Part shown: in pieces, positions 1-64,000 of the stretch | Position numbering within the stretch: the first letter of the stretch is position 1 | Layout of the letters: each line of letters opens with the position of its first letter | From: Pelagomonas calceolata | Lineage: Eukaryota | Assembly: GCA_918797485.1 (NCBI GenBank) | Contig: CAKKNE010000002.1 | Coordinates: 5,828,001 to 5,892,000 of the forward strand | DNA length: 64,000 nucleotides | Direction of reading: 5' to 3' | Notes under the pieces: generated by a model | The model's input: the letters and a program-made list of their open reading frames with translations, nothing else | Databases searched by the model: none | What the model was told of the DNA's origin: nothing | Program-made: the position numbers and the translations under genes

Positions 1-772
1 ACACAATGCGCGTGCCCGACGACCCCTCAATCTCACCTTCTTCTCTGACAGTGAATCCTGATTTGGCATCCGACGACCAGGTATGTGTTTTGTCGGAGTT
101 CATGCTTTTTGTCGTTACTGTCATTTTGTCCGCAACCAAATAACCGGAGTAGAAGCCGACGCCGAACTGCCCTATGAGATTGACGTCGTCCGGAGCGTCA
201 CCAAGAGCTTCGGCGAAGGCCTTCGTGCCGGACTTGGCTATTTTACCGAGATTGGCCACGAGCTCGTCGCGGCTCATGCCGACACCGCTGTCCTCGATCG
301 TCAACGTCTTCTTGTCCGGGTCCGCCGTGATCCGCACCCGCAGCGCGTCGGCGGCGTTGCCCGCTTCGATGGACAGAAAGCGCTTCTTGTCGCAGGCGTC
401 GGCCGCGTTGCTCACGAGCTCTCGGAGGAAGACGTCCTTGTCGCTGTACAGGGAATTGATGATGATCTCCATCACTCTATCCGTCTCCGCCGTGAACCTG
501 CGTGTGGCACCGTCGCGAAACTGCTCTCTCGCGAGACGCGTGGACTCTCATGCGGCCGCGTCGCGACGCGAGGCGCCCGCGTCAACGCGAAGTGTCGGTA
601 CCACGCTGGATCGTTGCTCGAAGGTCTCCTCGGCGACAGCCGAGCGGAGCGCCGACTCGGAGCGGAGTGGCAGCACTGATGACTTAGCAGCCGGCGTTGT
701 TGCCACGATTCGCGGCGGCGCGAAGGCCTGCACGCAAGCGGCCAGCGCGAGGGCCACAACGGTGCGCTGCAT
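1..772 (-). CDS. HSP90: Plastid-targeted HSP90 chaperone (5' part; continues past the left window edge)
   Basis: Exon 772-618 encodes signal peptide MQRTVVALALAACVQA-FAPP plus a transit peptide. A GC-AG intron 617-498 joins EETFE|FTAE. Exon 497-1 reads VMEIIINSLYSDKDVFLRELVSNAADA...IEDSGVGM...LIGQFGVGFYS...GTRIV, all canonical HSP90 ATPase motifs. Confidence 0.95.
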
Positions 773-1149
773 TGTAATTGCTGTCGTTGTTTTATATCAA
801 TCCGTGCGCGTGTACGAGCCCTGTTATGCCGCTGGCGAGACAGAGAGCATTTTGAGTGCGGGGTTCAAACACCGCTCCGGGGCCATTGTGCAAGGCAGCG
901 ACCTCTTCAGACGGGTGAAGACGCTTGGGAAAGCGCGATTGGGCGCAAAATAGGGTGTCTCGGAGCAGCATGCAGAGGCTAACCCAGGCAACAAAAAGCG
1001 TAGCAGCACAGCGCATTCGTGCCAGCGAGGGCAGCGAGAGAGCCACAGCAATACCTTCGAAGGCGGAGGCTGCAAAAAACGAGAAATAACATCCGCGGCG
1101 CGGCCGACTAAGCACCAGCAAAATAGCATCAATTGGCAGAATCTCATCG

Positions 1150-2286
1150 ATGGATTTCGCCTCAATGCTCAGCTCTTACGACGGCGCCGCAGCGGCCCCA
1201 GCGCCAGCCCCAGCACGCATCCCCAAAAAGAGCAAGGAGAGCCGATTATCAAGAGACGAGCGTCGGCTGCGCGACGCATTAGAACAAGGCGCGCAGCAGG
1301 CTTTGAGTGATGCGAGGCGCGCCGTCGCCGACCGGCCGCCGAAGAAACGAATAGCGGTCTGTTTTACAATTGTGGACGGCCTGCCGCACGAGCGCTGCTG
1401 GCGGCGCTGGGCCGCCGAATTGGAGAAAAGGGGCGTGGACGTGCGCTTCTACGCCCACGCCCACCGGCGCGAGAAGGCCCAGCGGTCGTCGGCCTGGCTC
1501 GCGGAGCGTATGATCCGGGACCACTACGAGACGCGCTGGGGGTCGATCGAATTAGTAAGGGCGACGCTCGCACTCCTCGACGACGCGCTGAGGGACGACC
1601 CCGCGCTCGTCGCCTTCGCGTCGGAGACGTGCGTGCCGATTGATGTGGACGCGGCCGCGGCGCTCGTATCAAAGCCGACGACGTTCCTGCAGTGCACGTG
1701 CCGGCCGGACAACGGCTACGCGCGCGAGCGCCAGTGGGAGAAGGTCGACCGCGTCATCGAGGCCGCCAAAATTTGTAAAGCGGACCAGTGGGTCGCGCTC
1801 TCCGCGACGCACGCGCGCGCGTGCGCCGCGCTCGACGCCTGCGTGCGCCGGGAGGCGCGCTCTCAAGGTGCGCGCGACGCGCCGTCGTTGTGGCGCCTGC
1901 TGCGCCGGTGCACGGCGGCCGACGAGCTGCTCTTCCCGGTCTCGCTCGCGCTCATGGGCGAGCTGCGGAAGCCCGACGGCGCGTCCGTGCCGGGCACGGC
2001 GCGCCTCGCGCCGGAGCGGTCTGCGGACATCGAAGACAAGCGCCTCACCTACTGCGACTGGTCGCGGGGCGGCACGTCGCCGAAGACCTTCGACGCGCTC
2101 ACGGCCGACGTCGTCCGCGCGGCGCGCGGCGCGGGCTGCCTCTTCGCGCGCAAGGTCGCGGCCGCCGTCGACGAGGCGACCTGGGCGGCGCTCGTGCTCC
2201 CGGCGAAGCGCGGGCGCGACGACGCCGATGGCGGGGACTCGTCGCCGAAGCGGGCGCGCGGTGACGGCGCGCCGGCGGCGGAGTAG
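1150..2286 (+). CDS. Core-2/I-branching-type glycosyltransferase (GT14/Branch-like)
   Basis: Motifs RWGSIELVRA, FASETCVPI, KADQWVALS, ADELLFP, LTYCDWS and CLFARKV match the plant-type Branch family pattern. Confidence 0.8.
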   Translation: MDFASMLSSYDGAAAAPAPAPARIPKKSKESRLSRDERRLRDALEQGAQQALSDARRAVADRPPKKRIAVCFTIVDGLPHERCWRRWAAELEKRGVDVRFYAHAHRREKAQRSSAWLAERMIRDHYETRWGSIELVRATLALLDDALRDDPALVAFASETCVPIDVDAAAALVSKPTTFLQCTCRPDNGYARERQWEKVDRVIEAAKICKADQWVALSATHARACAALDACVRREARSQGARDAPSLWRLLRRCTAADELLFPVSLALMGELRKPDGASVPGTARLAPERSADIEDKRLTYCDWSRGGTSPKTFDALTADVVRAARGAGCLFARKVAAAVDEATWAALVLPAKRGRDDADGGDSSPKRARGDGAPAAE

Positions 2287-2475
2287 TTGTTTTATTGTGT
2301 ATATCTTTTTGCTGAATAGCAGCTTTGGTCCTTGCTACGTCTGCGTCGATGTCGCAATTGCCTAGGAGGCGCGCGCCCGGGGTGATATGTACACCGTGAC
2401 AACCGTGACAAATTGACAACTGCTGCTTGCTTAAGAGCTAGGCCGCCTAGCTACCCGGCCGCCGCGGGGGCTGCG

Positions 2476-2614
2476 TGACCGAACGCCCGCCCCGCCCCCG
2501 CCCGCGTACGCCGTCGCCCCGAGTGTTGCTTCGGAGGCGACGACGGCGAGGGGGGAGCAGGCCGGACGCCGGAATCCCAGGTCCGCGACGGTGGCGCATC
2601 GGGGGCCGCCGCGG
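2476..2614. repeat. Dispersed repeat, copy 1 (copy 2 at 54735-54880)
   Basis: The 98-bp core 2517-2614 aligns to 54783-54880 with about 5 mismatches, with weaker similarity extending 5'. Confidence 0.9.
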
Positions 2615-3231
2615 GGTAGCGGCGCCCTACCCGGAGGGGACGCGTCCGGGCGCCACGCGCGTTCCGCCTCCGGCCTCCCGTCGCCGAAGCTCGGTGGGCC
2701 CGGGCGCCGCCACCGCGCCCTCGGCCAGGGGCGGTGGCGGCGGCCCGGCCTCGACCGGGGCTCCAACGTCGAATACAGAGGCCGCGGCGACCCGTCGCGG
2801 CTCCCGGGCACGCGGGGGGAATGGGGGCTTGGCCGTGGTCGTGTCGGTCTCGGAGTAGAGGACGCCGCCGGCCGGACGCCGATGAGGAGTAACCTTGGCG
2901 GCCTTGGTGAGCCCGAAGGGGACGCCGTAGCACGCCGAAGAGGAAGCCGACTCTCGCGGAAGAGGCCGCCGCGGCGTCGGGAAGTCGGGGAGGGCGCGAG
3001 GTAGACCAGGAGCCGCCGCAGTTGAGCTCCTCGCCGATCTCCCCTGGATTTGGCGCGCACCAGGGCCGCGAACGATCACGTTGATGCCGCCGAAGCGCCT
3101 GGCGCACCCGCCTTCGGGTGGGCTTTGATCTTGAAGGTGCGACGGTAGGCCGCCGAAGTCCCACATCACCTCCGCGGCGACGCGAGTCGTTTTGCAACCG
3201 CAAATTAAATGCGGACAAAACGCACCTTAGA

Positions 3232-5847
3232 CTAGAGCTCGTCGCCGCACTCGTCGAGGACGAGGTCGTTCGCCGCGACGCACCGCGTGCGGCCCGACTG
3301 CGGCGGCGGCTCGTCCGCGGGCGGCGGCGGCGCCGCCGCGGCTTCGTCCTCGGCGGCGCCGTCGTCGATGACGAGGTCCTCGGCGCCGAAGAACGTCCGT
3401 CGCATTCGTGTTTGCGTCGGTGCGGGCTCGGCGGCGCCGTCGCCGCCCCAGGCGGCCGACGGCGACGCCGCGGGCGCGGGCGCGGCGGGCGCCGGCGCCG
3501 GCGCAGACGCTGGCGCGGCGCCCCCTTCGGCGGCCGGCTCCTTCAAACCTAATGCAGCTAACCGCTCCTCGAACGCGCGCGTCATCGTTTTTTTGAGTTC
3601 ATTTTTGGTCTTCTGCGCCTCCTTGAGCTCCTTGTACTTGTCGTAGCATTCCCGTTTGCTCCGTCCGACGATGCCGCTGATCTGCCGCCACCGCTGCTGC
3701 TTCTCGACGGTCGACGGCACTTCTTTGCAGGCCTTCTTCAGTTTCGTGACGTCCTCTTTGGTCCACGGCTTTGTGTCTTTCTTCGGTCGGGCGGTCTTGG
3801 GCCGGGCGGTCTTTGGCCTAGCTCCATTAGCTATCGACTGCATTTGATCTTTGCTCATGGTGCTGCGGGGCAGCGTGGCGAGGCTCCTTTGGCACATCTT
3901 CGTGTGGGGATGATCGGTGCCGTACGCGCGCGTCCATATCGGAAGAACGCGTTCTAGGAGCTCACGCTTCTTGGACATATCACCGAGGGCGCCGTGAGCG
4001 ACGCCGAGATTGAACAGCGTGATGGCCACTTGCGCGTGGTCGCGGCCGTACGCCCGCTCCTGGATCGCGAGCGCGCGTTCCAGCACGTCTCGCTTCTTCG
4101 CGTGGTCGCCCAAGTCGCCGTACGCGTTCCCGAGGTTTCCCAGCACAGCGGCCACTTGCGGGTGGTCGCGGCCGTACGCCCGCTCGAAGATCGCGAGCGC
4201 CCGCTCCTGCATGTCTTGCTGCTTCGCGGGGTCGTCCAAGTCGCCGTACACGATCCCGAGGTTCCCCAGCGTGGTGGCCACTTTCGTGTGGTCGCGGCCG
4301 TACGCCCGCTCCTCTATCGCGAGCACGCGCTCCAGCATGTCGCGCTGCTTAGCGTAGTCGCCTAAGGCGCCGTACGCGTTCCCAAGGTTCCCCAGCGTGG
4401 TGGCCACTTTCGTGTGGTCGCGGCCGTACGCCCGCTCCTCGATCGCGAGCGCGCGCTCCTGCATGTCGCGCTGCTTAGCGTAGTCGCCTAAGACGCCGTA
4501 CGCGCTCCCGAGGTTCATCAGCGTGCTGGCCACTTTCGTGTGGTCGCGGCCGCACGCCCGCTCCTCGATCGCGAGCGCCCGCTCATACATGCCTCGTGCC
4601 TTGGCGTGGTCGCCTAAATCACCATGAATGTTCCCGAGGTTCGTCAGCACGACGGCCACTTGCGTGCTGTCGCTACCGTACTCGCGCTCGTAGATTGAGA
4701 GCGCGCGTTCGTAGGCGTCGCGTGCCTTGGCGTAGTCGCCGGGGCCATTGTAGGCGCCCCCAAGCTCAAACAGCGCCTCACCCGCCTCCTCGCTCTCCCC
4801 ACCAAACGCGAGCATCTTCTTCACTAAGATTGCTTCCCGGACCTTCACGACGCCCGCGTACTCTGAGATCGACGTGAGCAATTCACAGAGCCCGTCGAGC
4901 AAATTCGCGTCCGCGTCGGACCCGAGCACGTGGTCCACCAACTCATCCACATCGTTCGCCTCGTCGACGGGCAGCTTGCACAGCATCTCGAGCCGCTGCG
5001 CGACGGCATCTGAATTGCCCAAGAAAAACGACCGAAAGTACTCGTAGACCGTGTGGCTCCGGTGCAGCGCTTCCGACTCTTTGATCGGCATGAGATGAAT
5101 TTGCAGCTCGCACATGTGCGACACGTTCTCAACTTTCACGGCGACGTTCATCAAAATATCCTGATAGCCGTTGAAGAGCGGCGGCGCGAACCGGTTCTTC
5201 GTTCGCACGATATCAACGCGGTCATCCGCTTCGAGCGACGCGTAGAGCTGCACGATGGCGTCCTCTGTCTGACAGAGCGCGGCGCCACGCGTAATATCAA
5301 AAAGCCAGCTGTAGCACGGCGCCGTCTTGTCCTTGTACTCGTCTCGCGCCTTGGCGCCGGCGCGGTCGCGGCCCTTCAGCGGCGCGAACATCAGCTTTAC
5401 ACCGCTTTCAGGGCACGCGGCCGTCATAATCTCCTCGAACTGCACGCGCGCCAGCGCGGCGACATCGTACAGCGCGTCGAGCGACGCGGCCGGCTCGCCG
5501 TCGAGCCCGTACTGCCGACACTCGTCTCCTAAATTCTTGCCCACCCACGGGATCTTCTTCACATCGCCCCTGATGTGCTCGCGCGCGATCTCGTCGATCT
5601 GCTCCCGCGCTGCCTTAAACGCCTTTAGGTTGTGAAACATGCACTTCCGCGGGTCGAGCGCGCGTTCGTCGTGCTCCTTGGCGTAGGCCTCTATCGTGGG
5701 CCACGGCACCGTGCGCGTTCCGTCCGGGCCCTCGGTCGCGGCCGCATCGAAGGCTCGCTTCGCCTTGTCGTCGAAGAGGACGCCGACCTCGCTTTTTAGT
5801 TTTACTTCGGTGAGCGGTTTCTTGTCGGTCGACACGTTTGAGCCCAT
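3232..5847 (-). CDS. RelA/SpoT-like nucleotidyltransferase + TPR array + Myb/SANT protein
   Basis: 871-aa ORF starting MGSNVS (myristoylation-like). NTase motifs PLKGRDRAGAK, LFDITRG, KNRF...NGYQDILMNV and CELQIH lie at ~5480-5025. Seven 42-aa TPRs follow, then the Myb-like segment WTKEDVTKLKKA...RWRQISGIVGRSKRECYDKYKEL. Confidence 0.85.
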   Translation of the reverse strand: MGSNVSTDKKPLTEVKLKSEVGVLFDDKAKRAFDAAATEGPDGTRTVPWPTIEAYAKEHDERALDPRKCMFHNLKAFKAAREQIDEIAREHIRGDVKKIPWVGKNLGDECRQYGLDGEPAASLDALYDVAALARVQFEEIMTAACPESGVKLMFAPLKGRDRAGAKARDEYKDKTAPCYSWLFDITRGAALCQTEDAIVQLYASLEADDRVDIVRTKNRFAPPLFNGYQDILMNVAVKVENVSHMCELQIHLMPIKESEALHRSHTVYEYFRSFFLGNSDAVAQRLEMLCKLPVDEANDVDELVDHVLGSDADANLLDGLCELLTSISEYAGVVKVREAILVKKMLAFGGESEEAGEALFELGGAYNGPGDYAKARDAYERALSIYEREYGSDSTQVAVVLTNLGNIHGDLGDHAKARGMYERALAIEERACGRDHTKVASTLMNLGSAYGVLGDYAKQRDMQERALAIEERAYGRDHTKVATTLGNLGNAYGALGDYAKQRDMLERVLAIEERAYGRDHTKVATTLGNLGIVYGDLDDPAKQQDMQERALAIFERAYGRDHPQVAAVLGNLGNAYGDLGDHAKKRDVLERALAIQERAYGRDHAQVAITLFNLGVAHGALGDMSKKRELLERVLPIWTRAYGTDHPHTKMCQRSLATLPRSTMSKDQMQSIANGARPKTARPKTARPKKDTKPWTKEDVTKLKKACKEVPSTVEKQQRWRQISGIVGRSKRECYDKYKELKEAQKTKNELKKTMTRAFEERLAALGLKEPAAEGGAAPASAPAPAPAAPAPAASPSAAWGGDGAAEPAPTQTRMRRTFFGAEDLVIDDGAAEDEAAAAPPPPADEPPPQSGRTRCVAANDLVLDECGDEL
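3925..4806 (-). repeat. Coding tandem repeat, 7 x 126 bp (kinesin-light-chain-type TPR)
   Basis: The motif gtggtcgcggcc recurs at 4036, 4162, 4288, 4414 and 4540, an exact 126-bp period. The protein unit is YGRDHxxVAxxLxNLGxxYGxLGDxAKxRDxxERALAIxERA. Confidence 0.95.
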
Positions 5848-6232
5848 GCTTCACGAGGCTGCCGCACTGCGTTGCAATCGAGGGTCGTTAACGAATTGTT
5901 GGGCAGCGCTCCGGCTCTCGCGTCTCTGCTGGGCAGCGCGTGCCAGTGCGCTGCATCGATGGCGCTCGGATCCTAGTGCCTCTCTCGTCCGGGTATAAAG
6001 CCGCTACAGATCGATCCCCACCTAGAGCTCCGAACACTACCCAACGACCGCTAGGCGGATTTCCGAGGGGGGGCATAGCCAGGCAAAGCTGAGAGAGGGC
6101 CGCTGCGCAAAGGCCAAAACGCCGGCACCATGGGTAGGAGACGCGGCCGCCGGCGGGCAATGAAAGCGCAGTGATCGCAACGAAAGCACATAGCTGCCCC
6201 GGCGACGAGTGATCGAAACCGAAGCACATAGC

Positions 6233-9200
6233 ATGAGGCAGCTGTGGGCAGCAGCCCTTGTCGCGACGGCGGCGGCCTTCGAGCTCGCGAGCTTCACCTA
6301 TTCCGCGGGCGAGGGCCTCATCACGCTGACCTTCGACGAGGCCGTGCAGTCGCGGACGCTCAACGCCAGCGGCATCGTGCTTATGTCGAACGCGACGGCG
6401 GAGCGCGCGCCCATGCAGCGGTTTAGGTTAAGGGGCGCGCACCCGACGCTGGGCCAGTTCTTGTATACGACGCCCTACAACACGACGGAGACGCTGACGC
6501 TCGTCATGCGCGACGACGATTTACTGGAAGTCCAGGCCTTGTCCGATCTGGCCGTCGACGCGAAGTCGGTCTGGCTCGTCGCGGAAGAAGGTCTAGCAAG
6601 GGCCGTGTCGGACAACGACCGCAGCGCTGCGATTACCAAACCGCTGGAGGTCGATACGTACGTGCCCGATACGTTACAGAGCGAGATGGAGCTGTATACC
6701 ATCGACATGCACGAGGGCTTGATCTGCTTCAAGTTTTTGGAGCCGGTGGATCGGTCCTCGCTGGACCTGTCGGGAGTCATTCTCCAGACGGACGTTAATG
6801 TGTTAGACGTGGACACCGGATATGAGTGTCGCAACGTCGACCAGGACTCGTGCGTGCAGTTGACACTGGTCAATGAGGAGTCGAAATTACTGGACATCCC
6901 CTGCAAGCCCACGAACGTGTCCTCGACGAATAATGACAGCGTCACGACGTGGTCCGTGGTATGCCTCAACACGACGACGGTCGAGGATTCGCTCTGGCTG
7001 AATGTGTCACTAGGTCCAAAAAACTTGAACGCCATCAAGGCGGCCTACCCGCTCGGCTCGCAAGCGCATCTGACGAATCTCGCGTTATCTTCACCCATAG
7101 CCAATGATAGGGGAGGCAACGCGTTCCTGACCATCAGTCTGCGGCCCGAGATGGCGTTAACGCCAGAAAGCTGGATCGGCGACCAGAATCGGCCCATTCT
7201 CGTCTCATTCGCGGTGGACATGGACTCGGGTCAAATTGATTTAACCTTTAACGAGACGGTGAACGCGAACGAACTGGATGTCACTTGTGTCTCATTGCAC
7301 GAGACGCGGGACAACCGGACGGGCGGGTTGTTCCACTACCTAAGGTCGTATGGGCCCCAAGGGGCGCGGACGAAGGGTAGCCTTGTGTCGACTGGTGACG
7401 GTCCCACGCTGATTATACAGATGTCGCGCGAGGATTCGGATGAGATCAAACGCAAGCCGAGACTACTCACGGGCAGAGATACGTCTTTCGTAGCGTTGGA
7501 CTGCGACGAGACGTATCGAGACAACGCCTTCCCCGTGAATTTCGGGATACGACGCTCGCGCGTCGATGCGTTACAGGCCGAGGTCTTTGTCCCGGACACC
7601 ACGCGACCGGTCCTAACGTCCGCATCCCTGGATCTGGACGTCAAAATTCTCACGTTAGAGTTCGACGAGACGGTCAACGCCTCTTCACTCATCGTCGACT
7701 ACCTACAAGTGCAGTCGACCGAACGAGACTTGAGTTACACGGAAAGAGTGCAGTTGGAGTCCTACGTCACGGCCGGCGACATCAGGCACGACCGGATGTC
7801 TAGACGAGGCTCGGGACGAATCAGCCCGGCGGGCTCGAACGTTTCCATTGCTATTGGTGATAGGGACTTTGCCGCGATGAAGCTCGCGACGACTTTCGGG
7901 AGTGACGCGACGTCGACCTTCGTCGCTGCCCTAGGCGGCGCGGTCCTCGACATGAACGGCAACAAGCTCACGGAAGTGCCGCTGTCAAAAGCGGTCGCCG
8001 CGACGAATGGCGTCTTTCGCGACAACCAGCCACCTTCGCTCGCGAGCTTCGCGCTGGATCTGGATTCGGGGGTCTTCGCGTTGCAGTTCGACGAGCCCGT
8101 GACACGAGCGTCACTCGATATGACGAAGTGCACGCTGGCCGCGGCCGACAACGAAGACTCCGAGAGGGTTTTATTTACGAACACGCACGAGTTCCTTGAA
8201 AGTACAGATATCGATGCGCGGCGCGTTCGAAACTTACTCAGGCTGGACTTCGACCCCGTGACGGATGGCATGGGTTCGGAAGTGCTGTATGTCAAACTCA
8301 GTCAAAAGGACCTAAACAACCTAAAAATCGCCGAAACGCTAGCGGTCGACATCCAATCGACGAAGTGGCTCAGCGAATTGGGATGGGTTGCAGATAGTGT
8401 CACCGCGAACCCGTCGCCCTCCGTGACGTACGAGACCGCAAGAAACTTTTCAACGGACGTGACGTCTCCCCTGTTAACGGGCGGCACCGTCGACTTAGAT
8501 GCCGCGATCTTAACGTTGCAGGCGGACGAGCCCGTGCGCGGTGCCAGTGCGAACGCTTCGTACTTCCGTATTAGTTCAAGAGCGGACGGCTCGGGGCACA
8601 CCGTGGACGTCGACGCCGACACTCTACTGTCGCCAGACGCGAAAGATGCGACCTCACTGAATTTCAGACTGGACTGCTTTACACTAGATCAACTAAAGTT
8701 GTGGGGCCCGCACCAGGCCTTCCTGAGCCACCAGCCTTTCCGCTATGAATACGGAGGCGGTCTGACGGACATGTACGGCAACACTCTGGCTGTCGTGAAT
8801 GGTTCTAAAAACACGTCACTCCCAGCTACCGTCGTCGCCGACTTCACGTCCCCTTCGCTCATTGGTTTTGACTTCGGCGCGAACATCACGTTGAGGTTCG
8901 ACGAGCCCGTCGATCCCGTCTCGTTGCGGGACATGGACGAAAGTTGGTACCTCCAGAAACGAGCCGATAGTATGTCGGGCTTCCAGTCCATTAGGATCGC
9001 GTCTCATACGACACCGTCTCGCACCTTAGAAGCCGGCGTCGGGCGCTACGCGATGGCTCTCATCGATGCGGACACGCAGTTCGGCACGCAGCCCGCGGAT
9101 ACGTTCTTGCGACCGGTCGTGGCCGCGGCAGCTTTGGATATCGCCGGGAACCCGCTCGAGAGCATACCTGATGGCTCCGCGTTGCAGCTCGGGCCTCGAG

Positions 9201-12200
9201 TGTTATCTTTTGAGCTCGACATGGATGCGGGAGTTTTAGTGTTACAGTTCTCGGAGCCCATTGACACGACGACGTTCGACGCGTCCAAATTTGGTTTACA
9301 AGCTCAAAGCTCAGTATTAGCGCTGACGGAGACGTTATCGCTGAGCGCGGGAACGTCGATCGAACATCGCACGGGGCCCTGCGAGCCTTCAGCCAAATTA
9401 ACTTTGACGGAAGATGATGTCGAAGATCTGCGATTCATGACCGCGTTAACACGAGGCACCGGTCAAACGTACCTCACGGCACTAGCAGATGCCGCGGTCG
9501 ACAAAGATGTCGCCCCATACCTCGAAGCCAATGCTCTCATCCAAATACCCACGTCGAAAGGACTAGTCGCCGCCAACGTCTACCCCGACGAAACGCAGCC
9601 CAAGTTCATGAATTGTGAATTAGATATGGACTCGAACCTACTCACGCTAAAATTCGACGAGCCGGTGCGAGCGTTGTCCTTCGATCCTGCAAGGGTGGAA
9701 TTGCGGGATGCGCATGCGACGGAGAACAAGACGGAGTTCGTTGTGTTATCATCCGGCTCGACATCGTCCACAGATGCTTATCATTTACGGGTCGAGCTAG
9801 GAGAAAGGGATGTGTTCGCGATCAAGTCGCGGCCGCCGTTAGGACAGACTCGCAATTCAACCTACTGTGGCGTGCGATCGGGCACGGTGCTGGACTGCGG
9901 CGCTGGTACGACAGAAGAAGGCAACAGGAACGTCGCTGGAACAAGGCAAGCAATGAAAGTATTGCCTGACGTGACGCCGCCGGACTTGAAGAAGTTCGAC
10001 ATGGACTTGGATGCGAACGCCTTGGTCTTGACCTTCGACGAGCCCGTCAATGTGTCCTCCATCGATCCGACGGTAAGAGACGTGTACCTCCACGCGGGAC
10101 CCGAAGAAGATGATGCGTATGTGACGCTGGGGTGTTCCAAGATCGAGCCGTCGACACTCACCTGGAACGCGACGGTGTCCATACTCTTATGTCAACGGGA
10201 CTTCAACGCGATATTTGCGACGCCCGCGCTCTGCCGCCGGACGGACTCGTGCTACATGTCCCATGTTTTTGGTTTGGCTGCTGACAGTGCGAAGCCGCCG
10301 AACGAAGCCCGAGCACGCTCACTAGACTACGCTTTACAAGCCTCAGCTATATTGCCAGATGTCACACCCCCAATTGTGACGTCCTTTGGTCTGGATATGG
10401 ACCAGGGCCTACTCAGTTTCGAGTTTGATGAAGTGGTCCACTTGCCCTCCTTCGACGTGTCGACGATCACGCTACAATCCGCGCGGTTCAACGACTTCGT
10501 CGGGAGTAGAACGTTATCCGCAGATAACGGCACGGAGTGTTTTTATGAGGAGGTGAACGCGACCTACGCCTCCGTACGGTTAGGCCGAGACGACCTGGAT
10601 GCCGTCAAAGCCTTGGCCGGTGTAGGACTCGCTCTGGACGCGGAAACGACATTTTTGTCGCATGAGGTCGGTCTCGTGCAAGACGTGTCGGGCAACCCAT
10701 CTGATGAACTCCAGTCCTACAAGGGCATGGGGCCCGCCAACAACTTCACACGTGACAGTACACCGCCCAAACTACTCAGTTTACAAAAGATCAGTATGAC
10801 GAAGAAGATACTGTATGCGATCTTCGACGAGCCCGTAGACCATGAGGGATTCAATAGATCCCACTGGTTCTTATCGAGAACGCAGACGGGCGGTCATTAT
10901 TCGTTGGGGGACGATCCTACCGTCGAAGTCATCGATCCTTTCACGGAGGAAGACGGGGGCGTGTTAGCCGACGATAAAGCCCCATACTCGTCGATCCTAG
11001 CGTTGCGGTTGGGCGACGCCTACGACGGCATGCCCGTCGCGGACCAGCCCGTGACCTTCTTGGCGCTGGACGACTGGGCCGTCAGTGACACGGCGCTCAA
11101 GAAGCAGAATCCACTGGTCGGGGACGAGCAGTACGCTTCGATCTATCATCCGGGCACGGGTGGGCGACGAGCGACGATGCTCGGGCCCCAATTGGAGGCC
11201 TTTGCGTTGGATATGAACGCCCTTAGTCTCACTTTACAATTCACGTCGCCTATCCTCGCAAACCATACGTCACTAGATTTATCGAAGTTCACGCTGCAAG
11301 CGGCTTCTGACGCCACAAAGGAGTATGAGACGGGCGTCCCGACCGCTTCCGTGACACTGTCGTCTTCGTCAAAAGCCTATGCTGCTGTTAAATTACCAAG
11401 GACCGAAGCGAAACTCCTCAAATCGCAGTTGCTGGATGCGCCGGAGTATCCCTTGGACTCCGACGGTGACGTCGCGGTGAGGTGCTCATTATCACAGGAC
11501 GACGCCTGGAAGCTCCAACGAGCGTCGCAGTTGCTGGCCAAGCATGCCTCGAAAACATATGCGTCGATCACCTCATCATTGGGTGGGTCGGACTCCGACT
11601 CGTCCCTCGTGGGTGATCCTACGTATCTCGTTTCAGTCCCAACGGATCGGGGCACGTCACTCGACGAGGACGCCTTCCGACGAGATTCTACAAGACCTTC
11701 TTTGACCCAATATGCTTTGGATTTAGATGGTGGTATTCTGGAGCTCGAGTTCGACGAACCGGTCGTGGGCGAGACGATGAACGTCTCGGCCATCACGCTG
11801 AAGACGGCGCAGACGTGGCCGTACGAATCTGTGACACTGTCAGCCAATAGTAGGGTCGTAAAGACGGACCCCGGCGGAAGGTACGACCAGTGCGGCGATA
11901 GTGCGGGAAACAGGTCGAAGGCCTGCGACTACGCGCGTATTTTGCTCCATGCGAATGATTTTGATCGGGTCCGAGCCGCGAGAGCCGGGGAATGGCTCGA
12001 TATAAGTAGAAAGGCCGCCGAGGACGCCTTCGGGAACAACGTGAATGTACTTTCTGAAAGTACATCATTGGGCGTGGGCACGTTCACCAAGGACGCTACC
12101 CCTCCACAATTGACGTCCTTTCTGTTGGACATTGACGGCGACGGCAAATTACATTTGAATTTCAGTGAACCGGTGGACCCGACGTCCTGGGACGTCTCCA

Positions 12201-15200
12201 AAGTTGAATTACGATCCACGTCGGGAGCTACCGATTTGAGTGATGGGAAGGCCTACCAGCTCACCCAGGCTTCGTCGTCGCAGACGGCCGGCGTGACCAC
12301 TTTGGAGTTGCGATTGGGCGGCGACTTAGTCGCGTTGAAGCGCGCCATCGCCGGCGAGGGCATCGGTTCTATTGGTGCCGCACCTTCATCAACCTTTCTG
12401 GCGGCGTCCAGTGGCTACGTGACGGACTTGGCGTTCCCCGGAAACCCGAACGACGCCGCCCCCGTGCAGATGGCGGCGTCGTCGACGGTCAACGACTTGA
12501 CGGGTCCGAGGCTCGCCTCCTTCGAGCTCAACTTGGAGGACGGGACCCTCGAACTGTTCTTCAACGAACCGATCCGCGTCGCCCTATCAGGCACGGCCGA
12601 GTTCAACGCGTCTTCCTTGATATTAAGGTCGGACGATATGGTGGCACCAGTACGATTAACGACGGCAGCGTCCGGTGCGGCCATGGTGTTTGATTGCCAG
12701 GCTCGCGTGAATCTGAGCACGGCGGACAAAAATGCGTTATCAGCAGCGAAGATCGGTGGTGACTACGGCGCACAGTTGCAACATCTCGGCGGGGTCCTGA
12801 AGGACGTGGTCGGAGGCAACGATGCCTTGGTAGGGTGCGGGCCGCCCGGCGGCGTCAAGGGCGACGGCTCGTTCAACTTCGAGAACGGCCGTTCAGGACT
12901 GGGCGAAGCGTCCGCACTCCCGGAGGGGCCCGTGCCCGTGGAACAGATTCTGGATCTGGAGGCGGGGACCCTCAAGATCTCGTTCTTCCACGACGTGCGG
13001 ATGAGCAAGCAAGTGAACGTGACCGCGGTGACCGTCGCCGCCGCCGACGAAGCGGACGCTTTTTCCTATCGCCTGACCGGAGGCACCTATGCCGTAGATG
13101 CGGCGTATGACGGCGCCGGCGAGGCGATTATTACCCTTACTTTATCGAAGGAGGATATCGACGGTATTAAGTTGGCCGATGCCAAACCTGGCATCATGCC
13201 CCTCGCGACGTCTGTCAGTACAACCATCGTCGGCTTAGACTCATCCTTCATCTGGTCGTCGACGGGGAAGCAAAACGTGCCGCGACTACCGGGGGATACG
13301 CTGATCGGCGGCGTGCCTTGTCGAACCATCACGACGGATAGTACGCGACCTACCGTGTCGTCCTACGCTCTGGACATGGATGCTGGCACATTAACACTAC
13401 AGTGGGACGAGCCGGTCCGAGCGTCCGAAAGTGTCGTGACACTCGTGGAAGTGAGAAAATCTGCTTCCGCTTCCCTGGATATCATGACCCTGACCTCGAC
13501 GACAAGGCCCAAGGAGGGCGGCGCATCTTCAAAAGTCACGTTCCTCCTATCGAGGGAGGATCTCGATGAATTGAAGCGGATAGACGGCTTGGCTTCGAAC
13601 CAAAGTACCTCGTACATCTACTTTCCCGCCTTTACGTTCCTCGATAGGAGTGTGGAGGAGAATACCGCTGCAGCAACGATAAGTCAGGTTTCGACGTATG
13701 TGGCCGACACGACCGTACCTAACTTGGACGGCTACACGCTAGATATCGAAGCTAGAACGCTCACCTTACACTTCAACGAACCTGTTATTATATCGAGTTT
13801 CAACGCGTCGTGCATCCAACTCCAGGAAGACCTGAAGAGTACGGATGGGCAGTACCATAGGTTGGTCGATTCCTACGCGGTCGACACGTCGTTGCACGAT
13901 TCGAGTGCGGTGGCAGACCTCGAAATTGCTTTTAGTGATTACGACTACGACACGATCAACGGTCTCAGCCGCCTAGCAAAAGTAGAAAGCGCCGTGAGGA
14001 TGACGATGGACTCCTGCGCGGCATTGGACGTGGCGGGCAACAAGGTCGACCCCATCATCGACCGGGCCGCGCGATCGTCCATAGCCTTTCGGCCCGATGC
14101 GACGAATCCCGAGCTTTTGAGATTTACTATTGATATGGACGAGGGTACTGTTACGATGAACTTTACCGAGCCCGTATTCTACGGGTACGTCGACGCGACG
14201 AAGTTTACCTTACATTCCGCCGATGAAGGTGGTACTTCTGTAACGTTGTCGGAGGCTACTACCCAAAAGACGCTCGATTCATTAAGTTCTTTTTATTACT
14301 ACGATGGTAGAGCAGAGGAAGGTAGGGTCGACTACTACGGCTATGGTGGCGAGTTAACCTTGGTGTTGCACTCCGACGACCTGGACGCCATCAAAGCGTC
14401 AGATATTGCGGTAGATGCGTCGTCCACGTACCTAACGGCGCAAGCGGGCGGCGTCGGCGACATGACCGGAAATACGCTGGATCCTACTTTATTAAGAAAA
14501 CCTTCGGCGTCGTACCTGCCCGACGTGACGCCGCCTACTTTATCTTCCTTTGATCTAGACTTGGATGAGGGTTTGTTGCATATAGAATTTGGGGAGTCAG
14601 TAGACGAGGACACGCTCGACTTGTCCAAAATCCTACTGACGCCGGACGGCTACGCCTGGGAGGTGGGCACGAACAAGGAGAAGGGCACGAATCTCGTGGG
14701 CGGCGCGAAGCGCACGGAGTTCGCCGCGCAAGGTGTTGACGTCGATCGGGGCAATGGGACGTTGAGTGCGCAGGTCTACGTGGACTTGGGCGAAACGAAT
14801 CTCGACGCCTTGAAAGTCGCGGGCGTCGGTGTGGATGGCACAGCTTACCTCTCGGCGGACGAGGGCGCTATCTATGACATGGCGTCCTTACCTCTCGTGC
14901 GTGTCAGTACGGCCGACTTCGAGGGCGGCAACCCCGTGAAAGCTAGACTATTAACAAAGGACGTGACCGGTCCTTCTTTATTAAGAGCTAATTTTGCCGG
15001 AGACGACCTGGTGCTAGACTTCGACGAGCCCGTGGTCGTGTCCGACGCGATACCGCGCTTGGTCTCGATTGTGGATGAGGACGGCGAGGGCGACCCGCTG
15101 GACGCTCTCGTCCCTGTCTCCGGAGCAAGGCGCGGGAGGAACGCCAAGCGACGCGTTATTTTGGATTTGAAGGATAGGTGCTCGGCGGACGAGGTCTGTC

Positions 15201-15928
15201 GCATCAAGATCCTACAGAACGCGACCAATACCACAGAAGCGAACACGACGCTGGTCTGCACGCAGCCCGCCTGCGACGTCGAGAAGGCGTTCGAGATATC
15301 ACAACGGTCGGATTTGTATGTTACAGTAGGTGCGGGCTTCGTCCGCGACCACTTCGGAAATCCCAGCGAAGGCAACACGGGCCTGAAGGAGCGGGACCCC
15401 GTCTGTGACTGTAAGAGCGGGACCTTCGTGCAAACGCCGTGCACGGACCGCATCGACGTCATGTGTTCCGAGTGTTCTACGGAGTGTCCCGCGGGGCAAT
15501 ATAAAGTGTCAGAGTGCGACACGCACTCGGATATCGGGTGTTTACCTTGTAGAAGTTGCCAGACGCCGTACTTCGTGGACGGCGGGTGTGCCGGTTCGAC
15601 GGACACGATCTGCTCGGAATGCACGCCCTGCGGTCCCTTGGAGTACGAAGTTTCACCGTGCACGGCGGGCATCAACCGCGTCTGTAAATCCTGCGAAGAT
15701 AACAGCGAGTGCATTGAAGTCACGCCGGTGTGTGAAAACACGCCCGCGAAGTGGTGGCGCAAGATGAACTGCTGCTACGACAACGACGGCGTCCAGCTGC
15801 CGTGCAACCAAATCACGGAGGCGAACACGCGCATCTCGAAGCGCAACTCGCGCGAGCACTGGGTCTTCGGCCGGACCGTGCCGCAGGTCGAGGACGGCTT
15901 CGCGCTCGGCGACGCGTCGACGAGCTAA
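6233..15928 (+). CDS. Giant secreted repeat protein (~3230 aa): ~22 beta-rich Ig-like repeats plus C-terminal TNFR-like Cys-rich repeats
   Basis: Uninterrupted 9.7-kb ORF. ATG 6233 gives signal peptide MRQLWAAALVATAAA. I count 22 copies of DxTxPxLxSFxLDxDxGxLxLxFDEPV. The C-terminus reads CDCKSGTFVQTPC...CSECSTECPAGQY...C. No TM helix is visible. Confidence 0.9.
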   Translation: MRQLWAAALVATAAAFELASFTYSAGEGLITLTFDEAVQSRTLNASGIVLMSNATAERAPMQRFRLRGAHPTLGQFLYTTPYNTTETLTLVMRDDDLLEVQALSDLAVDAKSVWLVAEEGLARAVSDNDRSAAITKPLEVDTYVPDTLQSEMELYTIDMHEGLICFKFLEPVDRSSLDLSGVILQTDVNVLDVDTGYECRNVDQDSCVQLTLVNEESKLLDIPCKPTNVSSTNNDSVTTWSVVCLNTTTVEDSLWLNVSLGPKNLNAIKAAYPLGSQAHLTNLALSSPIANDRGGNAFLTISLRPEMALTPESWIGDQNRPILVSFAVDMDSGQIDLTFNETVNANELDVTCVSLHETRDNRTGGLFHYLRSYGPQGARTKGSLVSTGDGPTLIIQMSREDSDEIKRKPRLLTGRDTSFVALDCDETYRDNAFPVNFGIRRSRVDALQAEVFVPDTTRPVLTSASLDLDVKILTLEFDETVNASSLIVDYLQVQSTERDLSYTERVQLESYVTAGDIRHDRMSRRGSGRISPAGSNVSIAIGDRDFAAMKLATTFGSDATSTFVAALGGAVLDMNGNKLTEVPLSKAVAATNGVFRDNQPPSLASFALDLDSGVFALQFDEPVTRASLDMTKCTLAAADNEDSERVLFTNTHEFLESTDIDARRVRNLLRLDFDPVTDGMGSEVLYVKLSQKDLNNLKIAETLAVDIQSTKWLSELGWVADSVTANPSPSVTYETARNFSTDVTSPLLTGGTVDLDAAILTLQADEPVRGASANASYFRISSRADGSGHTVDVDADTLLSPDAKDATSLNFRLDCFTLDQLKLWGPHQAFLSHQPFRYEYGGGLTDMYGNTLAVVNGSKNTSLPATVVADFTSPSLIGFDFGANITLRFDEPVDPVSLRDMDESWYLQKRADSMSGFQSIRIASHTTPSRTLEAGVGRYAMALIDADTQFGTQPADTFLRPVVAAAALDIAGNPLESIPDGSALQLGPRVLSFELDMDAGVLVLQFSEPIDTTTFDASKFGLQAQSSVLALTETLSLSAGTSIEHRTGPCEPSAKLTLTEDDVEDLRFMTALTRGTGQTYLTALADAAVDKDVAPYLEANALIQIPTSKGLVAANVYPDETQPKFMNCELDMDSNLLTLKFDEPVRALSFDPARVELRDAHATENKTEFVVLSSGSTSSTDAYHLRVELGERDVFAIKSRPPLGQTRNSTYCGVRSGTVLDCGAGTTEEGNRNVAGTRQAMKVLPDVTPPDLKKFDMDLDANALVLTFDEPVNVSSIDPTVRDVYLHAGPEEDDAYVTLGCSKIEPSTLTWNATVSILLCQRDFNAIFATPALCRRTDSCYMSHVFGLAADSAKPPNEARARSLDYALQASAILPDVTPPIVTSFGLDMDQGLLSFEFDEVVHLPSFDVSTITLQSARFNDFVGSRTLSADNGTECFYEEVNATYASVRLGRDDLDAVKALAGVGLALDAETTFLSHEVGLVQDVSGNPSDELQSYKGMGPANNFTRDSTPPKLLSLQKISMTKKILYAIFDEPVDHEGFNRSHWFLSRTQTGGHYSLGDDPTVEVIDPFTEEDGGVLADDKAPYSSILALRLGDAYDGMPVADQPVTFLALDDWAVSDTALKKQNPLVGDEQYASIYHPGTGGRRATMLGPQLEAFALDMNALSLTLQFTSPILANHTSLDLSKFTLQAASDATKEYETGVPTASVTLSSSSKAYAAVKLPRTEAKLLKSQLLDAPEYPLDSDGDVAVRCSLSQDDAWKLQRASQLLAKHASKTYASITSSLGGSDSDSSLVGDPTYLVSVPTDRGTSLDEDAFRRDSTRPSLTQYALDLDGGILELEFDEPVVGETMNVSAITLKTAQTWPYESVTLSANSRVVKTDPGGRYDQCGDSAGNRSKACDYARILLHANDFDRVRAARAGEWLDISRKAAEDAFGNNVNVLSESTSLGVGTFTKDATPPQLTSFLLDIDGDGKLHLNFSEPVDPTSWDVSKVELRSTSGATDLSDGKAYQLTQASSSQTAGVTTLELRLGGDLVALKRAIAGEGIGSIGAAPSSTFLAASSGYVTDLAFPGNPNDAAPVQMAASSTVNDLTGPRLASFELNLEDGTLELFFNEPIRVALSGTAEFNASSLILRSDDMVAPVRLTTAASGAAMVFDCQARVNLSTADKNALSAAKIGGDYGAQLQHLGGVLKDVVGGNDALVGCGPPGGVKGDGSFNFENGRSGLGEASALPEGPVPVEQILDLEAGTLKISFFHDVRMSKQVNVTAVTVAAADEADAFSYRLTGGTYAVDAAYDGAGEAIITLTLSKEDIDGIKLADAKPGIMPLATSVSTTIVGLDSSFIWSSTGKQNVPRLPGDTLIGGVPCRTITTDSTRPTVSSYALDMDAGTLTLQWDEPVRASESVVTLVEVRKSASASLDIMTLTSTTRPKEGGASSKVTFLLSREDLDELKRIDGLASNQSTSYIYFPAFTFLDRSVEENTAAATISQVSTYVADTTVPNLDGYTLDIEARTLTLHFNEPVIISSFNASCIQLQEDLKSTDGQYHRLVDSYAVDTSLHDSSAVADLEIAFSDYDYDTINGLSRLAKVESAVRMTMDSCAALDVAGNKVDPIIDRAARSSIAFRPDATNPELLRFTIDMDEGTVTMNFTEPVFYGYVDATKFTLHSADEGGTSVTLSEATTQKTLDSLSSFYYYDGRAEEGRVDYYGYGGELTLVLHSDDLDAIKASDIAVDASSTYLTAQAGGVGDMTGNTLDPTLLRKPSASYLPDVTPPTLSSFDLDLDEGLLHIEFGESVDEDTLDLSKILLTPDGYAWEVGTNKEKGTNLVGGAKRTEFAAQGVDVDRGNGTLSAQVYVDLGETNLDALKVAGVGVDGTAYLSADEGAIYDMASLPLVRVSTADFEGGNPVKARLLTKDVTGPSLLRANFAGDDLVLDFDEPVVVSDAIPRLVSIVDEDGEGDPLDALVPVSGARRGRNAKRRVILDLKDRCSADEVCRIKILQNATNTTEANTTLVCTQPACDVEKAFEISQRSDLYVTVGAGFVRDHFGNPSEGNTGLKERDPVCDCKSGTFVQTPCTDRIDVMCSECSTECPAGQYKVSECDTHSDIGCLPCRSCQTPYFVDGGCAGSTDTICSECTPCGPLEYEVSPCTAGINRVCKSCEDNSECIEVTPVCENTPAKWWRKMNCCYDNDGVQLPCNQITEANTRISKRNSREHWVFGRTVPQVEDGFALGDASTS

Positions 15929-16231
15929 CACTTTGTGTATCTAGTCTAGTGGTCCTGTTTGCCCCTCCTCTTGCGTTTCGCTGACGACGCAAGACCGACA
16001 CCGCCGTGCATGACTGACCCCCACCGTTTCAACGGCACAAGGGGTCACGACCAGGCGACGCTAATCTAGCACTCGCCCCTGGAAGTCCCGAGCCTACCCC
16101 GCGTAATCTCATGACTTCGAAAAGACGACAGTAATCTAGCCCCCCCAACAAAGATGCCAGTGCCGGACAGATCAGCACGAATCGACTACCGAGACTTACT
16201 CGGCGCCGAGGAGGAGGAGGGATGAGCAAAA

Positions 16232-19078
16232 CTAGGCCGTCGGCACGGGCATGTTCGTCGCCGCGAAGCGCGCCTGCGCCAGCAGCGCGTCGATGCGCCC
16301 GGCGGCCGTCGTCGGCCGCGCGCCCGGCGCCGACGCCGGCGGCGGCAGTCCATGGGACGACCGAGGCATGCCAGGAAACATCGGCATGGGCATCGGCGGC
16401 CCGCCGGTTCGCATCGTCTGCGGAGCCTGGCCGAAGGCCGGAGGCGCGGTCTTCAAGCGTTGTATTTCCGCCCTCAGAGCGTCTATGGTTCTTTGATCCG
16501 CATCAGACGTCTTCGCGGCCTGAGCGACCTCCCGTTCGAGGGACCCCGCCGCGGTGTTCGAGGCCGAGGCGTCCTTCCGCGCGTTCTCGAGCTCGGCCTC
16601 CATGGCCCGCATCTTGTGCTCCGCCGCGTCCAATTTACCTCTTAAATCAGCTTGGGCCAACGCCGCGGCGTCCGCACCCTTGCGAGCCGCATCTTTTTCT
16701 CTACAAGTAGCTCGATACACATGTAGCGCGTCGTCGCGCTCGACCTTCGCCCGCAGCGCCTGCTGCCTTAAAGTCTCTCTATCCCTATCTAACCGTTGCT
16801 GCGCCGCGGTCGCTTTCTTCGCCTGCTCCGCCGTCTTCGCTAATTCGGCATGAACGGCCTGGTTTTCCCGCGTCATACATCGTAAATCATCTCTAGCTGC
16901 TTCCAACAACTCAGCCCGATCTTGCGACGCCCTTCTAGCGTCAGCAACAGCCTTCCCCAGCGCATCCAATCTCAAATTGGCCGAGGCCATCTCCGCGTCC
17001 CGCGACGCGAGTGCTCGTTCCAACCGTCGCGCCCGCGTCGCCTCGGCGTCCTCGGCGGTCTTCGCTTCGACGATCTTCTTCGATTCTTGCGCCAACTGCT
17101 CCTCCAGAGCCGCGGCACTTTCGTCTCGCGCTCTCAGGGATGCTTCGAGCTCGTCCCGCTCGCAGTCGAGTTCATTTAGCGCCTTGCGTAACCTTTGCAC
17201 CTCGTCCAAGGAAGCTTTCGCTCCTGCCCGTTCCGCCGCGAACTGGGCGTCCTTCTCGGCGCAGGCCCGTCGCGCCTTCTCCACATCATTCAAAGCTCGC
17301 GCCCTTTCGTCGCGCATCTGCGACCGCGTGCCTTCGATCTGCTTGACGACGGCTTTTAATTGAGCTATTTCGTCCTGGGCCGCTTCGAGGGCGGCCTCAT
17401 CTAATGCGTGTCTAGTAGATAATGCGGCGGACGGCGTTTCTTGCTGCTCGGTCTCCACGACCGCGTCACTGACGGCGGCCGCGGCCTGCACCGCCGCCTT
17501 CGCTGACGCGGCTTCTTGTAACGCTTCGGTCCTATGGTCTTCGCTCCTCTGGAGTCTGTCGCGCAGTTCATGCAACGCTTTATCAGCTCTTTCAGATCGT
17601 AATTTTGAAGCCTCGAGCTCGGCGGCTAGAGCTTTAAGACGCTCGTCGCGTTCTTTGACCTCCGCTTGTAGGGTCGTGACCTTGGACCGCTCCTGGAGGA
17701 GAGGCGTCGGGTCGACGGACGGTCGCGGCTGCGTCGATCGAGGCACGGGCGGCGGCGACGGCGGCGCTTGGCCGGCCTTCTGCGACTGCAGCGTGTCGAT
17801 GATGCGTTGTCTAGTTTCCGCGGCCGCCTCGGCGCCCGCGGCCCTCGCTTCCGCGCCGCCCAATCTCGATTCGAGGTCCAACGCGCGTCGCTCCGCGTCC
17901 TCGAATTTCGCGCGCCAGCCCTCGGCCGCGGGCTCGTCCAGGACCACGTACGGAGAAGCCTTGGTGGCGGCCTCGGCCTGCTTCAGAGACTGCGCCATGG
18001 CGTCCATCTTCTTCTTGTCCGCGGCAATTGTCGCGTTCAATGCTTCTTCCTTGGCTTTCATTTCCAGTAACTCAGCCTCGGCCTCTTTTTGTTTCCTTTG
18101 AGCTTGCGCGACGGCGTCCCAGGCGGCCTCGTTCTTGACCTCCTCCTTAACAACGATGGGTTCGTCGTCCTTCATCTGCAACGCCGCGTCCAAGGCCGCC
18201 GAGACCGCCGCCAAAGCTGACGCGGCGGTGGCCCGGCCGTCGCGCTGCTCGTCGAAGGCGTCCCTTAGAGTAGTAAGAGTGGCCTCGGCCCTTTCAGCGC
18301 GCTTCGTCGCGTCTGAGCACAATTTAGCGCCCTGGTCGGCGCCTTCGCGCGCGAACGCGTCTCGTCGCGCGAGCTCTTGGGTCGCGGCCGCGGCCGTGGC
18401 TTCGGCCTGCTCGGCCTTGCGTTGGGCTTCTTCACTCTTTTCAATTAAGCTATCTTTATCGGCGACCTCGATGGTCAAGGCCCTCACTTGTCTCCTGAGA
18501 GCGTCGACGGCGCGCTCGGCGTCGATCGTCGCGGACAGCCCACTCCCAGCTGCGGTGGCACTACCACTCACAAGAGCAGACAGGCGGTCCACTTCACTCC
18601 GTCGCTCCCTCGAGAGTTTCTCGGCCCGCTCCAGTCGATCTTCATTTGACGATAATTGCGTCTCGAGCTCCCGGATCCTATCTTGTAGCGAAGTAGGATC
18701 ACCGATGACGTCGTCACTTTCGTCCCACGTCACGCCGTGCTTACCTAATAGCCCTTTGGCCTTGACTAACTTTCGTCGCGTCTCGGCGTGGGCTTCTCTT
18801 TCTGCCGCGTCCTCGTCATTCCTCGACGCCGCCTTCGCGAGCAGTTCCGCGTGTAGCGCGTTCGTCTCCCGCTGGAGTTTCGCATTGTCCTTGCGCAGGG
18901 GGATCAAGGCGGCCCGCAGGTCGCCTAATTCGGAAGCGACCTCGGCCTCCTGGCTTTTTATGGATTCGTAGGACCGCGTCGTCTTGAGCACGTCTTCCAG
19001 GAGGCGTTCTACTAGCGCGTCACTGCCCAGTTGTTCGAGGTATCCCAAATCTCTTAATCGATCCACAAGCGGCGCCAT
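16232..19078 (-). CDS. CEP135: Centriolar coiled-coil protein, CEP135/Bld10-like
   Basis: The N-terminus RLRDLGYLEQLGSDALVERLLEDVLKTT...PLRKDNAKLQRETNALHAEL and the C-terminal DDLRCMTRENQ resemble conserved CEP135 blocks. The rest is long coiled coil. Confidence 0.75.
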   Translation of the reverse strand: MAPLVDRLRDLGYLEQLGSDALVERLLEDVLKTTRSYESIKSQEAEVASELGDLRAALIPLRKDNAKLQRETNALHAELLAKAASRNDEDAAEREAHAETRRKLVKAKGLLGKHGVTWDESDDVIGDPTSLQDRIRELETQLSSNEDRLERAEKLSRERRSEVDRLSALVSGSATAAGSGLSATIDAERAVDALRRQVRALTIEVADKDSLIEKSEEAQRKAEQAEATAAAATQELARRDAFAREGADQGAKLCSDATKRAERAEATLTTLRDAFDEQRDGRATAASALAAVSAALDAALQMKDDEPIVVKEEVKNEAAWDAVAQAQRKQKEAEAELLEMKAKEEALNATIAADKKKMDAMAQSLKQAEAATKASPYVVLDEPAAEGWRAKFEDAERRALDLESRLGGAEARAAGAEAAAETRQRIIDTLQSQKAGQAPPSPPPVPRSTQPRPSVDPTPLLQERSKVTTLQAEVKERDERLKALAAELEASKLRSERADKALHELRDRLQRSEDHRTEALQEAASAKAAVQAAAAVSDAVVETEQQETPSAALSTRHALDEAALEAAQDEIAQLKAVVKQIEGTRSQMRDERARALNDVEKARRACAEKDAQFAAERAGAKASLDEVQRLRKALNELDCERDELEASLRARDESAAALEEQLAQESKKIVEAKTAEDAEATRARRLERALASRDAEMASANLRLDALGKAVADARRASQDRAELLEAARDDLRCMTRENQAVHAELAKTAEQAKKATAAQQRLDRDRETLRQQALRAKVERDDALHVYRATCREKDAARKGADAAALAQADLRGKLDAAEHKMRAMEAELENARKDASASNTAAGSLEREVAQAAKTSDADQRTIDALRAEIQRLKTAPPAFGQAPQTMRTGGPPMPMPMFPGMPRSSHGLPPPASAPGARPTTAAGRIDALLAQARFAATNMPVPTA

Positions 19079-19528
19079 TTTTTAGAGTTATGCCGCGCCG
19101 CCGCGGTTTTGCTGAGGCTGCTGGTTTTGGGGCCCGCGCTCCGCCGTCGGCGCCTCCCGAACCGCTGTTTTCTGCGTCACACGAGCCAGTGGACTGGTGA
19201 AGCGCTACGCCTTGAAACCGCAGTCTGTTACTCGCCACCGGCGGTGAGGGCCGGTCTGCAGCTTCACTGCGTTTCAATTAATTGATTTTATTCTCCCCAA
19301 CCTTCAAATTTTTTCCGAAGTTTATACGCGTCCGGGTGACGGCCATGAGCCATTTGAGCCGCGCGAGAGGCGTGGATCCGTCGTTCTGCTAAAACGTCAA
19401 AAAAACAGGTTTTTCCCAGGTGCAGCCAATCAGGTTTTTCGAGGATTCTGACGCCTTAGACGCAGCAGAATTGCCTCTACACACTGCACGCAGTGCCTGT
19501 CACACCGCTCGTCCGCATCCCAGCAAAA

Positions 19529-20144
19529 ATGCGCTGCTCAGCGACGTTTATTGCCTCGCTCTCAGTCTCACTCTCAGTGGCTGCAGCCATGCGGTTGCCA
19601 GCCACAGCGGTGCCCAGCAGCAGCCTTGCTCCTCGCATGTATGATCTCCGCGGCGGCGGCAAGGCTGCAGCATCGTCGCCCTTCGACATGCTCAAGGGCC
19701 GCAAGATCGTGCCGGGCTGGGACGGAGATTTAGTGGACCTCACGCAGACGGCCGCCGTCGGCATCGTGGCCGGCGTGTGCTCGCGGGCCGTCATCGGCGT
19801 CGCCACGGGCGTGCTGAAGAGCTGCGCCGTCGGCGGCATCGTGCTGTACGCGTCGCAGTACTCTGGCTTCTTCAAGCTCGACACGGCCAAGATCAAGCGG
19901 TCCGCGCGCGCTTTGGTGGGCAAGGTCGACCTCCTCGGCGCGCTGGAGAAGCTCGGATTCCCGGACGACCCGGCCGGCATCAAGGCGCACGCCTTCGACC
20001 TCGCGCGGCGGCCGCGTCGAAAAGCATCTCGCGTCTTGTGTACGCCATCGACGTGTCCACGCGCAGGCGGAGGACCAGTGGGAGGCGAACGAGCACCGCG
20101 CGCTCGGAGGGTTGGCGGGCTTCGCCGCGTCCTTCATGGTCTGA
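19529..20144 (+). CDS. FUN14-like small membrane protein with N-terminal targeting peptide
   Basis: Exons 19529-19984 and 20067-20144, separated by a GC-AG intron 19985-20066. Gly-rich hydrophobic helices, ASQYSGFFKLD, and a terminal GGLAGFAASF. Confidence 0.55.
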
Positions 20145-20209
20145 GAGACCAGAAACGGCGCCCAACGAACAACTGGGGGGAGCGCCGGCCTGTCCTAAGA
20201 ATAGTATCT

Positions 20210-21100
20210 TTACTCCGCCGCTCGATAGAGCGTGATCTCCTGCTGCTTGAAGTAGCGCCGCTCCTCCTGATCAACTAAAACCAGGTTCAGGTAGTACCTC
20301 ACCGAAAACTTGTTGTTGATGCCTCGGTACGTCGGCGTGAGGTTGAAGTTGCGCAGGAACAATCGGATCGGCACGCACTCGCCGCGGACCGGCGCGCCGT
20401 CCATCACTTCGTATTTGGTTATCGTCTCGGACTCGTTGTGCTGGTTCGGCCCCGCGCCGGCGGCCTCCCTTCTGATGACCGCGAGCTCCATGTGTTTTAT
20501 TTTAATACGCACCAACAGAAAGTACACTTTCCCTACGACGACGTCGGCCAAATGGTACTTCGACTTATCATACTCAAACTCGATGTGTAAACACTCCTCG
20601 ATCCCGACTTCCATCTTGACCGGCGTGTTCGTCTCGGGAGCCGGTTGCGAGACTTGGACGATGAACTCCTGCTCTTTTATTAATGAGGACGCGTAGCCTC
20701 GCGTGACTGTAACTCGAACAAAGTAACGCAACCGCACGTTCAACCCATTATAGGACTCGTAGGGCTTCTCCGCATGCGACAGGTCAAACGCATAACGCTG
20801 CTGGCCCATCAGCACGCCAGGCACGTCCAATTCCCGCAGCACACACGTGAAGTCGTAGTACGTCCCTCGGTCGTGAAACAGCTCGATCTGGCCGACGCAC
20901 TCTATTTTAATACCTTGATGCTCTAGGCGCTTGCCGGCGGGGACACGGATCTCGACGACGCCCGTGACCGGTTCTACCGCTGCGAAGACGGGCGCTGGTG
21001 TCGCGTTCGGCGACAGCCGCCTTCTCGGTCGTTGTGCGTCGCCGTCAAACGTCACACTAATACGGTCGTCGCTCTTGCCGTAGCCGAGGAGCGACGCCAT
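20210..21100 (-). CDS. VPS26: Retromer subunit VPS26
   Basis: GKRLEHQGIKIE, EKPYESYNGLNVRLRYF, KMEVGIEECLHIEFEYDKSKYHL, FSVRYYLNLVLVDQEERRYFKQQEI. Confidence 0.98.
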   Translation of the reverse strand: MASLLGYGKSDDRISVTFDGDAQRPRRRLSPNATPAPVFAAVEPVTGVVEIRVPAGKRLEHQGIKIECVGQIELFHDRGTYYDFTCVLRELDVPGVLMGQQRYAFDLSHAEKPYESYNGLNVRLRYFVRVTVTRGYASSLIKEQEFIVQVSQPAPETNTPVKMEVGIEECLHIEFEYDKSKYHLADVVVGKVYFLLVRIKIKHMELAVIRREAAGAGPNQHNESETITKYEVMDGAPVRGECVPIRLFLRNFNLTPTYRGINNKFSVRYYLNLVLVDQEERRYFKQQEITLYRAAE

Positions 21101-21445
21101 TTATTTCTTTTTTTGCGCGCCGCGTCTGCCAGCCGCTGGGTCTCTGAGGAGTTTTCTTTGCTCGGAGTGCGCGCGCGCTGCGATTGCGCAGCCAACCTTT
21201 GGCAATTATTCTGGACTATTAGTGATGCTCAAACGCAAGCAGCGATGTAACCGCGGCCGTGCTCGCGCCTGGAAATCGCGCTAGCGTCCAGTAAGACACT
21301 AGCAAGCCGGGCTGCGCCGTCGACGCCTCGCGCGCACGCTGTCCGGCGGAGACACGGGGTGCTGCGATCTACCACCATCAAGACCCGTCTCGCCCCCACG
21401 CCGTCGACGCTAGGACGCGAGACACCACGTACACTCCCACCAAGC

Positions 21446-22474
21446 TTACGCCCCCGCCTTGCCCAGCACCCAGATCGACACGAACTGCGTCAGGCCCATG
21501 ACCAGGACCACGACCTCGCGCCGAGCTTTTGTATTTTCCAGTTCCGTCGGCACGATCTGCGCGGCCGTCTTGAGCATGAAGTATGAACTTGATAATCCAG
21601 TGTAGAGCATCGTCAGCAGATACGGTCGGTCGCCTCCAACTAAGTAAGCAATGGAGTTGACACATAATGCCACGTACTTGTAGCCGGTGTAGCTCAGTAC
21701 ATCTAGCCAAGGCACGCCCCTGGCGCCCAGACTCCAAAGAGCCATCGCATAAAAGCCCGTCTCGAACAATTGAATAAAAAAGCAGCGCGTGAAGATCGTT
21801 CCCAGCGCGTCCGGCGAGAACTCGCCCCGGACGCCTCGCGCGTAGCCCGCTACGAGAGCGAAAGTAACAAATGCTACCACAGGCACGTAGAGATCAGGGG
21901 CATTCGAATCGTGTAAAGGTAAAGCGTGGCCGTGGCCCTGTTCGTCAAATTCGTCCGCGCGTTTCCGCCGCCAGTGCCGCTTCGTCCACGGTGCTAATAC
22001 GGCTCGTAGTTTCGCCGCCACGGAAGCATGCGACACCGCAAAATAACATCTAGCTCGCGACCAGCCGGCGGCGGCGCCGGGGATGTAGGCCGCCGCCGCG
22101 GCGCGGCCTTGCTGTTCTATCAATCTTTGTGCGGCACTGGAGTCGCCGGCGAACATGGCCGCGGCCGCAGCCACGCCCTGGGCGGCCACGTCCGGCCGCG
22201 TGAAGGATTCGAGAGATGATGTTTTCGGAATTTGCGTCCCGAAGGGCTGGCCGTCGTGGCGCTGGCCCTGCCCGTAAGATTGAGGAGTGCCCTCGTCATA
22301 CGTCTGGGACGGCTGCCAGCCCCCATGGTCGTCGGCGGACCCGCCTCTTTGTCTCGCGCCGCCGCCGAAGGGCTGGCCGCTGAATTGGGGGTTTGGCCCG
22401 CCGACGGGGCCGGGCGGCGTGCCGTAGCCGTTGAACTGGCCGTAGCCCTGTCCTTGGCCTTGGCCGCCGTACAT
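21446..22474 (-). CDS. YIF1: YIF1 ER-Golgi membrane protein
   Basis: YFAVSHASVAAKL...PW, DSNAPDLYVPVVAFVT and LDVLSYTGYKYV, with ~5 TM helices after a Gly/Gln-rich N-terminus. Confidence 0.92.
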   Translation of the reverse strand: MYGGQGQGQGYGQFNGYGTPPGPVGGPNPQFSGQPFGGGARQRGGSADDHGGWQPSQTYDEGTPQSYGQGQRHDGQPFGTQIPKTSSLESFTRPDVAAQGVAAAAAMFAGDSSAAQRLIEQQGRAAAAAYIPGAAAGWSRARCYFAVSHASVAAKLRAVLAPWTKRHWRRKRADEFDEQGHGHALPLHDSNAPDLYVPVVAFVTFALVAGYARGVRGEFSPDALGTIFTRCFFIQLFETGFYAMALWSLGARGVPWLDVLSYTGYKYVALCVNSIAYLVGGDRPYLLTMLYTGLSSSYFMLKTAAQIVPTELENTKARREVVVLVMGLTQFVSIWVLGKAGA

Positions 22475-22710
22475 TTTTCTGGTGTTGTTGTGGTACGCGG
22501 CGCTGGCGCGAGCGCTGGCAAAAAGCTACTTTTTGCTGCTTTTTGTTTTTTTTGGTAGGATCTCAGACAGGACTGGAGACCGCAGCGCTGGAAGCTTGTG
22601 ATAAATCTGAGTCAGCACGCGCCGCTGAGGCTACCCTGCAGCTCTGTGGCCTGTGGAACGCGCCGATAATACGCGGCTGCGGCGGTCGAAAACCGGAGGG
22701 GCCGACGGCT

Positions 22711-22962
22711 ATGGACTCGTACGCGGCGGAGAAAGCTCGGCTCGAGCAGTCCTGGGATAATTGGTACCGGACGAAACGAGTCGAGCGCGAAAAACCCGTC
22801 AAAGACCATCCGGATTTTGACAAACCGGGCCCGCGCGACGCCGCTGCGTATTCTCTCAGCGAGCTGATCCACATAAATCGCTACCAGTCCCTATTCTTCC
22901 GGGCGCGCTGCAGAAGACGCGGCGTCGTGCACCGCAAGAGTCCTAAACAAAGCCTGGACTAA
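22711..22962 (+). CDS. Small hypothetical protein (83 aa)
   Basis: ATG-initiated ORF with protein-like composition; no recognisable motif. Confidence 0.3.
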   Translation: MDSYAAEKARLEQSWDNWYRTKRVEREKPVKDHPDFDKPGPRDAAAYSLSELIHINRYQSLFFRARCRRRGVVHRKSPKQSLD

Positions 22963-22998
22963 AGCCACTGCGCGCGCAGCCGCGCACGCGAGAAGACA

Positions 22999-23994
22999 AT
23001 GGCCACCATGCTCCTCCAGTCCCCACAAGAAATAAAAAGCCAGTTCCAGGCCTGGGACCAGCAGCTCGCCTCAAGAGAGAGCATACAACAAGTCGCGCGG
23101 CAGGTCGCGCAGTCCGCGCGCCAACAAACGTTCGACGGCGCCAACCTGGCCCCGACCTTAACCTACTGGAGCGAGATGCTGCGGGTGGCGACGACGCGCT
23201 CTACGGTCATCAAGAAGCACCTGGACGCGGGCGCCGTGCTCGGTGGCGTCGACACGTCCACGAGGGGCGCGCTCGGCGTGGTGCGCGGCAAGCTCGCGGG
23301 CGGGTCGAGCACGGCGGACGCTACACGAAGTGCGAGAGTGGTGCTGTTCCTCGTAAAGCAGTACGCCGGTTTGGCTGCTATATTAGGAGCGCCGCCGCCC
23401 GACGCGCGCACGGCCGCCTTCGCTTCCACATTATGCGCGGTGCACCAGATCCTGGAGACGGCGCCGCCGTCGGAGGCGAGAGCCGGAGCTAGAGCCGCCC
23501 TCGGTTCTGAATTAGATGGGGCCTGTCTTCGTGTCTGCGTCGCGCACGGGGCACCCTTCATCTCGTGCCTCGCGGGGCCGACGACGAACGAGGCGGGCCG
23601 CGGCGCGTGCCTCTCGCGGTTGATGGAGGCGCACGGCGCCGCCGTCGCGGACCTGTTTGAAGGAGGCGAGCCCTTCGCCGGCGTGGTCCTGCGAGCGGCG
23701 ATTGCGGGCGCGCTCGCGGCGCCGCGGCCGGACTTCGCGAGGTTGGTGGAGGGTCCGGTCGTGGCGCTGCGGCTGGCGATGCGCCAGGACGCGCGCGACG
23801 CCGTCGACGCGTTAATCAAAGCGGCGGCGGCCGAGGACGCGCGCGCGCGCGAGCTCGCCGGTTTGATCTGGGCGGCGTTCCTCGCGGGCTGCGAGCCGCG
23901 GCTGCGCCTGGCGCTGCTGGAGCTGCTCCAGGCGAGCGGCGCGGGCGACGCCGTCGTCGAGCGCGCGGTGCTCGGGGGCTGGGACCAGTTGTGA
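22999..23994 (+). CDS. Hypothetical alpha-helical protein (331 aa)
   Basis: ATG-initiated ORF with C/G-ending codon bias; no motif recognised. Confidence 0.6.
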   Translation: MATMLLQSPQEIKSQFQAWDQQLASRESIQQVARQVAQSARQQTFDGANLAPTLTYWSEMLRVATTRSTVIKKHLDAGAVLGGVDTSTRGALGVVRGKLAGGSSTADATRSARVVLFLVKQYAGLAAILGAPPPDARTAAFASTLCAVHQILETAPPSEARAGARAALGSELDGACLRVCVAHGAPFISCLAGPTTNEAGRGACLSRLMEAHGAAVADLFEGGEPFAGVVLRAAIAGALAAPRPDFARLVEGPVVALRLAMRQDARDAVDALIKAAAAEDARARELAGLIWAAFLAGCEPRLRLALLELLQASGAGDAVVERAVLGGWDQL

Positions 23995-24088
23995 CTCTAA
24001 GATATGCTTCATGTGAACCTGCGCGCCGATGGCGTCTGGAGACTACGCATGGAGGTCTTAGCACACGGACGTTCGACGCGCACCAAGC

Positions 24089-24969
24089 CTAGGGCAGGCC
24101 GCGGCTGGGGAGCGGGTCCTCCGGGCTCAGCTGGGGCCCGGGGCGCAGGATCCGGCGCGCGGCGCCGCGGGGCTCGACCGCGAGGCGTTGTAGTATAGAC
24201 TTCTTCATGGCCTCGAGGAATAACTCGCACTCCGCGGCGGACTCCGCGCTCGACGGCGTCGGCGTCCAGACGTAGAGGTCCGAGTTGACCTCCGGCGTGA
24301 TGATACCCGGGAGCTTGGACCGCGTGCGGACCATGGGCTCGTTGCGCGGCGCGCCGATGGGCCCCTGGACGTCGCCCAGTCGCAGGGTCCACTCCGTGGT
24401 CTTCAGGTGGCGCATGGCGTCGACGGCCTTGTCGAGGCGGCCGTTCTTGTACTGGGCGAGCGCCTCGTTCTTCGTCACCACAAAATCGCGGACGGCGTCC
24501 CGGCACGGCGGCGGCGCGTCGAGGCGCTTTTTCTCGTAGAGCGCGGCGACGGCGTCGCGGAACTTCGCGACGCGGTACGAGCTCCGCTCGTACTCCAAGC
24601 GGGACGCGGCCTCCGGGACCGCCTCCTGGACCAGCTTCTGCATGGCGTCGCAGCGCGCGGCGAGCGACGCGTTCTCGCCCCTCAGCAGATTGTTCTCGAC
24701 GCGCAGCGCCTGTGTGTTTTTCACGTTTGACGCCATCGACGCGATCCACGCCGGGGACGCGCGTGGACCTCCGCGAGGCGCTCCCGCGCGAGGTACTTCA
24801 ATTCCATGGCCGTGAACGCGAACCGCTCGAGCCCCCCGTCCGGGTTGGCCACGCACGCGTCCCACTTCCGTTCCAGCTGCTGCTCGTCCCAGTGCGCCGG
24901 AAGCAGACCCTCCAGCTCGTTCACGAGTTCCTGGTTGCTGAAGACTGGCGGGCCAGATGGGGCCGCCAT
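24089..24969 (-). CDS. Hypothetical coiled-coil-containing protein
   Basis: Exons 24969-24769 and 24709-24089 are joined by a GT-AG intron 24768-24710, giving ERLAE|ALRVENN in frame. Confidence 0.6.
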
Positions 24970-25287
24970 GACGGGGCTGCGAACAATGGCGCGCGCGGCC
25001 TGATGCGGCGTTGTCGCCGCGTCGCCCGGCCGCTGCGGTACGCGAAACGGGCCGTGCCAGCCTGAAATTGGAAGGCCCACCAAGGCACAGGCTCGGCGGA
25101 GCGCGGCGAGCCGCGAACGCAGGCTAGCCACTCGAGACGCCATCGACGCGACAGGCCTCCGGCAAGACTCCTGGAGTGCGGCTGGGGCATCTCTGGACGC
25201 GTCCACGGAGCGCGCCGTCGAAAGAAAAATAGTAGACTTAGTAGTTAAACAGACGCGCTGGACGCACCGGACCGGAGGCGGCAGCGC

Positions 25288-25716
25288 CTACTCGTCCCAC
25301 TTGTCGCCGTTCGCCTGGTCGATGACGTACGCCGCGACGTCGCCAATCTCCTCGTCCGAGAGGCGGCCGCCGAACGCCGGCATGGCGTTCTTGCCGTTGG
25401 TCACCTGGGTCACGACGGAGCTCTCCTTGCGGCCGCCGGCGAGGTACGAGTCGAGCGCCTCCTTGCGGAGCGTCTTCTCGGCCGCGATGACGTTGTTGCC
25501 GCCCGCGTGGCAGGCCGCGCAGTTGCCCGCGAAGATCGTCGCGCCCGACTCGATGTCGCCGGCAAACGCAGCAAAGGGCGCGAGGAGCGCCGCCGCGCCG
25601 AGCGTCGCCGCGGCGACCTCCTTGCGCGCCTCGACCTTGACGGACGCGCGCGCCTGCTGCGCCACGGGCGCGAAGGCGAGGGCCGGGGCCGCTAATAACG
25701 CGATGGAAAGCTTCAT
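25288..25716 (-). CDS. petJ: Cytochrome c6, nucleus-encoded, copy 1
   Basis: Signal peptide with AFAP, thylakoid cleavage AFA-GD, heme motif CAACH, and GKNAMPAFGGRLSDEEI. Confidence 0.97.
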   Translation of the reverse strand: MKLSIALLAAPALAFAPVAQQARASVKVEARKEVAAATLGAAALLAPFAAFAGDIESGATIFAGNCAACHAGGNNVIAAEKTLRKEALDSYLAGGRKESSVVTQVTNGKNAMPAFGGRLSDEEIGDVAAYVIDQANGDKWDE

Positions 25717-26567
25717 ATTTTACAAGCCTGCGCGGGGGTGCCCGGATGAGCCGTTCCGTCCGAGTCGAAGCGGTTTCGTGAGAATTGCTGGCCGGAGGCG
25801 CAAGTAAGCAGCTCTACCGGGTCTCGCGGTCGTTGGCGCCCGTGTACGCGCGTTCTAATGCGCTCCGGTGCCCTGTCCGGCGCGTTTAGAGCGGCCAACT
25901 AAGCGGCCTCCTGCTCTTTGCTCGCAACTGCATCCGGCTCGTTTCGCGCCGTGAAAGCGGTCAAACTGGTGCGGCAGCATGCCAAGGCCTCCGTTAATGC
26001 TGCTCGGACGCTGGTTTGGCACGTAGGTCTGGGCGGACTCGACTTAGCTCGCGATGCCGGCTTGCTCAATCAAGAGCTCGATTTTGGCAGCTCGGCTACG
26101 CGTCCCGCAACCTGAGCTACGCTGTCCCAGCGGACTGCTCAAGCCTCCGGCGCTTCCCAGCGAGCCGAATCGCTGCCGCTGCCCAACATCGGCTTGCAGG
26201 ACTTGGCATCAGATCGACCTCAGTTTTTGCGCTACCCACTGCCCGTCTCCGGTGTCTTTTTGGTCTCCTGCGGCCTTCTACGGCTGCTCCCAAGCCACGA
26301 GGGCGAGCGCTGCTCTCCAGCGCCGCCAGCGGGCCAAATAGAAGCGATCAGAGCGCTGCCTCTTTGAGAGGCCTAAAACGCCGCCCCGGGCGGCGACGCG
26401 CGGCCGCCGAGCAGCGGTTAAGTCGCCTTGGCCGCCCCCTCGCTGCGCGCGGTCCAAAGTGACCCCCAAAATCGGTTCGGCGCGTGCGGACGGCGCGACG
26501 TCGTTTTCCGTAGTTCTGACCCCTGAGCGGCAGCTGACCCGACCGTCCCGCGCAGGCACATATAGCC

Positions 26568-26993
26568 ATGAAGCTCTCCATCGCGCTCCTCGCCGCCCCG
26601 GCCGTCGCCTTCGCGCCCCAGGCGCAGCAGGCCGCGTCGGTCAAGCTTGAGGCCCACAAGGAGGTCGCCGCGGCCACGCTCGCGGCCGGCGCGCTCCTCG
26701 CGCCCTTCGCGGCCTTCGCCGGCGACATCGAGTCGGGCGAGACGCTGTTCGCGGGCAACTGCGCCGCGTGCCACGCGGGCGGCAACAACGTCATCGCCGC
26801 CGAGAAGACCCTCCGCAAGGACGCGCTTGACAAGTACTTGGCCGGCGGTCGCAAGGAGTCGTCCGTCGTCACCCAGGTGACGAACGGCAAGAACGCCATG
26901 CCGGCGTTCGGCGGCCGCCTCTCGGACGAGGAGATTGGCGACGTCGCGGCGTACGTCATCGACCAGGCGAACGGCGACAAGTGGGACGACTAA
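26568..26993 (+). CDS. petJ: Cytochrome c6, nucleus-encoded, copy 2
   Basis: Same motifs as copy 1; the mature protein differs at about 5 residues. Confidence 0.97.
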   Translation: MKLSIALLAAPAVAFAPQAQQAASVKLEAHKEVAAATLAAGALLAPFAAFAGDIESGETLFAGNCAACHAGGNNVIAAEKTLRKDALDKYLAGGRKESSVVTQVTNGKNAMPAFGGRLSDEEIGDVAAYVIDQANGDKWDD

Positions 26994-27210
26994 GCGCGCC
27001 GCGTGCGCTCCTCGGCGCGCCACCCAGTCGCCCGCGGCCGCGCCGCCTCCGCGAACCTAACTTCTAGTCGCCACCTAGCTAGTTACTCTCTTCGCAGGCG
27101 GGCGGTCCCGACCCAAAATTTGGAATAAAACGGGTTCAGACCTCCGAGGTAATACCCCGTGACGCATCGTTGAACTTAGTTTCACAAGTTACTACTACCC
27201 GGAACGTCGA

Positions 27211-28154
27211 CTACCGCTTCTTCGTCTTCTTCCGCTTCTTCGCCGAAGCCGCCGCCGCCGCGAGGCCGCCCCCGAGCCCGCCCTTCTCCGCGATGCGTTT
27301 TGAGAGCGCCTTCTCCCGCGGGTTCCGGCGGTTCCGCCGCGCCCAGCCGCAGATCGAACCTTTATCTACGATGACGTCGCAGTCTCGGACCAAAGGATGC
27401 TCGTCGAGGAGCTCGGCCTGTGGAAATCAACCAGTGCGTCGGGTGCACCCGACAATGATTCTTCACTAAGTCATTTCTCAGCGATGGCGCGACCGTCCTG
27501 GCTCGGTCGAGCGGTGAGGAACCGGCAACGCCACGCTATCGAGCAGGTCGCGTCCGTGGCGTGAACGCTCCGTAAAATTTTGATTTCCACACAGAGCTCG
27601 GCCAGCGTCGCCTCCATCTCCGTCCCTTCGATAAAACAAAATTTGCCGGTATGCGGCGCGCAGCTCGCCAGGACCTCGTCCACGAGGCGCTTCGCAGCCC
27701 TCGAGCCACCGCGCGCGAGGGCACGCTGGAGGCACCTCACGCCGAAGGCAACATCAAACTCATCTTTCGGTAATCGTGGAGGCCGGTCGGGCGCGCGCGG
27801 CAGTACGGTACGCACGTCGAGCTCCTTCGTCTTGGCCGTCTGGTTCGTCTTGAACTCCTCCGTCGCCGTCGGCGCTTCGTCCAGCCACTGCGTAACACTA
27901 CACCCGGCGGGCAGGTAGTACAGATTCTTGTGCCCGTCGATCGCGTCTATTTCTAATATGCGGGCGCGCTCCGGTACGGACGAGAGGAGGCCGCGGACCT
28001 GGCGCTCCTGGAGCCTGCGCGGGATGATGGCGTCGACGCGACGCGGCGCCGCCACGACGCCATCGACGCGGTCCCATTACGTGTTCTTCAGGCTGAGCGG
28101 CGTGCCGGCGTGCGGGAGCAGCAGCAGGAGAGCTGCAAATCTTGGACAGCCCAT
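27211..28154 (-). CDS. Signal-peptide protein with degenerate class I methyltransferase-like fold
   Basis: Exons 28154-28081, 28014-27603 and 27417-27211 give 231 codons in frame. Motifs RILEID, EFDVAFGVRCL and GKFCFIE, followed by a Lys-rich tail. Confidence 0.6.
27418..27594. mobile_element. Introner element (non-autonomous TIR DNA transposon acting as an intron)
   Basis: TIRs ctgtggaaatcaa (27418-27430) and ttgatttccacacag (27580-27594). Perfect 8-bp TSD agctcggc at 27410-27417 and 27595-27602. On the minus strand the GC donor lies in the TSD and the AG acceptor at the TIR end. Confidence 0.92.
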
Positions 28155-28372
28155 TTGGCACTGGCAATCTGCTGCGGGAACGGCACTGCAGCGCGAAAAA
28201 ACGGGCGCGTGAGCTACGAACTTGTCGAAATTACGACGACAAGCCGTGGCTCCGCACCTAGCTCCAAATCGCGCGAGCACTGCGCCAAATAGGCAGATGA
28301 TGATCTGCTCTCACACTGCGCGGGCGGTCGGTGTACGGACCCGATTGATCGGGGCCCGGAGAGAGTCGTAGA

Positions 28373-28454
28373 CTAGGAGGCGTAGGCCGCGACGTCGCCG
28401 ATCTCCTCGTCCCGTCCTTGCGGGGCGTCTTCGCGGCCCGGCGGCGGCCGCGAT
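28373..28454 (-). pseudogene. petJ: Internally deleted petJ fragment
   Basis: The minus strand reads gccgcgaagacgccccgcaaggacg-ggacgaggagatcggcgacgtcgcggcctacg, matching petJ codons AEKTLRKD and DEEIGDVAAY with the intervening part missing. Confidence 0.75.
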
Positions 28455-28766
28455 GTAGTAAACCCGCATATGCCTTTGTTTCCGACGACGTGCTTTTGAA
28501 AGAAAGATAAAAGAGAGGCCTCGAAAGCCTCGACACGTGGGCGGGACCGCGGCGCGCCCTCGGGTTTTGAGCTTTGAGTAGAAGACCGGGGCAGAGACCG
28601 TGTCCTGGGCAATACGCGCGGCGTGAGAGACCGGCTCTCTCATACTTCACCTCACTGGCGCCGCAACGTGCGCGCGGGCCAGCATCCGTGACCGTCGGTC
28701 GCGAGATACTCAAAAGTTATTTAAATATCACAGCTTCTGCGTTTGAAGCGACGCCGGCGCGCTACA

Positions 28767-29472
28767 ATGTCGACGGCGGCTAATGACGGCGCGCCCACCG
28801 CGGCCGGCCCGCCCGCGGCGCCGCCCGGCGCGGCGACCGCGGCGACCGCGACGCCGCCAGCGACGACTCATGAGGCCTGGCTGACGCCGAGCGCCGCCGG
28901 CTACAAGATTCAATTACAAGAAGACGTCCACGGCCGCACGCTGATCGCGGGCTTCGTCGACGTCCGCGTCCGCGAGCAGTCGGGCCTGCAAGTCGACGAC
29001 GTCATCCTATCGATCCGCGGCGAGAGCGTCGAGGGCCTGGCCTTCGCGAGGACGACGGAGATGATCCGGCACCACGCGCGGGAGTTTGAGACGCTCGTGC
29101 TTAAGGTGTCGCGGAAGGGCGCCCCCGAGCCCGCCCCCGCGGGCCCGCCACTCGCGACTGGAGACGACCTAGCGGACACGCGCGCGGAACCGGAAATATC
29201 AGAAAGAGTACCGCGACAGCGGAAAGCAAAGGAAAAGAAGGAAGACGGCCGCCGGGCAGTTGACGGCGGCTGTTCGTTCGTGTTACCAATCCGCGTCGAG
29301 GAGATTTGGCACGGACCTAGCGGATTGGAACGACGCCTCGCTACGGACGTACAAGGAGCGACTGGACGCGGCCTACCCGCAAGGGTTCCCGTCCACGCAT
29401 CATTACGACGACCTCCGCCCGCGCTACGAGAAACTCGAGCTAGAACTCGAGCGGCTCGACCGGTCCTCCTAG
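28767..29472 (+). CDS. PDZ-domain protein (3' structure uncertain)
   Basis: PDZ signature SGLQVDDVILSIRGESVEGLAFARTTEMIR...LVLKV. A protein-like second frame 29173-29472 could be joined by an intron, for example GT 29106 to AG 29172. Unspliced, the ORF stops at 29483. Confidence 0.65.
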
Positions 29473-29543
29473 GGCCTGCCTAAGGTTTTTTGTAGAGCCT
29501 AGCTCTAAGCAAAATAAGTAAAAGTAGTGCATTCACAAGAAGT

Positions 29544-31190
29544 TTACTCCATCCGCGCCTCCTCGCGCGCCCGGAGCCACGCGACGTCCCGCTGCACCGC
29601 GGCCAGCTGCTCGCGGAGCGCGTCGAGCGCCGCGGCGACGTCTGGTTGTTGAGGCTGCGCGAACCGCTCGGCGCGGAGCCGCGCGACCTCGGCCCTCTCA
29701 ACAGGCGCCGGTGAGCGCGGCGGCGACGCCGCGCCGGTCTCGGCGGCCGCGGACGCCGTCGCCGTCTCGTCCAACAGCAGGTCGAGCTCGCTCATCAGAA
29801 TGAAGCCGTCGCCGACGCGCAGATACTCGCCGTCGTCCGGCAGGGCCAGCACGTGCTCGCCGGCGGGCACCGTCCGCAGCGGCGGCGCCGCCGCGTCGCG
29901 CGTCGCCCGCACCGAAGCGCCGCCCGCGCGCGCCGTCCAGACGCGCGCGCCGCCGGACGGCGCCTGTGGCTCCTCCGCCGCCAAGTTGTGCTCGAGGCGC
30001 CGCAGCGCCGCCGCCAGCACGTCCTCGAGGCGCTGCGTGGGTTGCGGTTGCGCGGCCGCCGGCTGTTGTACGGCGCCGGCGCCTGGTTGCGCGGCCTCCG
30101 GCTGTCGAGGCGCGGCCCACCCCGCGCCGGGCTGCGGCTGCGCCTGCTCCTGCGCCGGCGGCTGCTGCGGAGCCGGCGCCGGCGCCTCGACGGGGATGTC
30201 CTGGCGGCACGTCGGGCACGACTGCTGCTGCTGGAGCCACAGCCGCAGACACGCGAAATGAAAGACGTGGCCGCAAGGTAACCGGCGCCCCTCGCTCATG
30301 TCGTCGCGACAGATGATGCAGATGCCGCCCGCCTCCCGTATTTCTTCCTCAGTAGCCGGGGGAAACCTTTCGTCCATGTTCGCCGTTAAGGCTCGGTACT
30401 TCTTGAAGGCTTGGAGCCGCTGTCGCAGTTGCACATACGACGCCCAGAGCTCCCTTACAATATGCAACGGTACGCCGTAGTAGGCAAACACTATAGAAAA
30501 GAAAACGACATAGGCCGCGAAGCGCAAAACTTCGGCAATGAAGTCCACAAAAAACGCGTACTGGGCCTTCGGGGGCCAGGTGCCATCGTAGCGTCTTTGC
30601 TCAATCGCATATAGTAAATACTTGCACGCGTCCGCGCCGAGGCCGGCTCCCAAAATAGCAAATTCAAAGCCGAATAGCAGTAAAACAGAAGGACCGTGCT
30701 TCAGGCACATGGCCGCGCAGCCGCCTAATGCGACGAGATCCACGACGCCCAACCAGAACATTAAAGCAGCCAACCGCCAGTGCTGCAAGGTGGACGTCTG
30801 CGGCGCGTGCTCGACGTGCTCCACTCTCGCATGGGCGAGCCAGTGGAAGACCTTGGCAAACAGTAAAGCCGTGAAGAGCGCAAACACCCTCGTCGTGAGC
30901 TCTTCCCGGAACACCGTCAATGCTAAACACGTCTCCGTGACTGCGTAGCGCGCGTTCTCGTGCAGTAGTTCGACCTCGGCCTCCCGTAACGACCCGAGAA
31001 ACACGGCCTTGGCCGACCGCCCCGCGAGCAGTGTGAGTACAATCACTTGGTTGCCCAGGGCTAACACACATAATTTGCTCGTCACTAGATAAACGACGGT
31101 AGGATAAAATTGTTCGCGCGTCGCCCAGGCGTAGCTGACGACGGCCGCCGTGACGGCCGAACTGCCGACGGTGTAGCGGGAGAAGACCAT
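29544..31190 (-). CDS. HRD1: ERAD E3 ubiquitin ligase HRD1/synoviolin
   Basis: REQFYPTVVYL, FLGSLREAEVE, YAVTETCLALTVFR, KVFHWL and multiple TMs, with RING-H2 CIICRDDM...LPCGHVFHFACLRLWLQQQQSCPTCR. Confidence 0.97.
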   Translation of the reverse strand: MVFSRYTVGSSAVTAAVVSYAWATREQFYPTVVYLVTSKLCVLALGNQVIVLTLLAGRSAKAVFLGSLREAEVELLHENARYAVTETCLALTVFREELTTRVFALFTALLFAKVFHWLAHARVEHVEHAPQTSTLQHWRLAALMFWLGVVDLVALGGCAAMCLKHGPSVLLLFGFEFAILGAGLGADACKYLLYAIEQRRYDGTWPPKAQYAFFVDFIAEVLRFAAYVVFFSIVFAYYGVPLHIVRELWASYVQLRQRLQAFKKYRALTANMDERFPPATEEEIREAGGICIICRDDMSEGRRLPCGHVFHFACLRLWLQQQQSCPTCRQDIPVEAPAPAPQQPPAQEQAQPQPGAGWAAPRQPEAAQPGAGAVQQPAAAQPQPTQRLEDVLAAALRRLEHNLAAEEPQAPSGGARVWTARAGGASVRATRDAAAPPLRTVPAGEHVLALPDDGEYLRVGDGFILMSELDLLLDETATASAAAETGAASPPRSPAPVERAEVARLRAERFAQPQQPDVAAALDALREQLAAVQRDVAWLRAREEARME

Positions 31191-31572
31191 GGTTTTTTTA
31201 CGAGCCGCGCGTCGCGTTATTCAGCAGCAGTTCTCCTTGGCCCCGGGGGCGCCGCGGCGGCGTCTTTTCTGGGCCTACCGCGCTGCGGTGAAGAAAATAA
31301 AGACGCGCACGTCCCGGCTCGTCCTCAAACGCCCCAGCGCCGTCCGAGCTCCCCTCCTTATGGGCTAGCTAGCGTTGCGACACACTAGGAATTTTGGCAG
31401 CTGTGCCGCGATTCCCTCGAAACGCGGTCTTTGCGGCCAAAATCGGGGTTCAGTTGGTGTACAGCATCGACTATTCTCCCAGACTGTCGCACGCAACCAT
31501 CCATTGCACATATAAGCCGCCACAAGCCCCCGCACAGCTATCCAAGCACAAGCACTGCCGAAACAGTCAAAG

Positions 31573-33303
31573 ATGCTCCGGCTCCTCCTTTTCGTCAGCA
31601 TTTGGGCCACTGCCTACGGAGGTAAGCAAGACAGGTCGTTTGCCCAGATCTCGATAGATGGCCCCGTGGACGCACAGCCCAACAAGGGCAGCGCCCTCGA
31701 CCAGGAGATCCAAGCGTTAGATGAATTAATCAAAGCACAGCAGAAGAAGCTCGCCGCGCTCGGCGCGCTGCGGAAGGCAGGCACCGCGCCGCCCGACGAC
31801 GACGAGGGCACGTGTGCCGCGCTTCGAGAGGCGTCGAGGGAGCTCGCATGCGGCTCGAACGAAAAACGACGGCGGGAAGCGCCGAAGGACGTGGATGATG
31901 TGTTGGTCATGCGCGGCGAAATCACGGCGTCGTCGATCTACGAGGTGCTTCCATTTAGAACGCGCGCGCGGCCCTCCCCTCAACCCATGCGCCGCAAGCG
32001 CGGCCATCAACAAACGAGGGCCCCGCGCTACGACTACGTCAATATTTTGGTAGTTGTGGCACCGGATGGAAAAGCGACGTTCCATGAGAGCGGCGGCGCC
32101 GTCGTCGCTACGATAGATCTAGAACAAAAGAACGTGAAAACTCTAGCGTTCGACGGCGGGGACCAGCCTTTATTAGCGACGGCGAACGACGACGGTGTGA
32201 GGTTGCACAACCTGACCTTGTGGCGGGGGGAGCGGGTGATCGCCGGCAGAAGGCCGCGCTACGTTTATGATGACGAGGCGCCGCCGCCGCCGATCCCGGA
32301 GCCGTCGACGCGCACGGCGTCGGGCCTGGGTCTGGTCATTGGACGCGAGGTCGACCTGGTCCCTCTACCGATGCAAGTAGCGACGAAGAAGGGTCTCGTC
32401 GAAAAGCCTTCACCACCCAAGTTAGTAACCGTCTTCCCCTGGCGCAGCGTCGGTGCACATATTGCGACGCTCGACGAAGGCGGTCGGTTCATTTTGTGGA
32501 CGCGCAACGGCACCCAGAGGGGGTCGTTAAATCTGACGGCGTCTTCACTCACACGGGCGGGCAGCACCTTCGCCGCCGCCTCCGACAACGTCGTGCGCTT
32601 CGTCAGCGCGGGGCGCTGGCAGACGATGGCTGTCGAGTGCCGCGGGCCCCCGGCACTCGTATCGGATGTGGTATTTGACCCCTTGCGGCCCGAGCTCGTG
32701 CATGTCGCTTATGAAACTGGTGTGATTTTAACCTTCCGCAAGCCGCCCGTCTACGATTATGACGACGTCGTGCAAGAAAGACAATGTAGGTTGGCGGGCA
32801 AGCTGCCACAGACGCCCCATATATCTTCGGTCAAGCTCGCGGCCGTGCGCGGGTTTCTCATATCAAGCTCGTCCACCCATATCGCGGTGCACAACACGTC
32901 CTCCTCGTCGCCCGAGCACTACTACCTCGTCGGGGCCAAGGCCGTCTCCCCAAAGAAGGCGCGCGACCTTAGAGCTACTGTCGTCTCCGGCATGTATGCG
33001 CCTGAAGTAGTATTGGCCTTCCGCGAGGATGCCCAGATCAAGGTCTACGAGTCTTTGTTAAAACACGAGCCGCCGCTGCCGGCCGACGTGGCCTGGATGC
33101 GCGTGCCGATCCTGCTCATCGGGTTGGTAGTGGTCTTCGGCGTCCAGGTGTTCCGGGGCGGCGGCGGCGGCGGGCGGCGGCGCGGCCGCGGCGGGCTGTC
33201 GCCGTCGGACATGGACCGTCTCAATCAAATGGCCGGGCTCATGGGCGACAACCGGGGGTTCGGATCGCCGGCCGCGCGGGGGCGCGACTTCCCGCCGTAC
33301 TAG
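31573..33303 (+). CDS. Type I membrane protein (signal peptide, short coiled coil, beta-propeller-like lumenal region, C-terminal TM)
   Basis: Signal MLRLLLFVSIWATAYG, a beta-strand-rich body, and TM VPILLIGLVVVFGVQVF followed by a basic/Gly tail. Confidence 0.7.
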   Translation: MLRLLLFVSIWATAYGGKQDRSFAQISIDGPVDAQPNKGSALDQEIQALDELIKAQQKKLAALGALRKAGTAPPDDDEGTCAALREASRELACGSNEKRRREAPKDVDDVLVMRGEITASSIYEVLPFRTRARPSPQPMRRKRGHQQTRAPRYDYVNILVVVAPDGKATFHESGGAVVATIDLEQKNVKTLAFDGGDQPLLATANDDGVRLHNLTLWRGERVIAGRRPRYVYDDEAPPPPIPEPSTRTASGLGLVIGREVDLVPLPMQVATKKGLVEKPSPPKLVTVFPWRSVGAHIATLDEGGRFILWTRNGTQRGSLNLTASSLTRAGSTFAAASDNVVRFVSAGRWQTMAVECRGPPALVSDVVFDPLRPELVHVAYETGVILTFRKPPVYDYDDVVQERQCRLAGKLPQTPHISSVKLAAVRGFLISSSSTHIAVHNTSSSSPEHYYLVGAKAVSPKKARDLRATVVSGMYAPEVVLAFREDAQIKVYESLLKHEPPLPADVAWMRVPILLIGLVVVFGVQVFRGGGGGGRRRGRGGLSPSDMDRLNQMAGLMGDNRGFGSPAARGRDFPPY

Positions 33304-33619
33304 GCGGTGCCGCGGTAAAGTTTTGGTCCAAAGCTGAGAGCAGCCGCTCTCTGCCTGATTATAGTGGGTACTAGTAGGTAGCCCGATTAACGAAGGCAGA
33401 CTTCTCAACGTCGGGAGCTCGCTACTGGGAGAGGATCGATGAGGCGGCGCCTCGTCCACATATGTAAGCATTTGCCTATTTATTTTTTTGTTGTCTCGAG
33501 CGGAGGCCCATAGGCGCGCGCCGAGCCCCGACCACGATAAAATCGCGCGCGCGGGCGCTGATAAGACCAACAACGCAAAGCCACACAAATTTTAAGCGCG
33601 CGCGCGGCCACACGGGGCA

Positions 33620-36600
33620 TCAAGTCGGGGCATCAAGTCGCGGGGCGGGCGCGGGCGCCACTACTGGCCTCGTACTCGTGCGAGTCCAGGAAAGAAATGA
33701 CGGCAGGGACATCAGGGACGGTCGGCGCGCGACCTCCGCGTGCCGGCCCGGCCGCACCGCGGTCGGCGCCTCGACGTCGCCGCCGTCGTCGGCCGCCTCG
33801 GGCGCGGTATCGACAGCAGTCTTCTTGCCGCTGAAGGATGCGTAGTTCGAGGCGCGCGCGATGGAGTAGAGGCGGTGCGACGCTTTTTGCTTGTCGTAGA
33901 TGGCCTTCGGGACAATCTGCACCTCGACGATCAGCGGGGCGAGGCCCGGCGGGGCTGGCGGCTGGAACGCGAGGTTGACGAGCAAGTTGAACGGCTTTAC
34001 GCGCCCCGCGAGCTTGTTCTTGAGGCGGACGACCTTGAAAATGTCATCTTTCGCGAGCGCTTCGTACGCCGCGACAACCTGCTCCGCTCCGGCGACGACC
34101 ACGGAGGCTCGGAGGCAGTCGCCCAGCTTTTCCGCGCGCGGCCAGGGCTTGGCCTCGCGGCGATATTCGTCGACCTTGGCGCGCATGCGCGTCTTCTTTT
34201 TAATGGCGACGTCCGCGGCACACTCGAGCTCGACGCCCTCCGTGCCCGGGGGAAAGAGCTTCTCCAGCGCTTTTTTGAAGGCGGGAAACGCGGCGTTCGC
34301 CAGGTCGTGGAGCGCGCCGACGCAGACGCTCGCGTCGAGCTCGGACTCGAGCGCGGCGCCGCCCACCTTATCCTTGAAGGCGACGAGCTCGGCGCTCCGC
34401 AGCGCCGGCTGGTCCGTCCCGTTGTCGAAAGACTTGAGCGCGACGACGTCGGCGCCCCGGGGCTCGTCGAGGACCTTGGCTGCTGCCTCCGCGATGCGCG
34501 CCTGGGCCTGCTGGTTCAGGTCGTGCGCGATGAGCGCCAGGTCCACGAACCGCTCGAGGCGCCGCGGCTCCCGCGCGGATGCGAAGGCGCGGACAATTTG
34601 GATCTTCGTCGCCGCCCGCCGGAACTTCGCCAGGCCCGAGGCGAGATTTTCCTCGCGCGTCGGCGCGACGTCGTCGGGATCCGACGCCTCCCGCAGCAGC
34701 GAGCGTGCCGAGGACACTCCGGACGACGAGCGCGACAAGCTGAACGAAGACGGCGACGTCGGCGACTTGGGGGGCGAATGCAAGTTGGCGAGAGAGGTCG
34801 ATATTTGGTCAGACTTGTTCCTCGCCAGGGCCGCCAGGTGGAGCACGGGGTTCTCTTTCCGCGAATGCCATAGCTTCTGCGGGTGCTGGTCGTCGAGTTC
34901 GAAGAAGGGCTTCAGCACCTCGGCGTAGACGCGCAGGAGGGTGATCGGGGCGCCGCCCGGTGGCTGCGCGCGCCGGAGCCGCTCGAAGGCCGCGGTCGGG
35001 CTCAGGCACTCTTCCGTCAGTGTCGCGGCGAGCGGACCGGCGACGATATCCACGGACCGCTCGACGGCGCCGGCGTCGATGGCACCGTCCCCGCCCGCCT
35101 TCTTCGCGCGGGCGAGCATCGACTCCACGTGCCACTGCAGCACCTCCTCGGCGTGCACCTCGGGCGCCCAGACGCCCTCGAGCGCCAGCAGCGTCCCGGT
35201 GAAGTACGTCCAGGACTCGTCCCTGAGCTTGCCGTCGAACGCCTCCCTGAGAATTTGCCTCGACCTCTTGCGGACGTCCTCGCGGATCGCCTCCGCGTGC
35301 GCGCTCCGCAGCAGCTCCTCGACCTCCTCGGCCTCGACGGGCTCGTGCGCCTGGAGCCGCCGGGCGACGCCCCGGTAGCTCTCCGACACGAACGCCTGGT
35401 AGGCGAGGGGGAGCGAGGCCACGTTCAGCAGGAAGACGAGCGTGACCATCCATAACGCGTCTTTGCTGTCCTCGATCAAGTCGCCGACCAGGCAGACCGA
35501 GAGCAGCACGATCGAGAGCGCGAACCGCATCAGCGCCTCGACGACGTGCTGCAGGCCCGACGACGCGTAGGGTTTCAGCTGCAGCACGAACGTCCGGTGG
35601 ATGATCGTGACGATGAGGCAGAGCACGATGGAGATCTTGACGTCCGCCTTGAACCGGAAGAACCCCGTCACGAGCGACCGCAGGAAGATGGCTAGGACCT
35701 CGAACCACCAGTACTCCGCCTTGAGGTTATTCGTCAGAAACGCCAGCGCGCCGTCATCGACGTGGCGCGGGTCCTTGCGCTGCTCCTCCCCCCCGGCGGC
35801 GAGCCGGCGCGGCCGCCACAGCACGAGGAACAGGCACAGCGGAAACGTGACGTAGATCACCGCGCAGACAATCGCGTACGCCTTGTGGGCCTCGTAGCCC
35901 GGCCCGGAGCACCGGATGCTGTAGTCGCTGACCAGGAATTTGCGGTCGAAGGGTTCGTACTTCACGGTGCAGTTGAATATCTGGAAGATGGCGCAGCAGA
36001 TGGCGCTGTGGAACAGGCTGATCAGCAGCATCCACTTGGAGAGCACGCCGCCCAGGTCCTGGCGCACGGCCGCTGCGACTCTCCGATGGAGCGGGACGGC
36101 CTCCGCCGCCGCGCCTTCTTCCGCGAGGGCGTTCTGCGGTGCCGCGGGAGCGCCGCACGCCACGACGCGCGCGACCGCGCGGACGACGGCACAAACGATG
36201 AAGACGAGCAGTAAGGCCGGTGCCCCAAGCGTCGCCAACATCAGGAAATGGAAATAGTTGTACGTTCTGTAGCACTGCGCGATGCTGTGAAGCGACGACA
36301 GGTCGAACGTGAAGACGTCGAGGGCGCGCATGACCAATTGGGAAAATCCTGGAAGGGGAACTTGGTGGATGGAGACGAAGCGCGACATCGTCATGGCGAA
36401 GTAGACAAACTGGATCAGCACCGCTTCGAACCACTGGCGGTTGAAGCGGCTCCGGAGCCGCCGTATGCCGAGGATGACGAGCGCCCACGCGACGATCATC
36501 AGCAGGACAGTTAAAAGTTGTTTCATTTGCTCGCCGATCCTGTCGCAGCGTACGCACTCGGACACTGCTTTGAGATCCTCCTTGGTTTTGCTATTGCGAA

Positions 36601-39600
36601 AGTAACCCGACCGGCATAGCATGCACAGCGGGCCGTGGGCGTGGGTTTTGCAGAGACCGTTACCATACCCCTCCAGTCCCGGAGAAGAGCCCCGACAGGC
36701 GTCGTCGTCTTCCGGACATCGATAGACGGACGTCGACTCGGGACTGAAACGAAAGAAGTGTTCCTTGACCTCGAGCGTCGCCACGGTCGTGCCGTTCGCC
36801 GCGTTGCACCTTGCGCCCTTCAGCACATAAGCACCCACGTTCTGCCCGCACTGTCGACAGAACCCATCCACCAGGACCCATCCCTGCCGGCAGCACATGG
36901 CCGCGCCGCTCTCGGGCGCGTAGAAATTCTTTGGGCACGGCTCGCAGGGCGTCGGGCCGGTCGCGCTCTTGAACGTCCCGGGGCGACAGGCCTCGCAGCC
37001 TCCCGTCGATTCGTCGAAGAAGCTGCCCTCCGGGCACCCCGTCAAGTCGCATGCGCAGCCCACCGCGCGACCCCCGTCGTAGCAGCCCGGGCCCTGTAAC
37101 CCGCTCGTCGGCTCGCACGTGAAGCCCTGCTCCTCACACTCGCCGCCAACGACGGGGCACGCGTCGACGGCGTACGCGGTCGCTGCGAGGCCGGTGTACG
37201 TCTCGCCGACGTCGTTCCTGTCCGTCTCGAGGGAGACGCTGATGCCCGACGACGCGATGTCGTAGGACTTTTGGAAGGAAGTACTTGTGAGCTCTATGTC
37301 GGTGGCACCGGTGCTCCGGATGACCACCATGTCGCCCTCCTTCGCGGCCGACCGATACGGCTCGAGGTCTAGCGTCTCCACGACGACGCGGACGCTTCGA
37401 CCCGCGGCGGCCTGGAACTCCCAGGTGCAGTCCGCCGCGGCGGGCACCGGCTCGCCCGGCGCCTGCGAGACCATGACCATCGATTCGCCCGTGACCTTAG
37501 GCGCACCATCAAGGCAGTGCGGCACGGTGCAGGCGAGCCCGCCGTAGCCTGTGTCGCAGACGCACGTTCCTCCGTCGTCGCATGTCCCGTGGCCGCCGCA
37601 GTCCGCGTTACTCGCACAGGTGACGCTTTTGGCAACGTAGGTCGCACTGAACCCGCCGCGCCGGCCCCTCGAATCCGACGTAAAGACCAGGCTGGCCTTG
37701 CCGTCCGTCGTCGGCACCAGGATCGTGGCCGTGTCTTCGCCGGAGAGGCGCGCCCAGGTAACGTCACCGCTGTTTACAGATACAAAGTCAAAGGTCGGCT
37801 CGACGTCGTACGTGACAGTGAAGGACACATACCCGAAGCTCGTCCCGACGTCCGCGACGAAGTGGCACTCGGCCGAGTTGGGGTACGGCTCGTCGCGGTC
37901 GGGCGCCGTCGGCGACGAGCGGAATTCGCCCGTCGGGCCCGTCAGCGTCGTCGTGCCGAGGCAGGTCGCGAGCGAGCAGTCGGCGCCGCCGTAGCCCGCG
38001 TCGCACGTGCAGAGGCCCGAGGCGGCGTCACACTTTCCATTGCCGCAGGTCGAGTGGTCGGCGGCACACACCAAAGCTTCCGCGTCGTAGGAAGCGCTCC
38101 AGCCGTCCGTCAACAAGTAGTTGAAGGCGCGCTCCGTGACGCCGTCCGTCGTGAACTTGACGGTCATGTCGCCGGTCGTACGCAGCGGCGGCCAGGCGCG
38201 GTCGAAGCCGTGGAGCTTCGCGACGAGCGTCGAGCCGTCGAAGACCTCGACGAAGTCGCCCGTCCAGACGCGAAACACGGTGAACGTCAGCTCGACGACG
38301 CCGCCGGACGCGATGCGCCACTCGCACGCGAGGTTGTTCGAGTATGATGTCGTGGCACCATCGGTCAACGTTCCAGTCGTCGCCGTCAAATCCACTGTGC
38401 CAGAGCAGGTCGAGTCGGCGCTTTCTGGTATTGACGTGACGCCCGTACCGGCCGTGTCGAGGACGCTAGCCGGTATGCTAGCGAGGCCGTCCGCGAGAGA
38501 TTGAGCAGAAGTCGTCGCCGCGTAGAACGCGTCCTCGTCGACAGTGCCCGCCGGCGCGACCGCCGCGACGGTGTTCGTTTCGAGGTGGAACCGCGCCGTC
38601 GCCTTGAGCGCCGCGGCGATGCCTCCTCCGAGATAATCCGGGCCCTGCATCGTATCTGGAGAAACGAAGGAGAAGTACGAGAGGCCCGCCGCCGCCGTGT
38701 CGAGCTCGGCCTGCGTCGGCGAGGCCGAGGCGCCGTACGCGGCCGCGACGTCAGCCACGAAGCCGCCCGCGCCCGCGCCCCAGCGCGTCGAGGCGTCGTC
38801 GAGGTAGTCCGCGTCCAGCCGCGCGATGACGCCCGCGACGCGCTCGAGGACGTCGGGCCGCCGCGCGGCGAAGTCCGCGCGCGCGCTGATCGTGTTGAAC
38901 GTGGGCTTGCCCCAGTCGCTGAGCACTTGCGCCTGTTTGTTTTTCGTGAGCCTTCCTCTCGCGGTGTTGCGTCGACGGTGCCATCTCTCGTTCTCTCTTC
39001 TCTCTCTCTCTTGGTGGCGGTGGACCCGCGTCGACGGCGTCCAGCCATCGCTGCGGGCCATCCGGACGCTATCGACGCGCATGAAGGTGCCGTGAAATTT
39101 GATTCGCGCACCGCCCCGCGCCGGGAAGAGCATCGTGGCGTTGCGCTGGACCAGGCCGTCGATCCAGCCGCCCCAGACGAAGGCGCCGTCGATCGTGCCG
39201 GCGTCGTACAGGTCCAGGGGGTTCAGCCCGTTTAAATCGATTATGTCAAATCTCACGTCCGGGAACAGCGTCTGGATGTACATCATGTGGTAGTGCGCCG
39301 TCGAGCCAAAGGGCGTGCCGAACGTCCGCCCGTCGAGGTCCGGCGGCGATTGGATTTCGGGCCGCACCAACAACCCCTGCGACGAGCCCTTCTCGTGGGC
39401 CACGTATAAGTGCTTGATGTCGACGCCCCGCGCGACGGCGAAGGCCGCGGGCGTCGACCCGAGCAGCGCCACCTCGAGGTCGCCTTCGTCCAGCTTCGAG
39501 ACCACGAAGCCGCCGCTCGCCTGCGGCAGGCACGCCACCTCCACATCAGAAAAGTCGAACCAGCCGCGCGCGCACGCGACCTGGAACGGCTGCGCTTCCC

Positions 39601-39667
39601 CAAAGTAGCCGAGGCGCACCACCTCCGCCGACGCCGCCGCCGCGAGCGTCCATAACAGGCTGTTCAT
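33620..39667 (-). CDS. Multidomain receptor: TauA-like solute-binding domain, CUB/EGF repeats, Cys-rich region, ~9 TM, RelA/SpoT-like nucleotidyltransferase
   Basis: ATG 39667 gives signal MNSLLWTLAAAASA. Removing a probable in-frame GC-AG intron 39121-38933 leaves ~1950 aa. TauA-like: ASGGFVVSKLDEGDLEVALLGSTP, PFGSTAHY, GTIDGAFVW, WGKPTF. CUB: YSNNLACEWRI, YPNSAECHF. EGF: CTCDAGYGGADC. C-terminal KKKTRMRAK, LGDCLRA, RLKNK, IVEVQI. Confidence 0.85.
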   Translation of the reverse strand: MNSLLWTLAAAASAEVVRLGYFGEAQPFQVACARGWFDFSDVEVACLPQASGGFVVSKLDEGDLEVALLGSTPAAFAVARGVDIKHLYVAHEKGSSQGLLVRPEIQSPPDLDGRTFGTPFGSTAHYHMMYIQTLFPDVRFDIIDLNGLNPLDLYDAGTIDGAFVWGGWIDGLVQRNATMLFPARGGARIKFHGTFMRVDSVRMARSDGWTPSTRVHRHQERERRENERWHRRRNTARGRLTKNKQAQVLSDWGKPTFNTISARADFAARRPDVLERVAGVIARLDADYLDDASTRWGAGAGGFVADVAAAYGASASPTQAELDTAAAGLSYFSFVSPDTMQGPDYLGGGIAAALKATARFHLETNTVAAVAPAGTVDEDAFYAATTSAQSLADGLASIPASVLDTAGTGVTSIPESADSTCSGTVDLTATTGTLTDGATTSYSNNLACEWRIASGGVVELTFTVFRVWTGDFVEVFDGSTLVAKLHGFDRAWPPLRTTGDMTVKFTTDGVTERAFNYLLTDGWSASYDAEALVCAADHSTCGNGKCDAASGLCTCDAGYGGADCSLATCLGTTTLTGPTGEFRSSPTAPDRDEPYPNSAECHFVADVGTSFGYVSFTVTYDVEPTFDFVSVNSGDVTWARLSGEDTATILVPTTDGKASLVFTSDSRGRRGGFSATYVAKSVTCASNADCGGHGTCDDGGTCVCDTGYGGLACTVPHCLDGAPKVTGESMVMVSQAPGEPVPAAADCTWEFQAAAGRSVRVVVETLDLEPYRSAAKEGDMVVIRSTGATDIELTSTSFQKSYDIASSGISVSLETDRNDVGETYTGLAATAYAVDACPVVGGECEEQGFTCEPTSGLQGPGCYDGGRAVGCACDLTGCPEGSFFDESTGGCEACRPGTFKSATGPTPCEPCPKNFYAPESGAAMCCRQGWVLVDGFCRQCGQNVGAYVLKGARCNAANGTTVATLEVKEHFFRFSPESTSVYRCPEDDDACRGSSPGLEGYGNGLCKTHAHGPLCMLCRSGYFRNSKTKEDLKAVSECVRCDRIGEQMKQLLTVLLMIVAWALVILGIRRLRSRFNRQWFEAVLIQFVYFAMTMSRFVSIHQVPLPGFSQLVMRALDVFTFDLSSLHSIAQCYRTYNYFHFLMLATLGAPALLLVFIVCAVVRAVARVVACGAPAAPQNALAEEGAAAEAVPLHRRVAAAVRQDLGGVLSKWMLLISLFHSAICCAIFQIFNCTVKYEPFDRKFLVSDYSIRCSGPGYEAHKAYAIVCAVIYVTFPLCLFLVLWRPRRLAAGGEEQRKDPRHVDDGALAFLTNNLKAEYWWFEVLAIFLRSLVTGFFRFKADVKISIVLCLIVTIIHRTFVLQLKPYASSGLQHVVEALMRFALSIVLLSVCLVGDLIEDSKDALWMVTLVFLLNVASLPLAYQAFVSESYRGVARRLQAHEPVEAEEVEELLRSAHAEAIREDVRKRSRQILREAFDGKLRDESWTYFTGTLLALEGVWAPEVHAEEVLQWHVESMLARAKKAGGDGAIDAGAVERSVDIVAGPLAATLTEECLSPTAAFERLRRAQPPGGAPITLLRVYAEVLKPFFELDDQHPQKLWHSRKENPVLHLAALARNKSDQISTSLANLHSPPKSPTSPSSFSLSRSSSGVSSARSLLREASDPDDVAPTREENLASGLAKFRRAATKIQIVRAFASAREPRRLERFVDLALIAHDLNQQAQARIAEAAAKVLDEPRGADVVALKSFDNGTDQPALRSAELVAFKDKVGGAALESELDASVCVGALHDLANAAFPAFKKALEKLFPPGTEGVELECAADVAIKKKTRMRAKVDEYRREAKPWPRAEKLGDCLRASVVVAGAEQVVAAYEALAKDDIFKVVRLKNKLAGRVKPFNLLVNLAFQPPAPPGLAPLIVEVQIVPKAIYDKQKASHRLYSIARASNYASFSGKKTAVDTAPEAADDGGDVEAPTAVRPGRHAEVARRPSLMSLPSFLSWTRTSTRPVVAPAPAPRLDAPT

Positions 39668-40018
39668 GGTCTGCCCATGGGGCTGCTCTTGTCCGTTGCC
39701 GCTCGGGCAGCCTCCGAGTGCTCGGAAGTGGGCCTCGTCGAGGCCACGTCCGGACGCTTGGTCGCGAGAACGCCTTGCAACGCCTTGCTCGCAATCAAAT
39801 GGGCTGTTCGCGCTGCACAGGATTTTGCCGCACAAGTTCCTGTGCGGGATTATTCGAAACCTGCCCGCGCGAGGGATATACGGCCTGCGGCTAGAGAGGT
39901 CTCGACTTTAAAGTGCTAGTGTCTTTCTCAGCTAGGCTGTGCTTTGGTTTGAACGCGGAGGCTGCCTCTCTCTACGAACGCCGCAGCCATCTGAGCTCGA
40001 TCGATCCGTGAATATAAG

Positions 40019-42321
40019 ATGCTGAGGCGGCTGGCCGCCCGCGCCGCGCGGCGGCGCCGCCGCCGGCGCGCGTCGACGGCCGACGTCTTCGTGAGTAGGC
40101 ACACGGCCGTGCCGCGCGAGGACGTCGACGCGTACGTCAAGACGCGTGTACTGCCGGCCGGCGGGCCGTCCCAGGCCGCGCGCGTCGACGGCAGCGGCGC
40201 CAACCTATTATTGAAGGAGTGCCCGTCCGCCGGCTTCTGCTCGCCCACCAAATACGCCGGCACGGGCAAGCCGGGCAACGACTACAAGTTTGCGATTCTG
40301 AGGGATGGTGGCGCGTATTTTTGCCATCGATGCGGCGGCAAGGGCTCGTGGTACGATTTGAGGTTGGGCATGTCCGGGGCGGTGCCCTCGTCCCTGGAGG
40401 GGGAGGTCCAGTCCACGCCGCGCGTGCGTTCGGGTGACACACCGAGGCCGGACGCCGCGATCGCCGCGCGGTGTCCCGTCGCGCTCTTCGACGCGCAAGG
40501 GAGTGAGGTCAAGCGGTATCTCAATGACACGCGCGGCTTGGACGATACTACACTAGCTGTCTACGGCGTGGGCTACGCTTCTCGCAAATTCCGGGACGGC
40601 GAGCGGTGGGTCGACGAGCCGTGCGCGACGTTCCCCTGGATCCAGGTTCCCGGCGACGGACCGGCGTCGACCGTGCGGCTGAAAGTTCGAAGTGTGCGCA
40701 CGAAGCGGCACATGCGCGTCGAGCCCGCCGGTTTTTTTCCCGCGTCCTTGTTTTTTCCTTCTTTACGTTGTTGCCGCGAGACTTCACGTGTCGCCACGCC
40801 GTCGCCGCCACGCCGTCGCCGCGAGACTTCACGCCATCGCCGCGACTCGTCGTGAGCGTGCTGCACACAGGCGGCGACTGGGGCCTCTTCGGCCTGCACA
40901 CCGTGCCGGCCGACGCGGCCGAGCTCGTCATCACGGAAGGCGAGTACGACGCGATGGCCGTCTACCAGGCGACGGGCCGCGCGGCGGTCTCGCTGCCGAA
41001 CGGCGCCGCGTCGCTGCCGCCGGCGGTCCTGCCGTTGCTGGAGCGGTTCAAGCGCATCTTTTTGTGGTGCGACGGCGACGAGGTGCCGGCGCGGCGTCCG
41101 TCTCCTGTCTTCCTGTGGTCCGGTGGCGTGGGGTGGGGTGGGACGACGAGGTCCAGCGCGACCACCGGCACGCCATCACCGCGACCCGTCCGTACCTGCG
41201 GCCGCGGCGCCCACGAGCCGGCCGCTGACCTGGGGGAGAGGCCCCCGCACGCCATCGACGTGTAACTCACACAGGCCGGCGTGAACGCGGCGCGGAAGTT
41301 CTCCGCGAAATTGGGGCGGCACCGCTGCGTGGTCGTGCGGGCGCCGGACGATTGTAAAGATGCGAACGATTGTCTGAGGAAGGACCCTTCATTGGTCAAG
41401 CGCGCCTTGGACGACGCCGGCGCGCCGGACCATGACGGGTTGGTGTCCTTCAAGGAGCTGCGGGGCCAGGTCCTGCACGAGCTGCGGCACCCCGATTTGT
41501 ACGTCGGCGCGCCTTTACCCTCTTTTCCGAAGCTTACGGGCCTGGTGAAAGGCGCAAGGCCCGGCGAGCTCACGTTGCTGACGGGGCCTTCAGGCGCGGG
41601 CAAGACGACACTGGCGTCGCAAATTTCCATTGATTTACTAGAGTCCGGCGCGCCGACGCTCTGGGGCTCGTTCGAGGTCAAGAACTCGGCGCTCGCCATC
41701 AAGATGCTGCGGCAGCAGGCGCGACGGCGCGACGGCCTGCCGAACGAGCCGCGGTTACTAGATGCATTGTGTGACGACTTCCAGCGGTTACCTCTCCATT
41801 TCATGCGCTTCCACGCGGCGACGGAGGTTGATGATGTTGTCGACGCGATGGAGTTCGCGGCCTACGTCCACGACGTCGAGCACGTCGTCCTGGACAACCT
41901 GCAGTTCATGACGCAGGCGGGGCCGCGCGACGCGTCGCGCTTCGAGGCCCAGGACCGGGCCATCGCGCGGTTCCGCGACTTCGCGACGCGGCGCGGCGTC
42001 CACGTGGTCTTGGTGGTCCACCCGCGCAAGGAGGACCCGACGCAGAAGCTGGCGCTGACGTCGATCTACGGCGGCGCGAAGGCGGCGCAGGAGGCCGACA
42101 ACGTCCTGATCCTCCAGGCGCCCGCGCAGCCGGTGGCGCCGGGCCACGCGTCGTCGCAGCAGTCGCAGGCGCCCATCCCGAAGTGGGTCGAGGTCGCGAA
42201 GAACCGCTACGCGGGCACGCTGGGTTCAGTGATGATGGCCTTCAACGACACGACGTGCCGGTACTACGAGCTTTCCGCGGGCGCGTCGGCCTCGTCGGCG
42301 TCGGGCGCGGCGGTGAGGTAA
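40019..42321 (+). CDS. TWNK: Twinkle organellar primase-helicase
   Basis: Exons 40019-40730, 40871-41082 and 41275-42321 (GT-AG introns). Arg-rich presequence, Zn-binding CP...C and CHRC, TOPRIM ITEGEYDAMA and WCDGDE, Walker A GPSGAGKTT, VVLDNLQFM, VHPRKE, QEADNV, KNRY. Confidence 0.95.
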
Positions 42322-42386
42322 TCTTGTTTTCTCTAGTTTCCTTTTTGAAGTGCCCTTGTGTTTGTGGTCGCTATTTTTGCTACTAC

Positions 42387-42572
42387 TTACGTACTCCCAG
42401 ACGACGGCTGCGTTTCGCGGGCGCGGAGCGCGGCTCGCGCGTTTCGCAAATCATTCTCGATCCTTTCTGTGAGCGGGTGCGCGCCACCCATCACACGGCG
42501 CGCGATCCGTTCAATTTCCTCGAACGTCGTCACGCTTTCGCGCAGATCGTCAAGCGTGGCGGCGGCGTCCTG
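42387..42572 (-). pseudogene. Orphan C-terminal fragment of a TPR-like helical-repeat gene family
   Basis: Encodes DAAATLDDLRESVTTFEEIERIARRVMGGAHPLTERIENDLRNARAALRARE* with no credible upstream exon. It lies between the stops of two other genes. Confidence 0.55.
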
Positions 42573-42700
42573 GGCCACACGTGGGCCGTCGGGACGCGGG
42601 CCGAGCTCGACGCGGCCGGGTGGGCTGAGGAGGCCTACCCGAACGAAGACGTCGCGGATTATTAGGGGCGCGCATCTCAAGAAAGTAAAACTTCCAAAAA

Positions 42701-44048
42701 TTAGTCCGACTTCTCCCCCGCGGCCGCGGCCGCCGCGTCGTCACCATGGCTGACGCCGTCGCCGTTGGCCGGCCGCCGCCGCGCGACGCTCCCGTTCGTT
42801 TTGGACACGGCGCCCTCGTCGGCCAGCGGCGGGTTGTCGAAGTAGCCGGTCTGCCTGAGCTCGGCGACGATCGCCGCGTCCGTGAGGCCGCGGCGCCGCT
42901 TCATCCCCGCGAAGACCCCCGTCCAGCCGGGGTACGTCCGAAAGTCGGGGCCCTTGCGGTACTCGCGCGCCGACTTTTCGAGGTTCGTCTCGCCGGTCTT
43001 CGCGAGCGACGCGTAGATCCACAGCAAAATACCCACGCCCAGCGCGATGCCGAGCGACACGGCGGCGATGAGGACGAGGCCGCCGTCGCGCGTCGCCGCG
43101 CTTTGCCGGAACACGGACATCGTCGTCACGACGCCGGGGCTAAAGCGCGAGCTTCGGATAAAACGACTGAGCTCGTCCTTGCCCAAATCGCCGCCGCCGC
43201 GCCAGCTGTACGTCGCGATGAGCTCGAAGACGGCGTAGATCACGACGAACCACGTGCCCGCGCAGACGCTGAACAGGAAGACGACAAAGTCCGAGAGATT
43301 GTCCGCGCCGACGCAGTTGTGCAGGAACGCGCAGTGGTGGTCCATCTTGTCGACGCACACGGAGCACGTGCTACAGTGGTGCGTCCGCGGCGGCTTGAGG
43401 TTGTTGCAGACGTCGCACCACGGCAGGCGCTCCGGCGCCAACGCCGCGCGATCCGTCGCCGGCGCGACCGCGCGGAGCCGCCGCGCCCACTCGTCCTTCG
43501 CGCACCGCGGCACGGCGCCCGGCGTCGACGTCGCGGCGCGCCGGAAGGTCGCCGTCGCCATCACCGACAGGACCAGCGATACGGTCCAGGCGAGCAGCCA
43601 GAGCGGCCAGGCGTAGTCCCTGCGCGAGCTACGTCTTGGCGCCGTCGATGCGACTCTCGTGGCGACTCGACGCCGTCGATGCGACTCTCGAGGCGACTCG
43701 GCGCCGTCGATGCGACTCTCGTGGCGACTCGACGCCGTCGATGCGACTCTCGAGGCGAATGTATCCGTAAAAACTGACGCCGGGACCGCGCCGCGAGATC
43801 ATCGGTAAAAAAAAGAGCAGGCCCGACCCCACGATGCCAACGAGCGCCGTCGTGGCGATGGCGTTCGTGATTCGCGAGAAGTAGAAGCGGCACAGCCCGC
43901 AGTAGAGAAGGCCCGGCACGAAGCCGCGCGCGTAGTTCGGCCGGCCGTTCACCTTGCGACAGTGGCCGCAGCGCCAGTACTTTGAGTGCTCCTTCGGCAG
44001 GCTGAGGAGGGTCTTGCAGTGGTAGCAGGCCGTCTGCTTGGCGTCCAT
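42701..44048 (-). CDS. DHHC protein S-acyltransferase with N-terminal Zn-finger
   Basis: WCDVCNNLKPPRTHHCSTCSVCVDKMDHHCAFLHNCVG and N-terminal CYHC...CGHC. The intron ends at AG 43620; its donor is probably GC near 43791 (exact site uncertain). Confidence 0.92.
43640..43758. repeat. Intronic minisatellite, ~3.8 x 31 bp
   Basis: Unit cgccgtcgatgcgactctcg(t/a)ggcgactcg(a/g) at 43640, 43671, 43702 and 43733, with the two variants alternating. Confidence 0.95.
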
Positions 44049-44857
44049 TTTTGAGTGACTCGCTGGGTCGCCGGTGCTTTCCCGCGCCTCTGAGATTTTT
44101 TACTGCTTGTGCGGTTTGTTGGTGCGTCGCGCGTCTCTAACGCTACTGGCCCTGGCAGGTCGCGTGCCGCCGCGCCCTGCGATCCCCGCGCGCGCGGATT
44201 TTGGCAGCCTTTTGTGCAAAAGTGGCAGCCTTGCTGTTGAATCACGCAGCTGCGCCTCCGCTTTGCTTTAAGGGGTCGCGACGGCCACTTTGAGGGTTTT
44301 TGGAGTTGTCGCGCGTCTTTTTTGCGTCGCGACTCGCGTGTCGCGCGGGTGCCATTTACTCTAAATAGGGTTTTTGCTCGGGTCAATTCAGGGAGCAAGG
44401 AACGACCGGCGAAACCAGATGCAGCCCATTATCAGATCGCGCAAGATCGCCGGTTCAATTCTCCCATTTGTACGGAGTGATCTCCCGGCCATGAATACTT
44501 TTCTTCGGATAAGTTCGTGTCGTACGCATTAAAACGCGTGCACCATCTAGTGGTTAGGACGAATATTCGTTACTTCAACGAAATTCCAATTGCGCTTGAC
44601 AATAAGGCTGTATTTTTTGCATTTTTTTACCTCTCTACCCAGTACCCCCCCCTTAGAACGAGTTTGCAGTATTTTCAGGAAAATAGGCAGCGACGCCCAC
44701 ATTTTTCCTTCTCACACCCTTACCATAGAGTTAGCAGCCTAAAATCGACCTCCAGGACAGCTCCGACCGCCGCAGTCGCGAGACACCCAACACTTGGGGC
44801 AGCATCTCGACGACGACGCCGTCGAGCACCAATAACAAAGAAAGGGGCAGCCAAACA

Positions 44858-46005
44858 ATGACAGACGTCAACTTCGACGAATTCCAAGCCATACGACGAC
44901 GAAAAGCCCAGGACGACGAGGAGGATGAGGACACAAAAGAGGAACCAGCAGCCACACCCAAAGAAGAGGAGGAGGAGGAACCCGACGGCCTCGCGGAGCG
45001 CGCCGGCGCCTTCGCGGAGCTGCCCGAGGTGCAGCTGCTGCTCTGCGTCGCGATCCTCGCGGACGTGGCGGGCGCGGCCGTGACGGCGGCGCGCGACGAC
45101 GGCGCTCCAGCGTTTTTGGTCAGGGCGGCGGCGGCCTTCCCGGGCTTCGTGAACTTCCTGTACGCCTTCGAGCTGCTGGCGCTGGCGACGGCCTTCAAGC
45201 TGCGCATGCTGACGCACCCGGGGCTGCTGCTCGACGTGGGCATCGTTTCCGTACCTCCGGCGTCCTTTGTTTTTTTCGGCGCGTCGATGGCGTTATGGAG
45301 GGCGCACGTCGCGTCGATGGCGTCCGGGGTGGCCCACATCCATGGCTGGCCGCCGTCGACGCGGCTCCACCGCCATCGAGAGATAATTCGTCGAGCTATC
45401 CAACGCCGCCGTGAGAGGACAGAGTTGGTGTGAAGATGGCACTGGACGCCATCGACGCGGTCTTCGCCAACGTCGCTACGCCGCCACCGCGACAGAATAA
45501 AAAGGACAAAAAAACACAGGCCCTCTTCGCCGCCGACCCCGAAGGCAACACCAACACGATCCGCCTCTTGGGCTTCTTAAGGTTGTGGCGCCTGAGCCGC
45601 CTCCACGAGACGCTCGTCGCGGCGGAACGGACGCGAACCGAGGAAAAGGCGCAAGAAGCGCGGACGGAGCGCGAGCGCGCGTTAAGAGCAGAGGTCGAGC
45701 GCGCGCGATTGGAAGGCGTCGCGGCCGAGAGCGCGAACGCACGCCAAAGATTAGAGAAGATGGCGCGCGCGTTCAAGGACGAGATCGACACGCTCAACGA
45801 GGCTTTAGTGATCGCCGCGCGGGACATCGCCGAGGCCGCGGACTCGGAGATCGAGTCCGAGAACGAACGAGAGGGCGGAGATGTACAAGAGGCGTACGCG
45901 CGCGCGCCGAAGGACCTGCGGCGGGCCGAGCCGCGGCCGCCGAAGCAAAAAGCCCCCACTCGCTTCGTCGTGGACCCGTCGGGCGCCTACGAGGCGAAGG
46001 AGTAA
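44858..46005 (+). CDS. Voltage-sensor-only protein, Hv1 proton channel-like
   Basis: Exons 44858-45250 and 45520-46005 (GT-AG intron). Acidic N-terminus, S1 LLCVAILADV, S2 FLYAFEL, S3 LLDVGIV, S4 IRLLGFLRLWRLSRL, and a C-terminal coiled coil. No pore domain. Confidence 0.75.
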
Positions 46006-46077
46006 CGACCTGAATTGTTTTTGGGGAGGGGTCGCGGCGATGGCGTCTAGCTCTTCGTACTTATAAACAAAACAGAA

Positions 46078-47349
46078 TCAGCGCCGGCCAAACGACGTGT
46101 TCTGGACGTCCGGCGCCGCGGGCAGCGCCTCGGGCCGGTCGCCGTCGGTCGGCAGCTCGAGCGTCGCGACGGCGCCGCCTTCGGCGGACGCGAGCGTCAG
46201 CGCGCCGCCGTAGTGCGCCGCGTAAAGTTTTGACATGGGGAGACCTGTGTGGAAATATTGCATGGACGTTCGTGAGCCTCCACGCCATTGAGCCGACGCG
46301 ATCACGAGGACAACATCGCGTCGACGGCGTGGCGAAATTTGATTTCCACACAGGGGCAAACCCATGCCGACGCCCGAAATGGGCTTTTGTGAGCCCGAGT
46401 TGTAGGACCCGCCCGGCTCGTCGAGCCGGTCGTAGCGCGACGACAGGTCCGGCCGGATGCGCAGCAACGCGTCGGGATCCTCCAGGCCGCCGCCGTGATC
46501 GACGATGGATATGGTCGACGCCGCGAGCGCGATCTCGACCGGCGGCAACTCCTCGTCCCAGGCGTCCGAGTTCGGCCCGTGCTTCGCCACGTGCTTCTCG
46601 ATGGTGGCCACCAGCGCGTTCTTTAGTAGCTCGCGCACGACGTGCGTCGCGTGCGCCGGGACACACGCCGCCGCCGAGCCGTCGTCCGCGATGGACACGG
46701 GCGGCGGGTCCGCGAGGTCGTAGGCGTGCTCGCAGACAAGCTGCGCGTCGCCCACCGCCGCCCCGACGACGTTGATGAGCTTGGCGTCGAGGCGAGCGGC
46801 GCCCGTGCCGTGCGCCGGCGGCGCGGCCAGCGTCGCGCCGGGGTTCTCGAGTTCCGGCGCGTGGGCCAGCAGGTGATTCCGCAGCACCGTCGACGCGCCG
46901 ATGTGCGCCGCAAGGAGGTCCTCGAGCAGGCCCGCCGCGGAGACCGGCACGTTGCCCTCGCGCAGCGCGTCGACGACGCTCGGCACGAAGGACGAGTGGC
47001 GCTCCTCGATCGACTTGAACGAGCGGTGCAGCGCCGCGATGTCGGCGTCCGAGGCGCGCGCCGCCGCGGCGATCTCGTCGCCCGCGGCCAGCTCCGTCGC
47101 GACGCCCTTGTAGAGCGCCGTGAGCGTGCCGAGGTCGCGGTTCGTCGGCGCCGTCGCCTCCAGCGCGGTGCAGCGCGCGACCTGCTCCTCGACGCGATCC
47201 GACAATTCGACGTGCGCGCGCTGCGCCGCTTTGATCAGATCCGGGTCCTCCGCGTGTTCGACCAGTTGCTGCAGCGTCCGCGGCGTCGTCGCCATGCATC
47301 GTTTGACGGCTCGCGCCGTTGCGCGACGAATGGTGAGCACTGCTCGCAT
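46078..47349 (-). CDS. Mitochondrial pyruvate/branched-chain ketoacid dehydrogenase kinase-like protein
   Basis: Presequence MRAVLTIRRATARAVKR, N-box ELLKNALVAT and G1 DHGGG. Removing intron 46361-46245 gives G2 SGVGMGLPMSKLYAAHYGG. Confidence 0.85.
   Translation of the reverse strand: MRAVLTIRRATARAVKRCMATTPRTLQQLVEHAEDPDLIKAAQRAHVELSDRVEEQVARCTALEATAPTNRDLGTLTALYKGVATELAAGDEIAAAARASDADIAALHRSFKSIEERHSSFVPSVVDALREGNVPVSAAGLLEDLLAAHIGASTVLRNHLLAHAPELENPGATLAAPPAHGTGAARLDAKLINVVGAAVGDAQLVCEHAYDLADPPPVSIADDGSAAACVPAHATHVVRELLKNALVATIEKHVAKHGPNSDAWDEELPPVEIALAASTISIVDHGGGLEDPDALLRIRPDLSSRYDRLDEPGGSYNSGSQKPISGVGMGLPLCGNQISPRRRRDVVLVIASAQWRGGSRTSMQYFHTGLPMSKLYAAHYGGALTLASAEGGAVATLELPTDGDRPEALPAAPDVQNTSFGRR
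46245..46353. mobile_element. Introner element
   Basis: TIRs ctgtgtggaaat and atttccacacag; degenerate 8-bp TSD ggggagac / gggcaaac. It interrupts the conserved GxGLP motif. Confidence 0.85.
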
Positions 47350-47636
47350 GGTGTTTGTGGTCCAGGAATGTCCAGACACGAGTGTGCAGCAATGAGGGCA
47401 AAGAGGTAGCGATGACAAGTTTTGTGGACGCAGCGAGCTGTGGGCGCAGCGATGTGATTCGTGCGCGGCGCGGCAATGCTCGTACTTCAGCAATGTGCGC
47501 ACGCGGCGGCACGACCTCGAGTGGTGGGCTTTTGTCTAGTGCCTAAGGCCGCTAGCTGCCCGCGCAAAAATACAGGTGATGGTCTTTACAGGGGACTAGA
47601 CACAATGATTTCGGGGACTGGACAGGGGAACAATGA

Positions 47637-48937
47637 TCAGGGCGCCTTCTGGAACGTCCAGAGCACGAGCCGCCCCTCGACGAGGACCTCCCGGTGCAGC
47701 CGCAGGCCGTGCTTCGCGGCCGACGTCGCCGCCTCGAAGTCGATCTTGTCGAGGTAGCCGTTCAGGTACGGCTCGCCGCTCAGCATGATCGGCGACGGGT
47801 TGTACTCCGGGTGGATGTCGCAGAGCGCGAGCGTCCCGCCCGGCGCGAGCAACCGGAAGCCCTCGCGCAGGATCTGGCGCCGCGCCGCCGCCGGCGCCTC
47901 GTGGAGCAGGAAGAAGACGGAGACGACGTCGGCCTTGCCGCCCGCGAGCCCCGTCGCCTCGGCGTTGTGCCTTTTATAAGTCACGTCGTTGCAGAAGTCC
48001 AGCGAGCCCGTGTTCGTCAGGTCCCTCGCCGCCCGCAGCATCTCGGGCGACGTGTCGACGCCGACGACGGACGCCTGGTACCTTTTTCGCAGCGATCTAG
48101 CCGTGGCGCCCGTGCCCGTGCCGAGGTCGACGCAATTCGTCACGGGCGGCGCGCCGACGATGGTTCGCGCCGCGTCGACGACGTCCCAGGCCGCGTTGCG
48201 CCTGTGTCGAAATCAACCAGTGAGTTAGGCGCGGTTACATCTCCGCGTCGATGGGTGGAAACTCCACGCCATCACGCCATCACGCAGACGCAGCGACGGG
48301 TACAACATCGCTTCGATGGCGTGGGTCGCCAAAAAATTGATTTCCACACGGCGTTGCGCGTGTCCAAGCCGCCGTACGCGAAGGCGTCCAAACCCGCCGT
48401 GAACGTCGGCGCGAGGAACGCGTGCACCGCGCCCGAGGACCCGACGTTGCCCCAGCCGTGGATGCGCGGGTCGGCCCAGTACTTCAAAGCCAGCTCCGGG
48501 AAGTCGGTCTCGTCCTTGTAGCTCCGCTGCTCCGTCGGCTCGAGCGCCGCGGGCGTGAAGGCGCACGGCTTGTTCTTCGCCCACTTCAGGACGTTGTTCT
48601 TGGCGTCCTTCGGGAGCGGCGGCGTCGTCGGCGCGCTCGCGCCGGCGTCGTCCTCCGAGGACGCGAGGTTGGCGCTGGCGCCGTTGTTGAAGTCGTCGGC
48701 TGTCGGCGGCGGCGCGCCGGTTCGTGTGAGTTTCGGCGACGACGCGACGCGCCCGCTGTCCGCCGCGGTCGTCGCAGCGTCTGTTTCCGAGTCGACGGAC
48801 GACAAGGGCGTTTTTGGCGCGAAGAGCGTCGGCGCTTCTTGTTGGCCTGACAGCGGTTTTACGCGCTTGTTGTTATTGAATAAAGGCCGCAACGCTGTCG
48901 CGGCGGTCAGCGCGAGTAACACGACAAGGCTCTTCAT
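47637..48937 (-). CDS. Class I SAM-dependent methyltransferase with signal/transit peptide
   Basis: Exons 48937-48360 and 48201-47637 give 381 codons. Motifs VDLGTGTG, VGVDTSPEML, FLLHEAP and LLAPGGTL. Confidence 0.9.
48202..48351. mobile_element. Introner element
   Basis: TIRs ctgtgtcgaaatcaa and ttgatttccacacgg. Perfect 8-bp TSD cgttgcgc at 48194-48201 and 48352-48359, with the GC donor in the TSD. Confidence 0.92.
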
Positions 48938-49243
48938 TAGTTATTAACCACAGCGCGAGCACTACGAACAAAACACAATTTTGAGTGCGGTCACCAGCCG
49001 CGCTCTGCCGCAACGGACATAAAAAAAGGGACGCAGAAAGACGCCGGCCCCCGATTTCGGACGCTTCCGAAGCAAAAACGACGCCTCCCCGACCACCGGA
49101 AGCAGCGCCAGACGAACCCCCGGGGGCGTGGAGATGGGCTGCTTCCGTCGCGACGAAATGCAAGCTCTACAAGACAAACGCCGCCGAAACGCCACAAAAG
49201 CAAACGCCGCCGAAGCGAAAAAAGCAAGAATCGGAGAATAATA

Positions 49244-50599
49244 TTAAACAAAAGAGACAGGCATGGACGTCGGCGACACGGGCGAGTCGACGGTACGAGA
49301 CCGTCGAGGCGGCGCGGGCCCGAGCGCCGCGGACCGGACAAACAGCCCAAATCCCAGCGCCAGTAGCGCGGCGAGGAGCCCCATGGCGCCGGCATAAACA
49401 CGCCGCCCGTGGAAGTAGGCGAAGGCTAGATTCGCGAGGACGTGCGCGGCCGCCGCCAAAGCTTCACAAGCCCCAAAGGCCACGCCGACGGACGACGCGC
49501 TGCATAAAGTAGCGCGCAGCCGCGCCAGCAGTAACGTGGGCAGGACCGCATGACCTAAAGCGACGCAGCCCACGCAGCCCAGGAGTTGGATCCGCGACAC
49601 GTCCGCGCAGAGGGCCAAGACGGCGAGCGCCGCTATGCCCAGCATGAGTGCTGTGCAGGCGTTGCGCTGGGCCATCGACGCGCGGTCCGCCAATTTACCG
49701 GCGTAGGGCGCGAGCACCGCGCTTAACAAAGGTACGCTTGAGGCCATCAGACCCGCCGTGCGCACGTCGTAACTAAACCGCTGCACGAAGATGGCCGACG
49801 AGAACTGCTCGAAGACCTTGAAACTCCCGAAGACGCAGGCGTGCGCGCCGGCCACCAGCCAGTACCGCTGCGACGCGAAGAACGGGCAGTCGGCGGGCCG
49901 CCGTCGCGCCCGTCGCACGGACGAGGCCGTCGCGGCCGCCCCCAGCGACAGCGTCTGCACCGCTAACGCCGCGGCGAGCGGTGTTGCCACTGTGCCCGTT
50001 TTAACGGCCAAGGGCGCCGCCGCCGCGCGGCCCGCCCACGCGCCGAGGTTCGCGAACGCGGCGAGCACGCCCTGCGCGTAGGCCTGGTCCTCCTTCCTTT
50101 CGGAAGCAATCGCCCGCGACGCAACAACTAAACACCCGTGCCCGACGCCGAGCACGACGCCGCCCGCCAGCACCGCCGCCGGCGAGCCCTGCACGAGCCC
50201 ACCCGCGCAGATGGCGCCGCCTAATAAAGCGACGGAGGCAAACACGATGGCCGCCCGCCGCGGGTGCGCGTCGAAGGCGAGGCCCCCCAGTAAGGGGGTC
50301 ACGGTCGCGCCCGGCGCGCCGATCGCGGCCATGAGCGCGCCGTAGCGCGCCGCGCCGAGCTGCAGTAAGGGTTGCAGCGACGCCAACGCGTTCTTGAAGC
50401 AGTGGCCGCCGACGGCCATGGCCGACAGGCGCGCGAGGTCGCAGGCGATCGCCTCGCGCCGTCGTCGTCCTATCGTCACGGCGGGGAGGCTGGAGTAGTA
50501 GTCCGGTTTCTTCGTCGCGAGCCGCGCCGCCTCCGTGGGGAGCGCCGGGGCGTCGGACGGGTCCGGCATGAGCTCGGCTTCGGCCGGCGGCCGGCACAT
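49244..50599 (-). CDS. MFS transporter (MFSD1-like)
   Basis: About 12 hydrophobic segments; PLLGGLAFD, FEQFSSAIFVQRF and LAPYAGKLADR. Confidence 0.8.
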   Translation of the reverse strand: MCRPPAEAELMPDPSDAPALPTEAARLATKKPDYYSSLPAVTIGRRRREAIACDLARLSAMAVGGHCFKNALASLQPLLQLGAARYGALMAAIGAPGATVTPLLGGLAFDAHPRRAAIVFASVALLGGAICAGGLVQGSPAAVLAGGVVLGVGHGCLVVASRAIASERKEDQAYAQGVLAAFANLGAWAGRAAAAPLAVKTGTVATPLAAALAVQTLSLGAAATASSVRRARRRPADCPFFASQRYWLVAGAHACVFGSFKVFEQFSSAIFVQRFSYDVRTAGLMASSVPLLSAVLAPYAGKLADRASMAQRNACTALMLGIAALAVLALCADVSRIQLLGCVGCVALGHAVLPTLLLARLRATLCSASSVGVAFGACEALAAAAHVLANLAFAYFHGRRVYAGAMGLLAALLALGFGLFVRSAALGPAPPRRSRTVDSPVSPTSMPVSFV

Positions 50600-51336
50600 G
50601 GTTGCTGTCTCACTGCTGCAAGCGGAATCTCAATCTGACTCCAAACACAGAACTGTCAAGGTGTGACGGCCGTCCGCCGTAGGGGGGGTCCCTGGGGGTC
50701 GCTGCGGGTCTTGATAGCTTGCGTTTAGGGCCGGCACGAGCCGCTATCGCGCATCGAGGAGAGGACACGCGCTTCGGCATCGTGCGGGTTCACACGTCTC
50801 CCTTTCGCAGAGACCGCGTATGGGGCCACGGGAGCTGCCTGACGCCCGCGAACAAGCTGCGGGAAGCTCGGCTGTGTTCGCGGGCGCGCCGGCGGCGACC
50901 GCGGTCCCGTCTCTTGACTTTTTGATGGGACTCTTGCTTCGTGATGGACCTGCAGGTTCTATACTTGAGTCCTCGCTCTGCTTACGACGGTCGAGCTCAA
51001 ATGGCTTGATCAGACCAGACGGGGTCCCGCGGCCCACCCACGGGTGGGATGAGGCTCGAATTTGGCCTCGCTGTCGCCCTTTGGGGTCACTCTTCTGTTT
51101 CATCCGGCACGCGAAGAGAGGTTTGATGCGTCGATGGCGTAAGAGGCCGCCGGATGAAGGCCGCGGCGCGGCGCGAGCTCAGCCTACACCTATGGGCAAC
51201 ACATCCTCTCAACCCCGGAGCCTCATCGACGCGCGTAAACAGAAGCAGTACCGCGGCGCGGGCAAACCCCCCGAGAGCCGCCGACGCGACACCAAGAAAG
51301 CTTCAAACCACCAATCCTTACGAAGGACAAGGGCAC

Positions 51337-52775
51337 CTATCGCGACGCCGGCACCTCCTCCCTCTGTTCAACCTCCTCCTCCTCGACGGCCTGGTCCTTC
51401 TTCTTGAGGACGTTGCCCCACGACGCGAACTGCTCGAAGGTCTTGGCGCTGAACATGGCGCCGACCATCCGGCCAAACCCTTCCCGCGATCGGCCCACAT
51501 CCCCATTGAACCGCGCGACGACCTCGGCCGGGTCGGGCCGCGGCCAGATCTTGGGAAAGTGCGGGTCCGTCAGCGGGTCGCCGTGCTTCAGCGAGTGGCG
51601 GCCCATGTCCGCGAATTCCACTTTTTCTTTGTCGACGTACGTCGCATCGTCGATCGCGACGGTCCCGCCCAGCACCCGCCGCTTCATGGAGCCCCAGTCC
51701 TGGCTGGTGGGGCCGTCGATCTTGTGGATCGTCCGCGCGTGCCAGACGATCAGATCGCCGGCCTTCGGTCGGAAGGTCGTGAAGTCGTGATATTCGGGCA
51801 AATCGCCCTCGTCGATGTTCACAAACACGGCATCTTCCGGCACGCACTTGTTGTTCTGCGACTTCTTGAGGTAGACGGGCGCGCCGTAGTCCTTGGGCGA
51901 GTCGTCCATCGTGACCCACCACCTTAACGCATTATCGAAGCCTGTGTGTGCATGGATCCGTGAGTTTCGCGTCGCGGCGATGGCGTGGAGGTCGTGATTC
52001 AGCCGCGTGTGGCGCCACGCTATCGAGCAGGCGCCGCGTCGATGGCTCGCGAGGCGCCACGGCGCGCGTCGATAGCGTGCCGGCGCTCGACTCGCCGTCG
52101 CGGCGGCGTGCGAGCGTCAGAGGCGGGCCGCGGGCGCGCTCGACGAACGCCGCACGTCGAGCCAAGCGCAAGTCGCGAAGGAAGCAAAAAAACGGGGACG
52201 CCGCGAAACGAACCGACGGGCCCGTTCTGGTTGTCCTGGTGCCACTTGAAGCCCTTGTTCGGGTTCACCATCAGTAAGTCGGTAGTCACTCGTACCGAGT
52301 CCTTGGCGCCCCCGAGCTGCGCGAGCGCCGTCGACACGGGCGAGTGGTACAAAAACTTGATGAACGCGTCGTTCGTCGTCCAGATGTTGCGCTGGATGTA
52401 ATCATATAAACCCGACGCGACGCCCGGCGACGCCCAGATGTGCGGGTGCTCGACCTGCCAGTCGGTGATCTCCCGCAGGTGCGCGAGCCATTCTTTGTTT
52501 AACAATCCCGGGATGACCACCACGCCTTCCCGCTCGAGCTCGGCCTTCTGCTCGGCCGTGATCTCGAAGGGCGCCGGCGTCGGGTTCCGCTCGTCGCAGC
52601 CGGCGGGCAGCGCGACGCCGGGGTCCTGGTTGTTGTACACATACTCCCAGACATTCACGTCGATGCCGTGCCTTCGGATGCCAGTCCTCGGCGGCGCCGT
52701 GCGCGCGGGCGGCGCGACGAGCGCGAGCGCGAGCGGCAGGGCCGCCGCGGCGGCGTAGATGCGCGAGGGAGCCAT
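51337..52775 (-). CDS. PhyH-family Fe(II)/2-oxoglutarate dioxygenase, signal-peptide bearing
   Basis: Exons 52775-52214 and 51941-51337 (GT-AG intron). Motifs EREGVVVIPGLL, WHQD, WVTMDD and AGDLIVWHARTIH. Confidence 0.88.
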
Positions 52776-53212
52776 GGTGCTGTGTGCCGCGCGCGCGCTT
52801 TTCGTAGCGCTGCGACGGGCGGCTGTGGGTCGTCTGGACCGTACAGCAGTGAGATCGCACGGCTGCGTCGCGCGTTGCTATGGATTCGGCTGCAAATGGC
52901 ACGAGACCAAAAAGTAAAGCAGGCTTGGATCGTGGTACGCCATCGGGTCAATCACTCACAGAAGCGTCGCTGGGGCCCGGCTGCAGCGCCTTCAGGACCC
53001 CTCGGTCACGCTTGGACCGGGGAGAAGAGGCCTCTCTCTCGTTCGGGTTCCTAGTAGAGTGAGCTCTAGAGGGGTTGAGGAGAGGAGCCCGAGCTTGGAC
53101 AGCGCAGAGTCCTCTGTAACGGCGCAATCCACATAACAGAAGCGCGTATACCCGCCGCGAGAGCTGCCACGACCGCGCAGTTGCTGCAAGGCCAAGCGCC
53201 GCGTCAAAAACG

Positions 53213-54603
53213 ATGAGGTTGATCCCGGTCTTGCTGCCGAGCCTGGCCACGGCCTTGGTGGCGCCGGCGCGCCCCCTCACGGTGACCCCGGCGCGATTAG
53301 CCCCCTTGCAAGCCGGCGCCGTCGCCGACGCCGAAAAACTGAAGGTGGCGCCCAAGCTCGAGAGCCCGCCCGTCGACTCCAGCGGCACGCTCCCGAAGGT
53401 GAACGGCGGCATCGTCATCGGCACGCGCAAGCTCGCCGTCGTGACGGGCGCGTCGTCCGGTTTAGGGTTGTACGGCGCCTTGTCCCTCGCCAAGCGCGGC
53501 GACTACTACGTGGTCCTCGCGTGCCGGAACGTCGAGCGCGCCGAGCGCGTCGCCAAGGAGATGGGCTTCCCCGCCAACAGCTACACGGTCATCAAGTGCG
53601 AGCTCGGGTCCTTCAAGAGCGTGCGAGACTTCGTTTTTAATCTCAGAGCCTTCAAGGGGCCCCGAGGGCTAGATGCTCTGGTTTGCAACGCGGCCGTCTA
53701 CCTGCCGGTCCGCGCCGCGGCGTCTTCATTGATCTTGAACGTGACGTCTTCGTGAGACCACGCCGCCTCGACGGCGTCGACGCGGCCGTCCGAGATTCGA
53801 CGCGTCTCGCGAGAGCGCCGCGGCGGTACGGGTGAACCGCCGGACACCCACAAAGGGGACCCAAAGATCACAAAACCACCACGCAGGCGGACCCCAAACC
53901 CAGATTCACGGAGGACGGCTACGAGATGTCCATGGGCGTGAACCACCTGGGCCACTTCCTCCTCACTCAATTACTCATGTCCGACCTCGAGAAGGCGAAG
54001 AACGCGCGGTGTATCATCGTTGGTTCGATTACGGGCAACTCCAATACCATCGGCGGTGGTTTAGTGTATCCTCGAGCCGATTTGGGCGACCTGTCCGGCC
54101 TCAAGGCCGGACCGGGTTCGGAGATGGCCGACGGCAAGCCCTTCTTCGGCGCCAAGGCCTACAAAGATTCGAAGGTCTGCAACATGATGACGGTCCAGGA
54201 GATGCACCGCCGCTTCCACGACAAGACGGGGATTACGTTCTCCTCCTTGTATCCTGGGTGTATTGCGGAGACAGGGCTCTTCAGAGAAAAGCGGGGCTGG
54301 TTCCGGTCGCTCTTCCCGGTCTTCATGAAGTACGTGACGGGAGGGTACGTCTCGGAGGCCGAGGCCGGAGATAGATTGGCCCAGGTCGTGTATGATCCGG
54401 TGGCGTCGAAGAGCGGCGTCTACTGGTCGTGGAACGGCAACGCGCAGCAGGTCGGGCTGTACGATCCCTCTTCCGGTAGCGTCAAGGGCGCGGGCGGCTC
54501 CGGGGGCGAGATCTTCGAGAACAAATACTCCTCGTCGACGGCGGACGAGCGGACCGCGGCGGAGATGTACGAGGCGTCGATGAAGGCCTGCGGCCTCGCA
54601 TGA
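53213..54603 (+). CDS. POR: Light-dependent protochlorophyllide oxidoreductase
   Basis: Exons 53213-53707 and 53887-54603. [71 protein letters not shown]. Confidence 0.97.
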
Positions 54604-54734
54604 GCCTCGGACAACATTGCTGCTGTTTTCCCTCCGTCGTCTTACCCCCGTTCATAAATGATGAATAGTGAATTCGTTCTTCCGCGACTGCCCCGCCTTT
54701 GCGGCGATGGCGTCGAGCCGTGTTGCTTAGAGCT

Positions 54735-54880
54735 TGACCGCACGCCCGCCCTGCCCCCGGTCCCCATACGCCGCCACGGTCACCCCGAGTGTTAGCTCGG
54801 AGGCGACGACGGCGAGGGGGGAGCAGGCCGGACGCCGGAATCCCAAGGCCGCGACGGTGGCGCATCGGGGGCCGCCGCGG
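54735..54880. repeat. Dispersed repeat, copy 2
   Basis: Direct-orientation match to 2476-2614. Confidence 0.9.
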
Positions 54881-55050
54881 TATAGCTGTTACGGAGCTAG
54901 GACTAGTGGGCGGTGCACCCTGGGGGAGGCACACTCGGGCGATGGCGTATGAGGGCCAGGGGCGGCCGGGCAAACGGTCGCGCAGCCCCTACGTCGGCTC
55001 CGCGGCTAGGAGGCATGCCCCAACGTAGGGGGCGTATCTAGTACAAGTGC

Positions 55051-58000
55051 TTAGGTCAGCGGCGAGCCGTCGTCGTCGGGCGGCGGCGGCGGCGCGAAGG
55101 GTGCCGGCGCCGGCGCGAAGCCGACGCGCGTCGAAGAGGGCGTCGCCGTCGGCGTCGCGCCGGGGTCCGGCCGCGACGGGTCGTCGGGGAAGTCCCACTG
55201 GTGCTCGGGCGCCTTGCCCAGCCTCAGATTCTGTCTATCTTGGGTAATCTTCCGCCGCCCCTCGAGCAGGCGGTAGATGCGCCGCTTGATAGGAAGAATT
55301 CGCGAGTACTGGAATTGAGCTTTCACATAGAGCACCGCGGCCTCCTGCGGGATGCCGAACTGGGCCGTCGTCGTCGCCGTCGGTCGCAAGATTGAGAGAG
55401 TCAGGGCCTGCTTCCTCTGGTCGGATAAGTCGGACAAGGCTATAGTAGTAGAGCCTCGCTTGAGTCTTTTCGCGTGGTCCATGATCTCGATGAAGATCTC
55501 CGCTTTGCTTGTTTTCACTGGTGCGAGCGAGAAGGTCTGGTTGAAGACCATGCGCGCGCCCGCGCTCCGCAGGTCCTCCGGGAGCTCATTGGAGCGCGGC
55601 GGTTTTTTGGCCGGTTTCGAGACCTGGGGCGCCGGGCCGGGAGGACCTTCGTAGGCTCGTTGATGTCTCGGAGTAGGATCGCGCACGTGCACGACCGCTC
55701 TACAAGAAGAAGCATTGACGGGGTCGTGGCGCTGGCCGACGTTCTCGGCCTCGAGTACCGTTAAAGTGACCATGCCTAGGGCCAGGCCCGGCGTCCTTCT
55801 GGAGTACGAAACCCCACAATCTTCATTAAAGACCTCGGTCTTGCACGCGACTCTGTACTGTGATCGTGCGATCGTGACATCAGACTCACAAGCTCGCAAT
55901 TTCTCGTCCAAGTAAGCGATGCGTGACCGTGTAAATGGAGACATGCCATCCGTCGTCGACTGCGACCGCTCCCTAACTTCGCTCCGGTCGACGTGGCCCC
56001 GCTTCAGGCCCGCCACCTCGTCCTCATCGTCTTCGAAGACCTCTTCGAACCTACAGTGCTTGTGCCGGTCGACGACGTGCTCCTGGCGCTTCTGGATCTC
56101 TTCGAGCCGCGTCGGTATGCCCGTCGAACACAGGTGGGCTAGAGCTTTGGTCAGGAGTAGGAGTTGTTCGACCACAAAAAAAGCGCACAGTTTCTCATTC
56201 GAGGACCAGTCCTCGAGGGACTTCGTCGTATACACAATGATGCCGGCGTTCGTGAACACGGCCAGCAACGACATGGTGTCCATGAGCGTGCCCCACGAGC
56301 CCACGGTCTCCGCGGGCGTCGGCGTCGGCCGCTGCGAGTCACAAACGAGTCCATAGGCGTCGACGCGCATCTGCAGCAGAATTTCTAAAGCGGCCAACAA
56401 CGGCATGTAGTAGAAGCCCAAGGACCACATACAAACTAAACCCATCTGCAAGACGATCTCCGCGTAGTCGTCGAACAGCCCCTCGTATTCCTCGAGCTCC
56501 GCCTCGTCCACAAAGGCCGGGTGCTCCAAGGCTTTCAGCCGGTCTCCCTCCTCCACATCATCATGCATCGGGTTCTCTCCATCGTTATCTTCATTAGTAT
56601 CGGCCTCCGGGAGCACGAGCTTGAGGAAGGCCTTGTAGGACCTCGAAACGCAGCCGCCGCCCACAATCCCCCACAGGGCTAAGGCAAACCTAACCCCGAA
56701 AATGACGCCCGTCAGGCGCTTCAGGTCGCTCAAACAGTTGTCGTCTCCACTAATGCAGCCCCAGTACCAGCCCTTGAAGAAGGCTGTGAGTGCTAGCGAA
56801 CTATAGTTGTTCATAATTTCAAACGCAAAAACTTTCAACACCAAATTGTTGTCGTAGTTCGTTTGCGTCTGGTAGTTCTCGGATTCGTTCAGGTAGTAGG
56901 CGATGGGGTTGTACAGGCGCGAGAACCATTGGATCAGGATCGCGATGAGCAGCGGCAACACGTAGCCCGCGAGCGACGCCGGCAGCACGTCCAACAACTT
57001 GTACTCCAATTCAAAAATCAACGCGAAGATCACCAAGATCAGCAAGGCCAACAATGCCACAATAATTGAATTGAAAAACTGCGTCCGCGCCCGCTTCTCC
57101 GCCGGGTAGTAGGTCTCGTTCTGGTTCGTGATCGGCGACAGCCTTCTAGGCTCGTCCGCGTCTCCCACAAACTGCGGCCGGTCGGCCTCCTCCTCCTCGA
57201 AGTCCAGCATGCCCCACTTCGTCGCGCACCACTGCTGCTCGACGTCCCAGCCGTCCTTATATAAGGCGGACCAGGCCACGAGGAAGAACGCTAAACTGAC
57301 CTGGACGGGCTTCCACCAGCCCTCGTCGTCTGCTGATTGGCCGGTCACGAATTCGTAGATGCCCGCCGCCGTGAGCACGATTGTTGGGGTCGTCAATGAA
57401 TAGCCGTAGTAGCCCAACCACGCAAAATATAACGCCACCTGTTCCCCGAAGTACGCGCGGATCTCCATGAGCGGCTGCGCCCACGGCCTCTCCCAGTACT
57501 GGCACGCCTCGCCCTTGTCGATTTGCGGCATGCTGACGCGCGGCGCGCCGCAGTCCCGGGGACCCGACCGCCAAAATAAAACCCAGTGGTCGCTGAACCA
57601 TTCCAGAGTTAATGATTCTCCGGCATTGGCGTCGTGCAGCGCGAGGCACTGCTCGACGACCTTGTGCTCCACCAACACGCCGAAGTCGAAGTGCTCGTCC
57701 ATGATCTTCGACGTGAGGTAGAGGCGGTCCTTGGGCAGGAAGAGCGTCTTGCCTCGGACCGAAGGGTACTCGTCATACAAGTGCCGCGATTCGGGCGCCG
57801 TCGTAAAGTCCGCGTGGGCCGGGAACCGGTTCGTCACCGGCACGCGGTCCGCGATTCTTTCCAGAGTGTGCACGCGCCGCGACCAGTGTTTTTTGGTAGG
57901 CTCGGCCTCGTCGAAGACGGCCGCGTCGTTCGGGCCCACCTTCCCGGCCCGATACAAATCCTCTAATAGTTCATTGGCCTGGTTCTTCTCGTACAAGATA

Positions 58001-58641
58001 CTCTCCTCGACGATCTCGCAGAAGATGGGCTTGCCCTCGGCGTCCTGGTCGGCGGACTTGCGCCAGAACTCGGGCCCGGGGTCGACCTCGCCCCGGAACT
58101 TGAGCTTGTGGTTCAGCTCGTCGGCCTTGCGCTCGAGGAGCGCCATGGGCGCGCGCACGCGGCAGAAGACCTTCGAGCCGTCCTGCGCGAGCGTCAGCTC
58201 GAGCTGCAGGCCGGCCTTCGTCAGGCGGTCGACGACGTGCTCCCGCACGAGCCCCTGCAGGGCCGTCAGGGGCACGGTGTCGCCGCCCTCCGCGCTCGAC
58301 ACGGTGTCCGTCCGGAAGCGCGACACCCACTCCTGCCGGAGCCACTCGATGCCCGCCGTCTTCCGGTCCTCGTCGCCGGGGATGGCCTGGAACCAGAGCG
58401 TCTCGATCTGGCACCAGCTGATGCGGTCGCCCTCGGCCTCGCTCTCGTCGTCGTCCGGCCGCGGGAAGACCAAGAGGAAGTCGTACTTGTCGCACGTCGG
58501 GTCGAACTGCACGCCGTCGCTGTCCGTCGGGTAGTTCCGGCTTCTCCGCTTCTTCTGGCGGTCCCCGGGGAAGTTGTAGACGGCGCCGCCGTCCACGAGG
58601 CTCTCGCGCAGCTCGCGCTGGCGGCTGGACACGAGCCCCAT
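55051..58641 (-). CDS. Anoctamin/TMEM16 family protein with C-terminal C2 domain
   Basis: QPLMEIRAYFGEQVALYFAWLGYY, ENYQTQTNYDNNLVLKVFAF, DDYAEIVLQMG, EILLQMRVDA, VGSW...AVFTN. C2-like VTLTVLEAENV...FNQTF...IEIMD...LSDL. Likely ATG at 58641 (MGLVSS). Confidence 0.92.
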   Translation of the reverse strand: MGLVSSRQRELRESLVDGGAVYNFPGDRQKKRRSRNYPTDSDGVQFDPTCDKYDFLLVFPRPDDDESEAEGDRISWCQIETLWFQAIPGDEDRKTAGIEWLRQEWVSRFRTDTVSSAEGGDTVPLTALQGLVREHVVDRLTKAGLQLELTLAQDGSKVFCRVRAPMALLERKADELNHKLKFRGEVDPGPEFWRKSADQDAEGKPIFCEIVEESILYEKNQANELLEDLYRAGKVGPNDAAVFDEAEPTKKHWSRRVHTLERIADRVPVTNRFPAHADFTTAPESRHLYDEYPSVRGKTLFLPKDRLYLTSKIMDEHFDFGVLVEHKVVEQCLALHDANAGESLTLEWFSDHWVLFWRSGPRDCGAPRVSMPQIDKGEACQYWERPWAQPLMEIRAYFGEQVALYFAWLGYYGYSLTTPTIVLTAAGIYEFVTGQSADDEGWWKPVQVSLAFFLVAWSALYKDGWDVEQQWCATKWGMLDFEEEEADRPQFVGDADEPRRLSPITNQNETYYPAEKRARTQFFNSIIVALLALLILVIFALIFELEYKLLDVLPASLAGYVLPLLIAILIQWFSRLYNPIAYYLNESENYQTQTNYDNNLVLKVFAFEIMNNYSSLALTAFFKGWYWGCISGDDNCLSDLKRLTGVIFGVRFALALWGIVGGGCVSRSYKAFLKLVLPEADTNEDNDGENPMHDDVEEGDRLKALEHPAFVDEAELEEYEGLFDDYAEIVLQMGLVCMWSLGFYYMPLLAALEILLQMRVDAYGLVCDSQRPTPTPAETVGSWGTLMDTMSLLAVFTNAGIIVYTTKSLEDWSSNEKLCAFFVVEQLLLLTKALAHLCSTGIPTRLEEIQKRQEHVVDRHKHCRFEEVFEDDEDEVAGLKRGHVDRSEVRERSQSTTDGMSPFTRSRIAYLDEKLRACESDVTIARSQYRVACKTEVFNEDCGVSYSRRTPGLALGMVTLTVLEAENVGQRHDPVNASSCRAVVHVRDPTPRHQRAYEGPPGPAPQVSKPAKKPPRSNELPEDLRSAGARMVFNQTFSLAPVKTSKAEIFIEIMDHAKRLKRGSTTIALSDLSDQRKQALTLSILRPTATTTAQFGIPQEAAVLYVKAQFQYSRILPIKRRIYRLLEGRRKITQDRQNLRLGKAPEHQWDFPDDPSRPDPGATPTATPSSTRVGFAPAPAPFAPPPPPDDDGSPLT

Positions 58642-58927
58642 GCTTGGGCTGCCCCTGCGGGCCGCCCCTTTTATGAATGAGACCTGGTGGTCTGTGCAGC
58701 CTCCGCTCGCCGGCTGCCGCCGGGAATTGGCCTCTCCAAGGAGGAGGATGGCTGTGTTGGCTGTGAATCGAAGCTCGCGGGTTCGATCAACCGCACGCCA
58801 GCGGAGGAGCGCTCGCGTGGCGCTCCGACGGCTCGCCCGACGATGGCATCGTTGGGGTTTTGAATCCATTTTTTTGGTCGGGACGACTGGGGGGCAGCAG
58901 CACAGCGTCTCGGGCAGCCTCGCGACG

Positions 58928-61039
58928 ATGGAGGCGGCCACCAGCGATGGGTCCGCGAGCAGCAGCGTGGTCCCCTCGTCGAGCGGTGCGACGACGCCGA
59001 CGCGGTCGAGCACCGTGGCCTCCGCTCAGACAAATGACAGTGAGGCCGAGGCGGCGGCGGCCGAGGCGGCGGCGCTGCGGGTCGAGATGGCGGCGCTGCA
59101 GGAACGGCTCGCCCGGGCCGAGGCCAAAGAGCGAAGTTGCCGGGCGAAGGCCGCCGTCGCGGACGCGGACGCCGGACCGGCGCCGGAGGCCGACGCGCCG
59201 ACGATGCTCGTCACCGAGTTCGAGGGATATGAGGAGGGCCCGCCCGACGAGTTACAACGCATGCAAGTATTAAACGAAGACGGCGAGCTCGTGGACAAGC
59301 CGCCCCTCGACGAGGCGGAGCAGAAGCGTCCCATGGCCGAGCACGACGCGCACCTCGCGGGGCTCGCGAAGACGGCGCTGGCGCACCGGCGGAAGGGCCG
59401 GTACAAGGCCGCCGCCTCATCCAGACTCGAGGCGCTCTCGTACGCGCGGAACGTCCACCGGGCCCGCGCGCAGGGCCTGGCGCACGAGTCCGTGACGCCG
59501 GAGGCCGCGCGGGACCGCCTCAGTTCCGCCGTCGTGAATTACGTCGGCGAGGCCGTCGGCGAGTACAACGACCGCGGTAGGAGGGCGTTGAAACGGGGCA
59601 AAACGGGCGACTACCGCGAGGCGTGCCAGTACTTTGCGGCCTTCCGCGAGACGATCAAGAAGCTGGGCAAGGAGACGCACGAGCTGCCCGGCGCCGTGTG
59701 CGAGGCGTGGTCCCGCTTCGCGTCGCAGGAACTCGCGTACGCCCTATATACGCTCGGCCGCGGCGAGCTCGCGGGCCACGCGGGCGCGAAGCGGCGGCCG
59801 GGCTGCGAGGGCCCCGTCGACGCCTGTGCCACGCTGAAAGCAGCTTTAGACCTCGATCCGGGCCTCGCGGGCCCGCATCGGAGCGCGGCCCTCGGGGACC
59901 TCGCGGCGGCGCTCGACGGCCGCGGCGCGCCGCGCGCCGCCGTCCTCGCGGCGCGCGACGGCCAGGTCGCGGCGATGGCGGCGCCCGAGGAGGTGGAGCC
60001 GGCGGGCGTCTTCGACCGCGCGCGCCGCGCGGCGCCGCCGGCGCGCTGGACCGACGCCGACGCGCGCGTCGCGGCGCTCGCCGACGCGGCGCGCCTCGCC
60101 GGCGAGCTCGTGCGCAATCGGTGTCTTCATCCGTTCTTGTGTGTGGCTGCTCGAGTCGGGGCGCGATAGTGGTACTCTCGCTCACGCCGTTTCCTCACGC
60201 AGGGCGACCATAAAGCCGCGGCGGACCGCGCGAACGACGCCGTGCGCGCGGCGACGTCGCCGCCGGCGCACGCGGCGGCGGCGCTCGCCGTCGGTCGCGC
60301 GGCGCTGGCGCGCGGCGACGCGCGCGCGGCGGCCGCGGCGCTCCGCGACGCCTTGAATGACACGGCGCTGCCGGCGGATTTGCGGCCGGGCGCGCAGCGC
60401 GACCGCGACGCGGCCGAGGCCACGGCCGCCGTCGCCGTGACCGCGCCGCCGGGGGCACCGGTGCCCTGGTACGCCCCGCCTCCGGCGGAAACTGCCGATC
60501 CGGCCGACGACGCTGCCATCGAGGCGGCGCAGGCCGCCCTCTGGAGCAAGAAGGACGCGCGGAAGGCGGCGGGGATCCTCCGGCGCGCCGTCGCCGGCGC
60601 CGAGCGGGCGCCGGCGGCGCTGCTGGCCTTCCTGTACGGCGTCGAGGCTCTCGTGCTGCGGGCGGACGCCGCGGAGGCGTCCCACGTGCTCGCGCGCGCG
60701 CGGCGCGCCGCCGGCCGCGATCCAGCCCTCGGCGACTGCGCGTGCTGCGGCGCGGCGATGAGCGTCGACGCCCCGGCCGCGGACCGGCCCTTCGTGCTCG
60801 GGTGCGGCCACTGCTTCCACGCGCCGTGCCTCGCCGGCTTCTGCGCGAAGCAGCAGGGCGAGTGCCCGTCGTGCGGGAAGACCGCGGACGCCGAGGACGT
60901 CGCGTGCTTGTGGCTGTGGGCCTTTGGCGACCGCGCCGCCCGCGGGGAGCCGCTCTCGGACGCGCAGCGCGCGCTCGCGAACGAGCTCTGCGACGCCGGG
61001 CTGGCGAAGCGGATCCAGCCTCCCTCGTCGTCCTCGTAG
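58928..61039 (+). CDS. Helical-repeat protein with C-terminal RING-H2 finger (putative E3 ligase)
   Basis: Exons 58928-60109 and 60203-61039 (GT-AG intron). RING CACC...LGCGHCFHAPCL...CPSC. Confidence 0.75.
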
Positions 61040-61126
61040 TCGTTAAATTAGTTTGTCTCCTACCTGGTCGCGCCACAAGCGCCGCAGAAGCGGATCCAGC
61101 CGTCGTCTAGTGAAATTAGTTGTCCC

Positions 61127-61643
61127 CTACCTGGCCGCCCCACAGCTTCCGCAGAAGCGTGCGTCCGACTTCATCGGTGCGCCGCACTGCGTGCAGAATC
61201 CGGAGGGTGCCGGCGGCGCTGATGCGCCGACGACGACGGCGTTCACGGGCGGCGCCACGCCGAGCACCTGGCCCGTGGCGACTGGCTCGCCGTCCCTGAC
61301 GACAAGTGAGTAGTGCGTGCGCGTGCGCGTGTGGTAGCCGCCGCGGCGGTGGCCGATGGCCGTGTCCGTGCCCACGCCCGTGCCGACGCCGGAGTCGTAG
61401 TAGGTGCTGTAGGTTTGGTAGCTTTCGAGCGTTAAACCGACCCCGTGGCGTTCGTAGTTGGGCGACATGCGGTTGATCGCGGCCTGTGCAGATGATCGCG
61501 TCGATACCCACGCCATCGACGCGGCGTCTCTCTCGAGTGCTGCACCCGACTCACTGGTTAATTTCCACACGGATTGCCGCGGGCACGTCCGTGCTCATGG
61601 CCTTTGAGAGCTGCCGCGCGTTCGCGCTAGCGCAAAGGACCAT
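61127..61643 (-). CDS. Small protein with C-terminal zinc ribbon (5' end uncertain)
   Basis: Exons 61643-61581 and 61483-61127; ends in FCTQCGAPMKSDARFCGSCGA. Confidence 0.65.
61484..61572. mobile_element. Degenerate introner element (opposite orientation)
   Basis: The minus-strand end ccgtgtggaaattaaccagtgagtcgggtgca matches the 27418 and 48202 elements. Degenerate TSD atcgcggc / attgccgc. Confidence 0.75.
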
Positions 61644-62208
61644 GGGAGATGTATCTTACTCTAGAAGCGGCGGCGTAGGCGGCGTAGGCGATTGCACATG
61701 TATTGTACCACCCTAGACGACCTCGGGGAGACCGCAGGACCACGAATTGACAGAATTCAACCGGCGCGGCCGCCCTGGTGGGATCGTCAATTTCGCGAAT
61801 TAAAAAAATTAATTTTTTCGCCCCCCAGTAAGTGCCCCATTGATCTCTTTGGACCATTAGCGAACCGAACGGCACTCAAACGACTGCATGGCGCGTTCGA
61901 GTGCTGGCTAGTGTCTTAGGTCGCTAGCTCGGCCTGCTCTTTTTTTGCATGCCAGTAAAGCTAAATCACTTGCGATTGAGCCCCCTTACTCCAGAGCTCG
62001 CGGGTTTCTACGTCGACAGCGTTTGCATGCCAGCCGTACGAATTGTCCTCTCCGGCTAAACAGCTTTTATCTACACAGCCGCGACTTCTCCTGTGGCTCA
62101 GCCTCGTAATTGCATCCCTTATCAGCGCCCCAGCGCAAGAGGGCTGCTGGGTGACACTCACTATGCATCAGCAGGAGCCTGCGTGACCGGGATACCTAAC
62201 ATAAAAAA

Positions 62209-62910
62209 ATGACCGCCCACGAGGAGGCGCGCGCGACCACGTCGCTCGTCGTCTACGAGCCACCGGCGGTGCTGAACGTCCAGCAAGCCGAGCGGCGCTA
62301 CGAGCTACCACGGACCGGTGCCGTCTTCGTGCGCCAGGCGTGGGGCAGCGGCGACACCGGGGCGGCGCAGTGGCCGGCGGGTGTGGAACTGGCCAAGCTG
62401 ATCGATTCCGAGGGCCCGGAACGCTGGCGCGGCAAGCGCGTGCTCGAGATCTCGGCCGGCGGCGGCGCGGTCGTTGCCATTGCTCTTATGCGCGCGGGCG
62501 CCACCGTTGTTGCCACGGACGCCGACGCCGAGGCTTTGAAGCTACACGAGGAGAATGCGCGGGCAAATATCGAGCCCGACGTCTTCGCGTCGCGCTACCG
62601 CGGAGCTCTCGTGCTGCGCTGGGGCGACGATCCGGCGGCGGCCATCTCGGCCCTGGGTGGTTCCCCCGACGTCGTCGTCGCCTCGGACGTCGCCTACCCA
62701 GGCACGCGCGACGCGTGGCCCGCCTTCGCGCGGACCCTCGTCGCCGTCGGCGCTGGCGCGCGTATGCTGTACGGCCACGCGAGCCGCTACGAGGCCGTCG
62801 ACCGGCGGTTCTTTCGCGTGCTGCGCGAGGGTGGCGTGCGAGCGGAGCGCGTCGTCGACAAGGGTTCGGTGGCGGGCGTGGGGCTGTTCGAGCTTGTTGT
62901 TGGTTCTTAA
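62209..62910 (+). CDS. METTL21-family (Methyltransf_16-type) protein methyltransferase
   Basis: TGAAQWPAGVELA, GKRVLEISAGGG, VVATD, LRWGD and DVVVASDVAY. Confidence 0.85.
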   Translation: MTAHEEARATTSLVVYEPPAVLNVQQAERRYELPRTGAVFVRQAWGSGDTGAAQWPAGVELAKLIDSEGPERWRGKRVLEISAGGGAVVAIALMRAGATVVATDADAEALKLHEENARANIEPDVFASRYRGALVLRWGDDPAAAISALGGSPDVVVASDVAYPGTRDAWPAFARTLVAVGAGARMLYGHASRYEAVDRRFFRVLREGGVRAERVVDKGSVAGVGLFELVVGS

Positions 62911-62954
62911 TTTGTGTGATCTAACCTAGCCTCCAAGCGGGTGCGAAAGACAAC

Positions 62955-64000
62955 TTACGGAGTCCACCCCGAAAACGACGACGACCGCCGCCGCAGCGCG
63001 TCGTCCGCGAGCCGCAGCGCGCGCGACGCCGCCTCGCCGTCGCGGCGCGCGACGTCTCGGAGCGCGTCCCAGTCGGGCCGCGGCGCCGGCGACGGAGGCG
63101 TCGCCGGCGGCGTTTGAGGCGGTGACGGCGGCGAGACCGGCGCCGGCGGCGCGGGGACAACGGCCGCGCGACGAGCTTCGGCCTCGCGCGCCGCCGCGCG
63201 ACCCGCGGCGGCCTCGCGCGCGGCCTCGCGACGAGCGGTGGTCTCGCGCGCCTCGGTGGCCCGACGCGCTGCGGCGGCCACGCGGCGCTTCTCCGCGACG
63301 AGCCGCCGCGCCGCGTCGGCCGCCGCGGCGCGGTCGTAGGCCCCGTCGACGGCCGCGTCCGCCGCGCGCACCGCCCTCGCGGAGGCGTCGCAGGCCCTGG
63401 AGGCCACCGCGGTCGCGGTGGCCGCCGCGTCGACGCGGTCGCGCGAGGCCACCGCCCGCGCGAGCTGCTCGCCGGGCGCGCGCGCCGGCGCCTTGGCGCC
63501 GACCCACGCCAACGAATGGGCGCCGCCGGCCGCGACGCGCGCCACCTCGTCTACCTCCACGCGCAGGGGCGTCGGGGACCCGTCGGGCGCGTCGTTCGCG
63601 AGGCGGCCCGCGCGGCCCGCGCCCCAGGCCCAGACCGCGCCGTCGGCGTCCACGGCCACGGCGTGGTCCTCGCCCAGCGCCACCTCCATGCACCGGTCGA
63701 AGGGCGTCTTGACAGGACGGTCGCGGTCGTCGCGGTCGCCCAGGCCGAGCTGGCCGCTGCCGTTGCAGCCCCAGGTCCACAGCGCGCCCCGGCCGTCGAT
63801 CGCCGCCGACGAAGCCCCGCCCGCCGCGATCTTGGCGATGCTCGCGCCGCCGCCGAAGCGGACGCGGCCCGGCGCCGCGGCGTCGCCGCCGCGGCCGAGG
63901 CGGCCCGTCGCCGCAACGCCCCACGACGAGGCCCGGCCCGCGCGGTCGAGGAGCAGCGCGTGGTGGTCGCCCGCCGCGCAGGCGACGGCCGTCACGCCAC
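62955..64000 (-). CDS. RCC1-repeat protein (3' part; begins beyond the right window edge)
   Basis: Repeats AAGDHHAL, IAAGGASSAAI, LWTWGCNGSGQLGLGD, VALGEDHAVAV and VAAGGAHSLA, followed by a coiled-coil tail. Confidence 0.88.
   Translation of the reverse strand, partial: GVTAVACAAGDHHALLLDRAGRASSWGVAATGRLGRGGDAAAPGRVRFGGGASIAKIAAGGASSAAIDGRGALWTWGCNGSGQLGLGDRDDRDRPVKTPFDRCMEVALGEDHAVAVDADGAVWAWGAGRAGRLANDAPDGSPTPLRVEVDEVARVAAGGAHSLAWVGAKAPARAPGEQLARAVASRDRVDAAATATAVASRACDASARAVRAADAAVDGAYDRAAAADAARRLVAEKRRVAAAARRATEARETTARREAAREAAAGRAAAREAEARRAAVVPAPPAPVSPPSPPQTPPATPPSPAPRPDWDALRDVARRDGEAASRALRLADDALRRRSSSFSGWTP

Follow-up and report, generated by a model that had tools for sequence, protein, structure and literature searches.

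A RelA/SpoT-fold enzyme fused to diversifying TPRs in Pelagomonas calceolata, a possible non-self sensor making (p)ppGpp outside the plastid

An open reading frame (ORF) in the 64,000-nucleotide stretch of Pelagomonas calceolata DNA analyzed here (the window) encodes a RelA/SpoT-fold enzyme joined to a diversifying array of TPRs (Table 1). The explanation that we favor, at slightly under even chances, is that the TPRs gate the enzyme and that the protein is likely a non-self sensor making (p)ppGpp outside the plastid; the literature searched contained no description of such a role in algae. A first-pass annotation, made from the sequence, had recognized synthetase motifs followed by seven TPRs in this ORF, and the motif order, the predicted fold and Pfam matches all uphold this description. 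PolyA RNA reads run from ~3570 to 5965 on the expected strand; no GT–AG joint is listed among them and no intron was seen.

Table 1. Features of the ORF and of related loci in the window (positions in the window; residues are those of the 871-residue protein)
Feature	Position	Strand	Basis or remark
Whole ORF	3232..5847	minus	871 aa; myristoylation-type start, helical N-domain, alarmone-synthetase domain, TPR array, captured SANT tail
N-terminal MGSNVS, predicted N-myristoylation site	5827..5847	minus	sequence; consensus in close relatives
Helical N-terminal region, residues 14–91	5575..5808	minus	secondary structure of model
RelA/SpoT-type synthetase (SYNTH) domain, residues ~110–290, RelV/exported-synthetase type	4978..5520	minus	structure and profile comparisons
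Syn1, K158-x3-R162-x3-K166	5350..5385	minus	aligned with Tas1 and RelV-like proteins
Syn2, D184-x-x-R187 (D184 in FDITR), predicted metal-binding Asp	5287..5298	minus	conservation
Syn3 acceptor loop, K217-N-R-F..P..G-Y228-Q-D230 (NGY 226–228)	5158..5199	minus	loop counts
Syn4, E247-L-Q249-I-H251, predicted catalytic Glu	5095..5109	minus	conservation
Seven 42-aa kinesin-light-chain-type TPRs (residues 349–642) and capping helix (643–656), hypervariable positions	3880..4803	minus	Pfam, repeat analysis
Displaced copy of a separate SANT-domain gene, in-frame fusion	3208..3879	minus	stand-alone gene in L001–L006
SANT domain	3619–3771	minus	within displaced copy
Divergent second synthetase-domain copy	33851..34330	minus	C-terminus of seven-TM receptor-like ORF (33620–39835)

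The enzyme domain is confidently predicted to adopt a RelA/SpoT synthetase fold with complete catalytic motifs. The fold comparison that had been proposed as a check of the first-pass annotation came out in its favor: with the AlphaFold2 model of residues 1–345 (pLDDT 87.5), Foldseek placed small alarmone synthetases (RelP/RelQ) on top (E 3e-6), and VIA gave a match to RelP with a Z of 14.3 and an rmsd of 3.6 over 159 residues, followed by Z scores of 13.7 for the second of the RelP/RelQ pair, 13.2 for CapRel, 12.5 for Tas1 and ~7 for Pol X. An Atlas match gave a TM of 0.65 to a PF04607 cluster. Since the scores of RelP/RelQ, CapRel and Tas1 are close, the fold does not fix the substrate. Most structural matches cover residues 104–288, so that the helical N-terminal region lies outside their range. 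Profile alignments to RelP, Tas1 and RelV-like proteins bring Syn1–Syn4, with the Asp and the Glu, into register. The four motifs, described earlier as occurring in order, are conserved in the family: among 129 relatives, the three Syn1 residues (K, R and K) are kept in 128, 127 and 129, and the Syn2 Asp and Arg in 127 and 129 (122 of the DxxR type, one DxxGxR), while the Syn4 Glu and Gln are kept in 124/125 and 120/124. D184 and E247 are both present in 122 of the 125 diverse relatives covering both positions, and all ten core residues in 101/124; the corresponding figures for the TPR-bearing rows (44 of 130, picked by a narrow repeat HMM that recognizes fewer rows than Pfam) are 41/42 and 34/42. 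Syn4 is followed by an H265-x2-Y-E-x2-R272 motif.

The query has no match to Pfam RelA_SpoT (PF04607) at E 0.1; a relative, P0118, reaches 27.5 bits against a gathering cut-off of 27, and UniRef labels P. calceolata proteins that are 98–99% identical 'RelA/SpoT domain-containing'. A PDB single-sequence search returned nothing meaningful, the output of one profile search (A2) was swamped by TPR matches, and NCBIfam holds no family for the synthetase domain. As had been stated before, no HD hydrolase domain is found in the 871-residue protein by Pfam or motif scan.

On sequence, the enzyme groups with the bacterial exported synthetases (RelV/VpEAS, eCIS/T6SS effectors, Apk1) and is not closest to the long RSHs. 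An HMM built from TPR-bearing members only gave 82–108 bits to TPR-less effector-like proteins (DUF4157, PAAR), 76–89 bits to RelV-like proteins, 22 bits to a Tas1-like effector and 13–19 bits to bacterial long RSHs. Profile A3 contained the bacterial-looking P0159, which could inflate RelV scores; the HMM from TPR-bearing members gave the same ranking. HHalign matched a RelV-like profile with a probability of 99.7 (E 2e-25). In a tree (LG+G4; proteobacterial long RSHs as outgroup; P0002, P0203, P0204, L020, most long RSHs and all RelP/RelQ, DsRel, plastid RSH and fungal sequences left out), the TPR-bearing clade has a support of 99/98 and its sister relation to RelV/EAS one of 90/74. RelV/VpEAS-type proteins are the nearest bacterial sequences to the query by HMM, HHalign and tree, and they resemble it in the K-x3-R-x3-K Syn1, the DxxR Syn2, the K[ND]RF..P..GYRD loop, E-x-Q-x-H and H-x2-Y-E (available text of PMC12691689). 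The enzyme is expected to transfer pyrophosphate, so that of the earlier designation 'RelA/SpoT-like nucleotidyltransferase' the Rel-type part stands and 'nucleotidyltransferase' holds for the fold only. The exported synthetases are bacterial and, in the same available text, come with a signal peptide, PAAR, DUF4157, WXG or MuF, whereas the query is nuclear-encoded, algal and TPR-fused and shows neither signal peptide nor secretion-system domain (no hydrophobic segment, no such Pfam domain); we therefore do not file it as an EAS, although the enzyme would work like theirs.

The acceptor loop favors (p)ppGpp over (p)ppApp as the predicted product, by a loop-to-product rule that rests on few characterized enzymes. 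VpEAS/RelV and AaEAS, which share K[ND]RF..P..GYRD, make (p)ppGpp (available text of PMC12691689), and Apk1 and MuF-type sequences carry GY[SK]G.N in the loop, according to our reading of the supplement sequences of the same source. The loop is G[YF][RQ]D in 112/129 relatives and GYQD in the query; Q229 is compatible with (p)ppGpp synthesis, since RelSeq also has Q at this position. L232 stands where RelV-like proteins have Asn (N in 57/127 relatives). An initial interpretation as a (p)ppApp enzyme of the Tas1 kind was demoted by the RelV-like matches and the loop comparison. An alternative with the same sensor–effector logic as the favored explanation, but with (p)ppApp or both alarmones as the product, so that activation would drain ATP/ADP and kill as Apk1/Tas1 do, is unlikely but the best placed of the alternatives. 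Apk1/Tas1 and Apk2 belong to the same broad clade and share Syn1, DxxR and the C-terminal helix motif (H-x2-Y-E-x2-R in the query and Tas1); SaEAS, a promiscuous enzyme of the same clade, and Tde-SAS make both nucleotides (available text of PMC12691689 and PMC10434055). An ATP drain would also make sense in the cytosol of a eukaryote, where no ppGpp receptors are known. On the other hand, the Apk-type loop occurs in 0/129 relatives and the Tas1-like effector scores far below the RelV-like proteins. Apk1/Tas1 and Apk2 are secreted or phage-borne with immunity proteins (PMC10083569).

Variation in the TPR array is concentrated at fixed positions. The seven repeats had been counted correctly before, and the view of the array as sensor-like gains from the finding that change is targeted at particular sites. 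In the ten closest relatives, identity is 92–97% for the enzyme vs 55–68% for the TPRs, and repeat counts range from 4 to 7; repeat-number joints in the reads show a 126-nt step. Units 3–6 of the query are 83–93% identical in DNA. The internal repeat units compared are all distinct (33/33), with 20/42 positions nearly fixed. At the ten positions most variable in other proteins, chosen with the query excluded, units 3–6 have a pN of 0.34 vs a pS of 0.18, as against 0.06 vs 0.16 at the remaining TPR positions, an estimate drawn from six non-independent pairs of four repeats; none of 5000 random position sets matched this contrast. The label 'NLR-like' in the first-pass annotation fits these repeats, which are conserved and vary in length and at given sites, but not the rest of the protein: Pfam finds no NACHT or NB-ARC, there is no Walker A, and residues 279–344 form only helices in the model. 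Sensor and enzyme would therefore be joined directly. In PADLOC, a TPR model was the only match.

The DsRel/SAS-TPR protein of Treponema denticola (Tde-SAS) has, like the query, an N-terminal synthetase, C-terminal TPRs and no hydrolase, and its TPR acts as a brake (PMC10434055). Its catalytic domain is RelP/RelQ-like and its four 34-aa TPRs are conserved, whereas the query has a RelV-type enzyme (DxxR) and 42-aa hypervariable TPRs in variable number; judged by the published description of DsRel, the two fusions are probably independent. In fungal RelA_SpoT NLRs, an alarmone synthetase is the effector of a candidate eukaryotic immune receptor, as proposed for the query, but those listed in the available text of PMC4986451 combine NACHT with either WD40 repeats or repeats lacking annotation. 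The Ectocarpus NB-ARC–TPR receptors have TPRs of the 42-aa KLC type, polymorphic in length and variable at certain sites (available text of PMC3341825), like the query. Finally, RSH1/RSH4, the plastid enzymes of diatoms and other algae, are likewise encoded in the algal nucleus and contain a synthetase domain, but they are long RSHs with an HD domain and plastid targeting (PMC6881373, PMC10107265), neither of which is seen here.

The synthetase family comprises 1,141 clusters at E≤0.001, with named members in Pelagomonas, Aureococcus, Triparma and Cylindrotheca and six paralogues in one Aureococcus locus-tag series. TPR_12 was found in 78/87 scanned representatives, and relatives carry additional C1, FYVE, EF-hand, WWE, PUB or kinase modules. 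No close relative was found in viral contigs; a phage-protein scan of bacterial genomes gave one 15-residue match. The first-pass annotation had seen the same enzyme domain in a receptor of the window (33.6–39.7 kb) and suggested a modular signaling family, both of which find support. The receptor ORF has seven hydrophobic segments and ectodomain Pfam matches; its synthetase copy matches the query in BLASTP (E 2e-5) and is the only other match of the family HMM, built without it, among the 1187 ORF segments of the window (E 2e-18). This copy lacks the GY[R]D loop in a motif scan, and a single-sequence model of it has a pLDDT of 43.9. The protein could also be read, with less probability than the (p)ppApp scheme, as an active synthetase in ordinary signaling or stress control, with TPRs that serve as adaptors and vary through repeat instability and not because of pathogens. 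The signaling and targeting modules, the copy on a 7TM receptor and the expression of the ORF, which is seen in the single sample with raw RNA reads under no known challenge, are consistent with such a role. What argues against it is that amino-acid changes cluster at a small set of positions shared between proteins, that synonymous changes do not, and that such clustering is reported for the fungal and Ectocarpus candidate immune receptors (available texts of PMC4986451 and PMC3341825).

Less probable still is that the domain pyrophosphorylates the 3′ end of RNA, as CapRel/FaRel2-like enzymes do on tRNA, or another acceptor, thereby blocking translation. CapRel is within ~1 Z unit of the best structural match, and the canonical guanine-contacting His of GYRSxH is replaced in the family (GY[RQ]SxH in 0/129 relatives); however, the nearest characterized relatives by sequence act on nucleotides, and the 18 PDB sequences matched by the family profile include no tRNA-modifying enzyme.

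The last quarter of the ORF comes from another gene, a feature absent from the first-pass annotation. This tail (the last 215 residues, 657–871; Pfam Myb E 1.4e-4) belongs to a piece of the SANT gene that spans its codon ~17 to ~27 nt beyond its stop. The TPR/SANT junction is bridged without differences by contigs of X1, X3 and X8 (DNA and RNA data). The tail is a recent and accidental addition to this single copy and is probably dispensable. That the family is active while this particular copy is a chimera in decay, damaged by the piece of the SANT gene that it captured, is the least probable alternative: the tail occurs in none of the 221 other proteins compared, the flank at 2430–3230 is a mosaic in which a high-copy repeat is combined with a duplicated fragment, and RNA depth collapses below ~3560, but the frame is open with all ten core residues present, the transcript crosses the junction, and the loss of depth is shared by DNA contigs in this G+C-rich stretch.

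The MG start pointed out earlier is confirmed, and a myristoylation consensus begins 35/50 close relatives, which form the pelagophyte subgroup; an MG start is found in 21/150 members of the wider family, most of which lack it. On these sequences, a myristoylation-type start characterizes the subgroup but not the wider family. The first 60 residues contain no hydrophobic signal (maximum 19-residue hydropathy –0.03), and hydropathy and motif scans of the protein found no plastid signal, in agreement with the first-pass annotation. The protein is likely cytosol-facing and probably myristoylated, which would tether it to a membrane.

In the favored explanation of a TPR-gated (p)ppGpp enzyme, the TPRs would keep the enzyme low until a target is bound, by analogy with Tde-SAS. 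The target would likely be foreign, a protein of a virus, parasite or bacterium. Once released, the enzyme domain would likely move pyrophosphate from ATP onto GTP/GDP, yielding (p)ppGpp, and the outcome would be nucleotide drain together with arrested growth or death of the cell under challenge. We counted against this explanation the missing PF04607 match, the near-equal structural scores, the promiscuity of SaEAS, the replaced His and L232, the sister support of 90/74, the lack of a NOD switch, the rarity of the MG start in the wider family and the expression under no known challenge. A wider proposal, which we hold only tentatively, is that the ochrophyte (pelagophyte, bolidophyte, diatom) family consists of one-piece immune receptors derived from a bacterial exported-effector synthetase, in which hypervariable TPRs would directly switch cytosolic alarmone synthesis with no NOD module; with the domain also present on 7TM surface receptors, they would form an extraplastidic (p)ppGpp or (p)ppApp pathway of defense and signaling.

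To our knowledge, little is known of the antiviral and antibacterial defense of phytoplankton. The family offers many intact, expressed and plastid-signal-free candidates in abundant marine algae. Should its TPRs prove to sense pathogens, the family would represent a NOD-less class of immune receptors and a route into this defense.

The minus-strand ORF had been read in the first-pass annotation as a Rel-type synthetase domain followed by seven TPRs, and both parts of this reading are borne out. An AlphaFold2 model of residues 1–345 (43 sequences, pLDDT 87.5, pTM 0.77) places small alarmone synthetases first in Foldseek (RelP, E 3e-6), with VIA Z values of 14.3 for RelP, 13.7 for RelQ, 13.2 for CapRel, 12.5 for Tas1 and 7.4–11.4 for long RSHs (synthetase plus HD hydrolase), against ~7 for Pol X. 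Pfam matches TPRs and a Myb/SANT domain on the ORF, and neither RelA_SpoT nor HD. A sequence search of 1.84 billion representatives returned 1,141 clusters at E≤0.001 (437 at 1e-10); the analysis covered the best 150 of these 1,141, and 129 of the 150 covered the domain. The Syn motifs stand in the proposed order, all ten core residues (K158, R162, K166, D184, R187, K217, Y/F228, E247, Q249 and H265) being conserved in 101/124 covering rows and the predicted catalytic pair D184 and E247 in 122/125. This pattern looks like that of an active enzyme family, catalysis itself being predicted. Against a viral structure library, the same model gave matches that included large phage RelA/SpoT proteins at E 2e-8 and a RelA/SpoT protein of Fadolivirus at E 1e-3; a mavirus protein was a weak further match (E 8e-3).

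Features of the synthetase ORF and of the receptor-like ORF (window positions unless residues are stated)
Feature	Position	Strand	Basis or description
Synthetase–TPR–SANT ORF	3232–5847	minus	single ORF, 871 aa
Seven 42-aa TPRs + cap	residues 349–642 (TPRs)	minus	repeat analysis of ORF
Receptor-like ORF	33620–39835, probable ATG near 39667	minus	Pfam, hydropathy, HMM

The window DNA is eukaryotic and G+C-rich, and a UniRef protein named Pelagomonas calceolata shares the N-terminus of the ORF and 99% identity over the enzyme domain, which points to this species or a very close one as the source. PolyA reads from one sample support the ORF over ~3570–5965 on the expected strand, with no GT-AG joint listed for them there; reads of the adjoining plus-strand gene run in the opposite direction. 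Part of the RNA reads over the ORF derive from paralogues (250/572 and 298/842 reads are only 95–99% alike). Head-to-head with the ORF, 6209–15928 (plus strand) encodes a 3239-aa protein that begins with a signal-like stretch, contains weak Ig-like repeats and has TNFR-type Cys-rich repeats at its C-terminus; the 5' end is covered ~20-fold in X24 and 3-fold in X21. At 2816–3074, every RNA read differs from the window at fixed sites (e.g. 53/53 at 2869) and reads run off at 3074, so the copy in the window is apparently a silent duplicate, the expressed gene lying elsewhere. A high-copy repeat at ~2440–2620 (summed contig depth ~50× that of the flank in sample X1) borders a region of captured gene pieces and has a second window copy at 54732–54886 (86% identity).

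TPRs are present in 49/50 close relatives and in 78/87 scanned representatives, mostly the longer ones of the 150. Members with a species name are from P. calceolata, Aureococcus anophagefferens (where one locus-tag series has 6 paralogues), Triparma and Cylindrotheca; most of the family consists of unnamed metagenome proteins. Compared with the 10 closest relatives, identity is 92–97% over the enzyme and 55–68% over the TPR region, where even the best-matching single units have only 28–36 of 42 residues in common; the internal units of these relatives all differ (33/33), with 20/42 positions nearly fixed and variation concentrated at unit positions 2, 5, 6, 9, 12, 16, 20, 24, 27 and 38. At these ten positions, picked without the query, window units 3–6 display a pN of 0.34 versus a pS of 0.18, compared to 0.06 versus 0.16 at the remaining positions, and 0/5000 random position sets reached a pN of 0.34. 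Because the pairs are few and non-independent, the array shows site-specific diversification rather than formal positive selection. A step back of 126 nt at the array, seen in 20 reads of X21 and 4 of X24, shows that copies with other repeat counts exist. This array behaves like the TPRs of fungal NLRs, modelled on kinesin light chain (PMC4986451, in part), and like the TPR exons, 126 nt long, of NB-ARC-TPR genes in Ectocarpus (PMC3341825, in part). The NLR-like logic proposed earlier thus holds for TPR variation but not for the switch module, as neither Pfam nor a motif scan found NACHT, NB-ARC or Walker A in the ORF. Other family members (P0141, P0175, P0189, P0177, P0170, P0085, P0071, P0194 and P0171) carry extra COR-A, FYVE, WWE, PUB, LNR, C1, MSP, EF-hand or kinase domains.

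Residues 657–871, absent from all 221 other proteins compared, are by sequence foreign to the family. In 6/7 metagenome loci the tail sequence stands alone as a SANT gene that has a 16-residue start of its own, the seventh holding a distant SANT fusion; in all seven, the enzyme and TPRs are missing from the neighbourhood, and four of the stand-alone loci have upstream DNA in common with each other, not with the window. Similarity to the SANT gene spans 3879 to ~27 nt beyond the stop. The chimeric ORF is real and transcribed, and an intact donor gene exists too, since contigs of samples X1, X3 and X8 (one possibly the window's own source) bridge the TPR/SANT junction with zero differences, raw RNA coverage carries on through the junction (from 37 to 21 and from 48 to 40), and the RNA reads that branch off there to the native SANT start number 5 and 9. 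The 3' end of the transcript is unseen because RNA and DNA coverage both fail below ~3560, a very G+C-rich stretch. At locus L007 (301–2007), a related SANT domain is fused to a second protein region, which we take, from a motif, to be a MINDY-type deubiquitinase.

What kind of synthetase is this? Among the 129 covering rows of the best 150 clusters, Syn2 is DxxR in 122 and DxxGxR in 1, and the acceptor loop is G[YF][RQ]D in 112, the canonical GY[RQ]SxH and the Apk type each being found in 0. Used alone, the window domain matched a Photobacterium protein (E 6e-7) and a gene of Bordetella phage PHB04 (E 3e-4). In one proteobacterial phylum sample, 25/401 genomes had a match; 9 of the 401 encode 257–268-aa proteins at E 1e-25 to 5e-32, long RSHs reaching only 6e-7 to 4e-4. 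By eye, these proteins match Vibrio sequences in supplement file 5 of PMC12691689, which belong, according to the portion of that paper available, to the RelV/VpEAS cluster of exported alarmone synthetases. Scored with an HMM from TPR-bearing rows only, TPR-less effector-like proteins reached 82–108 bits, RelV-like proteins 76–89, the PHB04 protein 71, a Tas1-like effector 22 and long RSHs 13–19. All 20 TPR-bearing rows of a 38-row tree form one clade (99/98), adjoined by a RelV plus effector-like group (95/91) through a joint branch that is not strong (90/74). A bacterial exported effector is a plausible source, by transfer, of the family's enzyme domain; the outgroup of this tree is limited to proteobacterial long RSHs. 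As for the product, sequence favours (p)ppGpp first and (p)ppApp second, because VpEAS/RelV and AaEAS, with their K[ND]RF..P..GYRD loop, produce (p)ppGpp (PMC12691689, in part), while Apk1 and Apk2 make (p)ppApp (PMC12691689 and PMC10083569, both in part); SaEAS makes both (PMC12691689, same portion). In PHB04 (L008, 2586–4851), the portal gene is followed by the gene for a 493-aa protein that contains a RelV-type synthetase domain, then by a 70-aa ORF and an HD hydrolase. Genes of a phage toxin-immunity cassette are arranged in this way, with no MuF match in Pfam here. P0159, a TPR-less relative, has two RelV-type domains in tandem.

The first-pass annotation also placed the same enzyme domain in the receptor-like ORF, at 33.6–39.7 kb, and a copy indeed lies at its C-terminus (E 2e-18); elsewhere the ORF has seven hydrophobic segments and Pfam matches to an NMT1-like (periplasmic-binding-type) domain, three CUB, EGF and ephrin-receptor-like domains. 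In this copy the K and R residues of Syn1 are intact, as are DxxR, E-x-Q and the His/Tyr helix, but PFN takes the place of GY[R]D; it is a divergent subfamily, and its activity is less certain. The ORF is possibly a 7TM-coupled nucleotide signalling enzyme with a cytoplasmic catalytic domain.

Bacterial SAS-TPR fusions (DsRel) are already known, as are fungal NLRs that carry a RelA_SpoT effector domain (PMC4986451, in part) and RelA-like polymorphic toxins (PMC3482391, in part), and UniRef already labels the family's domain automatically. According to the available portion of PMC3153485, Thalassiosira and Phaeodactylum have divergent SASs, left unplaced there, that may belong to the family, and Aureococcus is listed with a hydrolase-only RSH; such an RSH would be a candidate off-switch of the alarmone signal. 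By title and abstract start, no paper describing a TPR-synthetase family was found among the matches listed. Term searches found neither TPR nor RelV in the available part of the diatom RSH paper PMC6881373, and no SpoT, ppGpp or TPR in the main text of two pelagophyte genome preprints; five algal genera looked for in the six supplements of PMC12691689 are absent from all of them, and the accessible part of a bacterial NLR preprint holds nothing specific to the family. Fold, motifs, expression, a conserved enzyme and diversifying repeats are directly supported for the ORF. The finding is real and cheap to test: it adds to a known enzyme class a new eukaryotic form, whose sensor is immune-receptor-like.
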